Shown here one piece after another: positions 1 to 32,000 of a DNA stretch of 32,000 nucleotides. Source of the DNA: Clostridia bacterium (lineage in GTDB: Bacteria; Bacillota; Clostridia; Oscillospirales; Acutalibacteraceae); assembly GCA_017409845.1 (NCBI GenBank), contig JAFQRY010000017.1, positions 46,171 through 78,170 on the forward strand, given 5' to 3'. A program made the translations under genes and the position numbers. Below the pieces are notes generated by a model that was not told the DNA's origin, ran no database searches, and was given only the letters and a program-made list of their open reading frames with translations. The number at the start of each line of letters is the position of its first letter. Position 1 is the stretch's first letter.

Positions 1-2436
1 GCTTGTGTTGCGGTGGGTTTCTCTCGTTATTTTACCTGCTGATGTATCACAAACAAGCTCTCTTGAAAGCACATTGCAGCCGTATTCCGCTTTCACAAGC
101 TTGTGCTTTTCGTTCCAGTCAACAACGTGTTCAATTTCAATGCCCTTTGAGCGGCGGAAAAGACGGATTATCATTTTCCACTTGCTCTTTTCGGTTGCAA
201 AACAAGCCGCAAACTCTGCACATTCTCCACCTACCGAAACAAATTCAAGCTCTTTTTCAAGCTTCATTTCGCAGGGTCTGTCTTTATAGTCGGGAAGAAT
301 ATCCCATGCATCATAGTTGCCCGGTGTATCGTGATACATCTTAAGCTTATTGAAATCTCCCTTCACCCATTCACGGCACAGCTCTTTGTCCTTGAGAGAA
401 ATTATGCTGCCGTCGGGGGCGAATTCAATTGAATAAAACGGAGTTTCCGCTTTCAGCCCGTCAATCATTATCCAATCGGGCTCTGCCTCTTCTCTGATGA
501 TTTCACCGTTTGAAAGCCCTTCGATATCCGGAACGGCAAAAAAGCCTTTTTCACCATTTCTGACGATATCTCCGTTTTCATCAGGAATAAAGGTAAGATT
601 GCTTCGGGTGAAGTTGAGAGTGTTATAATACTCACCGCTGTTGCCTATAATTTCGGAAAGCTCTTTTTCCATCTCCTCGTAATCCGCCATTGCATCACGG
701 TAAACGGGAGTTATGTGGCTGCCCGGAAGGATGTCGTGAAACTGATTTATCATAAGCTTTTTATAAATGTTTCTGAGCTTTTCGGCGGGATAATCTTCAC
801 CCTCTATCATTCTCATGGTGCTGATAAGCTCTGCATCTCTGAGCATGAATTCAAGCTTTCTGTTATATTCCTTAAGCTTTGATTTTGTTGTGAAGGTGCC
901 TCTGTGCATTTCGAGATAAAGTTCACCGTCCCAGACGGAAAGAGCTTCGTTGCCGTCAAAATTCTTTGAAAGGAATTCCTTTGCGGTTATGTGCTCGGTT
1001 TCGGGCATGACGGAAAGCTTTTCAAAGCGATGCATAAGCTCGATCATTTCTTCGGTTGCTCCGCTTCCTCCGTCGCCGTAGCCGAACATCTGCATTGTCT
1101 GTCCGCCTTCGTTTTTATCCTGATAAGCATCCCAGTTTTCCTGAATCTGGCTCGGCATATTCCATGAAATAAAATGAGTCGGAGGTACGCATGCATAAAC
1201 ATCCGTGCCGTCAATTCCTCTCCAGATGAAATTATTGTGCGGAAATCTGTTGGTATCATTCCAGGTTGACATTTTGTTTGAAACAAAATAATCAACGCCG
1301 CTTTTTCTAAGTATCTGCGGAAGTATCCAGCTGTTGCCGAAAACATCGGGCAACCAGCAGTTGTTGACTGTTATGCCGAATTTTTCCCTGAAATAGCTCT
1401 GACCGTAAAGGCACTGACGGATAAGACTTTCGCAGGAAGGTATGTTGCAGTCGGGCTCAACATACATTGCACCGACGGGCTCAAACCGACCCTCCGCAAT
1501 TTTCTTTTTCAGTTCTTCAAATATTTCAGGATAATACTTTTCAACCGTTTCGTATGTATATGCCTGAGTATGAGCATATCTGAAATCGGGATATTTATCC
1601 ATAAGACGCAGCTGAATGAGCACGGTTCTGAGATTTTTCTGCACGGCATGAATTCTTCGCCAGTAATATGCAATGTCAAGGTGGGAATGAGCAATAAGTG
1701 CTACCCTGCCGCTGCCTTTATAGTCTTTATTTGAAAAGATATTTTTATCAATATATTCCGATGCCGCTCTTATATCATCATCACGCACATCGTCAAAATC
1801 AATCAGGTTGAGTGCCGAATCAATTTCACGGATAACGAGTGCCGAAAAATCCTCGTTGAAGACCTCGCTGAGTGCCGCATCAAGAAGCATTTCAAGGTCA
1901 TAAACAAGCGACTGCACCGCCTCATTGACAACGGCTATATATCCGCCCTCAAAAATCTGTCGGCAGCCTCTTACGCTCAGGCTTTCGGGGTTTCTTTCAT
2001 CATCGGGCTTTGAACGGTTATAGCCCATGATTTCAAAATGAAGATTTCTTCCCTCAACATAGGGGGAAAGGTCGAGTCTTTCACGGTTGGGGTCAATACC
2101 GCCGACATAAACGCCGTTGACCTTAACAATCATTTCCGCCGCCGTTTTGAGCAAAAAGCAGTATTTTTTGCCCTCAAGGTGCTCGGGTAATTCGTAATCG
2201 GCTTCGATAAACGCCGTGCCGTCGGGTGTAAAATACATATCGCCCTTATTCAGAGGACGGAATTCACCGCCGTCATAGAATTCGAAATTCATCTCGGAAA
2301 TCTGACGGGCATCCTTGATTTTAAAGGATGATATCTCGTGTTTTTCACTGTAAATATATCTTTTGAGCCATCCGAAGCGAAGGCTTATCCATTCTTCGGG
2401 TCTCATGCTTCTTCTTGTTACTTTGATATGTGCCAT
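1..2436 (-). CDS. GH38-family alpha-mannosidase (C-terminus cut by window edge)
   Basis: The frame is open from ATG 2434..2436 (GAGGTG SD 7 nt upstream) to base 1, so it is absent from the ORF track. Hand translation gives MAHIKVTRRSMRPEEW..., ALIAHSHLDIAYYW and CWLPDVFGNSWILPQILRKSGVDYFVSNKMSTWN, which are typical GH38 catalytic-domain motifs. Confidence 0.85.
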   Translation of the reverse strand, partial: MAHIKVTRRSMRPEEWISLRFGWLKRYIYSEKHEISSFKIKDARQISEMNFEFYDGGEFRPLNKGDMYFTPDGTAFIEADYELPEHLEGKKYCFLLKTAAEMIVKVNGVYVGGIDPNRERLDLSPYVEGRNLHFEIMGYNRSKPDDERNPESLSVRGCRQIFEGGYIAVVNEAVQSLVYDLEMLLDAALSEVFNEDFSALVIREIDSALNLIDFDDVRDDDIRAASEYIDKNIFSNKDYKGSGRVALIAHSHLDIAYYWRRIHAVQKNLRTVLIQLRLMDKYPDFRYAHTQAYTYETVEKYYPEIFEELKKKIAEGRFEPVGAMYVEPDCNIPSCESLIRQCLYGQSYFREKFGITVNNCWLPDVFGNSWILPQILRKSGVDYFVSNKMSTWNDTNRFPHNNFIWRGIDGTDVYACVPPTHFISWNMPSQIQENWDAYQDKNEGGQTMQMFGYGDGGSGATEEMIELMHRFEKLSVMPETEHITAKEFLSKNFDGNEALSVWDGELYLEMHRGTFTTKSKLKEYNRKLEFMLRDAELISTMRMIEGEDYPAEKLRNIYKKLMINQFHDILPGSHITPVYRDAMADYEEMEKELSEIIGNSGEYYNTLNFTRSNLTFIPDENGDIVRNGEKGFFAVPDIEGLSNGEIIREEAEPDWIMIDGLKAETPFYSIEFAPDGSIISLKDKELCREWVKGDFNKLKMYHDTPGNYDAWDILPDYKDRPCEMKLEKELEFVSVGGECAEFAACFATEKSKWKMIIRLFRRSKGIEIEHVVDWNEKHKLVKAEYGCNVLSRELVCDTSAGKITRETHRNTS

Positions 2437-2447
2437 TGCGTTTCACC

Positions 2448-2681
2448 TCACACATCCTGAAAATATGGCTTTTTGCGTATGCCGATAACTTTTATCTTTT
2501 CGCCCCTGTCAGCTTCGGCACGCTGTTCAATCCAGGAAAGACAGCGGTCAAGAATAAGGCATTTTGAGCATTCGCCCTGCAGAAGCACGGTAACCTCATC
2601 ACCCTCCTGCTTCACAAATGTGATTTCTCCCCCGTCCCCCTGAAGCCTCGGGCGTATGTAGCCGTTAATATATTCTTCCAT
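2448..2681 (-). CDS. NifU-like (Nfu C-terminal type) Fe-S cluster domain protein
   Basis: 77-aa ORF with the pattern IRPRLQGDGGEITFV...VLLQGECSKC, characteristic of NifU C-terminal domains. It stops 11 nt before the GH38 start, so it is probably co-transcribed. Confidence 0.75.
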   Translation of the reverse strand: MEEYINGYIRPRLQGDGGEITFVKQEGDEVTVLLQGECSKCLILDRCLSWIEQRAEADRGEKIKVIGIRKKPYFQDV

Positions 2682-2835
2682 GAGAGCACCTCCGGATCAT
2701 GTTCAAAAATATCCATTTTGATTATAACACTATAAATTATATATATCAATAAAATATAAAAATTTTTATAAAAAAATCTTTTAAATTATGTGTATATGTG
2801 CTAAAATGGAAGCAAAGATTTGTGAGGTGAACCGT

Positions 2836-4383
2836 ATGTTTGTTGTTACAAGCAATCAGATGTATCAGGCGGAATGCAATGCTGTCAAAAGAGGCATTTC
2901 CTTCCCTCAGTTAATGGAAAACGCAGGTCAGGCCTGTGCTAAAATAATAAAGAAACAATTCAATATCAGCCGTGAAAGCAAAAAGGATGTTCTTGTTATC
3001 TGCGGAAAGGGCAAAAACGGAGGCGACGGCTTCGTTATTGCACGGAAGCTCTGGGAATACGGTGCGGATGTTACCGTTATGCTTGCCTGCGGAGAGCCTA
3101 AAGCCCAGGATGCAAGGGATATGTTTTCGCTTGTTGAGGCGGCAGGAATTGATATCGTTCGTTATGATAACAATCTGACCGTTCTCAAAAGATTTTTCGA
3201 AAGAGCGGATATCATTGTCGAATCCGTTTTCGGGACTGGCTTTTCGGGCACTCTCGATCATTCGCTGAGCGTTCTTGCCCAGGCATCAAACGCCTCAAAG
3301 GCACCCGTTATTTCAATTGATGTTCCCGCAGGTACAGACTGCGATAAAGCTGTTGTTCAGGGCACAGCCTTCAGAGCAGATATGACAATTGCAATTTCGG
3401 CATATAAGCCAATACATATTATGAAGCCCTGCAATAAATTCTGCGGCAAAATCATAGTCGCCGACATCGGAATTATTCCTGCCGATTACCGCAATATGGA
3501 TACTCCCCCGTGCTTCACGCTCGGAATAAGCGACATAAAAAACAAGCTTCCGAAAAGGAAGCCCGTTTCAAATAAGGGCACCTACGGTCATGCACTCTGC
3601 GTTTGCGGAAGCATGAAAATGGTCGGTGCGGCTTATCTTTCGGTTACGGGTGCACTGCGGTGCGGAACGGGTCTTGTAACGGCCGCCTTTCCTCAGACAG
3701 CTTATCAGGCACTTGCACCTAAGTTCACCGAGCCGCTGCTTCTCCCTCTTGAGCCTAATTTTGACGGCACATTCGCATTCTCTGCAATAGCCGATGTTAT
3801 TGAGGAAGCCAAAAGAGTAACAGCCGTGCTCATCGGATGCGGCATCGGCTTCAACAAAGACACAACGACTCTCGTTCAGAATCTGATAAAAGAAATAAAA
3901 GTTCCCATGATAATTGATGCAGACGGCATAAATGCCCTGAGCACTAACATAGATATATTGAAAGAAGCTCAGGCACCGGTCATTCTGACTCCTCACCCGG
4001 GAGAAATGAGCCGTCTTTGCGGAAAGAGCGTTGCGGAAATCATTGCAGACCCCGTCGGAATCGCTCAGGAATTCGCTTCAAAGCACGGTGTTACCGTTGT
4101 GCTCAAAACCGCAAACACCGTTGTATGCAATCCCGATGCAGGCGGAATATATATCAACACAACGGGAAATTCGGGGCTTTCAAAAGGCGGAAGCGGCGAC
4201 TTGCTTGCAGGCATGACGGTTTCGTTTGTTGCTCAGGGTATGTCACCGTTTGACGCTTCGGTTTGTGCCGTTTTCCTTCACGGACTTGCCGCCGATGCCG
4301 TTGCACAGAAAACCTCAATGAGAGGAATGCTCCCGACCGATGTGCTCGACTATCTGCCTGAGCTTTTTTCAAAATTTGAATAG
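2836..4383 (+). CDS. nnr: Bifunctional NAD(P)H-hydrate repair enzyme (epimerase / ADP-dependent dehydratase)
   Basis: YjeF-N motif ICGKGKNGGDGFVIARKL and C-terminal kinase-like motif GNSGLSKGGSGDLLAGM. I prefer ATG 2836 (GAGGTGA SD) to the track start at 2788. The gene terminates at TAG 4381..4383. Confidence 0.9.
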   Translation: MFVVTSNQMYQAECNAVKRGISFPQLMENAGQACAKIIKKQFNISRESKKDVLVICGKGKNGGDGFVIARKLWEYGADVTVMLACGEPKAQDARDMFSLVEAAGIDIVRYDNNLTVLKRFFERADIIVESVFGTGFSGTLDHSLSVLAQASNASKAPVISIDVPAGTDCDKAVVQGTAFRADMTIAISAYKPIHIMKPCNKFCGKIIVADIGIIPADYRNMDTPPCFTLGISDIKNKLPKRKPVSNKGTYGHALCVCGSMKMVGAAYLSVTGALRCGTGLVTAAFPQTAYQALAPKFTEPLLLPLEPNFDGTFAFSAIADVIEEAKRVTAVLIGCGIGFNKDTTTLVQNLIKEIKVPMIIDADGINALSTNIDILKEAQAPVILTPHPGEMSRLCGKSVAEIIADPVGIAQEFASKHGVTVVLKTANTVVCNPDAGGIYINTTGNSGLSKGGSGDLLAGMTVSFVAQGMSPFDASVCAVFLHGLAADAVAQKTSMRGMLPTDVLDYLPELFSKFE

Positions 4384-4394
4384 CAGGTGATTTT

Positions 4395-4919
4395 TTGAAA
4401 AAAGCTATTTCCGTTTTTGCCGTTTTGCTTCTGATTATTGCGGCAGGATGTGAAAACCAAAGAATACACGAAACAAAAGAGCCTCCTTCCCTGCCCGAAG
4501 CTTTCACCTCAAAGCTCGGAGTTTCTTATGCCGGCACCGAAATGACCGCTGTTTTAACGCAGAAATCCTCTGAGGAATATGAGCTTCGGATGCTGACTCC
4601 CGAAATTCTCAGTCCGCTTGCTCTTGTCTATAAAGACGGAGTCTGCACGGTCACTTATGACGGACTGAGCTTTGAAACAGATCTTAACCGTTTTCCGCAG
4701 GTTTCATTCGGTGCATTGCTGACGGAAACAATCTCTGCACTCAGAGACGGAATTGACATTCAGACAACATATTCCGACGGAATACAGACCTTCAGGGGCA
4801 CGGGCGAGAGAGGAATTTTCGCCATTACCCGCAACACAGAAACAGGTGCCTTTATTGAGCTTACGGTTGAAGGTGCGGATCTTCATGTTGTATTCACGGA
4901 TTTCAAGGCGATTCAATAA
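4395..4919 (+). CDS. Putative lipoprotein, unknown function
   Basis: TTG start with AGGTGA SD. The N-terminus (L)KKAISVFAVLLLIIAAGC has a hydrophobic signal and a lipobox cysteine. Confidence 0.6.
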   Translation: MKKAISVFAVLLLIIAAGCENQRIHETKEPPSLPEAFTSKLGVSYAGTEMTAVLTQKSSEEYELRMLTPEILSPLALVYKDGVCTVTYDGLSFETDLNRFPQVSFGALLTETISALRDGIDIQTTYSDGIQTFRGTGERGIFAITRNTETGAFIELTVEGADLHVVFTDFKAIQ

Positions 4920-4942
4920 GATACTTAAAAGGACTGAAAAAA

Positions 4943-7705
4943 ATGACTTATTCAAAATGCTTCCCTGCATGGGGACCTTACGGAAAGAAATATATGGGTC
5001 TGTCCCGTATCGCGGACCACGATTTTGCAAACGGCGTGAGATTTGATTTCACCGTTGCTCCCGCAATTTTCGGCGGTGATATAAAAATACCGAATGCAAC
5101 TCTTCCGTCGGGCTGCCATCCGTGGAGATGCAGCAGTGATTATTCTCTTGTCACCTACCGCCACGACCTTGAATGGAAAGACAAGGTCTATGCCGAAGTT
5201 TCATATGCAAGAATTGATGACGAAAGCACTCTTGTCAGAACAAAAATCGTCAACAATTCGGAGCTTATTCAGAACTGCGTTATCAATTTCTTTCAGTCAA
5301 TAGAATACCCCTCACCCTCTTACTGTGCGCTTTCTCTTCCCGAAAAATGTGCGTATAAAAAAGCGGTTGAATATGACGGCTATTCATACGCCGTAACCCG
5401 TCCGTGGGATGAAGAAAATGCCGACGGCTTTAAAAAAGGTGAATTTGCCGATAACCGTTTTGTCGGCGGCTTCGGTCTCGGCGACAGAGCGGGCAAATGG
5501 CATATGCCGCACAGATATCTCCCTCCCTTCGGCTGCGAAAAAGGAGATACCGTTACTCTTACAATAAAGAATGATTATAATTTTGACAATGCGGTGCTTG
5601 CCGTTCGCTACAGAACCTCGGGCATTGAATATATTCAGGGCAAGATGGTCGGAGTCAATGTTATCAACGGAACAGACACCGCTTCATTTATCATGAACGG
5701 CAATACTCAGCTTGATTTTGAGCCGACCGACGACCCCGTTATAAAATATTTCACTCTCGGCAAGGTCAACAAAGGCGATTTTGAAATCAGACTTGACGCA
5801 CTCGGCACGGGCGGTGCGGAATTCGACTTTTTCTGCATATGCGAAAAAGAGGATGCATCGGAAATCAAAGCAGAAATGACCGCTTATGATTTCATGCCCG
5901 AAATCACAACAGAAAAATGTGCGGATAAGGGCTACACAACCTCCTGCAGATATAAAAATGTTGACGGTGAATTTATCCTTCGCACCTTCAACGACAACAC
6001 ACGCTTTCGCGAAATAGAATCGGGTGCACTTGAGGACTGCATGACCGCAAGGCTCTCGAATTCAGACCCGACCTTTGACGATGTTGCTGAAAGCTTCACG
6101 GGTGCATTTTCACGCAAGCACAGCGATGACGGATTTTTCCGCAATTCGATAGTTCACACAATTTTTATCAATCCGCAAAGCGAGCATATTGAATATGCCG
6201 TTATTTCAAAAGGCAAAACCGAATACAAATCCCCTGAGGAATACGAAAAAATCTATGAATCCCGACTTGCGGAGGTTGAGAAAATCAACCTCAACAAAGA
6301 CGGCAAAAAATACGAGCTGAGCAATGAAATCCTTCGTGCAACGGCAATGGTGAATGCGGTTTATCCTATCTATAAGCACGGCGAATATATCATTCACCAC
6401 ACACCGGGCAAACGCTGGGACTGCCTTTACACCTGGGATTCGGGCTTTATCGGGCTGGGCATGATGGACTATTCAAAGCGTTTTGCCGAATACAGTCTTG
6501 ACACCTATCTGAGCGATGAAAGCAACCCCGATTATGCGTTCCTGCATCACGGCTCACCCGTTCCCGTACAGATGTATCTCTATCTTGAAATGCTCAAGAG
6601 AGAAAACGATAAATCTAAGCTGCTTGCCCTTTACCCGAGAGTGAAGCTCTATTATGATTTCCTTGCAGGAAAAATCAGGGGTTCAACAACAGCAAAGCTT
6701 AAAAGCGGACTGACCACCACCTATGACTATTTCTATTCCACAAGCGGAATGGACGATTATCCGCCTCAGGTTGCAATGATGGACAGAAATATCCGTGACA
6801 CCACCGCTCCCGTTATTTCAACCTCTCAGGTTATCCGTTGCGGAAAAATTCTTCGCATGGTCGCATCAAAGCTCGGAAAAGCAGAAGATATCAAGATATA
6901 TTCCGACGATATTGAAAGACTGACAAATGCACTTACTGAGCATTCGTGGGATAAGAAAAGCGGATATTTCAGCTATGTTCTCCATGATGAGAATTATAAT
7001 CCCACAGGCTTCATGCTCACCGAAGACGGCGAAAATCTCAACAAGGGTCTTGACGGAATTTATCCGATTATCTCAGGTGCATGCAACGAAGAGCAAAAAA
7101 ATGCAATTCTCGGTCATCTCAAAAGCGAAAAAGAGATGCTGTGCCCCTACGGCATAAGTGCGGTTGATATGAGTGCAGGATATTTCATGGTCAACGGCTA
7201 CTGGAACGGAAATGTCTGGTTCCCGCACCAATGGTTTATCTGGAAAACCATGCTTGACCTCGGCGAAAGTGATTTTGCCTGTAAAATCGCACAGCTTGCA
7301 CTCGATATCTGGAAAAGAGAAGTTGACTATTCCTATTATACTTTTGAAATGGTCAGCGTTGTTACCGGCAGAGGCGGATGGTTCCACAATTTCGGCGGTC
7401 TTTCAACTCCGATAACAATGTGGGCAAACGCTTACTTCAAGCCCGGCACGCTCAACACGGGATTTGACACATGGGTTGACTCCGTCAATTTCTCCGATGA
7501 TAATCAGAAGCTTGATGCAGAAATAACATATTACGGCACAAGCGAAAAAATCACCGTCATTGCAGCAATGAACGGTGACGAAAGCAAGCAATATCAAGTT
7601 TTGTTTGACGGAAAAGAAATTCCGTTTAATGAAAGATTCAAGGGCACGGTTGAAATTACACTTTCAATTGCAGATAATGAAGTTCATAAAATTCAGATTA
7701 TATAA
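4943..7705 (+). CDS. Large (alpha/alpha)6-barrel-type glycoside hydrolase, GH63/MGH1-like (family assignment tentative)
   Basis: 920-aa uninterrupted ORF. The C-terminal half has YTWDSGFIGLG, GMDDYPPQ and NGYWNGNVWFPHQWFIWK motifs resembling clan GH-G (GH63/GH37-like) enzymes. It lies between mannosidase genes. Confidence 0.7.
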   Translation: MTYSKCFPAWGPYGKKYMGLSRIADHDFANGVRFDFTVAPAIFGGDIKIPNATLPSGCHPWRCSSDYSLVTYRHDLEWKDKVYAEVSYARIDDESTLVRTKIVNNSELIQNCVINFFQSIEYPSPSYCALSLPEKCAYKKAVEYDGYSYAVTRPWDEENADGFKKGEFADNRFVGGFGLGDRAGKWHMPHRYLPPFGCEKGDTVTLTIKNDYNFDNAVLAVRYRTSGIEYIQGKMVGVNVINGTDTASFIMNGNTQLDFEPTDDPVIKYFTLGKVNKGDFEIRLDALGTGGAEFDFFCICEKEDASEIKAEMTAYDFMPEITTEKCADKGYTTSCRYKNVDGEFILRTFNDNTRFREIESGALEDCMTARLSNSDPTFDDVAESFTGAFSRKHSDDGFFRNSIVHTIFINPQSEHIEYAVISKGKTEYKSPEEYEKIYESRLAEVEKINLNKDGKKYELSNEILRATAMVNAVYPIYKHGEYIIHHTPGKRWDCLYTWDSGFIGLGMMDYSKRFAEYSLDTYLSDESNPDYAFLHHGSPVPVQMYLYLEMLKRENDKSKLLALYPRVKLYYDFLAGKIRGSTTAKLKSGLTTTYDYFYSTSGMDDYPPQVAMMDRNIRDTTAPVISTSQVIRCGKILRMVASKLGKAEDIKIYSDDIERLTNALTEHSWDKKSGYFSYVLHDENYNPTGFMLTEDGENLNKGLDGIYPIISGACNEEQKNAILGHLKSEKEMLCPYGISAVDMSAGYFMVNGYWNGNVWFPHQWFIWKTMLDLGESDFACKIAQLALDIWKREVDYSYYTFEMVSVVTGRGGWFHNFGGLSTPITMWANAYFKPGTLNTGFDTWVDSVNFSDDNQKLDAEITYYGTSEKITVIAAMNGDESKQYQVLFDGKEIPFNERFKGTVEITLSIADNEVHKIQII

Positions 7706-7706
7706 G

Positions 7707-7736
7707 AAAAAGAACGGCTCAGCAGCCGTTCTTTTT
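7707..7736. terminator. Bidirectional rho-independent terminator between convergent genes
   Basis: AAAAAGAACGGC-tcagca-GCCGTTCTTTTT: an A-run, a 9-12 bp stem and a T-run. Confidence 0.65.
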
Positions 7737-8815
7737 TATACAACAATATCGTTCAACACAGCTTCAGCAAGTGCAAATTTATCGTCTGAGCCGAACTGCG
7801 AAAGCTTTTTGATTATGGGACCGTAGAATTTCTGGTCGGTCTCAACCTCTTTAAGCTCCTGCTCCTTCTGATATTCAAGATATTTCACCTTGAGCTCTTC
7901 AAGGAAGCCTTCTTTATCATAAACCTTAAGGTCGTCAACGCCCGTAAGCTCCGCAAGCTCTTCAAGCTGCTCAACGGCATCCGCACCGAATTGAACAACC
8001 ATTTCTCTGAAAACATCCTTTTCAAAATAGAAGCGTCTGCCCGAAAGGAAGCCGAAAACCCTGCGTGTGTCAAGATATCCCATACGGATTCTTCGCTCAA
8101 ACATTTCCTCGCTGAAATCAAAGGCGGCACCGAGCTTTTCAACATCATAGGGTCTGATATAAATCAGATCCGCACCCGAAAAATCGTTTCTGTGTCCGAA
8201 GCCTTTTCTGACCGAAATATCAACAAAAACAATGCGGTTATAGCCGTTTTTGCGAAGCAGACCTATGGGTGCGTTATCATAAACGCCTCCGTCAAGATAA
8301 CGCTCATCATCAGGACCGATTTTGCTCACTCCCGGCACCTTTGAGGATGCAAGAAGATAATCAATGAGCTTTCCTTCGGGAATATCCTTTATAAATATTT
8401 CAAGCGGAGAAAATTCCGAAAGCATGAATGTTACCATTCCGAAATCAATCCCGGATTTTCTGACCTTATCTTCATCAATATATTCGCGAAGAAAATCGCC
8501 TGTGGGCGAAGCGTCAATTCCGCCGTTTTTAATGACCTCTTTAAAAAGTGCAGGCAGATTTTTAAAGCTGAAAAGCTTTTCGGGATCTTTAAGCTCCTGA
8601 GTGATATTAACACCCTTATCAACCGATGCGGTTTTCCAGAATTCAACCGCCGCATCAAAGCAATCGGAAGCTATGAACGCTCCGTTGATTGAACCGACGG
8701 AAACGCCCGTGACTGCGGAAAATTCAACTCCGAGCTCACGCATTGCCTTCCATGCACCGAGCTGATAAGCACCCTTTCCGCCTCCGCCCGCAAGAACAAG
8801 ACCGTATTTTTCCAT
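7736..8815 (-). CDS. Patatin-like phospholipase family protein
   Basis: LAGGGGKGAYQLG oxyanion motif, GVSVG (GxSxG) nucleophile elbow and a downstream LDGGVYDN (DGG) motif. Confidence 0.9.
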   Translation of the reverse strand: MEKYGLVLAGGGGKGAYQLGAWKAMRELGVEFSAVTGVSVGSINGAFIASDCFDAAVEFWKTASVDKGVNITQELKDPEKLFSFKNLPALFKEVIKNGGIDASPTGDFLREYIDEDKVRKSGIDFGMVTFMLSEFSPLEIFIKDIPEGKLIDYLLASSKVPGVSKIGPDDERYLDGGVYDNAPIGLLRKNGYNRIVFVDISVRKGFGHRNDFSGADLIYIRPYDVEKLGAAFDFSEEMFERRIRMGYLDTRRVFGFLSGRRFYFEKDVFREMVVQFGADAVEQLEELAELTGVDDLKVYDKEGFLEELKVKYLEYQKEQELKEVETDQKFYGPIIKKLSQFGSDDKFALAEAVLNDIVV

Positions 8816-8997
8816 TTCCTCATCTCCGAGATTTTCTACTGTAATTATTTTACCATTTTATTCCCGATATGTAAACCTATATCACAAAAAGTTAATTAAT
8901 TGTTGACATATTACCATATAAATTATATCATTTATTATAATGATTATTATACAGACATCTTATGTTCAATGTCTGCTCAATGAAAGGATATTATCTT

Positions 8998-10281
8998 ATG
9001 AAGCTCCCCTCATGTGTTGAAAAGAGAATGGATGAATATTGCTCCGTTATTGAAAAATACAGCCCGAAGCTCGCAAAGCTTTACCGTAATTGCTATCCCA
9101 ACACACTCGAAACCGCTACTGAAATCACAGATGACGGCTCTGTTTTTGTTCTCACGGGTGACATTCCCGCAATGTGGCTTCGCGATTCAACGGCAGAGGT
9201 TTCGCACTACATTCCTCTTGCAAAGGATAATGAGGATATCAGAAACATAATAAAAGGCGTAATCAAAAGACAGAGAATGTATATTTCTCTTGAGCCCTAT
9301 GCAAACGCATACAAGAAAGAACCGAACGACCACAGGGAATTCGACGATTATCCCGAAAATCATCCCATTGTGTGGGAAAGAAAATATGAAATCGACTCGC
9401 TCTGCTATCCCATCCGCCTTGCTTATCTTTACTGGAAGGCAACGGGAGATAATTCCGTTCTCGGCGATGATTTTATCGAAAGCACAAAAATCACTGTTGA
9501 CCTCTGGAAAACCGAGCAGCATCATTTTGAAAAATCGCCCTACCGCTTCACAAGAAACAACTGCCCTTATCAGGACACGATTCATAATGACGGCATGGGT
9601 GAGCCCGTTGAATATACGGGCATGACCTGGTCAGGCTTCAGACCGAGCGACGATGCATGCAGATACGGTTATCTTGTAGCATCAAACATGTTTGCGGTTG
9701 TTGCTCTCGGATATCTTGACGAGATGCTGAAATCCGCATATCCCGATGAAAAAGAGCTTGTTGAAAAATGCTCCGTCCTTAAAGCGGAAATCAAAAAAGG
9801 CATCGAGGAATTTGCTGTAGTTGAGCACGAAAATCACGGCAGAATTTATGCCTGCGAAGTCAACGGCAAGGGCGATTATTTCCTTTTTGACGATGCCAAT
9901 GTGCCGAGTCTTCTTTCCGCTCCCTATCTCGGCTTCTGTGATTACGACGATGAGATTTATATGAACACCCGCCGCTTTATTCTCAGCAAGGATAATCCTT
10001 ATTATTATGAAGGTAAATTCGCAAAGGGTGTGGGAAGTCCTCACACTCCCGAAGGATATATCTGGCATATCGCACTCTCGATGCAGGGTCTGACAAGCAC
10101 CGATCCCGATGAAATCAGAAGCATTCTTCACATGCTTGAAACCACCGACGGCGGCACGGGCTATATGCACGAGGGCTTTGACGCAAACGACCCCGACACA
10201 TTCACCCGAAGCTGGTTCAGCTGGTCATGTGCTCTGTTCGCGGAGCTTGTTGAAAAAGCCGTTGACAAAAAGATTATTTAA
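8998..10281 (+). CDS. GH125-family exo-alpha-1,6-mannosidase (DUF1237-type)
   Basis: LTGDIPAMWLRDSTAEV motif and overall length are typical of GH125. I prefer ATG 8998 (AAAGGA SD) to track start 8962. Confidence 0.8.
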   Translation: MKLPSCVEKRMDEYCSVIEKYSPKLAKLYRNCYPNTLETATEITDDGSVFVLTGDIPAMWLRDSTAEVSHYIPLAKDNEDIRNIIKGVIKRQRMYISLEPYANAYKKEPNDHREFDDYPENHPIVWERKYEIDSLCYPIRLAYLYWKATGDNSVLGDDFIESTKITVDLWKTEQHHFEKSPYRFTRNNCPYQDTIHNDGMGEPVEYTGMTWSGFRPSDDACRYGYLVASNMFAVVALGYLDEMLKSAYPDEKELVEKCSVLKAEIKKGIEEFAVVEHENHGRIYACEVNGKGDYFLFDDANVPSLLSAPYLGFCDYDDEIYMNTRRFILSKDNPYYYEGKFAKGVGSPHTPEGYIWHIALSMQGLTSTDPDEIRSILHMLETTDGGTGYMHEGFDANDPDTFTRSWFSWSCALFAELVEKAVDKKII

Positions 10282-10308
10282 AAAAATCAACTTTTTTTCA
10301 AAAAAGAC

Positions 10309-10337
10309 TTGAAAAAACTAAAATATTGTGGTATTAT
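10309..10337 (+). promoter_or_regulatory. Candidate sigma-A promoter of the tRNA-Asp/tRNA-Thr operon
   Basis: TTGAAA (10309..10314), 17-nt spacer, TATTAT (10332..10337), about 28 nt upstream of tRNA-Asp. Confidence 0.5.
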
Positions 10338-10364
10338 AACATCCGTTCGATACGAGCGTACTAT

Positions 10365-10441
10365 GGCCCGGTAGTTCAGTTGGTTAGAACGCCAGCCTGT
10401 CACGCTGGAGGTCGACGGTTCGAGCCCGTTCCGGGTCGCCA
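10365..10441 (+). tRNA. tRNA-Asp (anticodon GTC), CCA encoded
   Basis: Hand-folded cloverleaf: acceptor GGCCCGG/CCGGGTC, anticodon stem CCAGC/GCTGG with loop CTGTCAC, T-loop TTCGAGC. 77 nt. Confidence 0.95.
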
Positions 10442-10452
10442 TTAATATTTTT

Positions 10453-10528
<76 letters not shown>

Positions 10529-10530
10529 AT

Positions 10531-10562
10531 CCCTTGAAACTTAAGGTTTCAAGGGATTTTTC
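10531..10562 (+). terminator. Island-borne terminator behind the reconstituted tRNA-Thr
   Basis: CCCTTGAAAC-ttaag-GTTTCAAGGG followed by ATTTTTC. Confidence 0.7.
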
Positions 10563-10583
10563 TTATGTTTTATGAAATTCATC

Positions 10584-10628
10584 AGACCGCATCCCTAAAT
10601 CGCAATTTTTTAGTAAGGGATGCGGTCT
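10584..10628. promoter_or_regulatory. Perfect 13-bp inverted repeat overlapping the integrase RBS
   Basis: AGACCGCATCCCT (10584..10596) and AGGGATGCGGTCT (10616..10628), separated by a 19-nt loop. The 3' arm contains the AAGGGA SD-like element and ends 4 nt before the int ATG. Confidence 0.45.
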
Positions 10629-10632
10629 AACT

Positions 10633-11565
10633 ATGAGCAGAAAAATCACTATGAACAGGACTGAAAACAAGACTTTTGAACAGGTCTTTTCAATGTTCAT
10701 CACTTCAAGAACGGCAAACGGCGTTTCCGATGCAACAATCAGGAATTATCATCAGCATTTGCACAGTATTTCAAAGTATCTTGACATTCAGATGCCCTTT
10801 GATAAGCTCTCCAAAAGCACCATTGATGATATGATTGTCGCTATGCGAAACTCCAACCTTGCCTACAATTCTATTGCAACCTATGTCAGAGTTGTAAAAA
10901 CTTTTCTTACTTGGTGTAATGAGGAAGGTTTGTCTGATGTTAAAATCAAAGGTCTGAAGGAAAAGGAAACAATCAAAGAAACCTACACCGATGAGGAGCT
11001 TGAAATCCTGTTGGCAAAACCGAAAAAGGACTGTAATTTTTGCGAATACCGTAATTGGGTTATTGTCAATTTTCTCCTCAATAGCGGATGCCGAGCGGCA
11101 ACAATCCGAAACATTCAGAACAGGGATGTTGACCTTCAGCGAAAACAGGTTATCTTCCGACATAATAAGAACGGCAAAATTCAGGTTATCCCCCTTTGTT
11201 CTCTGATGTGTAATATTCTGATTGACTATATGAAAATAAGGCAGGGAGAATCAGAGGATTATCTTTTCTGCGACCAATACGGCAAAATGCTGACCGAGAA
11301 CGGTCTCAGACTTGCCATTGAACGATACAACAAGAAAAGAGGCGTAAGCAAAACAAGCACGCATCTGTTCCGCCACACCTTTGCCCGAAAGTATTTAGTT
11401 GACTGCGGCGGCGATGCCTTTATGCTTCAAAGGCTCTTGGGTCATAGCACTCTGAACATGACAAAGCATTACTGCACAATCTTCGATGCGGATATTTCCA
11501 AGAACTATGACAGAGTTTCTCCTCTTGCTCAGATGCACCAAGAGAAAAAGAAAATAATCAAATGA
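10633..11565 (+). CDS. Tyrosine recombinase / phage-type integrase
   Basis: C-terminal catalytic signature ...SGCRAATIRN..., THLFRHTFARKYL, LLGHSTLNMTKHY (R..HxxR..Y), with an N-terminal SAM-like core-binding region. Confidence 0.9.
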   Translation: MSRKITMNRTENKTFEQVFSMFITSRTANGVSDATIRNYHQHLHSISKYLDIQMPFDKLSKSTIDDMIVAMRNSNLAYNSIATYVRVVKTFLTWCNEEGLSDVKIKGLKEKETIKETYTDEELEILLAKPKKDCNFCEYRNWVIVNFLLNSGCRAATIRNIQNRDVDLQRKQVIFRHNKNGKIQVIPLCSLMCNILIDYMKIRQGESEDYLFCDQYGKMLTENGLRLAIERYNKKRGVSKTSTHLFRHTFARKYLVDCGGDAFMLQRLLGHSTLNMTKHYCTIFDADISKNYDRVSPLAQMHQEKKKIIK

Positions 11566-11574
11566 TATAAAGAA

Positions 11575-11611
11575 AGAAGCAGGAGCTTATCAACTTTCCT
11601 GCTTCTTTTTA
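11575..11611. terminator. Terminator between convergent int and WYL genes
   Basis: AGAAGCAGGA (11575..11584) and TCCTGCTTCT (11597..11606), followed by a T-run. Confidence 0.6.
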
Positions 11612-11652
11612 ATTAGTTTGAAACAACCTTTTTGCTACATTATAAGAACTTT

Positions 11653-12786
11653 TTAACAACTTTTTTTATCGTTATACATATCTCTTATTTTATCCAAATG
11701 AGCCTTATATCCTTCAACCACATGGTCAGGTGCAAGAACTTTTACTTTTTTGCCGAACCCTGCAAGCCAACCGTAAAAAGGTTCGCTTATATCAACCGTT
11801 GTCATAACCGTAAAATAATCTTTGTCGAGCTTAGAATATGATACACCCTTTTTGCCGAATCGTTCAACAACAGCATCCAAAAGGAAGTTTGGAAAACAAA
11901 GAGTGACTACTTCTGTTTTGCCTTTAAACATATTAAATGTTCTTTTTATGAGCGATTCAATATTGGTCTTTTCATATTCTTCTTCGCCCTCTCTTGGTTC
12001 AGATGTAAAACAAACGTCTTTCATCCTGTCAACCCTGTAAATTCTTATCTCTTTGTATTTATCATCAAATCCTAAAAGATAATAATTGCCGTCATTGATA
12101 ACGAGCTTATAAGGACTGACAATATATTTTTCTCCTTTTCTCTGTGCAACCTGATTGTGAAGGTCGTTTATTGAGTTTTTCATATAATGAAAACTTATCT
12201 TTTCGGGTTCGTGCGGTTCGCCGTCATAACTGACACTCATTGCTTCGTAAATAGTTTGAATGTTGTATATCAGAGCGGTATTTGTTGTTTTAGGTCTGTC
12301 GATAACAAACGCATCCGCCTTTATTTTCTTTGCCTGATGAACACTGAGAAATTCACAGGCGGCATCAATCAATCTCTGAGCTTCAGATTCAGAAACAAAT
12401 TTTGCCGAGTTAATGCACTCAGTCATAAGGCGAATATCTTGAAGGCTGAAGTGTCGCTCAGGGATATAAAAGCCTTTGGGATGTTTGTAAAGAATCAATT
12501 TTTCTTCATCGTATTTATCGTTCGCAATTACTTTTACGGCTTCATCAATATCAGAATCGTTTTCAAGCATCCAATTAACTTCATTTATTTCTTCAATATC
12601 TTTGTATATGGAGCGGCGTTCCGCATAAATCTGACAGTTCTCCTGAAGAAAAGCCTCAATCATTTTGCCTGAAGCATAATTATCTTCATCGGTTTCTCTG
12701 AGAAGATACTGAAGAACGATATAAGGCTTCATACGTTGCTTCGGCTTTTTGCCGTGATGCTTATCGGGATGCTTTTTCTCTGCCAT
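11653..12786 (-). CDS. wHTH-WYL-WCX transcriptional regulator (BrxR/CapW-like architecture)
   Basis: N-terminal wHTH (IVLQYLLRETDEDNYASGKMIEAFL...AERRSIYKDIEEI). The WYL-type core is YIVSPYKLVINDGNYYLLGFDDKYKEIRIYRVDRM. The C-terminal end FYGWLAGFGKKVKVLAPDHVVEGYKAHL is typical of WCX domains. AAGGTGA SD. Confidence 0.8.
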   Translation of the reverse strand: MAEKKHPDKHHGKKPKQRMKPYIVLQYLLRETDEDNYASGKMIEAFLQENCQIYAERRSIYKDIEEINEVNWMLENDSDIDEAVKVIANDKYDEEKLILYKHPKGFYIPERHFSLQDIRLMTECINSAKFVSESEAQRLIDAACEFLSVHQAKKIKADAFVIDRPKTTNTALIYNIQTIYEAMSVSYDGEPHEPEKISFHYMKNSINDLHNQVAQRKGEKYIVSPYKLVINDGNYYLLGFDDKYKEIRIYRVDRMKDVCFTSEPREGEEEYEKTNIESLIKRTFNMFKGKTEVVTLCFPNFLLDAVVERFGKKGVSYSKLDKDYFTVMTTVDISEPFYGWLAGFGKKVKVLAPDHVVEGYKAHLDKIRDMYNDKKSC

Positions 12787-12815
12787 AATATCACCTTCTT
12801 GTCTCTGTTGGCGAT

Positions 12816-12844
12816 ATTATAATATATCTCCCAAAAGAAAACAA
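12816..12844 (-). promoter_or_regulatory. Candidate promoter of the WYL regulator gene
   Basis: Minus strand: TTGTTT, 17 nt, TATAAT, about 30 nt upstream of ATG 12786. Confidence 0.4.
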
Positions 12845-12907
12845 GCTTTTGCTTTTGTGTGGTTGATAATAAATTTTACTTGTGTTATGATTTGATAAAT
12901 AAGAGCT

Positions 12908-12936
12908 TTGACAAAAATATTTTTCTATGATAAGAT
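12908..12936 (+). promoter_or_regulatory. Candidate promoter of the nuclease gene
   Basis: TTGACA (12908..12913), 17 nt, TAAGAT (12931..12936) with TG at -15/-14. It is divergent from the WYL promoter. Confidence 0.45.
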
Positions 12937-12955
12937 AATATTGAGGTGGAATATT

Positions 12956-14494
12956 ATGGAATTTATCAAATTTGTTGAACAAATCCCCAACATTACAATT
13001 GCAAAAAGGATTGCTTCTACATATGTTGCTGATTACAGGCGATTAGACCTTGATGAAATAAAATCGTTTTTGATTAAAACCGAAAAGCAATATACTTCAT
13101 ACGATAATATTTCTGCTCGTTTGGATGAGCTTAAACTTGATTCTAATAGAACAGTAAGAATAATTGCACCAATTTTGTTGCGTGATTATTTGCTTGACCA
13201 AGATGATTTTATTTCTTCTTGCAAAGATACTGATTCAGCTATTCTTAATTATGAAAAAGAAATCATCGATGAATCCAACAACTTTGATATTAACAAAATA
13301 TCAAAAGATTTAGCACTGTTTAAATATATGTTAGATACTGCTTGGAATCTTAACGATGATATATCAATAGATGAAAAGAATTTGCTTGAAGCTCTGCGTA
13401 ATTATTTATCAATTACAATCAGAGAACAACAAATTTTAGAAGCAAAGTCGGGAAGATTTCCGAACCTCGAAAATGTTTTGCATACCTTTGACGATATTGA
13501 CACTGCAAGAAAAGTTTTACAATCAAAAGGTTTACTTGCGTGTATAAAGAATTCAGAGGGTGTAATGTGTGATATGATACCTGATGATATAGCAATAGCT
13601 ATTCGTAAATACTATGGTGTCGAAATGCGTTCTTATGGTTATGAGAAATTAATCGATTATGTAATAAAGAAAACCAACAAACAGTATTTGATAGACATAG
13701 TTAAAAAGGCAAGCACCTATTATAAAACTGCAAATATAGAAATATCAAACAATCCAACTGTTCAAGAATTAAAAATTATTATTCAAAAGAAAATTAAGCC
13801 GAGCAATTTGATAGCAGGTTTTTCACCTCGTGATGGTTTGGATGTTTCTATGCTTTCAGCTTGGTGCGGAGATTTAGGTCTTGTTGTATCAGGAGCTAAA
13901 AATATTCTTGTTGACCGAATTATGAAACATTATGATTCTCTGAGACGCATCGAAATAAAAACAGAAGATAAAAGAGAAAAACTTGTTTCTGTTTATATCG
14001 AATTAGCAAAGAGAAATTTAAAGTTTTTGCATTCCAATGATATTATAGAAAAAGATTTACAGTGTGAACACTACTTTGAAGATGCAACAAACTATATATT
14101 TGAAAAAATGTTAATGAATAAACCATTAACATTAACAGGAACTGAACATCCCGACGGTAAATTATCATTTAAAGATAAATACATAATGTGGGATAACAAA
14201 TCAAAAGAATCTCCTGTTAATTTGAAAGACCACATTCAACAGTTTGACAGATATATAAAAACATCAGATAAAGATGTTGTTGTATTTATGGTAATAGCTC
14301 CTGAGTTCACTCCGCAAAGTGTTCAAGAGTGTGTCGATTATTCCTTAAACAACGATACTCAAATTCTGCTTATAACAGCAGAAGAATTAAAGACTGTTGC
14401 TGAATCTTGGGCAAAAAAACACAATGGTGAAATATTCAATTTGGGTTATTTCAAACAGAACGGAAGATTCGACATAAAACTGTTAAATTTATAA
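12956..14494 (+). CDS. 513-aa protein: unknown N-terminal region + SAP motif + C-terminal FokI-like PD-(D/E)xK nuclease domain
   Basis: ATG 12956 with GAGGTGG SD (track start 12908 rejected). The SAP-like motif is LSAWCGDLGLVVSGAKNILVDRIMKHY. The C-terminus reads VYIELAKRN...FEDAT...TEHPDGKLSFKDKYIMWDNKSKE...QQFDRYI...VVVFMVIAPEF...ILLITAEELK. It parallels the FokI cleavage domain as I recall it (YIELIEIARN...KPDGAIY...VIVDTKAY...DEMQRYV...FLFVSGHF...AVLSVEELL). Confidence 0.8.
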   Translation: MEFIKFVEQIPNITIAKRIASTYVADYRRLDLDEIKSFLIKTEKQYTSYDNISARLDELKLDSNRTVRIIAPILLRDYLLDQDDFISSCKDTDSAILNYEKEIIDESNNFDINKISKDLALFKYMLDTAWNLNDDISIDEKNLLEALRNYLSITIREQQILEAKSGRFPNLENVLHTFDDIDTARKVLQSKGLLACIKNSEGVMCDMIPDDIAIAIRKYYGVEMRSYGYEKLIDYVIKKTNKQYLIDIVKKASTYYKTANIEISNNPTVQELKIIIQKKIKPSNLIAGFSPRDGLDVSMLSAWCGDLGLVVSGAKNILVDRIMKHYDSLRRIEIKTEDKREKLVSVYIELAKRNLKFLHSNDIIEKDLQCEHYFEDATNYIFEKMLMNKPLTLTGTEHPDGKLSFKDKYIMWDNKSKESPVNLKDHIQQFDRYIKTSDKDVVVFMVIAPEFTPQSVQECVDYSLNNDTQILLITAEELKTVAESWAKKHNGEIFNLGYFKQNGRFDIKLLNL

Positions 14495-14513
14495 TTTTGA
14501 AAAAATAAGTTTT

Positions 14514-14554
14514 AATCAAAAAATTCCGCATACGTAAGTGTGCGGAATTTTTTC
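14514..14554. terminator. Bidirectional terminator between the nuclease and the serine recombinase
   Basis: CAAAAAA-AATTCCGCA-tacgtaagtg-TGCGGAATT-TTTTT. Confidence 0.7.
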
Positions 14555-14555
14555 A

Positions 14556-15143
14556 TCAGCTCTCCAAAAGAGAAAGATATTTATAAACCGTGTTTCTGCT
14601 CAGACCGCAAACTCTTGCAAACTCTGAAAGATTCAGACTGCCTGATTTGAAAGACGGATAATGCCTGTAAAACACTTGCGGAATCGCATCCGTTGTTGTG
14701 TGCGGTCGCCCGATTTTCGCTCCTTTTGCTTTGGCATTTGCCATTCCTGAACGCACTCTTTCACGTATGATTCTGAGTTCGAGTTCCGCAAACACTCCCG
14801 ACATCTGAATGAAAGCATTTGTCATGGGGTCAATCTGACCGTTTGAACAATCAACCGTAATACTGCCGACAATAACGAGACGGAGCTTATTATCCTTTAC
14901 GGTCTCAATTATTTCACAAAGTTGTTTTGTGCTTCGGGCAAGTCTTGAAACTTCAAGGGTGTAAATTGTGTCTCCTGCCTGAGCCTGTTCCAAGAGGGTT
15001 GAAAGCTCCTGCTTCACAGCACTGTCGCCGTGTTCGTATTCAAGGAATATTTCCGTTGCTCCTGCGGCTTTCAGTTCTTTAACCTGACGAAAAATATCTT
15101 GTTTGCTCTCATTAGTCGAGCAACGTGCATATCCGTAATTCAT
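14556..15143 (-). CDS. Small serine recombinase (resolvase/invertase family)
   Basis: MNYGYARCSTNESKQD (catalytic Ser), EVSRLARS, ELELRIIRERVRSGMANAKAKGAKIGRP, and a C-terminal HTH (LSEFARVCGLSRNTVYKYL). Confidence 0.9.
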   Translation of the reverse strand: MNYGYARCSTNESKQDIFRQVKELKAAGATEIFLEYEHGDSAVKQELSTLLEQAQAGDTIYTLEVSRLARSTKQLCEIIETVKDNKLRLVIVGSITVDCSNGQIDPMTNAFIQMSGVFAELELRIIRERVRSGMANAKAKGAKIGRPHTTTDAIPQVFYRHYPSFKSGSLNLSEFARVCGLSRNTVYKYLSLLES

Positions 15144-15157
15144 GATTTATCTCCTTA

Positions 15158-15424
15158 TCAATCAACAAAGGTGTTGTATGTGAATTTTGCTCCGAGCTTA
15201 AAGCCTGCTATAAAACTGTCTGCGTTGCTCACGCAGAGGAACTCTCCTGACTGTTTTAGATATGTGTCAAAGAGTTCACTCTCGACATCCGTCAGTTTTT
15301 CGGAAAGTTGTTCTTCTGTCTTTGACAATACGGCGAGCTTATTCCTGACCGTTGCTCTAAGCTCCGTTGTGATTTCCTGCGGCTCGATGTTTCCGTAATA
15401 AAATTCTTCGATGATGTGTGTCAT
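15158..15424 (-). CDS. Hypothetical 88-aa protein (resembles the DUF6809-type proteins seen beside recombinases in Clostridia; from memory)
   Basis: Good SD (GAAAGGA). EEFYYGNIEPQE...FIAGFKLGAKF pattern. In an operon with the recombinase. Confidence 0.65.
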   Translation of the reverse strand: MTHIIEEFYYGNIEPQEITTELRATVRNKLAVLSKTEEQLSEKLTDVESELFDTYLKQSGEFLCVSNADSFIAGFKLGAKFTYNTFVD

Positions 15425-15438
15425 AATCTATCCTTTCA

Positions 15439-15462
15439 CCGCCCCACTGTTGCGTGGGGCGG
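15439..15462 (-). promoter_or_regulatory. GC-rich intercistronic stem-loop
   Basis: CCGCCCCAC-tgttgc-GTGGGGCGG between the 91-aa and 88-aa cistrons. There is no T-run, so it is more likely an mRNA processing/stability element than a terminator. Confidence 0.35.
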
Positions 15463-15473
15463 ACTGTCTATTC

Positions 15474-15749
15474 TCAGCAGATTGAGAAGCGGCGGCTGCT
15501 GACCTGCTTTGTGAACTCCTTATACATATCTGCATGGGATTTCTTGAATGATGTTGTATCGAATCTCTGTGAAAGAACTGATGTCCAACGGATGATGTAA
15601 GCTCCTGCTTCAAGTTCCTCGGTGTTCTGTTCAAGCATCTCTGCTTTGAGTGCCTCTCTGATTGCCTCTGCTTCTGCCTTTGCATCCTCGATGATTGCTT
15701 CCCACTCTGCGAGAGCCTCGATTTTTCTTACGATTTCGTTGTTTGACAT
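15474..15749 (-). CDS. Hypothetical 91-aa protein, predicted coiled-coil N-terminus
   Basis: AGGAGA SD. EALAEWEAIIEDAKAEAEAIREALKAEM helix, then the conserved-looking IIRWTSVLSQRFDTTSFKK...SSRRFSI tail common in Clostridial mobile elements (recollection). Confidence 0.65.
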   Translation of the reverse strand: MSNNEIVRKIEALAEWEAIIEDAKAEAEAIREALKAEMLEQNTEELEAGAYIIRWTSVLSQRFDTTSFKKSHADMYKEFTKQVSSRRFSIC

Positions 15750-15806
15750 GGTTGTTATCTCCTTTGTTCTGTTGTTTTGATGTGTTGTTGTTTATCAACT
15801 GTACTC

Positions 15807-15835
15807 ATTATACTACGAAATTCGTAGTTTGTCAA
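15807..15835 (-). promoter_or_regulatory. Consensus sigma-A promoter for the 91-aa/88-aa/recombinase operon
   Basis: Minus strand: TTGACA (15830..15835), 17 nt, TATAAT (15807..15812). The spacer contains the palindrome TACGAA-A-TTCGTA. Confidence 0.65.
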
Positions 15836-15910
15836 TACGTTTTTCGTAATTTCTTTACGAATTTCGAAACTTTTTTTCGTTTTGCGTATTGATTTATTAC
15901 GAATTTCGTG
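15814..15910. promoter_or_regulatory. Operator array: TACGAA-N-TTCGTA palindromes
   Basis: 15814..15826 TACGAAATTCGTA, 15836..15848 TACGTTTTTCGTA (degenerate), 15856..15868 TACGAATTTCGAA, 15898..15910 TACGAATTTCGTG. Two of them sit inside the promoter spacers. Confidence 0.55.
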
Positions 15911-15917
15911 ATACAAT
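15889..15917 (+). promoter_or_regulatory. Sigma-A promoter of the XRE regulator gene
   Basis: TTGATT (15889..15894), 17 nt, TACAAT (15912..15917). An operator half-palindrome lies in the spacer. Confidence 0.6.
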
Positions 15918-15941
15918 CATCCAAAAGGAAGGTGCAATAAA

Positions 15942-16157
15942 ATGATAAGATTCAAAGTAAAGGTTCGTCTTGCCGAATGCAACATGACCCAAAAGGAATT
16001 AGCAGAAAAAACAGGCATCAGACCGCCGACTGTATCGGCAATTTGCGTGGGAACGGTCAAGCATTTGCCGATTGATGCACTTGACAAAATGTGTGATGTC
16101 CTCGATTGTCAGCCTGCCGACCTCATGGAGTATGTAAAAGACCCCGATGCTCAGTAA
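15942..16157 (+). CDS. XRE-family helix-turn-helix transcriptional regulator (Cro/CI-like)
   Basis: 71 aa. MTQKELAEKTGIRPPTVSAICVG...LDKMCDVLDCQPADLMEY is a classic HTH_XRE. GGAAGGTG SD. Confidence 0.85.
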   Translation: MIRFKVKVRLAECNMTQKELAEKTGIRPPTVSAICVGTVKHLPIDALDKMCDVLDCQPADLMEYVKDPDAQ

Positions 16158-16430
16158 AGTGTGTTTCGAGTTTCTTGAACAAATAACGGCGATTTTTGTG
16201 CGGAATACACCCGATTTTTGCCGAGCTTAAAATGTGAAGGAAAGCAGTTGTTTTTCTGAACAGGGGTCAGGGGGTATATTTCGGGAGAATCAAAAACACT
16301 TTCGCCCTTTGCGGAATTGCGTGGCTTGTTCTCCGTCTGAATGTGATTTTTGTTTCGGATTACGGTTTATCCCGACCGCAAATGATAGAATGATTATTTC
16401 TCCGTCAAACGAACCAAAAGGAATATAAAC

Positions 16431-16477
16431 GAAAAAATACGGCAAACCGTGAGATTGTCTCTCTTGGTTTGCCGTAT
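16431..16477 (-). terminator. Terminator of the amber-interrupted minus-strand operon
   Basis: ATACGGCAAACC (16437..16448) and GGTTTGCCGTAT (16466..16477). On the minus strand it is followed by TTTTTTC. Confidence 0.55.
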
Positions 16478-16479
16478 TG

Positions 16480-16614
16480 TCATTTCCAATCCTTGAATAT
16501 TTCATCAAGTGCCATATCGAGTTCGGTTTTCATGCTCTTTTGCATAAAGGCAAGAATTTCCGCCTCGATTATGTTTTTCTTTTTCTTCTTCTTTTTGTCT
16601 TTTGGATTCGACAC
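16480..16614 (-). CDS. Possible 44-aa lysine-rich small protein (below ORF-track cutoff)
   Basis: GTG start 9 nt after a GAGGTG SD. (M)SNPKDKKKKKKKNIIEAEILAFMQKSMKTELDMALDEIFKDWK, TGA stop just before the terminator. Confidence 0.35.
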   Translation of the reverse strand: MSNPKDKKKKKKKNIIEAEILAFMQKSMKTELDMALDEIFKDWK

Positions 16615-16616
16615 CG

Positions 16617-16802
16617 TTATTTCACCTCACTTGTAAAGATGAATTGAACAGTCTCAGATTCTTCCGAATCCTGTAATGAGTTGAAGAAATTATCTCTCTG
16701 TTCTCTATAGTTTTCTATTGCAGATTTGCCGTTCATTTGATAATAAAACAAATCAGGAACTTTGCCCTATGCTCTGTTAAACTCCAATAAATCTTTATTC
16801 AT
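16617..16802 (-). pseudogene. 61-codon ORF interrupted by in-frame TAG at codon 12 (pseudogene under code 11, or amber read-through)
   Basis: The ATG overlaps the upstream TGA (ATGA). MNKDLLEFNRA-TAG(16767..16769)-GKVPDLFYYQMNGKSAIENYREQRDNFFNSLQDSEESETVQFIFTSEVK-TAA. Confidence 0.45.
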
Positions 16803-17236
16803 ATATATTCTCCTTCCATAATATCATCAAGGGATATATTCAATGCACCCCTGTTGACCGTATAACTTCTCCAATTTTCCTCTTTTGGAATCTGAGTGTT
16901 CAGCGGCGGCTAATACAGGCGGATGAAATATCCTTCTCTTTCTCCGATTTCTTCTTCGATTTCTGCTCTTGTTTTGCTCTTGGCGGTGTAAAGAACATGG
17001 AATCTGACGGAATAGTTCCGTCTGTTAGCCTCGGCAAGAACCTTGTATTTGTTCTCTTTTGGATTACCCATTGAAGCCCAATGTTCCGCCATTCGGTATA
17101 GAATATCTTTGCTTTTACCGATATAAACAATTTTATTGTTGACGGTTATTGAATAAACCCCCGAACACTAAAACTTTTTACTCCATTCTTGCTCTATGTA
17201 TTTGTTGTATATGTTCTGTATGTGTAAATTACTCAT
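16799..17236 (-). pseudogene. GIY-YIG nuclease-domain gene with two in-frame TAG codons
   Basis: AAAGGAGA SD. MSNLHIQNIYNKYIEQEWSKKF-TAG(17168..17170)-CSGVYSITVNNKIVYIGKSKDILYRMAEHW...EIGEREGYFIRLY-TAG(16910..16912)-PPLNTQIPKEENW...-TGA. The GVY...VYIG and E..I....P.LN elements of GIY-YIG lie on either side of the second TAG. The track shows only the 60-aa fragment 16910..17092. Confidence 0.7.
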
Positions 17237-17251
17237 ATTCATTCTCCTTTA

Positions 17252-17728
17252 TTAAAATTTAAAATTACCGTGTTCGTCTGTTAAACTCCCACTTACTTTT
17301 GGATTCTTTATATTGTTATAATTTATATTATTCGAGCTTATAATTTTCCCTATATTATTATGCGTATTTTCAATAACCCCTGCTGAGGTGTATTCAGAAT
17401 TTGAAGGGGTATATTCATTGTCGGGGGAAGGGGTATTTTCAATATCCCTCTCCGCACTTTTATAAATCGCATCATAATCAACGATGATTTCGCCTTGCTG
17501 ACCGTTTTCGCTTGGCTTGTGGATTATCCAACCTTTTTCAATCAGCTTTTTTCTTGCACTCTTATACGTTGTTTCTGACATTCCGCATCTGTTCATGACC
17601 GTTGCCTCAGGAACAGCAAAACTGCCGTTATCTGCGTTTCCTGTCAGAAATAATATCAGTTTCAGCTAAGCTCCTTCTTTGCCTGTCAGACCGTTAAATA
17701 TTATTGATTCAAGGTGATTCGTTCTCAT
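17252..17728 (-). pseudogene. wHTH DNA-binding protein (replication-initiator/replisome-organizer-like N-terminus) with in-frame TAG at codon 21
   Basis: MRTNHLESIIFNGLTGKEGA-TAG(17666..17668)-LKLILFLTGNADNGSFAVPEATVMNRCGMSETTYKSARKKLIEKGWI... The L.G.E..LKL.LFL....F.....I....GMS..TY..A...L.EKGWI pattern is continuous across the TAG. The track shows only 17252..17596. Confidence 0.7.
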
Positions 17729-17765
17729 TGCCATTCCCCACTTTTTATCCCTGTTTTTTTCTCCA

Positions 17766-17945
17766 TTAGCCCTCAGTATCGGTGCCTGAATAAAAACGCC
17801 CATAACCGCAAATCCTCCACTGTTCGCAAATAAATCTGATATACTGACTTGTATTCATGTGATATTTTCTTGCCTACTCTTGGATTGCTTCCTTTTCTTT
17901 TTCGGTTAAGCGAAGGTCAATTTTTTTATTTTTTATAGTCTTCAT
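17766..17945 (-). pseudogene. Ribbon-helix-helix (MobC/CopG-like) protein gene with in-frame TAG
   Basis: AAGGAGAG SD. MKTIKNKKIDLRLTEKEKEAIQE-TAG(17874..17876)-ARKYHMNTSQYIRFICEQWRICGYGRFYSGTDTEG-TAA. The beta-strand, helix 1 and helix 2 of an RHH span the TAG. An alternative in-frame ATG is at 17996. Confidence 0.65.
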
Positions 17946-18015
17946 ATTATCTCTCCTTTTACTTGTAAATTTTCTTTGAAATGAATTATCAGACATTGTC
18001 CTACCTTCTAAATAT

Positions 18016-18044
18016 ATTATACAAAAATTTTTTGTTAAAATCAA
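18016..18044 (-). promoter_or_regulatory. Consensus promoter of the amber-interrupted operon
   Basis: Minus strand: TTGATT (18039..18044), 17 nt, TATAAT (18016..18021). Confidence 0.55.
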
Positions 18045-18050
18045 AAAAGA

Positions 18051-18098
18051 GCGGTCGCCGCAAACAAAAGCACCGCTGAACTCGATTGAATTCAGCGG
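18051..18098 (-). terminator. Tandem terminator hairpins after the paralog operon
   Basis: On the minus strand, CCGCTGAA-loop-TTCAGCGG (18073..18098) is followed by TGCTTTTGTTT. Then GCGG-cga-CCGC (18051..18061) is followed by TCTTTTTT. Confidence 0.5.
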
Positions 18099-18135
18099 CG
18101 GACTTGCTTTATTAAAATACATGGAGTTGTTCCTT

Positions 18136-18651
18136 TCAGGCGGCAGGGTCAACTGTTTCATTTTCTTCAGTTGCGTTATCGTTTTCTGCAACTGCGTTAT
18201 CGATTTTTATAACTGCGTTATCTTTTTCCTCTTGGACTTCATCAGAGTTTTTGGCAACAGTCGGCATACCGTAATTTACGATTTCAGGATATTTCTTCAA
18301 AAACCAATTTTTAATTTCAGGATAACGGTATGCTTTTGAATGACATTCGCTGATAAAAAGCTTATCATCAAGTTCTTTAAGAACGGCATCTCTTGTTTCA
18401 ACAGGCTCAAACCTTTTGATATATTCTTTCATATAATCATAACTTAAACCTTTATAGTGTTCCTGATTGTTGTTAGTATTTATATCTTCACGAACTTCTA
18501 TCTTATAAGTCGGAAAACTCCTTGTATATTCAACGAGCATTTTAAACTCTTTGTTTTTGGGACTTCTAGCCTTTTCGTCAAACCATTTGTAAAGGATGAT
18601 TTTATTGTTTGCGTGGTCAAATCTTGCAGGATTCTTTCTTGCCTTAGCCAT
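18136..18651 (-). CDS. Hypothetical protein, paralog B (171 aa) with C-terminal heptad DNAV repeats
   Basis: GAAAGGAAGG SD. It shares FDHANNKI...YKIEVRE...YDYMKEYIKR...IKNWFLKKYPE with the upstream gene. Confidence 0.75.
   Translation of the reverse strand: MAKARKNPARFDHANNKIILYKWFDEKARSPKNKEFKMLVEYTRSFPTYKIEVREDINTNNNQEHYKGLSYDYMKEYIKRFEPVETRDAVLKELDDKLFISECHSKAYRYPEIKNWFLKKYPEIVNYGMPTVAKNSDEVQEEKDNAVIKIDNAVAENDNATEENETVDPAA
18169..18231. repeat. 3 x 21-bp tandem repeat (core A-A/G-C/T-TGCGTTATC)
   Basis: Units at 18169, 18190 and 18211. They encode KDNAVIK/IDNAVAE/NDNATEE at the 3' end of paralog B. Confidence 0.7.
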
Positions 18652-18674
18652 AATTATTTGCCTTCCTTTCTTAA

Positions 18675-19076
18675 TTAAGCCGCATCATTGATTTTCTTGA
18701 GTTCGGGGTATTGCTCATAGAACCAAGTTTTGATATCGTGGAATGATTCAGCTGAAGTCTTGTTATCCTTATCGACTTTTAAGCCTCTCTTAACAAGAAA
18801 CTCATTCATAATTTCACCATTCGAATCGTGCTTTGCAATATACTTTGCCATAATTTCAAACGAGATTCTATTTGAATTTCTTCTGCTCTGAGTTCTAACC
18901 ACAACTCTATAATCAGAGAACTTTGACATAAGGTCTTCGAGAACTAAATATTCTTCTGTGCCGTATTTTCCTGATGCCTTGTGAAACTGCTTTGAAACGG
19001 TGATTGTCTTGTTTGCGTGGTCGATTGTGAGGTTGTTTGCAAGGTCGATTGAAGTTTTCTTAATAGTATTTTTCAT
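18675..19076 (-). CDS. Hypothetical protein, paralog A (133 aa)
   Basis: GAAAGGAAAA SD. IDHANKTITVSKQF...YRVVVRT...FEIMAKYIAKH...IKTWFYEQYPE parallels paralog B. Confidence 0.75.
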   Translation of the reverse strand: MKNTIKKTSIDLANNLTIDHANKTITVSKQFHKASGKYGTEEYLVLEDLMSKFSDYRVVVRTQSRRNSNRISFEIMAKYIAKHDSNGEIMNEFLVKRGLKVDKDNKTSAESFHDIKTWFYEQYPELKKINDAA

Positions 19077-19280
19077 AATAATTTTCCTTTCAGCGTCGGT
19101 CGCTACCCATTATTTTTAAAATTATTCAGCGGTAAGTCGCTACCTTATTTCAGCACTTCAGGTTTCACCGTTTGCCTCTTGGTTTCGTTCACTCCTTTCA
19201 GGCGTTTTGTTTTGGTGTGTTCCCCTCTGCTGTGTCTACAGTATATCACGCAACCACAATTTATCAGTCGTTATAAATGC

Positions 19281-19328
19281 AAAAAACAAGAAAGATACAA
19301 AGCTTTTAAAAAAAGTTGTATCTTTCTT
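19281..19328 (-). terminator. Insulating terminator upstream of the paralog-operon promoter
   Basis: AAGAAAGATACAA (19288..19300) and TTGTATCTTTCTT (19316..19328). On the minus strand it is followed by GTTTTTT. Confidence 0.5.
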
Positions 19329-19395
19329 CTTAAATAGTTGTTATTAGGTTGCTATAAAGGCTCATAAATGTTGTTAAAAACTTATTACATACCTG

Positions 19396-19424
19396 TTGAT
19401 TTTATAATATAATTGTTTTATACT
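19396..19424 (+). promoter_or_regulatory. Outward-facing near-consensus promoter at the right island end
   Basis: TTGATT (19396..19401), 17 nt, TATACT (19419..19424), pointing at attR. Confidence 0.5.
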
Positions 19425-19561
19425 ATTATTGATTTAGAGATGAGGTCTGAGTTAGTATGAAACAAGACCTCTACATAATTAAGATTCCTAAAACTTGTTT
19501 AGTGTCAAGGGGTTGTTGGGGGTATCGTCTCCAAAACAAGACCGTTTTACGGTCTTGTGTG

Positions 19562-19607
19562 CTTGGTAAGGATGAGGTCGGCGGTTCAAGTCCGCCTAGC
19601 AGCTCCA
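19562..19607 (+). repeat. attR core: displaced original 3' end of tRNA-Thr (46-bp DR)
   Basis: Identical to 10483..10528. There is no matching 5' acceptor, D arm or anticodon-stem strand upstream, so it is not a tRNA gene. Confidence 0.9.
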
Positions 19608-19608
19608 G

Positions 19609-19640
19609 AAAAAAGCACTTCCTTTTGGAAGTGCTTTTTT
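19609..19640 (+). terminator. Presumed original tRNA-operon terminator
   Basis: AGCACTTCC-tttt-GGAAGTGCT followed by TTTTTT. Confidence 0.75.
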
Positions 19641-19785
19641 CAATGAAATAAATTATATTCTGACTTTAAATTCATTGAAGCTTAAAGGTTCAATGAATTT
19701 CTTGTTTTTTCTGAAGCACTTGAAGGTAATGCTAACATTTGTTATAATATTATATATTTGTAAGTTTGAAAAGGAGAATTTTTCA

Positions 19786-21453
19786 ATGAAATCAATAACC
19801 GCATTTTTTATTTCAATTGCATTATTTTTTCTGAGCATTTTTACTCCGGAATTACCTGCACCGAAAAGTGATGCGGAGCTTGAACAAATCGCATCAATAT
19901 GTCAGAAGCACGAGGTTGGTGACAAGCTTTATGTTATTGACGTTTCCGCTTTAAAAGAAGAGGGTGCAAAGCACATGGCAATCGCTCTTCAGGGCATTGT
20001 TGCAAAAACAGAGCCCTGCATCTTCATCCGCAACAACTCTTACAGCAACAACTATCTTGACATGGCTGCGGAAAGCGGAATTGAAGTTGTTTTCAATGAT
20101 GAAAGCGGAAATCCGTGGACTCTCCCCGCCCTCCTCAACAAATTCAAATCTCATATAGGCGACTCCGGATATGTTCTTTACAGAGCAAGCGAAAAGGCTG
20201 AAGGTCTTAACGCCGCAACCAACCTTTCCGCTCTCTACGGCTGGCTTCCCGTGCCCGAAAATCTTGAGCAGCTTGCGATTGATGCAGGACTTACTCTGAA
20301 AGAAGATTTTTCCGATGATACATATAATCTGCTGTTTCAGTGGAATTTCTTTGAAAAGCACAAGGAAGAATTCAACTACGGTGCAGTTATGAGCCTCAGA
20401 TATTCTGCCGAAGGTCTGCGTGACCTTGCAATTCAGCAGGGATTCTATACATTCTATATTGATGATGATGAGGACACAAATCTTCTCAGAGGAAGGGTTA
20501 TGGACTATGCGGGTGACAATGTTCCCGTGCTCGGATGGGTCAAATATGAGGTTGCGTTTGTCAGACAGGCATCTGAAAAGGGTAACATCGCAATCCCCTC
20601 GGACCATAGTCATAATCTGAGCTATCTTTCATCATTTGAATGCGAAATTCCTCAACAGAAGCATATTGCAAAGGAATATACCGATGAAACAAAGCATTAC
20701 TGTGCTCTTGTTATGAGTGACGGCGATAACATGCAATGGATTCAGAACGGCTATTCCGAATTTTATCAGAAGCAGGCTCTTGAAAACCGTTTTCCCGTGA
20801 CATGGTCATTTCCTCCCCTGCTTCAGGAATTTTCATCCGCAACTGTAAATCAGGTTTATTCCGATGCAAGTGAAAACGATTATTTCATCGCAGGCGTTTC
20901 GGGTGCAGGCTATATCCATCCCACCGAATACCCGTTTAAGGCTCTCGCAGGATTTACAGACCTCACAGCAATTTCAATGAAGCGAAGCAATCTTGAATAT
21001 GTGCAGATTCTTGACGGAACTCCCGAGAACGAATATGAAGAAAAGGTTCTCACCGACAGACTTGAATATTACGCAAGATATAACAGCATCAAAGGCGGCG
21101 TTGTCAGTCTTGACCCCGACCGCTACGCAGGCGGTGAAGGCAGAATCTGGTTTGTTAACGACAAGCCCTTCATCACCTACCGTCTTTCTCTCTGGCACCC
21201 CGACGGTGAAGGTGCAACGATGACAAACGAATGGCTTGACAGTCAGGCAGCAATCGTCAACAGCTACCCTGCCGATATAAACTCAATCAACGGCTACAGC
21301 GTTATCAATATTCATCCATGGACAGTCAGCATAGAGAATCTTGCATATTTCGTAAGTCAGCTTGATGATGACATCGTTCTTGTTAATCTTGATGAACTTA
21401 TGGCTATGATTGAGAAGAATGTGCCTCATCAGAATGCAAAACCGGAGAATTAA
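19786..21453 (+). CDS. Secreted/membrane-anchored GxGYxYP-family putative glycoside hydrolase
   Basis: AAGGAGA SD at ATG 19786 (track start 19675 rejected). N-terminal signal/TM MKSITAFFISIALFFLSIF. The motif VSGAGYIHPTEYP approximates GxGYxYP. Confidence 0.7.
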   Translation: MKSITAFFISIALFFLSIFTPELPAPKSDAELEQIASICQKHEVGDKLYVIDVSALKEEGAKHMAIALQGIVAKTEPCIFIRNNSYSNNYLDMAAESGIEVVFNDESGNPWTLPALLNKFKSHIGDSGYVLYRASEKAEGLNAATNLSALYGWLPVPENLEQLAIDAGLTLKEDFSDDTYNLLFQWNFFEKHKEEFNYGAVMSLRYSAEGLRDLAIQQGFYTFYIDDDEDTNLLRGRVMDYAGDNVPVLGWVKYEVAFVRQASEKGNIAIPSDHSHNLSYLSSFECEIPQQKHIAKEYTDETKHYCALVMSDGDNMQWIQNGYSEFYQKQALENRFPVTWSFPPLLQEFSSATVNQVYSDASENDYFIAGVSGAGYIHPTEYPFKALAGFTDLTAISMKRSNLEYVQILDGTPENEYEEKVLTDRLEYYARYNSIKGGVVSLDPDRYAGGEGRIWFVNDKPFITYRLSLWHPDGEGATMTNEWLDSQAAIVNSYPADINSINGYSVINIHPWTVSIENLAYFVSQLDDDIVLVNLDELMAMIEKNVPHQNAKPEN

Positions 21454-21454
21454 C

Positions 21455-22138
21455 ATGAAAACCGAACTCAATATAATAGCTCACATCCGCACCGATTTCA
21501 CCTCAAAATTCGGTATTCCCCGTCAGAGCGGACTTGTTGACGAGCTTGAAGCAACAATAATATTTGAACCCGCATACCGCAATCCCGATGCACTCAGAGG
21601 TCTTGATGAATACACTCATCTCTGGCTTCTGTGGCAGTTTTCTGAGTGCGTTGACAAGGAATGGACCCCTACCGTTCGCCCTCCGAGACTTGGCGGCAAC
21701 AAAAGAATGGGCGTTTTTGCAACCCGTTCCCCATTCAGACCCAACCCTATCGGTCTTTCCTGCGTAAAGCTGCTCGGAATCGAAAAAACAGAAAAATATG
21801 GCTTTGTTATCCGTGTTTCGGGTGCGGATTTGCTTGACGGCACTCCGATTTATGATATCAAACCCTATCTCCCCTATGTTGACTCACATCCCGATGCAAG
21901 CAACGGCTTCGCTCTTGATGAAAAAGAAGGAAGGCTTGAGGTTGAAATCCCGGAAGAAATCATAAAAATAATACCGCCCGAAAAGCAGGCGGCATTGATG
22001 GCTGTTCTTGCTCAGGATCCGAGACCGGGTTATCAGGATGACCCCGAAAGAATCTACGGCATTGAATTTGCGGGGTTTGATATCAGGTTTAAGGTTGATA
22101 ACGGTTTGCTTTCTGTTGTTGAAATAAGGCTTATATAG
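21455..22138 (+). CDS. trmO: tRNA (t6A37-N6)-methyltransferase TrmO/TsaA family
   Basis: FGIPRQSG, GVFATRSPFRPNPIGLS and DGTPIYDIKPY motifs. ATG 21455 with GGAGA SD. Terminates at TAG 22136..22138. Confidence 0.85.
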   Translation: MKTELNIIAHIRTDFTSKFGIPRQSGLVDELEATIIFEPAYRNPDALRGLDEYTHLWLLWQFSECVDKEWTPTVRPPRLGGNKRMGVFATRSPFRPNPIGLSCVKLLGIEKTEKYGFVIRVSGADLLDGTPIYDIKPYLPYVDSHPDASNGFALDEKEGRLEVEIPEEIIKIIPPEKQAALMAVLAQDPRPGYQDDPERIYGIEFAGFDIRFKVDNGLLSVVEIRLI

Positions 22139-22142
22139 CACA

Positions 22143-22170
22143 AACCCCCGAAACTGATGTTTCGGGGGTT
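22143..22170. terminator. Bidirectional terminator between trmO and ftsZ
   Basis: AACCCCCGAAAC-tgat-GTTTCGGGGGTT. Confidence 0.7.
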
Positions 22171-22178
22171 AACTTTAA

Positions 22179-23447
22179 TTATTCCTTACCCTTGATTATA
22201 TCATTGATCATGATATAGAACTGGTCATCTTCAAAGCCGTTGTCTGACTTGGGAGCGGTGTTTGAAACGCTCGAAATGTCATTTGAGCTGTTGTTGTTTG
22301 ATGAGCTGAAGTTGGGGATTGTGGGAGCACCTGCGGGTGCGGAAGGTGCAGCGGGTGCTGCAGGTGCGGCAGGCTTTGCTGCGGGAGCAGCGGGTGCTGC
22401 TGCAGGAGCTGCTGCGGGTGCTGCGGGCTTGACTGCTGCAAGGAAGGGATTGGTCTGAACGGGAACTGCGGGCTTTTCGGGCTCAGCCTTCTTTGAATCA
22501 AAGCCTGTTGCAATAACAGTAATAACCATTTCATCGTCAAGATCGGGATCAAATGCGATACCCCATGTGATGTTTGCATCCTCATGTGCCTGAGCGGTGA
22601 TGATTTCTGCTGCATTTTCAACATCTTCAAGGTCAACATCGTCTGAAGCGGTGATGCTGATGATAACGCCCTTTGCGCCTGCGATTGAGGTTTCAAGAAG
22701 AGGACTTGAAACTGCTGCATTTGCTGCTGTTTCTGCCTTGTCCTTGCCCTTTGCTCTGCCAACGCCCATGTGAGCATAGCCTGCATCCTTCATAACGCTT
22801 GTAACGTCTGCGAAGTCGAGGTTAATGAAGCCGGGAACCTTGATAAGCTCTGAAATGCTCTTGACACCCTGAAGAAGAACTTCGTCTGCCTCTGCAAATG
22901 CTTCTGCAATAGTTTTCTTTCTTTCGTCAAGTGCACGGAGTCTGTCGTTAGGAATAACAATAAGGCTGTCAACATGCTCTGCAAGCTTTGCAATGCCTTC
23001 CTGAGCCTGAACCATTCTTCTGCGACCTTCAAATTTGAAGGGCTTTGTTACAACGCCGATGGTAAGGCAGCCCATGTCTTTTGCGACCTGAGCGATAACG
23101 GGAGCTGCACCTGTTCCTGTGCCGCCGCCCATACCGGTTGTTATGAATACCATATCTGTGCCCTTAAGAGCATCAGCGATGGCGTCTTTGCTTTCTTCTG
23201 CGGATTTTGCACCGATTTCTGGCTTACCGCCTGCACCCTGACCGTGAGTCGACTTTTCACCGATCTGGATTTTGTGGGTAGCCTTTGAGTGAACGAGAAC
23301 CTGCTTATCTGTGTTGACTGCGATGAACTCTGCACCGAGAACGCCCTGAGTGATCATGCGGTTAACTGCGTTTCCGCCGCCGCCGCCGACACCGATAACC
23401 TTTATCTGTACCGCACTCTCAAAATCATTATCAATTTCAAATGCCAT
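22179..23447 (-). CDS. ftsZ: Cell division GTPase FtsZ
   Basis: [17 protein letters not shown] and [13 protein letters not shown] tubulin signature. It has a long Pro/Ala-rich C-terminal linker. Confidence 0.95.
22325..22437. repeat. Low-complexity GC-rich coding repeat (Pro/Ala linker of FtsZ)
   Basis: Reiterated GCTGC(G/A)GG(T/A)GC units encoding [31 protein letters not shown]. Confidence 0.6.
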
Positions 23448-23639
23448 TGGTTTGACCCCCTGTTGGATTTATTATACCGTAAAAATTTAGTATTAAACAG
23501 AATTATATTACCATACATTTATAAAAAAAACAAGAATAATTTTAAAAAACATCCTTAAATCACAGCTTTTTTTACAATTTATATATAATTTACCCGAAAT
23601 TCTGCCACATCAGGCAAAATTCCGGGTAAAAATCAGTTA

Positions 23640-24599
23640 TTATTCTTCATTTTCTTCGGTGGTTTCGGTGTTTTCTTCCGTTATTTCGGGCTCGTCTTCC
23701 TCCCACTCTCCGCCGCTGAAAATAACAAGCTCTTTTATATCGTCGGGGTCTGAAGGATTAAAATACGCCTTCTTGGGTACGGTGAGATTAACTGTACCCG
23801 ACTGCGTAAGAGATATTGCATTTTCTTCGTTGATAACTCTCTGACCAAGCGAAAGCTTTGCGGGAATTTCGCTGCTGTCACCGAGATTAAGAACTATTCT
23901 GCCCTGATAGATAAGATAAATACCGCTTCTTGAAGAAATATCAATAAGGTCAATATCCTTCATTTCGTTAACCGCTATGCTTTTTGTTATATCAAGAATA
24001 AGCGAAAGAGTTCTGTCTCCTGCCTCGATATCCTCATCATCACCCGTATCCTCATTGATGAACGCAAGCACCTCGCCTATATCCGCTTTAACGGGCACGG
24101 CACCTTTGATAACGGTTATTTCTTCCGTTACCTCGGGAGCAAATTCAAGCACCTTCATATCAGCATCGAGCATTGCATATGTGCCGTTTGAAAGAGCGAG
24201 TGCATACGCTTTTTCCGTTGACTCAACGCGGATAACAATGCTGCCCGGAAGCTTTCTTGTTATCACAACATTATCGGTATAGGGAAGAGTTTTTTCGATA
24301 TTCTCCTTCGCCTGTGCAATATCGGCAAGGATAAGGCTTTTGCCCTCAACAATACCGCTTGCTGCAACAACCTCTTCAATCGTGTAGGGAGCATCTCCCT
24401 CAACATCAAAAGATCTGACTCTGAATGCAGTAAAGACTATAATCGGAGTAACGATAAGGCTTATTACAAGAATAAAGCCCGTCACTACGACCGCTATTCT
24501 GAAATTTCTTATTCTTTTGAGCTTTTTTACCCGGAGTGCACGCTCCTCGGGAGTAAGCTGCCTGCCATGACCCTGATATCTTTCTCTGTCCATCTTCAT
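23640..24599 (-). CDS. ftsQ: FtsQ/DivIB-like cell division protein (POTRA) with acidic C-terminal tail
   Basis: Single TM (FRIAVVVTGFILVISLIVTPIIVF), then FRVRSFDVEGDAPYTIEEV...LPGSIVIRVES (POTRA-like). Its position between murA and ftsZ supports the call. Confidence 0.75.
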   Translation of the reverse strand: MKMDRERYQGHGRQLTPEERALRVKKLKRIRNFRIAVVVTGFILVISLIVTPIIVFTAFRVRSFDVEGDAPYTIEEVVAASGIVEGKSLILADIAQAKENIEKTLPYTDNVVITRKLPGSIVIRVESTEKAYALALSNGTYAMLDADMKVLEFAPEVTEEITVIKGAVPVKADIGEVLAFINEDTGDDEDIEAGDRTLSLILDITKSIAVNEMKDIDLIDISSRSGIYLIYQGRIVLNLGDSSEIPAKLSLGQRVINEENAISLTQSGTVNLTVPKKAYFNPSDPDDIKELVIFSGGEWEEDEPEITEENTETTEENEE

Positions 24600-24614
24600 T
24601 CCACCGTTTTATTT

Positions 24615-25877
24615 TTAATTCTTTATTCTCTTAATATCCGCACCGAGCAGAGAAAAGCTTTCTTCTATTGCTTCACAGCCTCTGTCGATGTGATGAATAT
24701 TCTCTATTACACTTTTGCCCTCTGCACCGAGAGCCGCAACTGCAAGAGCACTTCCGCCGCGAAGGTCACACGCCGAAACCCTTGCTCCTCTGAGGCGTTC
24801 AACGCCTTCGATAACAGCAACGCTGCCGTCCTCCACGCGGATATCGGCTCCCATTTTTATAAGTTCGGGAACATGTCTGAATCTGTTTTCAAATATTTTT
24901 TCCGTAATCACACTTGTTCCGTGTGCCGTTGCAAGCATCGCCGTAACTATCGCCTGCGAATCCGTCGGAAAGCCCGGATAAGGCATGGTACGCAGGGATT
25001 TGATTCTTGAAAGCTTTTCGGGAGCATTAATGATAAGCTCGTTATTTTTAATGCCGATTCTGCATCCCGCACCCTCAAACACCGTTATAACAGGAAGCAG
25101 ATGCTCCCTGCAGATTCCGTCAATTGCAATTTTACCGCCCGTGCAAGCCGCACATGCCATATAGGTTGATGCAACTATGCGGTCGGGAATTACCGAATGT
25201 ACGGATGAGTGCATGCGTTCAACGCCGTTAATTCTGATAACGCTCTGACCCGCACCGCTTATCCTCGCTCCGCATTTTTTGAGGAAATCCGCAAGATCCT
25301 TTATTTCGGGCTCTCTTGCGGCATTTGTGATAACGGTTTCCCCCTTCACACGAAGAGATGCAAGCATGATATTTTCCGTTGCACCGACGCTCGGAAATGC
25401 AAGTGCAATATGGCACGGAGAAATACCGCACGGTGCCCTGCACTCAAGAACTCCGCCGTTTTCTGATATATCAACACCCATTCGCCTGAGCGACGACAGA
25501 TGAAGATCAATCGGTCGCAGCCCGATTTCGCAGCCGCCCGGAGGCGTTACACCTGCACAGCCGAATCTCGAAATCAACGCTCCGAGGAAAATAATTGAGG
25601 AACGCATTTCACGCATCATACATTCGGGAATATCGTATCTGCTTGCAGCAGACGAGTCAACAATTACAGTATGCCCCTCACGCTTTATCTTACAGCCCGT
25701 ATGCTCAAGAATTTTCAGAGCTGCCGTTATATCGGTCAGCACGGGGCAGTTATGTATCACACTTGTTCCGCCGACGGCAAGCGTTGCGGCAAGTATCGGC
25801 AAAGCACTGTTTTTTGAGCCCTGAAGCATGATTTTTCCGTTAAGGGCTCTGCCGCCGCTGATAACCAGTTTTTCCAT
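24615..25877 (-). CDS. murA: UDP-N-acetylglucosamine 1-carboxyvinyltransferase
   Basis: MEKLVISGGRALNGKIMLQGSKNSALPILAATL..., active-site region PPGGCEIGLRPIDLH. 420 aa. Confidence 0.9.
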   Translation of the reverse strand: MEKLVISGGRALNGKIMLQGSKNSALPILAATLAVGGTSVIHNCPVLTDITAALKILEHTGCKIKREGHTVIVDSSAASRYDIPECMMREMRSSIIFLGALISRFGCAGVTPPGGCEIGLRPIDLHLSSLRRMGVDISENGGVLECRAPCGISPCHIALAFPSVGATENIMLASLRVKGETVITNAAREPEIKDLADFLKKCGARISGAGQSVIRINGVERMHSSVHSVIPDRIVASTYMACAACTGGKIAIDGICREHLLPVITVFEGAGCRIGIKNNELIINAPEKLSRIKSLRTMPYPGFPTDSQAIVTAMLATAHGTSVITEKIFENRFRHVPELIKMGADIRVEDGSVAVIEGVERLRGARVSACDLRGGSALAVAALGAEGKSVIENIHHIDRGCEAIEESFSLLGADIKRIKN

Positions 25878-25948
25878 AATCCACGCTCCTTTGAACGCAT
25901 TGAACGTTCTGTTCCATACTATTCAAAACGAGCGGAGGGTGTGAATTA

Positions 25949-27073
25949 TTATTTCATTATTTCGCAAAGAGTATCATAAATTCTGCTTGTTGCATCTATA
26001 ACAGCCATCTTTTTGGCGTTACTTCCGATTTCTTCAAGCTTTTTCTTATCCGAAAGAAGAGCATTGACACGCTCAGTCAGTGAATCCGCCGTTAAATCTT
26101 TTTCTTCAAGAATTTCCGCCGCACCGTTATCCACAAGTGCCATCGCATTGTGGAACTGATGATTTTCGGTTACATAGGGTGATGGGATAAGTATCGAAGG
26201 CTTGCCGAGTGCCTGAAGCTCGCTGAGTGTGCTTGCACCCGAACGGCAGACAACGAGGTCAGCCGCCGCAAGACACTTGGGAATATCAATATATTCGACT
26301 ATTCTGACATGGGGATTTGCTTTGAGGTCAACGCCTTTTTCTTCAAGCTCGGCCCTGAAGCCCTCTGCATTTTTACCCGTTGCATGAAGAAAAACGCAGT
26401 CGTTATCTCTATACTTATTAATAATAAGGCCCATGACCGCATCATTTACGGGCTTTGCACCGAGGCTGCCGCCCATTGAAATTATCAGCGGCTTATTTCC
26501 GATTTCAAGCTCTGCCCTTGCAAAATCGCGGTCACCTTTAAGAATATCGCCTCTTATAGGAAGACCCGTTACAACGCAGGGATTTTTGGGCTTCATATAT
26601 TGCTCTGCCTGCTTTGCGGTGAGCATAACTCTGTCAACCTTGCCCGCAACTGCTTTGTTTGCAACACCGGGATAAGCATTCTGCTCATGGATTGCGGTGG
26701 GAATGCCCATTTTTGCCGCAATTCTCAGAACAGGTCCGCTGACATATCCTCCGTAGCCGATAACAAGGTCGGGTTTAAAATCATTGATAATCTTTTTAAT
26801 CTGTGAAGATGAACGAAGAAGCTTTTTAACGGTATTAATGTTATGCTTTATCGCTTCACCCGAAAAACTTCTCCAAAAACCGCTGATTTCGATTGTTTTA
26901 AGCTCATAGCCGGCCTGAGGAACAAGCTTTGCTTCCATTTTATCGGCTGTGCCGACAAATGCAATTTCTGCGGTAGGGTGCTTTTCTTTTATATAGCCTG
27001 CCGTTCCGAGTGCGGGATTGATATGACCTCCCGTACCACCTGCGGCAATAAGAATTTTTTTGTTATCAAACAT
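25949..27073 (-). CDS. murG: Undecaprenyldiphospho-muramoylpentapeptide beta-N-acetylglucosaminyltransferase
   Basis: ILIAAGGTGGHINPAL N-terminus and GGSLGA motif. It overlaps the ftsW stop by 8 nt. Confidence 0.9.
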   Translation of the reverse strand: MFDNKKILIAAGGTGGHINPALGTAGYIKEKHPTAEIAFVGTADKMEAKLVPQAGYELKTIEISGFWRSFSGEAIKHNINTVKKLLRSSSQIKKIINDFKPDLVIGYGGYVSGPVLRIAAKMGIPTAIHEQNAYPGVANKAVAGKVDRVMLTAKQAEQYMKPKNPCVVTGLPIRGDILKGDRDFARAELEIGNKPLIISMGGSLGAKPVNDAVMGLIINKYRDNDCVFLHATGKNAEGFRAELEEKGVDLKANPHVRIVEYIDIPKCLAAADLVVCRSGASTLSELQALGKPSILIPSPYVTENHQFHNAMALVDNGAAEILEEKDLTADSLTERVNALLSDKKKLEEIGSNAKKMAVIDATSRIYDTLCEIMK

Positions 27074-28322
27074 TTTTCTTTTTCCTTTCGCTGTTTCTTG
27101 ATATCGAAAGAACTATTCCCATTTCCAGAAGCAGCATAACAAGCGAAGTGCCGCCGTAGCTGAAAAACGGAAGGCTGATGCCCGTATTGGGAACGGTTGC
27201 GGTAACAACCGCAATATTCAGAGCCGCCTGCAAGCCGACCTGGAAGCTGATACCCATTGCAAGCATCGCCTCATATCTTGTTCTTGCTCTGAGACCGATT
27301 ATAAATCCTCTCGCAACAAGAAGAATAAAAAGTGCAATTATAATCAATGCACGGAAAAAACCGAGTTCTTCACAAACAACAGCAAAAACAAAGTCGTTCT
27401 GCGGCTCTGGAAGATACATATGCTTTTGCTTTGAATTGCCGAAGCCGAGACCGAAAAGACCGCCTGAGCCGATTGCATAAAGCGACTGCAGGCTCTGCCA
27501 GCCCGAATCTCTCGATTCATCACGGGTAAGCTCTTCTCCCGTGAGAAGCTTGAGCCAGATTTTTATTCTTTCGCTCGCATAGCCTTCAAGGAACTTATCC
27601 GCATTCGTTACAAACCATATCACGGCAACCAGAATTCCTATGCCTATGATCACATAAAACGCAGGATGAATTTTTACTCCGCCGAAATAAATCGTTGCAA
27701 CACCGATTCCGAGAATAAGAAGCGTTCCCGAAACATGGTTTTCTTTATAAACAAGCAAACAAACAACAAGGACAACCGCCATATAAGGCAATATCATCCA
27801 CCAATGCTTTTCAATAAGCTTGTGATATCGCTCCATACTGAAGGCAAGAAACATAACCACCGCAAGCTTTGCTATTTCCGACGGCTGAAACGAGCCTATG
27901 CCGGGTATCCACATCCATCGCTTGAACTGCTCTTTGCCGGGGATAACATACGGGTTCACAAGCACATACACGAGAAGCAGAAGTGCGATTATCATTATAA
28001 AGGTTGATGCATCTCTGAAAACATCCGCTCTGACAAACGAAACAATAAGCATCAGAGCCAGTCCGAGCACCGCAAACTTTATTTGATTTTTCACATAATA
28101 ATAGGGGTCATTATCAACCGTAACACTTGAATCATACCAAGCATTGACATAGCTTGCGGAAAACATCATCACTATTCCGACCGCAAGAAGAGCAATGACA
28201 AGAGTCAGGAAGGTTATATCAAAGGGTGCTGCAGAAAAGCAGTCCCTGAGCTTTTTTCTGCCCGTAAACAAATCGCGGAGAAGATAAAAAATCCCGAAAT
28301 GGGCAAGTATTTCTTTTTTCAA
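27066..28322 (-). CDS. ftsW: SEDS-family lipid II flippase/peptidoglycan polymerase FtsW/SpoVE
   Basis: Multi-TM protein with FQPSEIAKL and LPEPQNDFVFAVVCEELG...PFFSYGGTS motifs. The putative TTG start is uncertain. Confidence 0.85.
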   Translation of the reverse strand: MKKEILAHFGIFYLLRDLFTGRKKLRDCFSAAPFDITFLTLVIALLAVGIVMMFSASYVNAWYDSSVTVDNDPYYYVKNQIKFAVLGLALMLIVSFVRADVFRDASTFIMIIALLLLVYVLVNPYVIPGKEQFKRWMWIPGIGSFQPSEIAKLAVVMFLAFSMERYHKLIEKHWWMILPYMAVVLVVCLLVYKENHVSGTLLILGIGVATIYFGGVKIHPAFYVIIGIGILVAVIWFVTNADKFLEGYASERIKIWLKLLTGEELTRDESRDSGWQSLQSLYAIGSGGLFGLGFGNSKQKHMYLPEPQNDFVFAVVCEELGFFRALIIIALFILLVARGFIIGLRARTRYEAMLAMGISFQVGLQAALNIAVVTATVPNTGISLPFFSYGGTSLVMLLLEMGIVLSISRNSERKKKNV

Positions 28323-28347
28323 GCCGTGTTCTCACTCCTTTTTGTTT

Positions 28348-29385
28348 TTATATCACATATCCGCCGTAATACATAACGGCAGCAGCAGCAATTCCTCCGA
28401 GGATATTGACCGCCGAAAAAACCAGAGTGATTTTCTTTTCACTCCAGCCGCACATTTCAAAATGATGGTGTATCGGTGCCATTTTAAATATTCTTTTGCC
28501 GCCCGAAACACGGTAATAAACGATCTGAAGCACATCGGATAGTCCCTCAATAACATAAACAATTCCGATGAGCAGAAGAATAACGGGACAGCCGATTGCA
28601 TAGCAAAGAGCAACAACCATTCCGCCCAGAAACATCGACCCCGTATCACCCATAAAAACCTTTGCGGGATTTTTATTCCAGAGAACGAAGCCGAAGCATG
28701 CACCTGCAAGAGCGGCGGATGCCATTGAAAAGCCGAAAAGTCCTTTTAAAGCGGCGATAACGCCGATTGAAACCGCAGCAGTCAGTGTAACGCTGCCGCA
28801 AAGACCGTCGATACCGTCGGTAAAATTAACGGCATTGACCGTTGCATAAATAACAACAATTCCGAAAATCCAATGAAAAAATCCGATTTCAAGCGTTCCG
28901 ACAAACGGAACAAACATATGAGGCAAGCCCTGCATGCCCATATAAAGACTTGTAAGATAGGCAACGCACACAAGCAGCTGCAAAAGCGTTTTCTGCTTTA
29001 TCGTCAGACCTAAATTGCGATGTTTCACAGCTTTGATATAATCATCAACAAAGCCGATAAAACCGAAGCCGAGTGCCATAAGAATACCACTCCACAGCTT
29101 CGTATACATTTCCGAAGGAATAAGACTGCCTGCAGCGGTAATATCTCCGCCCATGAGCTTATCCGTTATAACCGTCAGAAGAATTGCAGCAACAGTACCG
29201 ATAATAAACATCAGTCCGCCCATGGTAGGCGTACCCTGCTTGCCGATATGCCATTTCGGCCCGATATCAAGAATCGTCTGACCGAATTTCAGTTTGCGGA
29301 GCCACGGAATCATAACAAATCCGAGAACTCCCGTTATAACAAGACCTGCAATGCCTGCGGTCAGAATTGCTGCTGCGGTATTCAT
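28348..29385 (-). CDS. mraY: Phospho-N-acetylmuramoyl-pentapeptide transferase
   Basis: GTPTMGG, NAVNFTDGIDGL, MGDTGS and APIHHHFE motifs. Confidence 0.95.
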   Translation of the reverse strand: MNTAAAILTAGIAGLVITGVLGFVMIPWLRKLKFGQTILDIGPKWHIGKQGTPTMGGLMFIIGTVAAILLTVITDKLMGGDITAAGSLIPSEMYTKLWSGILMALGFGFIGFVDDYIKAVKHRNLGLTIKQKTLLQLLVCVAYLTSLYMGMQGLPHMFVPFVGTLEIGFFHWIFGIVVIYATVNAVNFTDGIDGLCGSVTLTAAVSIGVIAALKGLFGFSMASAALAGACFGFVLWNKNPAKVFMGDTGSMFLGGMVVALCYAIGCPVILLLIGIVYVIEGLSDVLQIVYYRVSGGKRIFKMAPIHHHFEMCGWSEKKITLVFSAVNILGGIAAAAVMYYGGYVI

Positions 29386-29402
29386 ATCCGGTATTTCCTT
29401 TC

Positions 29403-30758
29403 TCAGTTCAGAGTTTCATAAACGGAATAAATAACATCCTCAAGCTTCATTCCCCTGCTGGCTTTGAAAAGAACGGCATCTCCTTCTCTGATAAAAGCTG
29501 AAAGCTCTTTGGAAAGCTCCTGCTTGTCGCTGAAACTTCTGACAAGCTTAACGCCGCCTTCTTTTGCTCCTCTTGCGGTTTCAAGAGCACGCTCTCCGTA
29601 AGTAAAAACGGCATCAATATTGTTTTCGGCCGCCTTTGTGCCTACTCCGTAATGAGCATCCGCACTCACCTCGCCGAGCTCAAGCATATCGCCGATAACC
29701 GCAACTGTTCTTACGGCATTGAGCCCTGCAAGCACAGCAAGAGCTGCCGCCTGAGAATCGGGGCTTGCATTATAGCAATCCTCGATAAAGGTAATGCCGC
29801 ATTTTTTATTGATTCTCTGACGCATGCCTGCAGGAACATAGCTTCTGAGTGCATCCAGACCCTGCTGAACACTTATTCCGAACTGCATTCCCGCCGCAAC
29901 GGCAGCCAGAGCATTATAGACATTATGACGGCCCGGGAAGGGCAGGCTCACCCTGCCCGAACCGCCCGCGAAGCCGACCGACACCTCGGTTTCGCTTTCT
30001 TTGGAGGTTATATCGAATGCCTTATAAAATGAATTAACATTTTCAATTCCGTAATAAATTACGGGATGATTGTCGGCTCTGACGGTAACAAGCATATCAT
30101 CATCGCCGTTGAGAATAACGGGGGCATCATCCTTCATGCCGTGAAGAATTTCAAGCTTTGCTTTAAGAATTCCCTCTCTTGAGCCGAGCTTTTCAATATG
30201 TGAAACACCGATATTGCTGATAATCGCAACATCAGGTCTGACAGCCTTTGTCATTCTTGATATTTCATCAAATCCGCTCATGCCCATTTCGATAACTGCC
30301 GCCTCATGGGTTTCATCGAGCCTGAAAAGAGTAAGCGGAACACCGATTTCGTTGTTGAGATTTCCCTCGTTTTTGAGGGTATTATATTTTGAGGACATAA
30401 CCGCATGGGTCATTTCCTTTGTTGTTGTTTTTCCAACGCTTCCCGTTATTCCGATAACGGGAATATTGAATTTGCTTCTGTAGTGACCTGCAAGGTCAAG
30501 AAGTGCAAGACGGGTGCTTTCAACAAGAATCTGCTTATCACCGAGGCCGCAGTCCTTTTCACAGATTACGGCACTTGCACCGCTTTCAACCGCCTTTTTT
30601 GCAAAGTCGTGTCCGTCAAAATTCTCACCCTTTATTGCTATAAAAAGACAGCCGGGTGTTATTTTTCTTGTGTCCGTGCAGATGCTGTCATAGCTGCCTT
30701 CAAGCACGGTTGAGGTTCTGACCGCCGCTGCGGTTTCCCTGAATGTCATTGGAATCAT
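29403..30758 (-). CDS. murF: UDP-N-acetylmuramoyl-tripeptide--D-alanyl-D-alanine ligase
   Basis: Mur ligase P-loop GITGSVGKTTTKEM, DCYNASPDS, and its position downstream of murE (ATGA overlap). Confidence 0.9.
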   Translation of the reverse strand: MIPMTFRETAAAVRTSTVLEGSYDSICTDTRKITPGCLFIAIKGENFDGHDFAKKAVESGASAVICEKDCGLGDKQILVESTRLALLDLAGHYRSKFNIPVIGITGSVGKTTTKEMTHAVMSSKYNTLKNEGNLNNEIGVPLTLFRLDETHEAAVIEMGMSGFDEISRMTKAVRPDVAIISNIGVSHIEKLGSREGILKAKLEILHGMKDDAPVILNGDDDMLVTVRADNHPVIYYGIENVNSFYKAFDITSKESETEVSVGFAGGSGRVSLPFPGRHNVYNALAAVAAGMQFGISVQQGLDALRSYVPAGMRQRINKKCGITFIEDCYNASPDSQAAALAVLAGLNAVRTVAVIGDMLELGEVSADAHYGVGTKAAENNIDAVFTYGERALETARGAKEGGVKLVRSFSDKQELSKELSAFIREGDAVLFKASRGMKLEDVIYSVYETLN

Positions 30759-32000
30759 TTATTCTCTCCGACCTTCTCTGAAAGTATTTGAGCTACAATT
30801 TCACGCTCGTCATAGTGGATTTTTCCGCTTGCAAGTATCTGATAGGTTTCCTGACCCTTGCCTGCAAGGATAACTATATCCCCTTCTCTTGCCGATTCGA
30901 GAGCCTTTCTGATTGCACCCGTGCGGTCACTGTCAACAATAACCTTCGCACCGTGCTTGCCGATGCCTGCAGTGATATCCTCAATGATTGATTCGGGATC
31001 TTCGCTTCTGGGATTATCTGAGGTTATGACGGCGATATCCGAAAGCTTTGTTGCGATATCACCCATAATGGGACGCTTTGTTTTATCTCTGTCTCCGCCG
31101 CAGCCGAAAACAGTTATAACTCTGCCCTCCGTGATTTCACGAACGCAGTTCAGAACGTTTTCAAGACCGTCGGGGGTGTGTGCATAGTCAATTATTACTG
31201 TGTAGGGCGTTTCGGTGGGGACAATTTCCATTCTGCCGGGAATTCCCTTGCATTCCGCAAGTGCTTCAAGCACCTCTCTGAAATCCATGCCCATTTCTAT
31301 AAGGCAGACCGCCGCACCCATTGAGTTATAAACCGAAAACTTGCCGGGAACGCCGAACTTTACTCTGCCGATATTTGCATTGCTCACAAGCTCATATTTA
31401 ACACCTGAAGCAGCAATTCTTATATTTTTGGCGGAATAATCGCAGTTGTTGTTTTCAACAGAGCAGGTAACCGCCCTGCAGTTTGTGCCTTCAACCATTT
31501 CCCATGCCGCTTCATCGTCAATATTGAGAATTGCAACATCGGAATTTTCAAAAAGCATACGCTTGGCGGCTTTATAGTTTTCAAAGCTGCCGTGATAATC
31601 AAGATGATCTCTTGTAAGATTGGTAAAGATTGCAGCATCAAAATGAACGCCGTCAACTCTTCTCTGGTCAAGTGCCTGAGATGAAACCTCCATGACGCAA
31701 TATTCACAGCCGTATTCAGCCATTTCATTGAAAAGTCCGAAAAGCTCATAGCAGTCGGGTGTTGTCAGCACGGCAGGATATTCCTTGTCACCCACGATAT
31801 TTTTGACCGTTCCGATAAGACCCGTTTTGTGACCGAGCTTGTCAAGCACGGATTTGATGATAAAGCATGAGGTTGTTTTGCCGTTTGTGCCCGTAACACC
31901 GATTATCCTGAGCTTTCTTTCCGGATGTCCGTAAAAAGCAGCGCAGATTTTTGCGTATGCACTTCTTGTGTTTTCAACAAGAATCTGGTTTTTAAGACCC
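30755..32000 (-). CDS. murE: UDP-N-acetylmuramoyl-L-alanyl-D-glutamate--2,6-diaminopimelate (or L-Lys) ligase, N-terminus beyond window
   Basis: The track ORF starts at an internal GTG. The frame stays open upstream to the window edge, reading ...YGHPERKLRIIGVTGTNGKTTSCFIIKSVLDKLGH (Mur ligase P-loop). DYAHTPD motif downstream. Confidence 0.9.
   Translation of the reverse strand, partial: GLKNQILVENTRSAYAKICAAFYGHPERKLRIIGVTGTNGKTTSCFIIKSVLDKLGHKTGLIGTVKNIVGDKEYPAVLTTPDCYELFGLFNEMAEYGCEYCVMEVSSQALDQRRVDGVHFDAAIFTNLTRDHLDYHGSFENYKAAKRMLFENSDVAILNIDDEAAWEMVEGTNCRAVTCSVENNNCDYSAKNIRIAASGVKYELVSNANIGRVKFGVPGKFSVYNSMGAAVCLIEMGMDFREVLEALAECKGIPGRMEIVPTETPYTVIIDYAHTPDGLENVLNCVREITEGRVITVFGCGGDRDKTKRPIMGDIATKLSDIAVITSDNPRSEDPESIIEDITAGIGKHGAKVIVDSDRTGAIRKALESAREGDIVILAGKGQETYQILASGKIHYDEREIVAQILSEKVGENK

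Follow-up and report, generated by a model that had tools for sequence, protein, structure and literature searches.

Do a WYL-domain regulator and the nuclease gene diverging from it constitute a two-gene defence system, or does the nuclease act on its own? The question is raised by a 32,000-nucleotide stretch of DNA from a Clostridia bacterium (the window; GCA_017409845.1, JAFQRY010000017.1:46171-78170). An earlier note made from the sequence alone described a wHTH-WYL-WCX regulator transcribed divergently from a gene for a SAP/FokI-like nuclease, and proposed that the two form an uncharacterised defence module. Both open reading frames (ORFs) are present. The analysis described below parses the pair as an island-backbone regulator beside an interchangeable one-gene cargo, and favours, at a probability of roughly 0.55, a nuclease that is a stand-alone, Type IV-like, methyltransferase-independent restriction or exclusion endonuclease captured as island cargo.

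A tRNA-Thr island and its nuclease gene

The pair had been placed in the cargo of a tRNA-integrated island, and the boundaries bear this out. Perfect 46-bp direct repeats at tRNA-Thr bound an island of 9,079 bp (~9.1 kb), within which the G+C content is 0.31-0.40 compared to 0.44-0.49 outside (Table 1). An ARAGORN call of a 96-nt 'tRNA-Lys' at attR lacked Rfam support and was rejected. The backbone runs in the order integrase, WYL regulator, cargo, resolvase, small conserved ORFs, HTH protein and replication-initiator-like protein, and the island ORFs also include one that is RecE-C-like. The resolvase is conserved in related islands (67-86% identity). Consistent with the earlier description, Pfam and PHROG searches found no methyltransferase, specificity subunit or ATPase among the island genes. 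The hairpin at the point where the nuclease and resolvase genes converge folds at -21.5 kcal/mol (z-score -6.75), and none of 200 shuffled sequences was equally stable.

Table 1. Features of the tRNA-Thr island, in window coordinates.
Feature	Position	Strand	Evidence
tRNA-Thr(GGT)	10453-10528	+	ARAGORN; Rfam tRNA 68.7 bits
attL, last 46 nt of tRNA-Thr, left direct repeat	10483-10528	+	Perfect copy of 19562-19607
Tyrosine integrase, island backbone, convergent with WYL gene	10633-11565	+	Pfam Phage_integrase E 1.3e-25; phrog_1 integrase E 4.5e-43
WYL-WCX regulator, 377 aa, island backbone	11653-12786	-	Pfam WYL E 1.7e-12, WCX E 4.1e-6
Divergent control region, 169 bp	12787-12955		Inverted repeat and nuclease promoter
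Nuclease residues 1-289, helical N-terminal module	12956-13822	+	AF2 model
SAP-like helix-extended-helix motif, residues ~297-330	13844-13945	+	Pfam SAP E 0.004, below cut-off
Predicted FokI-type PD-(D/E)xK cleavage domain, residues ~340-512, plus stop codon	13973-14494	+	AF2, Foldseek, hhalign
Bidirectional intrinsic-terminator hairpin, nuclease/resolvase convergence point	14518-14553		RNA fold
Serine recombinase (resolvase), backbone, far edge of cargo slot	14556-15143	-	Pfam Resolvase E 3.8e-29
attR, right 46-bp repeat copy, island end	19562-19607	+	Direct repeat match

The nuclease gene and its end were as previously described, while its length and start required correction: the gene opens at an ATG at 12956, rather than at 12953, and its stop codon ends at 14494 on the plus strand, giving a protein of 512 aa (513 counts the stop codon), the same length as its homologues. 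As the earlier note had it, exactly 169 bp separate the two start codons. Within this interval the nuclease has its own promoter, consisting of TTGACA (12908-12913), a 17-nt spacer and an extended -10 element, TG-TAAGAT, ending at 12936, followed by the ribosome-binding site (RBS) GAGGTGG. The -35 box, extended -10 and RBS were kept in 8 of 8 unrelated genomic contexts, and DNA homology with other nuclease loci begins at ~12907, that is, at the -35 box, with the stop codon as the other boundary. The ORF was intact in 76 of 78 complete loci, and this survey of loci indicates purifying selection on the gene. The spacer also contains an imperfect inverted repeat (12817-12872; 25-nt arms, 72% complementary), which by its sequence is a candidate operator only; no operator common to related islands was found in the 169 bp.

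Domain architecture of the nuclease

The earlier note had drawn a block-by-block parallel between the C-terminus and the FokI cleavage domain. All of its quoted FokI-like and SAP-like motifs are present, the former as YIELAKRN (residues 347-354), HPDGKL (398-403), MWDNKSK (411-417), QQFDRYI (428-434) and ILLITAEELK (470-479). The parallel was reproduced by hhalign (E 1.7e-4), using a FokI reference checked as identical to residues 381-576 of the 1FOK chain, with D400, D413 and K415 standing opposite FokI D450, D467 and K469. A structure search led to the same fold. Residues 290-512 were modelled by AF2 with a pLDDT of 92.4, and FokI chains topped the Foldseek list against the PDB (2fok_B, E 4e-6; 1fok_A, E 5e-5; probability 1.00, query TM-score 0.53-0.56), followed by Nt.BspD6I (E 4e-4) and HindIII (E 4e-3). 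The FokI catalytic residues have their counterparts in E375, the upstream Glu, and in D400, D413 and K415. All four vary little or not at all in the family; the two Asp and the Lys show no variation among 48 close or 77 wider relatives, and their conservation is still 90% or more in 38 distant ones. FokI D483 and R487, carried by its dimerisation helices, align in hhalign with Q428 and R432, of which R432 is not kept across the wider family.

Pfam FokI_cleav_dom (PF09254) scored the domain alone at 15.0 bits (E 0.017), below its cut-off of 25, and failed to match the full-length protein at E ≤0.1. Since 14 of 38 diverse family members do match this profile, with a best E of 9.3e-8, membership of the present copy rests on transitive homology together with fold. 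The modelled structure and the hhalign alignment identify the C-terminal ~175 aa as a FokI-type PD-(D/E)xK cleavage domain whose catalytic set is intact, and we infer that the protein cleaves DNA.

The SAP motif said to precede this domain, GLVVSGAKNILVDRIMKHY, corresponds to residues 308-326. Although the present copy scored below the Pfam SAP (PF02037) cut-off (17.1 bits vs 23.9), close homologues reached up to 37 bits, and 23 of the 38 diverse relatives matched SAP (best E 1.1e-15). SAP domains were likewise the sole PDB matches of the family profile, albeit weak ones (Ku70 1jjr, SIZ1 and DEK; E 0.014-0.29). Conservation within the nuclease is at its lowest here, at 62% identity.

The earlier note could not assign the N-terminal region, and ~290 aa indeed remain without a sequence or fold match. 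In the full-length AF2 model, block-mean pLDDT values were mostly 70-90 over residues 1-330. Residues 1-289 are helical in the model, with a TerB-like acidic helical hairpin at ~120-165 and a winged-helix-like unit at ~175-222, and TerB was weakly matched in 6 of the 38 relatives (best E 1e-4). Foldseek returned no significant match for the N-terminal module in the PDB or BFVD, and none for the full-length model in the PDB (1fok_A, E 0.87). A modified-DNA reader domain was sought among Pfam families in the 38 relatives and among PDB and BFVD structures, with no match. Identity in the N-terminal region is 72-84%, compared to 88% in the nuclease domain; the region is not hypervariable and so gives no sign of diversifying specificity. 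The module is presumed to be the DNA- or target-sensing part.

Distribution of the regulator, its cargo slot and the nuclease

The assigned wHTH-WYL-WCX architecture held for two of its three parts: WYL (47.6 bits, cut-off 21.8; PADLOC WYL, E 1.9e-25) and WCX (27.5 bits, cut-off 23.9) both exceed their Pfam thresholds, while residues 1-190 matched no Pfam HTH family at E ≤0.1. Residues 21-68 are strongly conserved, with P21, Y22, A55, R57, R58, S59, I60, Y61 and D63 invariant, and their resemblance to DeoR-type sequences makes an N-terminal wHTH probable. The family profile matches DriD WYL-domain structures (E 8e-4), residues 224-360 aligning with the DriD WYL-WCX region. In the 88 loci found with WYL homologues, the regulator travels with the integrase, the resolvase and other island genes; the integrase is convergent and downstream of it in 21 of the 88, many of the loci being too short to show an integrase. 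The nuclease was present in none. Moreover, an exchange of the WYL allele separates this island from a second one carrying the nuclease (L007): the WYL genes share 76-85% DNA identity, whereas the two nuclease genes are 99-100% identical. The WYL gene is therefore part of the island backbone, encoding the island's own regulator, and is not dedicated to the nuclease.

In sister islands, the interval between resolvase and WYL gene is a variable cargo slot, which measures 89 bp when empty and reaches 6.7 kb, and its largest ORF is divergent from the WYL gene in 21 of 26 distinct slots. Cargo includes restriction-modification (R-M) systems, namely Type I (HsdR/M/S), Type IIG and HindVP with a C5 methylase, as well as an Ltp lipoprotein (superinfection exclusion), a protein kinase, an ArdC-like (ArdC-N) protein and HNH/NUMOD4 genes. 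The alternative cargos of the first three islands examined (L096, L098 and L101) failed to match PADLOC, indicating that the slot is not exclusively devoted to defence. Because this same slot holds R-M systems in sister islands, a defence reading of the nuclease is indirectly supported.

Homologues of the nuclease occur in gut and rumen Clostridia, in Izemoplasma- and Acholeplasma-like bacteria and in other phyla. Between MAGs that belong to different families, the proteins are 76-97% identical. Among the distant relatives are those of a haloarchaeal virus (Halorubrum virus Humcor1) and plasmid. The earlier note had suggested surveying their neighbourhoods for defence-island enrichment and for co-occurrence with WYL genes, and neither emerged as a pattern. 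Only 3 of 86 homologous loci have a WYL gene in the vicinity of the nuclease, one of the 3 being the same island. In another, L050, an independent WYL gene (27% identical) lies directly upstream of the nuclease homologue and is flanked by housekeeping genes, which fits the nuclease being one kind of gene that WYL regulators get placed beside. Immediate neighbours outside islands are mostly housekeeping rather than defence genes, and there is thus no classical defence-island enrichment. The immediate neighbours analysed, 135 in all, represent 198 Pfam families. Of the families of neighbouring genes, none was present at more than 12 of 81 loci. Contexts include SecA/GH3, rplJ/rplL and peptidase M3, and some neighbours are small, selfish-looking genes (DUF559 and 23S_rRNA_IVP). 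Most copies are outside recognisable mobile elements, and only 8 of 81 loci have an integrase at a distance of up to 10 kb. A link to a methyltransferase in homologues had also been proposed as a check; none recurred among the 135 immediate neighbours at ~80 loci, where no methyltransferase family was seen twice, or among the neighbour families recurring within 10 kb (81 loci). Finally, searches of PADLOC, PHROG and the literature gave no match to the nuclease family, in line with the earlier note, which did not recognise the pair as any named defence system; PADLOC has no model for the nuclease.

Weighing the explanations

In the module proposed originally, a WYL repressor would silence a toxic nuclease until infection or DNA damage. 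Divergent genes over a common 169-bp control region with an imperfect inverted repeat, the confirmed WYL-WCX architecture and the second, unrelated WYL gene at L050 are consistent with such a module, as is the published control of defence systems by WYL regulators such as BrxR and CapW (PMC9122601, PMC9122589, PMC11662680). The claim nevertheless did not survive the comparison of loci and is now quite unlikely: the two genes are almost never found together from either side (3 of 86 and 0 of 88 loci), the nuclease is served by a conserved promoter of its own and stays 99-100% identical when the WYL allele is swapped, and the WYL gene co-varies with the integrase and island backbone. Furthermore, the nuclease is intact in many genomes that have no regulator nearby and hence is not intrinsically toxic. 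Life within a small integrative element that carries an integrase, a resolvase, a replication-initiator-like protein and a RecE-C-like ORF, together with the homologue in Humcor1, would also suit a nuclease that processes island or helper-phage DNA in replication, packaging or helper interference. We consider this improbable, since absence of the nuclease from the 88 related islands means that it is not a core island function; in addition, the slot of one island (L158) is empty and most copies lie outside mobile elements.

A selfish, homing-type cassette, which cuts a specific empty site and spreads its own gene with no gain to the host, would account for a gene-sized conserved unit with sharp edges at the -35 box and just past the stop codon (a copy of 93% identity in another context shows them too), for its many unrelated intergenic contexts, for the level of protein identity across MAGs of different families and for the occasional selfish-looking neighbours. 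However, neutral flanks are unalignable anyway at 70-80% DNA identity, so that little can be read from most of the sharp boundaries, and a search for a conserved target site, flanking repeats or an intron or intein context found none of them. FokI-type domains are not known from homing endonucleases. The gene is also long, multi-domain and under purifying selection, and we regard homing as unlikely. The domain order, a recognition part followed by a FokI-type cleavage domain, and the leading Foldseek matches to FokI and BspD6I are what an ordinary Type IIS enzyme would show if its protecting methyltransferase were encoded elsewhere in the genome. That explanation is very improbable, given that neither the island nor any recurrent family among adjacent genes or within 10 kb supplies a methyltransferase, that the N-terminal part is unrelated to FokI recognition domains, and that a cassette moving alone between genomes could not depend on an unlinked methylase.

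We therefore return to the stand-alone restriction or exclusion endonuclease. Sister islands hold Type I, IIG and II R-M systems and an exclusion lipoprotein in the same slot, which makes restriction or exclusion the most likely role, and the family probably comprises uncharacterised stand-alone restriction-like nucleases providing one-gene defence. With a Type IIS-like layout, the ~290-aa helical module with its winged-helix-like unit and the SAP-like motif would recognise DNA or another target, and the C-terminal domain would cut through E375, D400, D413 and K415. The target may be the DNA of incoming phage or of rival elements, to the benefit of island and host. The gene would move as a self-contained cassette of consensus-like promoter and ORF, requiring neither a methyltransferase nor an obligate partner. 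Many genomes have the gene behind a strong-looking promoter and no regulator in the vicinity, so there must be a way of sparing self-DNA; this could be achieved through target specificity (e.g. for modified or otherwise non-self DNA) or, alternatively, if the N-terminal module were autoinhibitory and kept the cleavage domain sequestered, as happens in FokI. At most, the WYL protein may add a transcriptional layer over the back-to-back promoters of the 169-bp spacer.

A broader proposal, which we advance tentatively and at somewhat less than even odds, is that the protein founds an undescribed family of single-gene, methyltransferase-independent defences, in which the N-terminal module senses an invader cue (possibly modified DNA, a DNA structure or a phage protein) and triggers FokI-type cleavage, and which spreads as a promoter-plus-ORF cassette. 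On this proposal, the WYL-flanked slot would also be a discovery hotspot for unknown defence genes, for example among its DUF6273 and Band_7 cargos.

The nuclease can be compared with two groups of known enzymes. It shares with FokI (Type IIS; PDB 1FOK/2FOK) and Nt.BspD6I/R.BspD6I the fold of the cleavage domain (Foldseek E 4e-6 to 4e-4) and, with FokI, the catalytic D...D-x-K and upstream Glu, as well as a single polypeptide with the DNA-binding part first and the nuclease last. In contrast to FokI, it has a SAP-like motif and no cognate methyltransferase, its N-terminal ~330 aa are unrelated to FokI D1-D3, and the present copy lies under the Pfam FokI_cleav_dom cut-off; full-length Foldseek and the comparison of the family profile with the PDB found no recognition domain akin to those of Type IIS enzymes already known. 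Like Type IV enzymes such as Mrr, McrA, the MspJI family and SauUSI, it is a solitary, horizontally transferred nuclease gene with no methylase, with an N-terminal DNA-sensing part (presumed here) ahead of a C-terminal nuclease, and it is apparently tolerated when expressed from its own promoter. In contrast to them, a recognised modified-DNA reader (such as SRA, EVE/YTH or Mrr-N) was not detected in it, and any dependence on modification would be purely conjectural.

The regulator resembles BrxR, CapW and DriD in its WYL and WCX domains and its profile match to DriD structures, although a phmmer search of solved structures, those of BrxR and CapW included, found nothing similar in sequence. 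It adjoins variable cargo, including R-M systems, and is usually divergent from it, as described for BrxR-family regulators (PMC9122601). It differs in that it belongs to the backbone of an integrative island, where its neighbour is the integrase. Its counterparts in sister islands mostly share an operon with a small XRE-HTH gene; the present copy has no such gene. P4-like satellites carry defence hotspots. As in these, backbone genes here flank a slot of changing content that includes R-M and exclusion genes, whereas the element family is a different one: a tRNA-Thr island of ~9 kb, found in Clostridia of the gut and rumen and built on an integrase, a WYL regulator and a resolvase.

The divergent gene pair and its island

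Both open reading frames described in the earlier note exist, as does the 169-bp spacer between their start codons, and all of the peptide motifs that it quoted were found at the expected positions. The nuclease gene encodes 512 residues, not 513, the stop codon having been counted. For the WYL protein, the Pfam WYL and WCX matches both exceeded threshold, and PADLOC WYL models also matched it. The protein resembles the DriD-class wHTH-WYL-WCX regulators, and no close relative was found among solved structures.

The two genes lie within an island of 9,079 bp that is limited by perfect 46-bp direct repeats. G+C content is lower inside the island than in its flanks, which encode host glycoside hydrolases. 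ARAGORN called a 96-nt tRNA-Lys(ttt) at the right limit; Rfam found no tRNA there, and since the final 46 nt of the call correspond to the attR copy of the tRNA-Thr 3' end, we regard it as an island-junction artefact. The nuclease and resolvase genes converge on a strong hairpin of -21.5 kcal/mol (z-score -6.75) that has an A-run and a T-run on its sides. It is common only to L007, a fetched locus carrying the same island, and is likely a bidirectional terminator.

Other genes of the island were also compared with the databases. The 91-aa backbone ORF (orf91) resembles the C-terminal part of the RecE-like recombination exonuclease phrog_434 (E 3e-11), as well as phrog_6244 (E 2.6e-14). Two adjacent ORFs of 171 and 133 aa (o171 and o133) are mutual paralogues, their paralogy being visible as direct repeat D2 (76% over 42 nt). 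Nineteen related loci contain such ORFs as well, often paired, and neither had a match in Pfam or PHROG.

Features of the island and of compared loci. Coordinates refer to the window unless a locus (L-number, a fetched locus with a homologue of the nuclease or WYL protein) or accession is named.
Feature	Location	Strand	Remarks
Island family members seen	10483-19607 (window); L096, L098, L106, L119, L125, L154, L158, others		
Left direct repeat	10483-10528		tRNA-Thr 3' end
WYL gene	11653-12786	-	377 aa; Pfam WYL E 1.7e-12, WCX E 4.1e-6
WYL gene of L007	L007 7364-8485		
Imperfect inverted repeat	12817-12872		within the 169-bp spacer
Nuclease gene	12956-14494	+	ATG to end of stop codon; 512 aa, same length as homologues
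Hairpin	14518-14553		
orf91	15474-15749		91 aa
o171	18136-18651		171 aa
o133	18675-19076		133 aa
ARAGORN tRNA-Lys(ttt) call	19512-19607		rejected
Right direct repeat (attR)	19562-19607		copy of tRNA-Thr 3' end
Halorubrum virus Humcor1 homologue HrrHm1_140	L095 4446-6086		haloarchaeal tailed virus
Natrinema versiforme plasmid homologue	NZ_CP040331 389533-390582		haloarchaeal megaplasmid
23S_rRNA_IVP gene upstream of nuclease	L008 555-869; L014-L018 (and L089-L092)		
DUF559 gene downstream of nuclease	L022 11695-12081; L024 11817-12218		
SLFN_AlbA_2 / HATPase_c_4 / Fic-like_C gene	L048/L001 8354-9877		
XRE-type HTH gene	L096 5665-5991; L098 5665-5991; L119 4493-4822		

Domain architecture of the nuclease

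In the window copy alone, the Pfam scores for SAP (17 bits) and FokI_cleav_dom (15 bits) were both below threshold. Of 38 diverse relatives, whose identity to the window nuclease was 21-48%, 14 matched FokI_cleav_dom (best E 9.3e-8) and 23 matched SAP (best E 1.1e-15). We confirmed that our FokI cleavage-domain reference sequence was identical to 1FOK chain residues 381-576, and aligned the nuclease family profile with it (E 1.7e-4). This alignment recovered the block-by-block parallel to FokI drawn in the earlier note, pairing D400, D413 and K415 of the nuclease with D450, D467 and K469 of FokI, respectively, and placing E375 on the helix-1 Glu of FokI. A single-sequence PDB search with the nuclease returned DnaK, a match that we judged to be due to chance.

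A first full-length AlphaFold (AF2) model, built on a shallow alignment (76-97% identity), reached a pLDDT of just 33-48 over residues ~390-420 of the nuclease core and had no significant Foldseek match. It was replaced by a model of residues 290-512 based on an alignment of 77 more diverse sequences (pLDDT 92.4), for which FokI was the best Foldseek match in the PDB (E 4e-6 to 5e-5), followed by the FokI-like nickase Nt.BspD6I (E 4e-4), HindIII and the R.BspD6I small subunit. The catalytic residues did not vary among close and mid-range relatives, their conservation among distant ones was at least 90%, and an intact ORF was kept in 76 of the 78 complete nuclease loci. Taken together, the Pfam matches of the relatives, the profile alignment, the model of residues 290-512, the conserved catalytic residues and the intact ORFs provide good support for the view that the predicted C-terminal domain is a FokI-type nuclease.

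Residues ~297-330 are SAP-like; the sole PDB matches of the family profile were the SAP domains of Ku70, SIZ1 and DEK, which were weak (E 0.014-0.29). With fair confidence, AF2 modelled the first ~290 residues as a set of helices and a winged-helix-like unit; a Foldseek search of the PDB and BFVD gave no significant structural match for them. The earlier note had been unable to assign the ~330-aa N-terminal region, and profile, Foldseek and Pfam searches of the first ~290 residues yielded only weak TerB and ENT matches (Pfam), around residues 120-165 in some of the 38 relatives. Among close relatives, identity was highest in the nuclease domain (88%), intermediate in the N-terminal part (72-84%) and lowest in the SAP region (62%). 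Hypervariability of the N-terminal part was not seen among these relatives, and their sequences gave no sign of the specificity diversification that is typical of R-M recognition modules.

Genomic contexts of the nuclease and of the WYL gene

The nuclease family comprises more than 600 clusters at 90% identity (254 at 50% identity) and is present in 159 GTDB species representatives. Most members come from MAGs of gut or rumen Clostridia; other hosts include Izemoplasma- and Acholeplasma-like bacteria, the isolate Helicovermis profundi, Fibrobacterota and Kiritimatiellae. Two genomes, Candidatus Izimoplasma sp. ZiA1 and one uncultured bacterium, each carry two copies (L082/L084 and L083/L086); in the Izimoplasma genome, copy L084 is broken into two ORFs and probably represents a pseudogene. 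Phage and plasmid collections contained only two distant matches, both haloarchaeal and 23-24% identical over residues 166-508, indicating that the winged-helix, SAP and nuclease part of the architecture crosses domains of life.

The earlier note had proposed the WYL and nuclease genes as a candidate two-gene defence module, a view that their wider distribution does not support. A homologue of the window WYL protein was found near the nuclease in only 3 of 86 fetched loci. One of these is L007; in L050, where the flanking genes are a HIGH-nucleotidyltransferase gene and rplJ/rplL, a different WYL gene (27% identical) is directly upstream of a nuclease homologue; and in L022 a distance of 3 kb, occupied by housekeeping genes, separates WYL from the nuclease. 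Conversely, the nuclease was absent from all 88 WYL loci, made up of eight fetched loci (L096-L103) and 80 from a metagenome scan. What recurred among these 88, on contigs long enough to show the genes, was the island backbone: orf91 (24 loci), integrase (21), resolvase (20) and o171 (19). WYL homologues of 55-78% identity were always convergent with the integrase, which was truncated in L101-L103 and 82-89% identical to that of the window in L096-L100. The L096 island shares the integrase (89%), WYL protein (78%), resolvase (86%), orf91 (81%) and replication-like protein (59%) with the window; in place of the nuclease, its WYL-resolvase interval contains an XRE gene together with a small ORF and a DUF6273 protein of 707 aa. 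Between the window and L007, DNA identity was 95-99% for the integrase, 99-100% for the nuclease and 76-85% for the WYL gene (79% for its protein), the one gene in which these nearly identical islands diverge sharply. Judging from these sequences, the WYL allele has been swapped by recombination independently of the nuclease, and the WYL gene belongs to the island rather than to the nuclease.

The WYL protein may still influence the back-to-back promoters of the 169-bp spacer, which contains an imperfect inverted repeat. Alignment of this spacer with the control regions of related islands revealed no common motif indicative of a shared WYL operator. In most sister islands (related elements with the same backbone), a small XRE-type HTH gene is positioned immediately upstream of WYL in the same orientation, and a motif-rich region preceding it is conserved in L096, L098 and L119. 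The window island has neither.

We found no other conserved partner for the nuclease, either among its immediate neighbours or among all genes within 10 kb. The 135 immediate neighbours were spread over 198 Pfam families (SecA, glycoside hydrolases, transporters and ribosomal proteins, for example), the commonest being 23S_rRNA_IVP (six times); WYL occurred twice, and few matched known defence genes. No methyltransferase family appeared twice among these 135, and no methyltransferase partner was found within 10 kb. When genes within 10 kb were clustered by BLAST, no family was present in more than 12 of 81 loci, and integrases were present in 8.

Certain neighbours merit description in their own right. 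The 23S_rRNA_IVP gene (encoding a four-helix-bundle protein of 104-134 aa) is the sole recurrent neighbour directly upstream of the nuclease, ~70-90 nt away in six species that include the closest nuclease relative outside the island (97% identical). In two loci, the nuclease is directly followed by a DUF559 (Vsr-like endonuclease) gene, which may mark a common hotspot where small selfish or accessory genes insert. In one lineage, a gene just upstream encodes an SLFN_AlbA_2 / HATPase_c_4 / Fic-like_C protein similar to PADLOC pAgo-associated models (E 7e-24), which could be another regulator-like or defence-like neighbour.

DNA homology among nuclease loci starts at ~12907 and ends with the stop codon. 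Upstream (46-49 nt), an invariant TTGACA is followed after a 17-nt spacer by a TG-extended -10 box and then by a GAGGTGG ribosome-binding site, all kept in each of the 8 aligned contexts; downstream, no conservation was seen across the contexts aligned, and no flanking repeats or attC-like element were found around the cassette. The conserved unit is thus promoter plus ORF, and in most genomes the nuclease is apparently expressed without a dedicated regulator. Its own promoter and this apparent mode of expression argue that it is not intrinsically toxic to the host.

The cargo slot and comparison with known systems

The window island belongs to a widespread family of ~9-kb integrative elements in gut and rumen Clostridia, whose backbone consists of integrase, WYL, resolvase, orf91, an HTH protein, a replication-like protein and the o171/o133 paralogues. 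A variable slot, ranging from 89 bp (empty, in L158) to 6.7 kb, separates WYL from the resolvase or orf91; in 21 of its 26 distinct versions, the largest ORF and WYL are arranged divergently. The 38 cargo proteins surveyed included a complete Type I R-M system (HsdR, HsdM, HsdS; L106), Type IIG enzymes, a HindVP endonuclease with a C5 methylase, an Ltp-type surface lipoprotein, a protein kinase, an RNase T-like exonuclease, an ArdC-N/zincin protein, and HNH/NUMOD4 and T5orf172 proteins. A DUF6273 protein and a Band_7/zinc-ribbon protein also occupy the slot in some islands. The cargos of L096, L098 and L101 had no PADLOC match, the R-M systems appearing only in the wider sample. The most plausible reading makes the nuclease one among many exchangeable cargos of a defence/exclusion hotspot in a WYL-bearing island family and, outside the island, a free-standing accessory gene.

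A recognition part placed first, a FokI-type domain placed last, the lack of a methylase and the presence of its own promoter point to a restriction-like enzyme. Such an enzyme would spare host DNA by virtue of what it recognises (Type IV-like behaviour) or, alternatively, through an autoinhibition that an invader would relieve. Cleavage, a defence role and a trigger are proposals for this nuclease, and indirect support makes it an uncharacterised candidate defence gene. If it is a defence gene, gut anaerobes, whose defence systems are poorly sampled, would gain a compact system made of a single protein and equipped with a new sensing module; its natural joining of a FokI-type cleavage domain to a different DNA-binding scaffold may then interest enzyme engineers.

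The island family itself, with its order of integrase, WYL, variable slot and resolvase, is a separate result. Since Type I, IIG and II R-M systems occur in the slot beside several unannotated genes, it can be mined by position for new defence/exclusion genes. Our analysis also offers a caution for genome scans, in that a divergent regulator-effector pair at one locus can be an accidental pairing of backbone regulator and swappable cargo.

Source annotations label the nuclease 'hypothetical' or 'SAP domain-containing'; PADLOC (2023), PHROGs and NCBIfam hold no model for it, and our literature search found no description of the family. Its layout can be likened to that of Type IIS or Type IV nucleases. 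In contrast to Type IIS R-M systems, it has no methylase and its recognition part is unrelated, and for these reasons it is not a member of that class; nor can it be assigned to a Type IV family, since no known reader domain was detected in it. We conclude that the nuclease is of a familiar kind, the stand-alone restriction-like nuclease, and is new in its front end.

Follow-up and report, generated by a model that had tools for sequence, protein, structure and literature searches.

Genomic islands of gut Oscillospirales with a TAG-recoded core operon: a possible genetic-code sensor of phages

The window (the whole 32,000-nucleotide stretch of DNA analysed here) contains a 9.1-kb island (10529-19607), which is inserted at the 3′ end of a tRNA-Thr(GGT) gene and bounded at both ends by a 46-bp direct repeat, the two copies of which were 100% identical in a repeat search (Table 1). 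The tRNA-Thr(GGT) gene was called by both ARAGORN and Rfam. ARAGORN also reported a 96-nt “tRNA-Lys(UUU)” at 19512-19607. We rejected this candidate for an unusual tRNA: it consists of attR, with the 3′ 46 nt of tRNA-Thr, joined to adjacent DNA of the island, and Rfam gives no tRNA there. The assignment of a FokI-type domain to the cargo gene comes from the precomputed Pfam record for the 512-aa product of the source contig. This gene is missing or substituted in relatives of the island, and PADLOC gave no match for its product, or for the resolvase. The 91-aa protein is similar to the C-terminal part of RecE-like proteins. The 171-aa and 133-aa paralogues, both of which were found in most islands by tblastn, have no match in Pfam, PHROGs or NCBIfam. 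Searches of the island with Pfam and PHROGs revealed no capsid, tail, terminase or lysin genes.

Table 1. Features of the island, in positions of the window
Feature	Position	Strand	Basis and remarks
attL	10483..10528	+	46-bp direct repeat = 3′ end of host tRNA-Thr(GGT), gene 10453-10528
Tyrosine integrase, 310 aa, TAG-free	10633..11565	+	Pfam Phage_integrase 1.3e-25
WYL/WCX-domain regulator, 377 aa, TAG-free	11653..12786	-	Pfam WYL 1.7e-12 and WCX; PADLOC WYL 1.9e-25
Variable cargo gene, FokI-type cleavage domain, TAG-free	12908..14494	+	PF09254 FokI_cleav_dom
Serine recombinase/resolvase, 195 aa, TAG-free	14556..15143	-	Pfam Resolvase 3.8e-29
DUF6809 protein, 88 aa, TAG-free	15158..15424	-	Pfam DUF6809 2.1e-20
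91-aa protein, phrog_6244, TAG-free	15474..15749	-	PHROGs 2.6e-14
XRE/Cro-type HTH regulator, TAG-free, convergent with operon	15942..16157	+	Pfam HTH_26 1.1e-19
Intrinsic terminator of the operon	16431..16477	-	Hairpin -28.3 kcal/mol, z = -8.2, then U-run
Fifth cistron, 44-aa Lys-rich protein, no TAG	16480..16614	-	ORF list and translation; conserved in L001-L004
61-aa protein	16617..16802	-	TAG 16767-16769 (codon 12)
GIY-YIG nuclease, 145 aa	16799..17236	-	Pfam GIY-YIG 1.6e-6; TAGs 17168-17170 (codon 23) and 16910-16912 (codon 109)
HTH_36 replication-initiator/DnaD-like protein, 183 aa	17252..17803	-	Pfam HTH_36 2.4e-6; TAG 17666-17668
RHH protein, NikA/MbpA-like, 59 aa	17766..17945	-	Pfam NikA-like 6.5e-9; TAG 17874-17876
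Operon promoter	18003..18050	-	-35 TTGATT (18044-18039), -10 TATAAT (18021-18016), then conserved ATATTTAGAAGGT
Terminator between upstream TAG-free gene pair and operon	18071..18100	-	Terminator scan: 13-bp stem and T-run
Two paralogous TAG-free genes, function unassigned	18136..19076	-	171 aa at 18136-18651; 133 aa at 18675-19076
attR	19562..19607	+	Second copy of the 46-bp repeat

The window element is a member of a widespread family of islands in gut Oscillospirales, which range from 4.8 to 11 kb and are bounded by direct repeats (25-78 bp), most of which correspond to the 3′ ends of tRNAs. Hosts of the islands include the source of ENA ERZ28654001 scaffold_270. As in phage satellites, an integrase, att sites, a regulator (here XRE) and a replication initiator (here HTH_36) are all present, and virion genes are absent. 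The syntenic core of every element, even those of 4.8 kb, is the TAG-bearing module. Across the family this operon encodes, besides the HTH_36 replication initiator and a GIY-YIG nuclease, a small RHH or coiled-coil protein and other small proteins.

The original prediction, made from the window alone, was that four cistrons of this operon are interrupted by five in-frame TAG codons and by nothing else. All five TAGs do lie where it placed them on the minus strand, and none of the four genes contains a TAA, a TGA or a frameshift. A promoter scan recovered the consensus promoter that it had proposed at 18016..18044 (TTGATT-17-TATAAT; motif match at 18003, minus strand), and its terminator and domain assignments also stood (Table 1). 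The RHH gene additionally matches NCBIfam MbpA (1.7e-6, under the cut-off), the HTH_36 gene matches a PHROGs replication initiation protein (1.4e-10), and the GIY-YIG domain (PF01541) reaches 28.8 bits, above the curated cut-off of 22.6, with VYIGKS, R, E and N all invariant in the family alignment. With the TAG written as @, the translated contexts are EAIQE@ARKYH in the RHH protein (17876-17874), GKEGA@LKLIL in the HTH_36 protein (17668-17666; TAG kept in L001-L004), SKKF@CSGVY (17170-17168) and IRLY@PPLNTQ (16912-16910) in the nuclease, and FNRA@GKVPD in the 61-aa protein (16769-16767; TAG kept in L001-L003, Q in L004). The island cistrons, of which we count 14, all end in TAA or TGA as stated. 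Minor details required correction: the island spans 10529-19607, the integrase is the gene at 10633-11565, the gene at 11653-12786 encodes a WYL protein, and the TAG of the HTH_36 gene is codon 46 if translation starts at ATG 17803. TAG as a terminator is rare in element genes everywhere, and is uninformative alone.

The nuclease gene provided the largest sample, with 95 copies from independent assemblies. All but one of these copies carry between one and four in-frame TAGs, and the totals are 185 TAG, three TAA and one TGA, with no frameshift in any copy. It had been argued beforehand that random decay should mix the three stop codons, and on these counts decay is rejected. Sequencing or assembly error fares no better, given that identical TAGs occur in independent assemblies from different animals, and all five TAGs of the window recur in three independent assemblies (L001-L003). 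Chance falls far short of explaining this pattern. Beyond the fact that the stop codons are there, nothing favours decay or error, and we give this explanation practically no credence.

The TAGs are spread over 25 of the 146 columns of the GIY-YIG alignment, and they align with glutamine in homologues. The LNTQIPKEE motif contains an invariant Gln, where 55 sequences have Q, 22 have TAG and none has another residue; it is because this position shows solely Q or TAG that we equate TAG with Gln. Column 51 holds Q in 40 sequences, E in 14 and TAG in 20. Exchange between TAG and CAG is seen between relatives that are 87-95% identical, and codon 109 of the nuclease gene, for example, is TAG in the window and CAG in L004 and L119. 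It is close to certain that TAG stands for Gln in the operon genes.

Between the window and L004, the dN/dS ratios of the four TAG-bearing genes are 0.17, 0.18, 0.12 and 0.09, and those of TAG-free neighbours are 0.07-0.13. The elevated dN/dS that would have refuted the original prediction was thus not seen, and values of 0.09-0.18 again argue that the genes are not decaying; they are under purifying selection through and past the TAGs. The same values bear upon the alternative that had been offered alongside amber gating, in which a TAG-reassigned donor was the source of the module, and the import persists in this host as silent, dead cargo. The module is indeed untranslatable by the standard code. 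However, its genes are conserved, its TAG sites come and go within the family whilst the reading frames stay intact, it forms the core of every element, and the same elements retain a TAG-free part. Nor is the family made up of recent copies of one dead sequence, with GIY-YIG identities reaching down to 41%. The import is therefore contradicted, and we consider it very improbable.

The distribution of TAG within the elements is strongly partitioned. Family-wide, the operon genes contain 228 TAGs against 1008 CAG/CAA Gln codons, whereas all other element genes (integrase, resolvase, regulators, cargo and so forth) contain three TAGs against 1457 Gln codons (Fisher p ~1e-77). The integrase accounts for one TAG versus 776 Gln codons and the paralogous pair for one versus 222, and there is none in 23 unique homologues of the resolvase or 27 of the 91-aa protein. 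Within the operon, the nuclease gene is the most consistently TAG-bearing (79 of 80 unique sequences, where TAG makes up 26% of Gln-type codons); TAG is present in 5/5 homologues of the RHH gene and 8/10 unique homologues of the 61-aa gene, and in just 15/52 of the HTH_36 replication initiator. The element is written in two codes, with TAG as Gln in one operon and the standard code in the remaining genes.

The host itself uses the standard code, as had been inferred: host genes at 2788-4383 and 21410-22138 (trmO) stop at TAG, and TAG is absent from the interior of the long host ORFs. Neither the window nor 72 related loci, which together span ~700 kb with host flanks included, yielded a tRNA(CUA), and no release-factor or aminoacyl-tRNA synthetase gene was seen in the island loci. 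Since the element lacks a suppressor tRNA and the host terminates at TAG, only truncated peptides would be expected from the operon in an uninfected cell, and decoding must therefore rely on another genome. Amber gating of the module, which had been proposed from the window alone, thus gained support from the alignment of TAG with Gln, the selection on the genes, the TAG/CAG swaps, the restriction of TAG to one operon and the lack of a tRNA(CUA).

The other genome need not be that of a phage. A suppressor could be host-derived, or the TAGs could be leaky stops, so that a toxic module is kept low or tied to the state of the host without phage involvement. A host-encoded suppressor cannot be excluded, because whole host genomes lay outside the scan, and the sigma-70-type -35 and -10 hexamers mean that the host could transcribe the operon without any phage. 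A C directly after TAG is taken to favour read-through, and C follows 36% of the TAGs versus 21% of CAG/CAA codons. However, when we looked for a programmed read-through context around the TAGs, we found none that is fixed, only this mild excess of C; host genes terminate at TAG; and the ~700 kb of loci offer no tRNA(CUA). Many of the genes have two to four TAGs, and the product of spontaneous read-through would therefore be negligible. A phage-free explanation also leaves unaccounted for an exclusive promoter link between the islands and recoded phages that bear suppressors, which is described below. We therefore regard it as unlikely, though not negligible.

This link emerged from the 19-mer TATAATATATATAGAAAGT. 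With <=2 mismatches allowed, the island loci (700 kb) yielded 43 occurrences, of which 41 lie at the operon promoter, two elsewhere in islands and none in host flanks; the phage loci (280 kb) yielded 53. When 10 islands were compared with the phage loci in an unbiased blastn, only the operon promoter and tRNA att sites matched; island positions 7474-7522, for example, which hold the operon promoter, match phage loci L107 and L109. The motif-bearing phages, which come from IMG/VR and include IMGVR_UViG_3300045988_091188, are large, tRNA-rich and TAG-recoded, and their ORFs have 10-23 in-frame TAGs. Judged by these matches, the predicted promoter type is exclusive to islands and recoded phages, and the suppressor that the islands lack is of the kind that these phages carry. 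Induction by a phage has not been shown, the host of these phages is not established, and the likeness could have arisen by recombination instead of co-regulation.

Among 120 IMG/VR stretches that were fetched by the motif alone, there were 323 tRNAs, 10 of which have the anticodon CUA. Downstream of the motif promoter in L123 lie first a small ORF and next a tRNA(CUA), all on the same strand; this tRNA has U1, A72 and G73-CCA. The phage tRNA(CUA)s are ordinary cloverleaves, with U1 and A72 in L106, L123 and L110 and G73 in L106 and L123, and the D-arm in L106 is of the Gln type. The tRNA arrays of phages related to L098 (L102-L104, L111 and L112; ~25 tRNAs) include no CUA anticodon, and the suppressor of that lineage surfaced solely through the motif scan, in L123. 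The one point in favour of reading TAG as pyrrolysine is the label “tRNA-Pyl”, which ARAGORN gives to any tRNA with the anticodon CUA. Against it stand the cloverleaves, the alignment of TAG with Gln, even invariant Gln, with no particular match to Lys, and the lack of pyl genes, none of which were seen in the loci (whole genomes not included). We attach almost no weight to pyrrolysine.

Island and phage DNA were also found joined. One IMG/VR contig (L093; 3300045988_073130) consists of phage DNA (99.97% identical to L098) fused to island DNA (97.7% identical to L052), and the junction falls exactly within the shared promoter. It may be an assembly chimera, and would in that case show only that the two were present in one sample. 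The island GIY-YIG gene was found in just one further IMG/VR contig, 3300024268_002441 (L012/L094; 21 kb). We considered this contig as a recoded helper and rejected it, as the island adjoins the end of a standard-code prophage, in which the lysin and proteins of 606, 489 and 1048 aa are all TAG-free. Small IMG/VR contigs with the promoter motif did not contain the nuclease gene, and a tblastn search of the GenBank phage collection gave no match; the query in the latter case was a family protein distantly related to the GIY-YIG of the window, with Q at its TAG sites.

Taken with the promoter, the codon evidence suggests that the operon is translationally locked and that a phage-supplied tRNA-Gln(CUA) unlocks it, which we think fairly likely, although the dependence on a phage is inferred and not shown. 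In an infected cell, full-length operon proteins would appear once tRNA-Gln(CUA) is present, most likely supplied by a large TAG-recoded phage that carries an array of tRNAs. The operon has the promoter type that would drive the early genes and tRNA arrays of recoded phages, amber suppressors included, and since it is common to both, the operon mRNA and the tRNA needed to translate it would arise together. The suggestion, made at the outset, that a helper phage provides the suppression thus acquired additional, if inferential, support: the promoter is the only segment that the islands have in common with recoded phages, where it precedes suppressor tRNAs. We infer that the island probably switches on only upon infection by a TAG-recoded phage.

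What the unlocked operon would do is likewise a matter of inference: the island may replicate and spread as a satellite, the nuclease may attack the phage, or the two may be combined. On balance, we lean slightly towards the broader proposal that the genetic code serves as the phage sensor, with a core operon in the phage's code behind a phage-type promoter, and that the island then hijacks or kills the phage. There is no direct evidence for suppression, induction, excision, replication or packaging, and neither experiments nor read-level data bear out suppression, induction or packaging.

The same lock could instead belong to a code-sensing anti-phage device, in which the unlocked GIY-YIG nuclease serves to destroy either the recoded phage or, as abortive infection, the cell that it has entered, and the island does not depend on the phage for its spread. 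It is the nuclease that is locked in 79/80 unique sequences, versus 15/52 for the replication initiator; the cargo is defence-like (the FokI-domain protein and WYL regulator); packaging and capsid genes were not found; and the island was not found on IMG/VR contigs save for the L093 junction and the copy beside a prophage. However, the locked operon also includes the replication initiator and, in the window, a mobilisation-type RHH protein of the NikA/MbpA kind, and excision and replication would be in keeping with the integrase, the att sites and the existence of a free circular relative. We therefore keep a purely defensive role only as a tentative possibility. Known satellites such as PLE, which also turns a nuclease on its helper, unite both roles.

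Code 15 (TAG-to-Gln) gut phages include the crAss-like, Lak, Garnet, Topaz, Agate, Sapphire and Jade clades (Borges et al., bioRxiv 10.1101/2021.08.26.457843; Peters et al., PMC9523058). TAG-recoded phages infect Oscillospiraceae and keep their integrase TAG-free, and a Topaz prophage is located at tRNA-Thr in Oscillospiraceae (Borges et al., bioRxiv 10.1101/2021.08.26.457843). Like these phages, the island has in-frame TAG for Gln in a standard-code host; its integrase is TAG-free, as are their integrase and lysogeny genes, and a functional block is recoded; and the recoding has been interpreted as a translational switch. Unlike them, it measures only 5-11 kb, lacks structural and lysis genes, has no suppressor tRNA, release-factor or synthetase gene of its own in the loci seen, and recodes a replication and nuclease operon. 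Kinship with Topaz-type phages via the integrase was considered and rejected; the closest IMG/VR integrase relatives led only to a standard-code phage (L096), the capsid and terminase genes of which are TAG-free.

Phage satellites such as SaPI/PICI, P4, PLE and the minimalist PICMI are small islands that pair an integrase with an att site, which for some lies at a tRNA gene. They also encode a repressor-type regulator and their own replication module, but no virion genes, and their activity is tied to a specific phage. Those known sense the helper by protein-protein de-repression or through helper transcription factors. The island has the same components (integrase, att site, regulator, replication module, no virion genes), but what it is proposed to sense is the suppressor tRNA of the helper, in effect the genetic code. 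Further differences are that no terS, capsid-size or capsid-remodelling function and no pac/cos feature was recognised in the islands, and that helper dependence has not been demonstrated. The island also resembles the IMEs of Firmicutes, in its tyrosine integrase at a tRNA, serine recombinase, NikA/MbpA-like RHH protein, small replication module and variable cargo. It differs from them in having no match to a relaxase family, only the accessory RHH protein, and no oriT that has come to light; to our knowledge, in-frame TAGs are not a feature of described IMEs.

The free circular relative is pRGI00117 (HG796263.1), a 7,167-bp “plasmid” recorded as “uncultured bacterium”. In-frame TAGs occur in its homologue of the GIY-YIG gene (38% identical) and in an HTH_36-like gene, and further TAG-bearing genes lie in one block downstream of the same promoter type. 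In contrast to the island, it exists as a free circle, encodes a TAG-free Rep of its own and lacks an integrase; the deposited annotation shows its genes only as fragments.

In the laboratory, conditional amber mutants and genetic-firewall biocontainment have made essential or toxic genes with TAG codons dependent for their expression on a supplied suppressor tRNA. The island genes likewise carry TAG and are proposed to need a supplied suppressor, and the arrangement would be the natural counterpart of such engineered biocontainment; it differs in being natural, polymorphic and evolving, and in that the proposed key is viral. In the literature searched, we came across no account of a recoded satellite, island or plasmid. 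Recoding in phages has so far been viewed as a private timing device of the phage, and the islands suggest that other mobile elements take their cue from the recoding that a phage brings into the cell. If our model is correct, they would be the first satellite or defence element keyed to the codon reassignment of its helper, a new route by which such a system recognises its phage, and stop-codon recoding would shape interactions between mobile elements beyond the timing of phage genes.

Standard-code annotation splits these genes, as is evident from the products of a protein search: homologues retrieved from NCBI, JGI and MGnify sources (P0062, P0059, P0116) are truncated fragments, whereas the full-length homologues retrieved from ENA and Logan have Q at the TAG positions. 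The only one of the latter that was traced to DNA (P0003) cannot be translated with standard codon assignments, and its gene had evidently been predicted with TAG as Gln. The metagenome scan alone confirmed 188 relatives.

Five closely packed cistrons on the minus strand of the window lie behind one promoter and are closed by one hairpin and, read on that strand, four of the five stay open solely if TAG is read through. The original prediction was that TAG, and no other stop, interrupts these frames at five places between a minus-strand promoter and a terminator, in an island whose cistrons end only at TAA or TGA and in a host with the standard code. All of this was borne out. The five TAGs are where they had been placed, translation of the four cistrons revealed neither a frameshift nor any TAA or TGA in frame, promoter and terminator were both recovered, every island cistron stops at TAA or TGA, and TAG is the stop of two flanking host genes. 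The conceptual proteins have Pfam matches to NikA-like RHH, HTH_36, and GIY-YIG; in PHROGs, the second is classed as a replication initiator or DnaD-like loader, the third as an endonuclease.

Features of the TAG-bearing operon and of the island ends in the window
Feature	Coordinates	Strand	Basis
Operon promoter, TTGATT-17-TATAAT	18044-18016	minus	promoter scan
In-frame TAGs of the operon	17876-17874, 17668-17666, 17170-17168, 16912-16910, 16769-16767	minus	translation
Operon terminator, hairpin then U-run	16431-16477	minus	-28.3 kcal/mol, z = -8.2
Direct repeat copy, 3' end of tRNA-Thr(GGT)	10483-10528		repeat search
Second direct repeat copy (attR)	19562-19607		repeat search

Homologous loci were gathered by back-translated searches with the GIY-YIG protein. 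Species-representative genomes gave 11 loci, all in Clostridia/Oscillospirales MAGs from human and ruminant guts; the best 80 of 188 confirmed relatives were taken from metagenomes, and three loci, on two contigs, came from IMG/VR. When TAG is translated as Gln, one to four in-frame TAGs occur in 94 of 95 GIY-YIG copies (185 in total). The other in-frame stops, three TAA and one TGA among the 95, all fall in the alignment's C-terminal third, with the TAAs near its end, and some may be true stops. The TGA, at position 1427 of the related island locus L007, replaces the conserved Trp of PKEE(N/D)W and is the sole non-TAG stop well inside a homologue; a real lesion and a sequencing error are among its possible causes.

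In an alignment of 77 distinct GIY-YIG proteins, TAG occurs in 25 of 146 columns. Gln had been put forward as the residue that homologues might carry at the TAG sites, and so it proved: the invariant Gln of LNTQIPKEE is Q in 55 proteins and TAG in 22, with no other residue, and the remaining TAG-rich columns are mostly Q, with some E or K. Conservation of TAG position held only in part, as the window's five TAGs are the same in three independent assemblies, but TAG and CAG are exchanged at several sites between relatives that are 87-95% identical. Between the window and the related island L004, dN/dS of the four TAG-bearing genes is 0.17, 0.18, 0.12, and 0.09, similar to that of their TAG-free neighbours (0.07-0.13). 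Because TAG aligns and exchanges with Gln codons in genes whose dN/dS resembles that of TAG-free neighbours, we are highly confident, from sequence comparison, that TAG is a Gln codon here and that the genes would be fully translated somewhere. On the same kind of evidence, random decay is rejected as the cause of the in-frame TAGs.

The recoding is confined to part of the element. In the window, in-frame TAGs are absent from all island genes that lie outside the operon, and across the family, operon genes contain 228 TAG versus 1008 Gln codons, compared with 3 versus 1457 in the other element genes (p ~1e-77).

TAG usage by gene, counted on unique sequences; TAG share is TAG/(TAG+CAG+CAA)
Gene	TAG share	Unique sequences with TAG
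GIY-YIG	0.26	79/80
Small first gene, coiled-coil form	0.26	36/44
Small first gene, RHH form	0.32	5/5
61-aa gene	0.18	8/10
HTH_36	0.04	15/52
Integrase	0.001	1/50
Paralogous pair	0.004	1/55
WYL	0.006	1/16
Resolvase	0	0/23
91-aa gene	0	0/27
XRE	0	0/11

Elements of the family measure 4.8 to 11 kb by their flanking direct repeats of 25-78 bp, which are mostly tRNA 3' ends. The smallest comprise an integrase, a small HTH gene, one cargo gene, the operon, and little else, and searches of Pfam, PHROGs, and NCBIfam found no virion, lysis, relaxase, or packaging genes in the elements. A more distant relative, pRGI00117 (HG796263.1), is a circular record of 7,167 bp with a TAG-free Rep gene and a TAG-bearing block with GIY-YIG and an HTH_36-like gene among its members. 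Eight of its genes (3688-7167 and across the origin) have one to four in-frame TAGs each, among them a terS-like HTH protein and a 167-aa protein with four; the deposited annotation renders the recoded genes as small fragments. Homologues retrieved from NCBI, JGI, and MGnify (P0062, P0059, P0116) are likewise standard-code fragments ending at TAGs, and those from ENA and Logan are full length with Q at the TAG sites. The DNA encoding one protein, P0003 (in L119), does not give it under table 11, and it was thus evidently called with TAG as Gln.

ARAGORN detected no tRNA(CUA), either in the window or among 72 related loci including their flanks, and the two Rfam tRNAs in the window are both of the host. 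No fixed read-through signal was found in the sequence surrounding the TAGs, where the sole context bias is C as the next base (36%, versus 21% after CAG/CAA).

The operon promoter is shared with TAG-recoded phages. Allowing up to two mismatches, the 19-mer TATAATATATATAGAAAGT has 43 matches in 700 kb of island loci, of which 41 are at the TAG-bearing operon's promoter, usually accompanied by an upstream TTGAyTTT and an A-rich spacer, two lie elsewhere within islands, and none is in host flanks. In 280 kb of loci from these phages there are 53 matches, placed ahead of early genes and tRNA clusters. When ten islands were compared with the phage loci by unbiased blastn, similarity appeared at the operon promoter and tRNA att sites only, and pRGI00117 has the same promoter type ahead of its TAG-bearing block. 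The motif-bearing phages have ORFs with 10-23 in-frame TAGs and arrays of at least 25 tRNAs. Scanning IMG/VR for the motif yielded at least 120 stretches, mostly on 45-400 kb contigs, with 323 tRNAs; the anticodon is CUA in 10, about the number of tRNA-Gln(UUG). One phage suppressor tRNA (L106) has a Gln-type D-arm. In the phage locus L123, a motif promoter, a short ORF, and a tRNA(CUA) with U1, A72, and G73-CCA follow one another on the same strand. L123 shares its contig with L100, which is a sister of the phage portion of L093 (IMGVR_UViG_3300045988_073130), a 96-kb contig that switches from phage to island. In L093, about 9 kb matches the 114-kb phage contig L098 at 99.97% identity and about 1.9 kb matches the chromosomal island L052 at 97.7%, with the crossover (8935-8972) within the common promoter; L093 is either a true phage-island recombinant or a chimera created by assembly across a ~30-bp repeat.

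Just downstream of the shared promoter, an inverted repeat, AGAAAGT-N13-ACTTTCT (6960-6990 in island L042, and the equivalent place in L052 and L093), begins the island transcripts of this subgroup and is absent from the phage copies; it might form a 5' stem-loop or serve as an operator. The tRNA array of one large recoded phage contains a tmRNA gene (L112, 1911-2226; tag peptide DNDYFENYLAA). Free-standing GIY-YIG homing-endonuclease-like genes of I-TevI type, with in-frame TAGs of their own, are scattered among the tRNA genes of the recoded phages (L106 7664-8389 and 10539-11177; L103 10943-11722) and are not closely related to the island nuclease.

Since the promoter type is shared, the operon mRNA is suggested to belong to the same transcriptional class as phage early genes and tRNAs. 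Without infection, a standard-code cell would make only N-terminal fragments from the operon; expression of tRNA-Gln(CUA) by a recoded phage would make full-length replication initiator, nuclease, and small proteins possible. Sequence data show the TAG=Gln coding, selection on the genes, the split between recoded and standard-code genes, the lack of a suppressor in the loci, and the shared promoter; the phage tRNA as key, and the consequences of unlocking, are inferred, and our confidence that the operon depends on a phage is moderate. PLE is a satellite that damages its helper, and the near-universal locking of the nuclease is compatible with a satellite that does likewise; it also fits a device purely for defence.

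Phages that recode TAG to Gln and keep their integrase TAG-free are already known, for example a Topaz prophage at tRNA-Thr in Oscillospiraceae (bioRxiv 10.1101/2021.08.26.457843), and phage surveys identify phage-encoded suppressor tRNAs as the means (bioRxiv 10.1101/2021.08.26.457843; PMC9523058). Such phages have virion genes and, by the account of those surveys, their own suppressors, whereas we found neither virion genes in the islands nor tRNA(CUA) in their loci. Known satellites sense their helper through proteins; for the islands, the proposed key is a phage tRNA. Since recoded phages and satellites are both known, and no recoded satellite, island, or plasmid turned up in full-text literature searches, we file the family as a novel combination of these two kinds.

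The island in the window is 9.1 kb, low in GC, and lies between copies of a 46-bp direct repeat. From the tRNA, its order is tyrosine integrase, WYL regulator, a cargo gene with a FokI-type cleavage domain, serine recombinase, DUF6809, 91-aa protein, XRE regulator, the TAG-bearing operon, and two paralogous genes of unknown function. A 96-nt 'tRNA-Lys(UUU)' called by ARAGORN at 19512-19607 was rejected as attR (the tRNA-Thr 3' half) plus chance-pairing island DNA; no Rfam tRNA model matches there, only a weak tmRNA-like hit. The paralogues (171 and 133 aa; 18136-19076) are TAG-free, lie upstream of the operon with a terminator in between, are present in most islands, and are without a match in Pfam, PHROGs, or NCBIfam; the C-terminal end of the 171-aa protein is a 21-bp tandem repeat (18158-18199). 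Between resolvase and integrase is a variable slot (11653-14494) with what looks like defence cargo: in the window, the FokI-type gene is a 528-aa ORF beside the WYL/WCX regulator, L119 has a 1030-aa gene instead, and L001 lacks both the 528-aa gene and DUF6809. In the IMG/VR contig L094 (1868-10589), the island integrase end adjoins the end of a standard-code prophage with a GH25-like lysin and proteins of 606, 489, and 1048 aa, all TAG-free, and the two elements therefore seem to use one insertion region.
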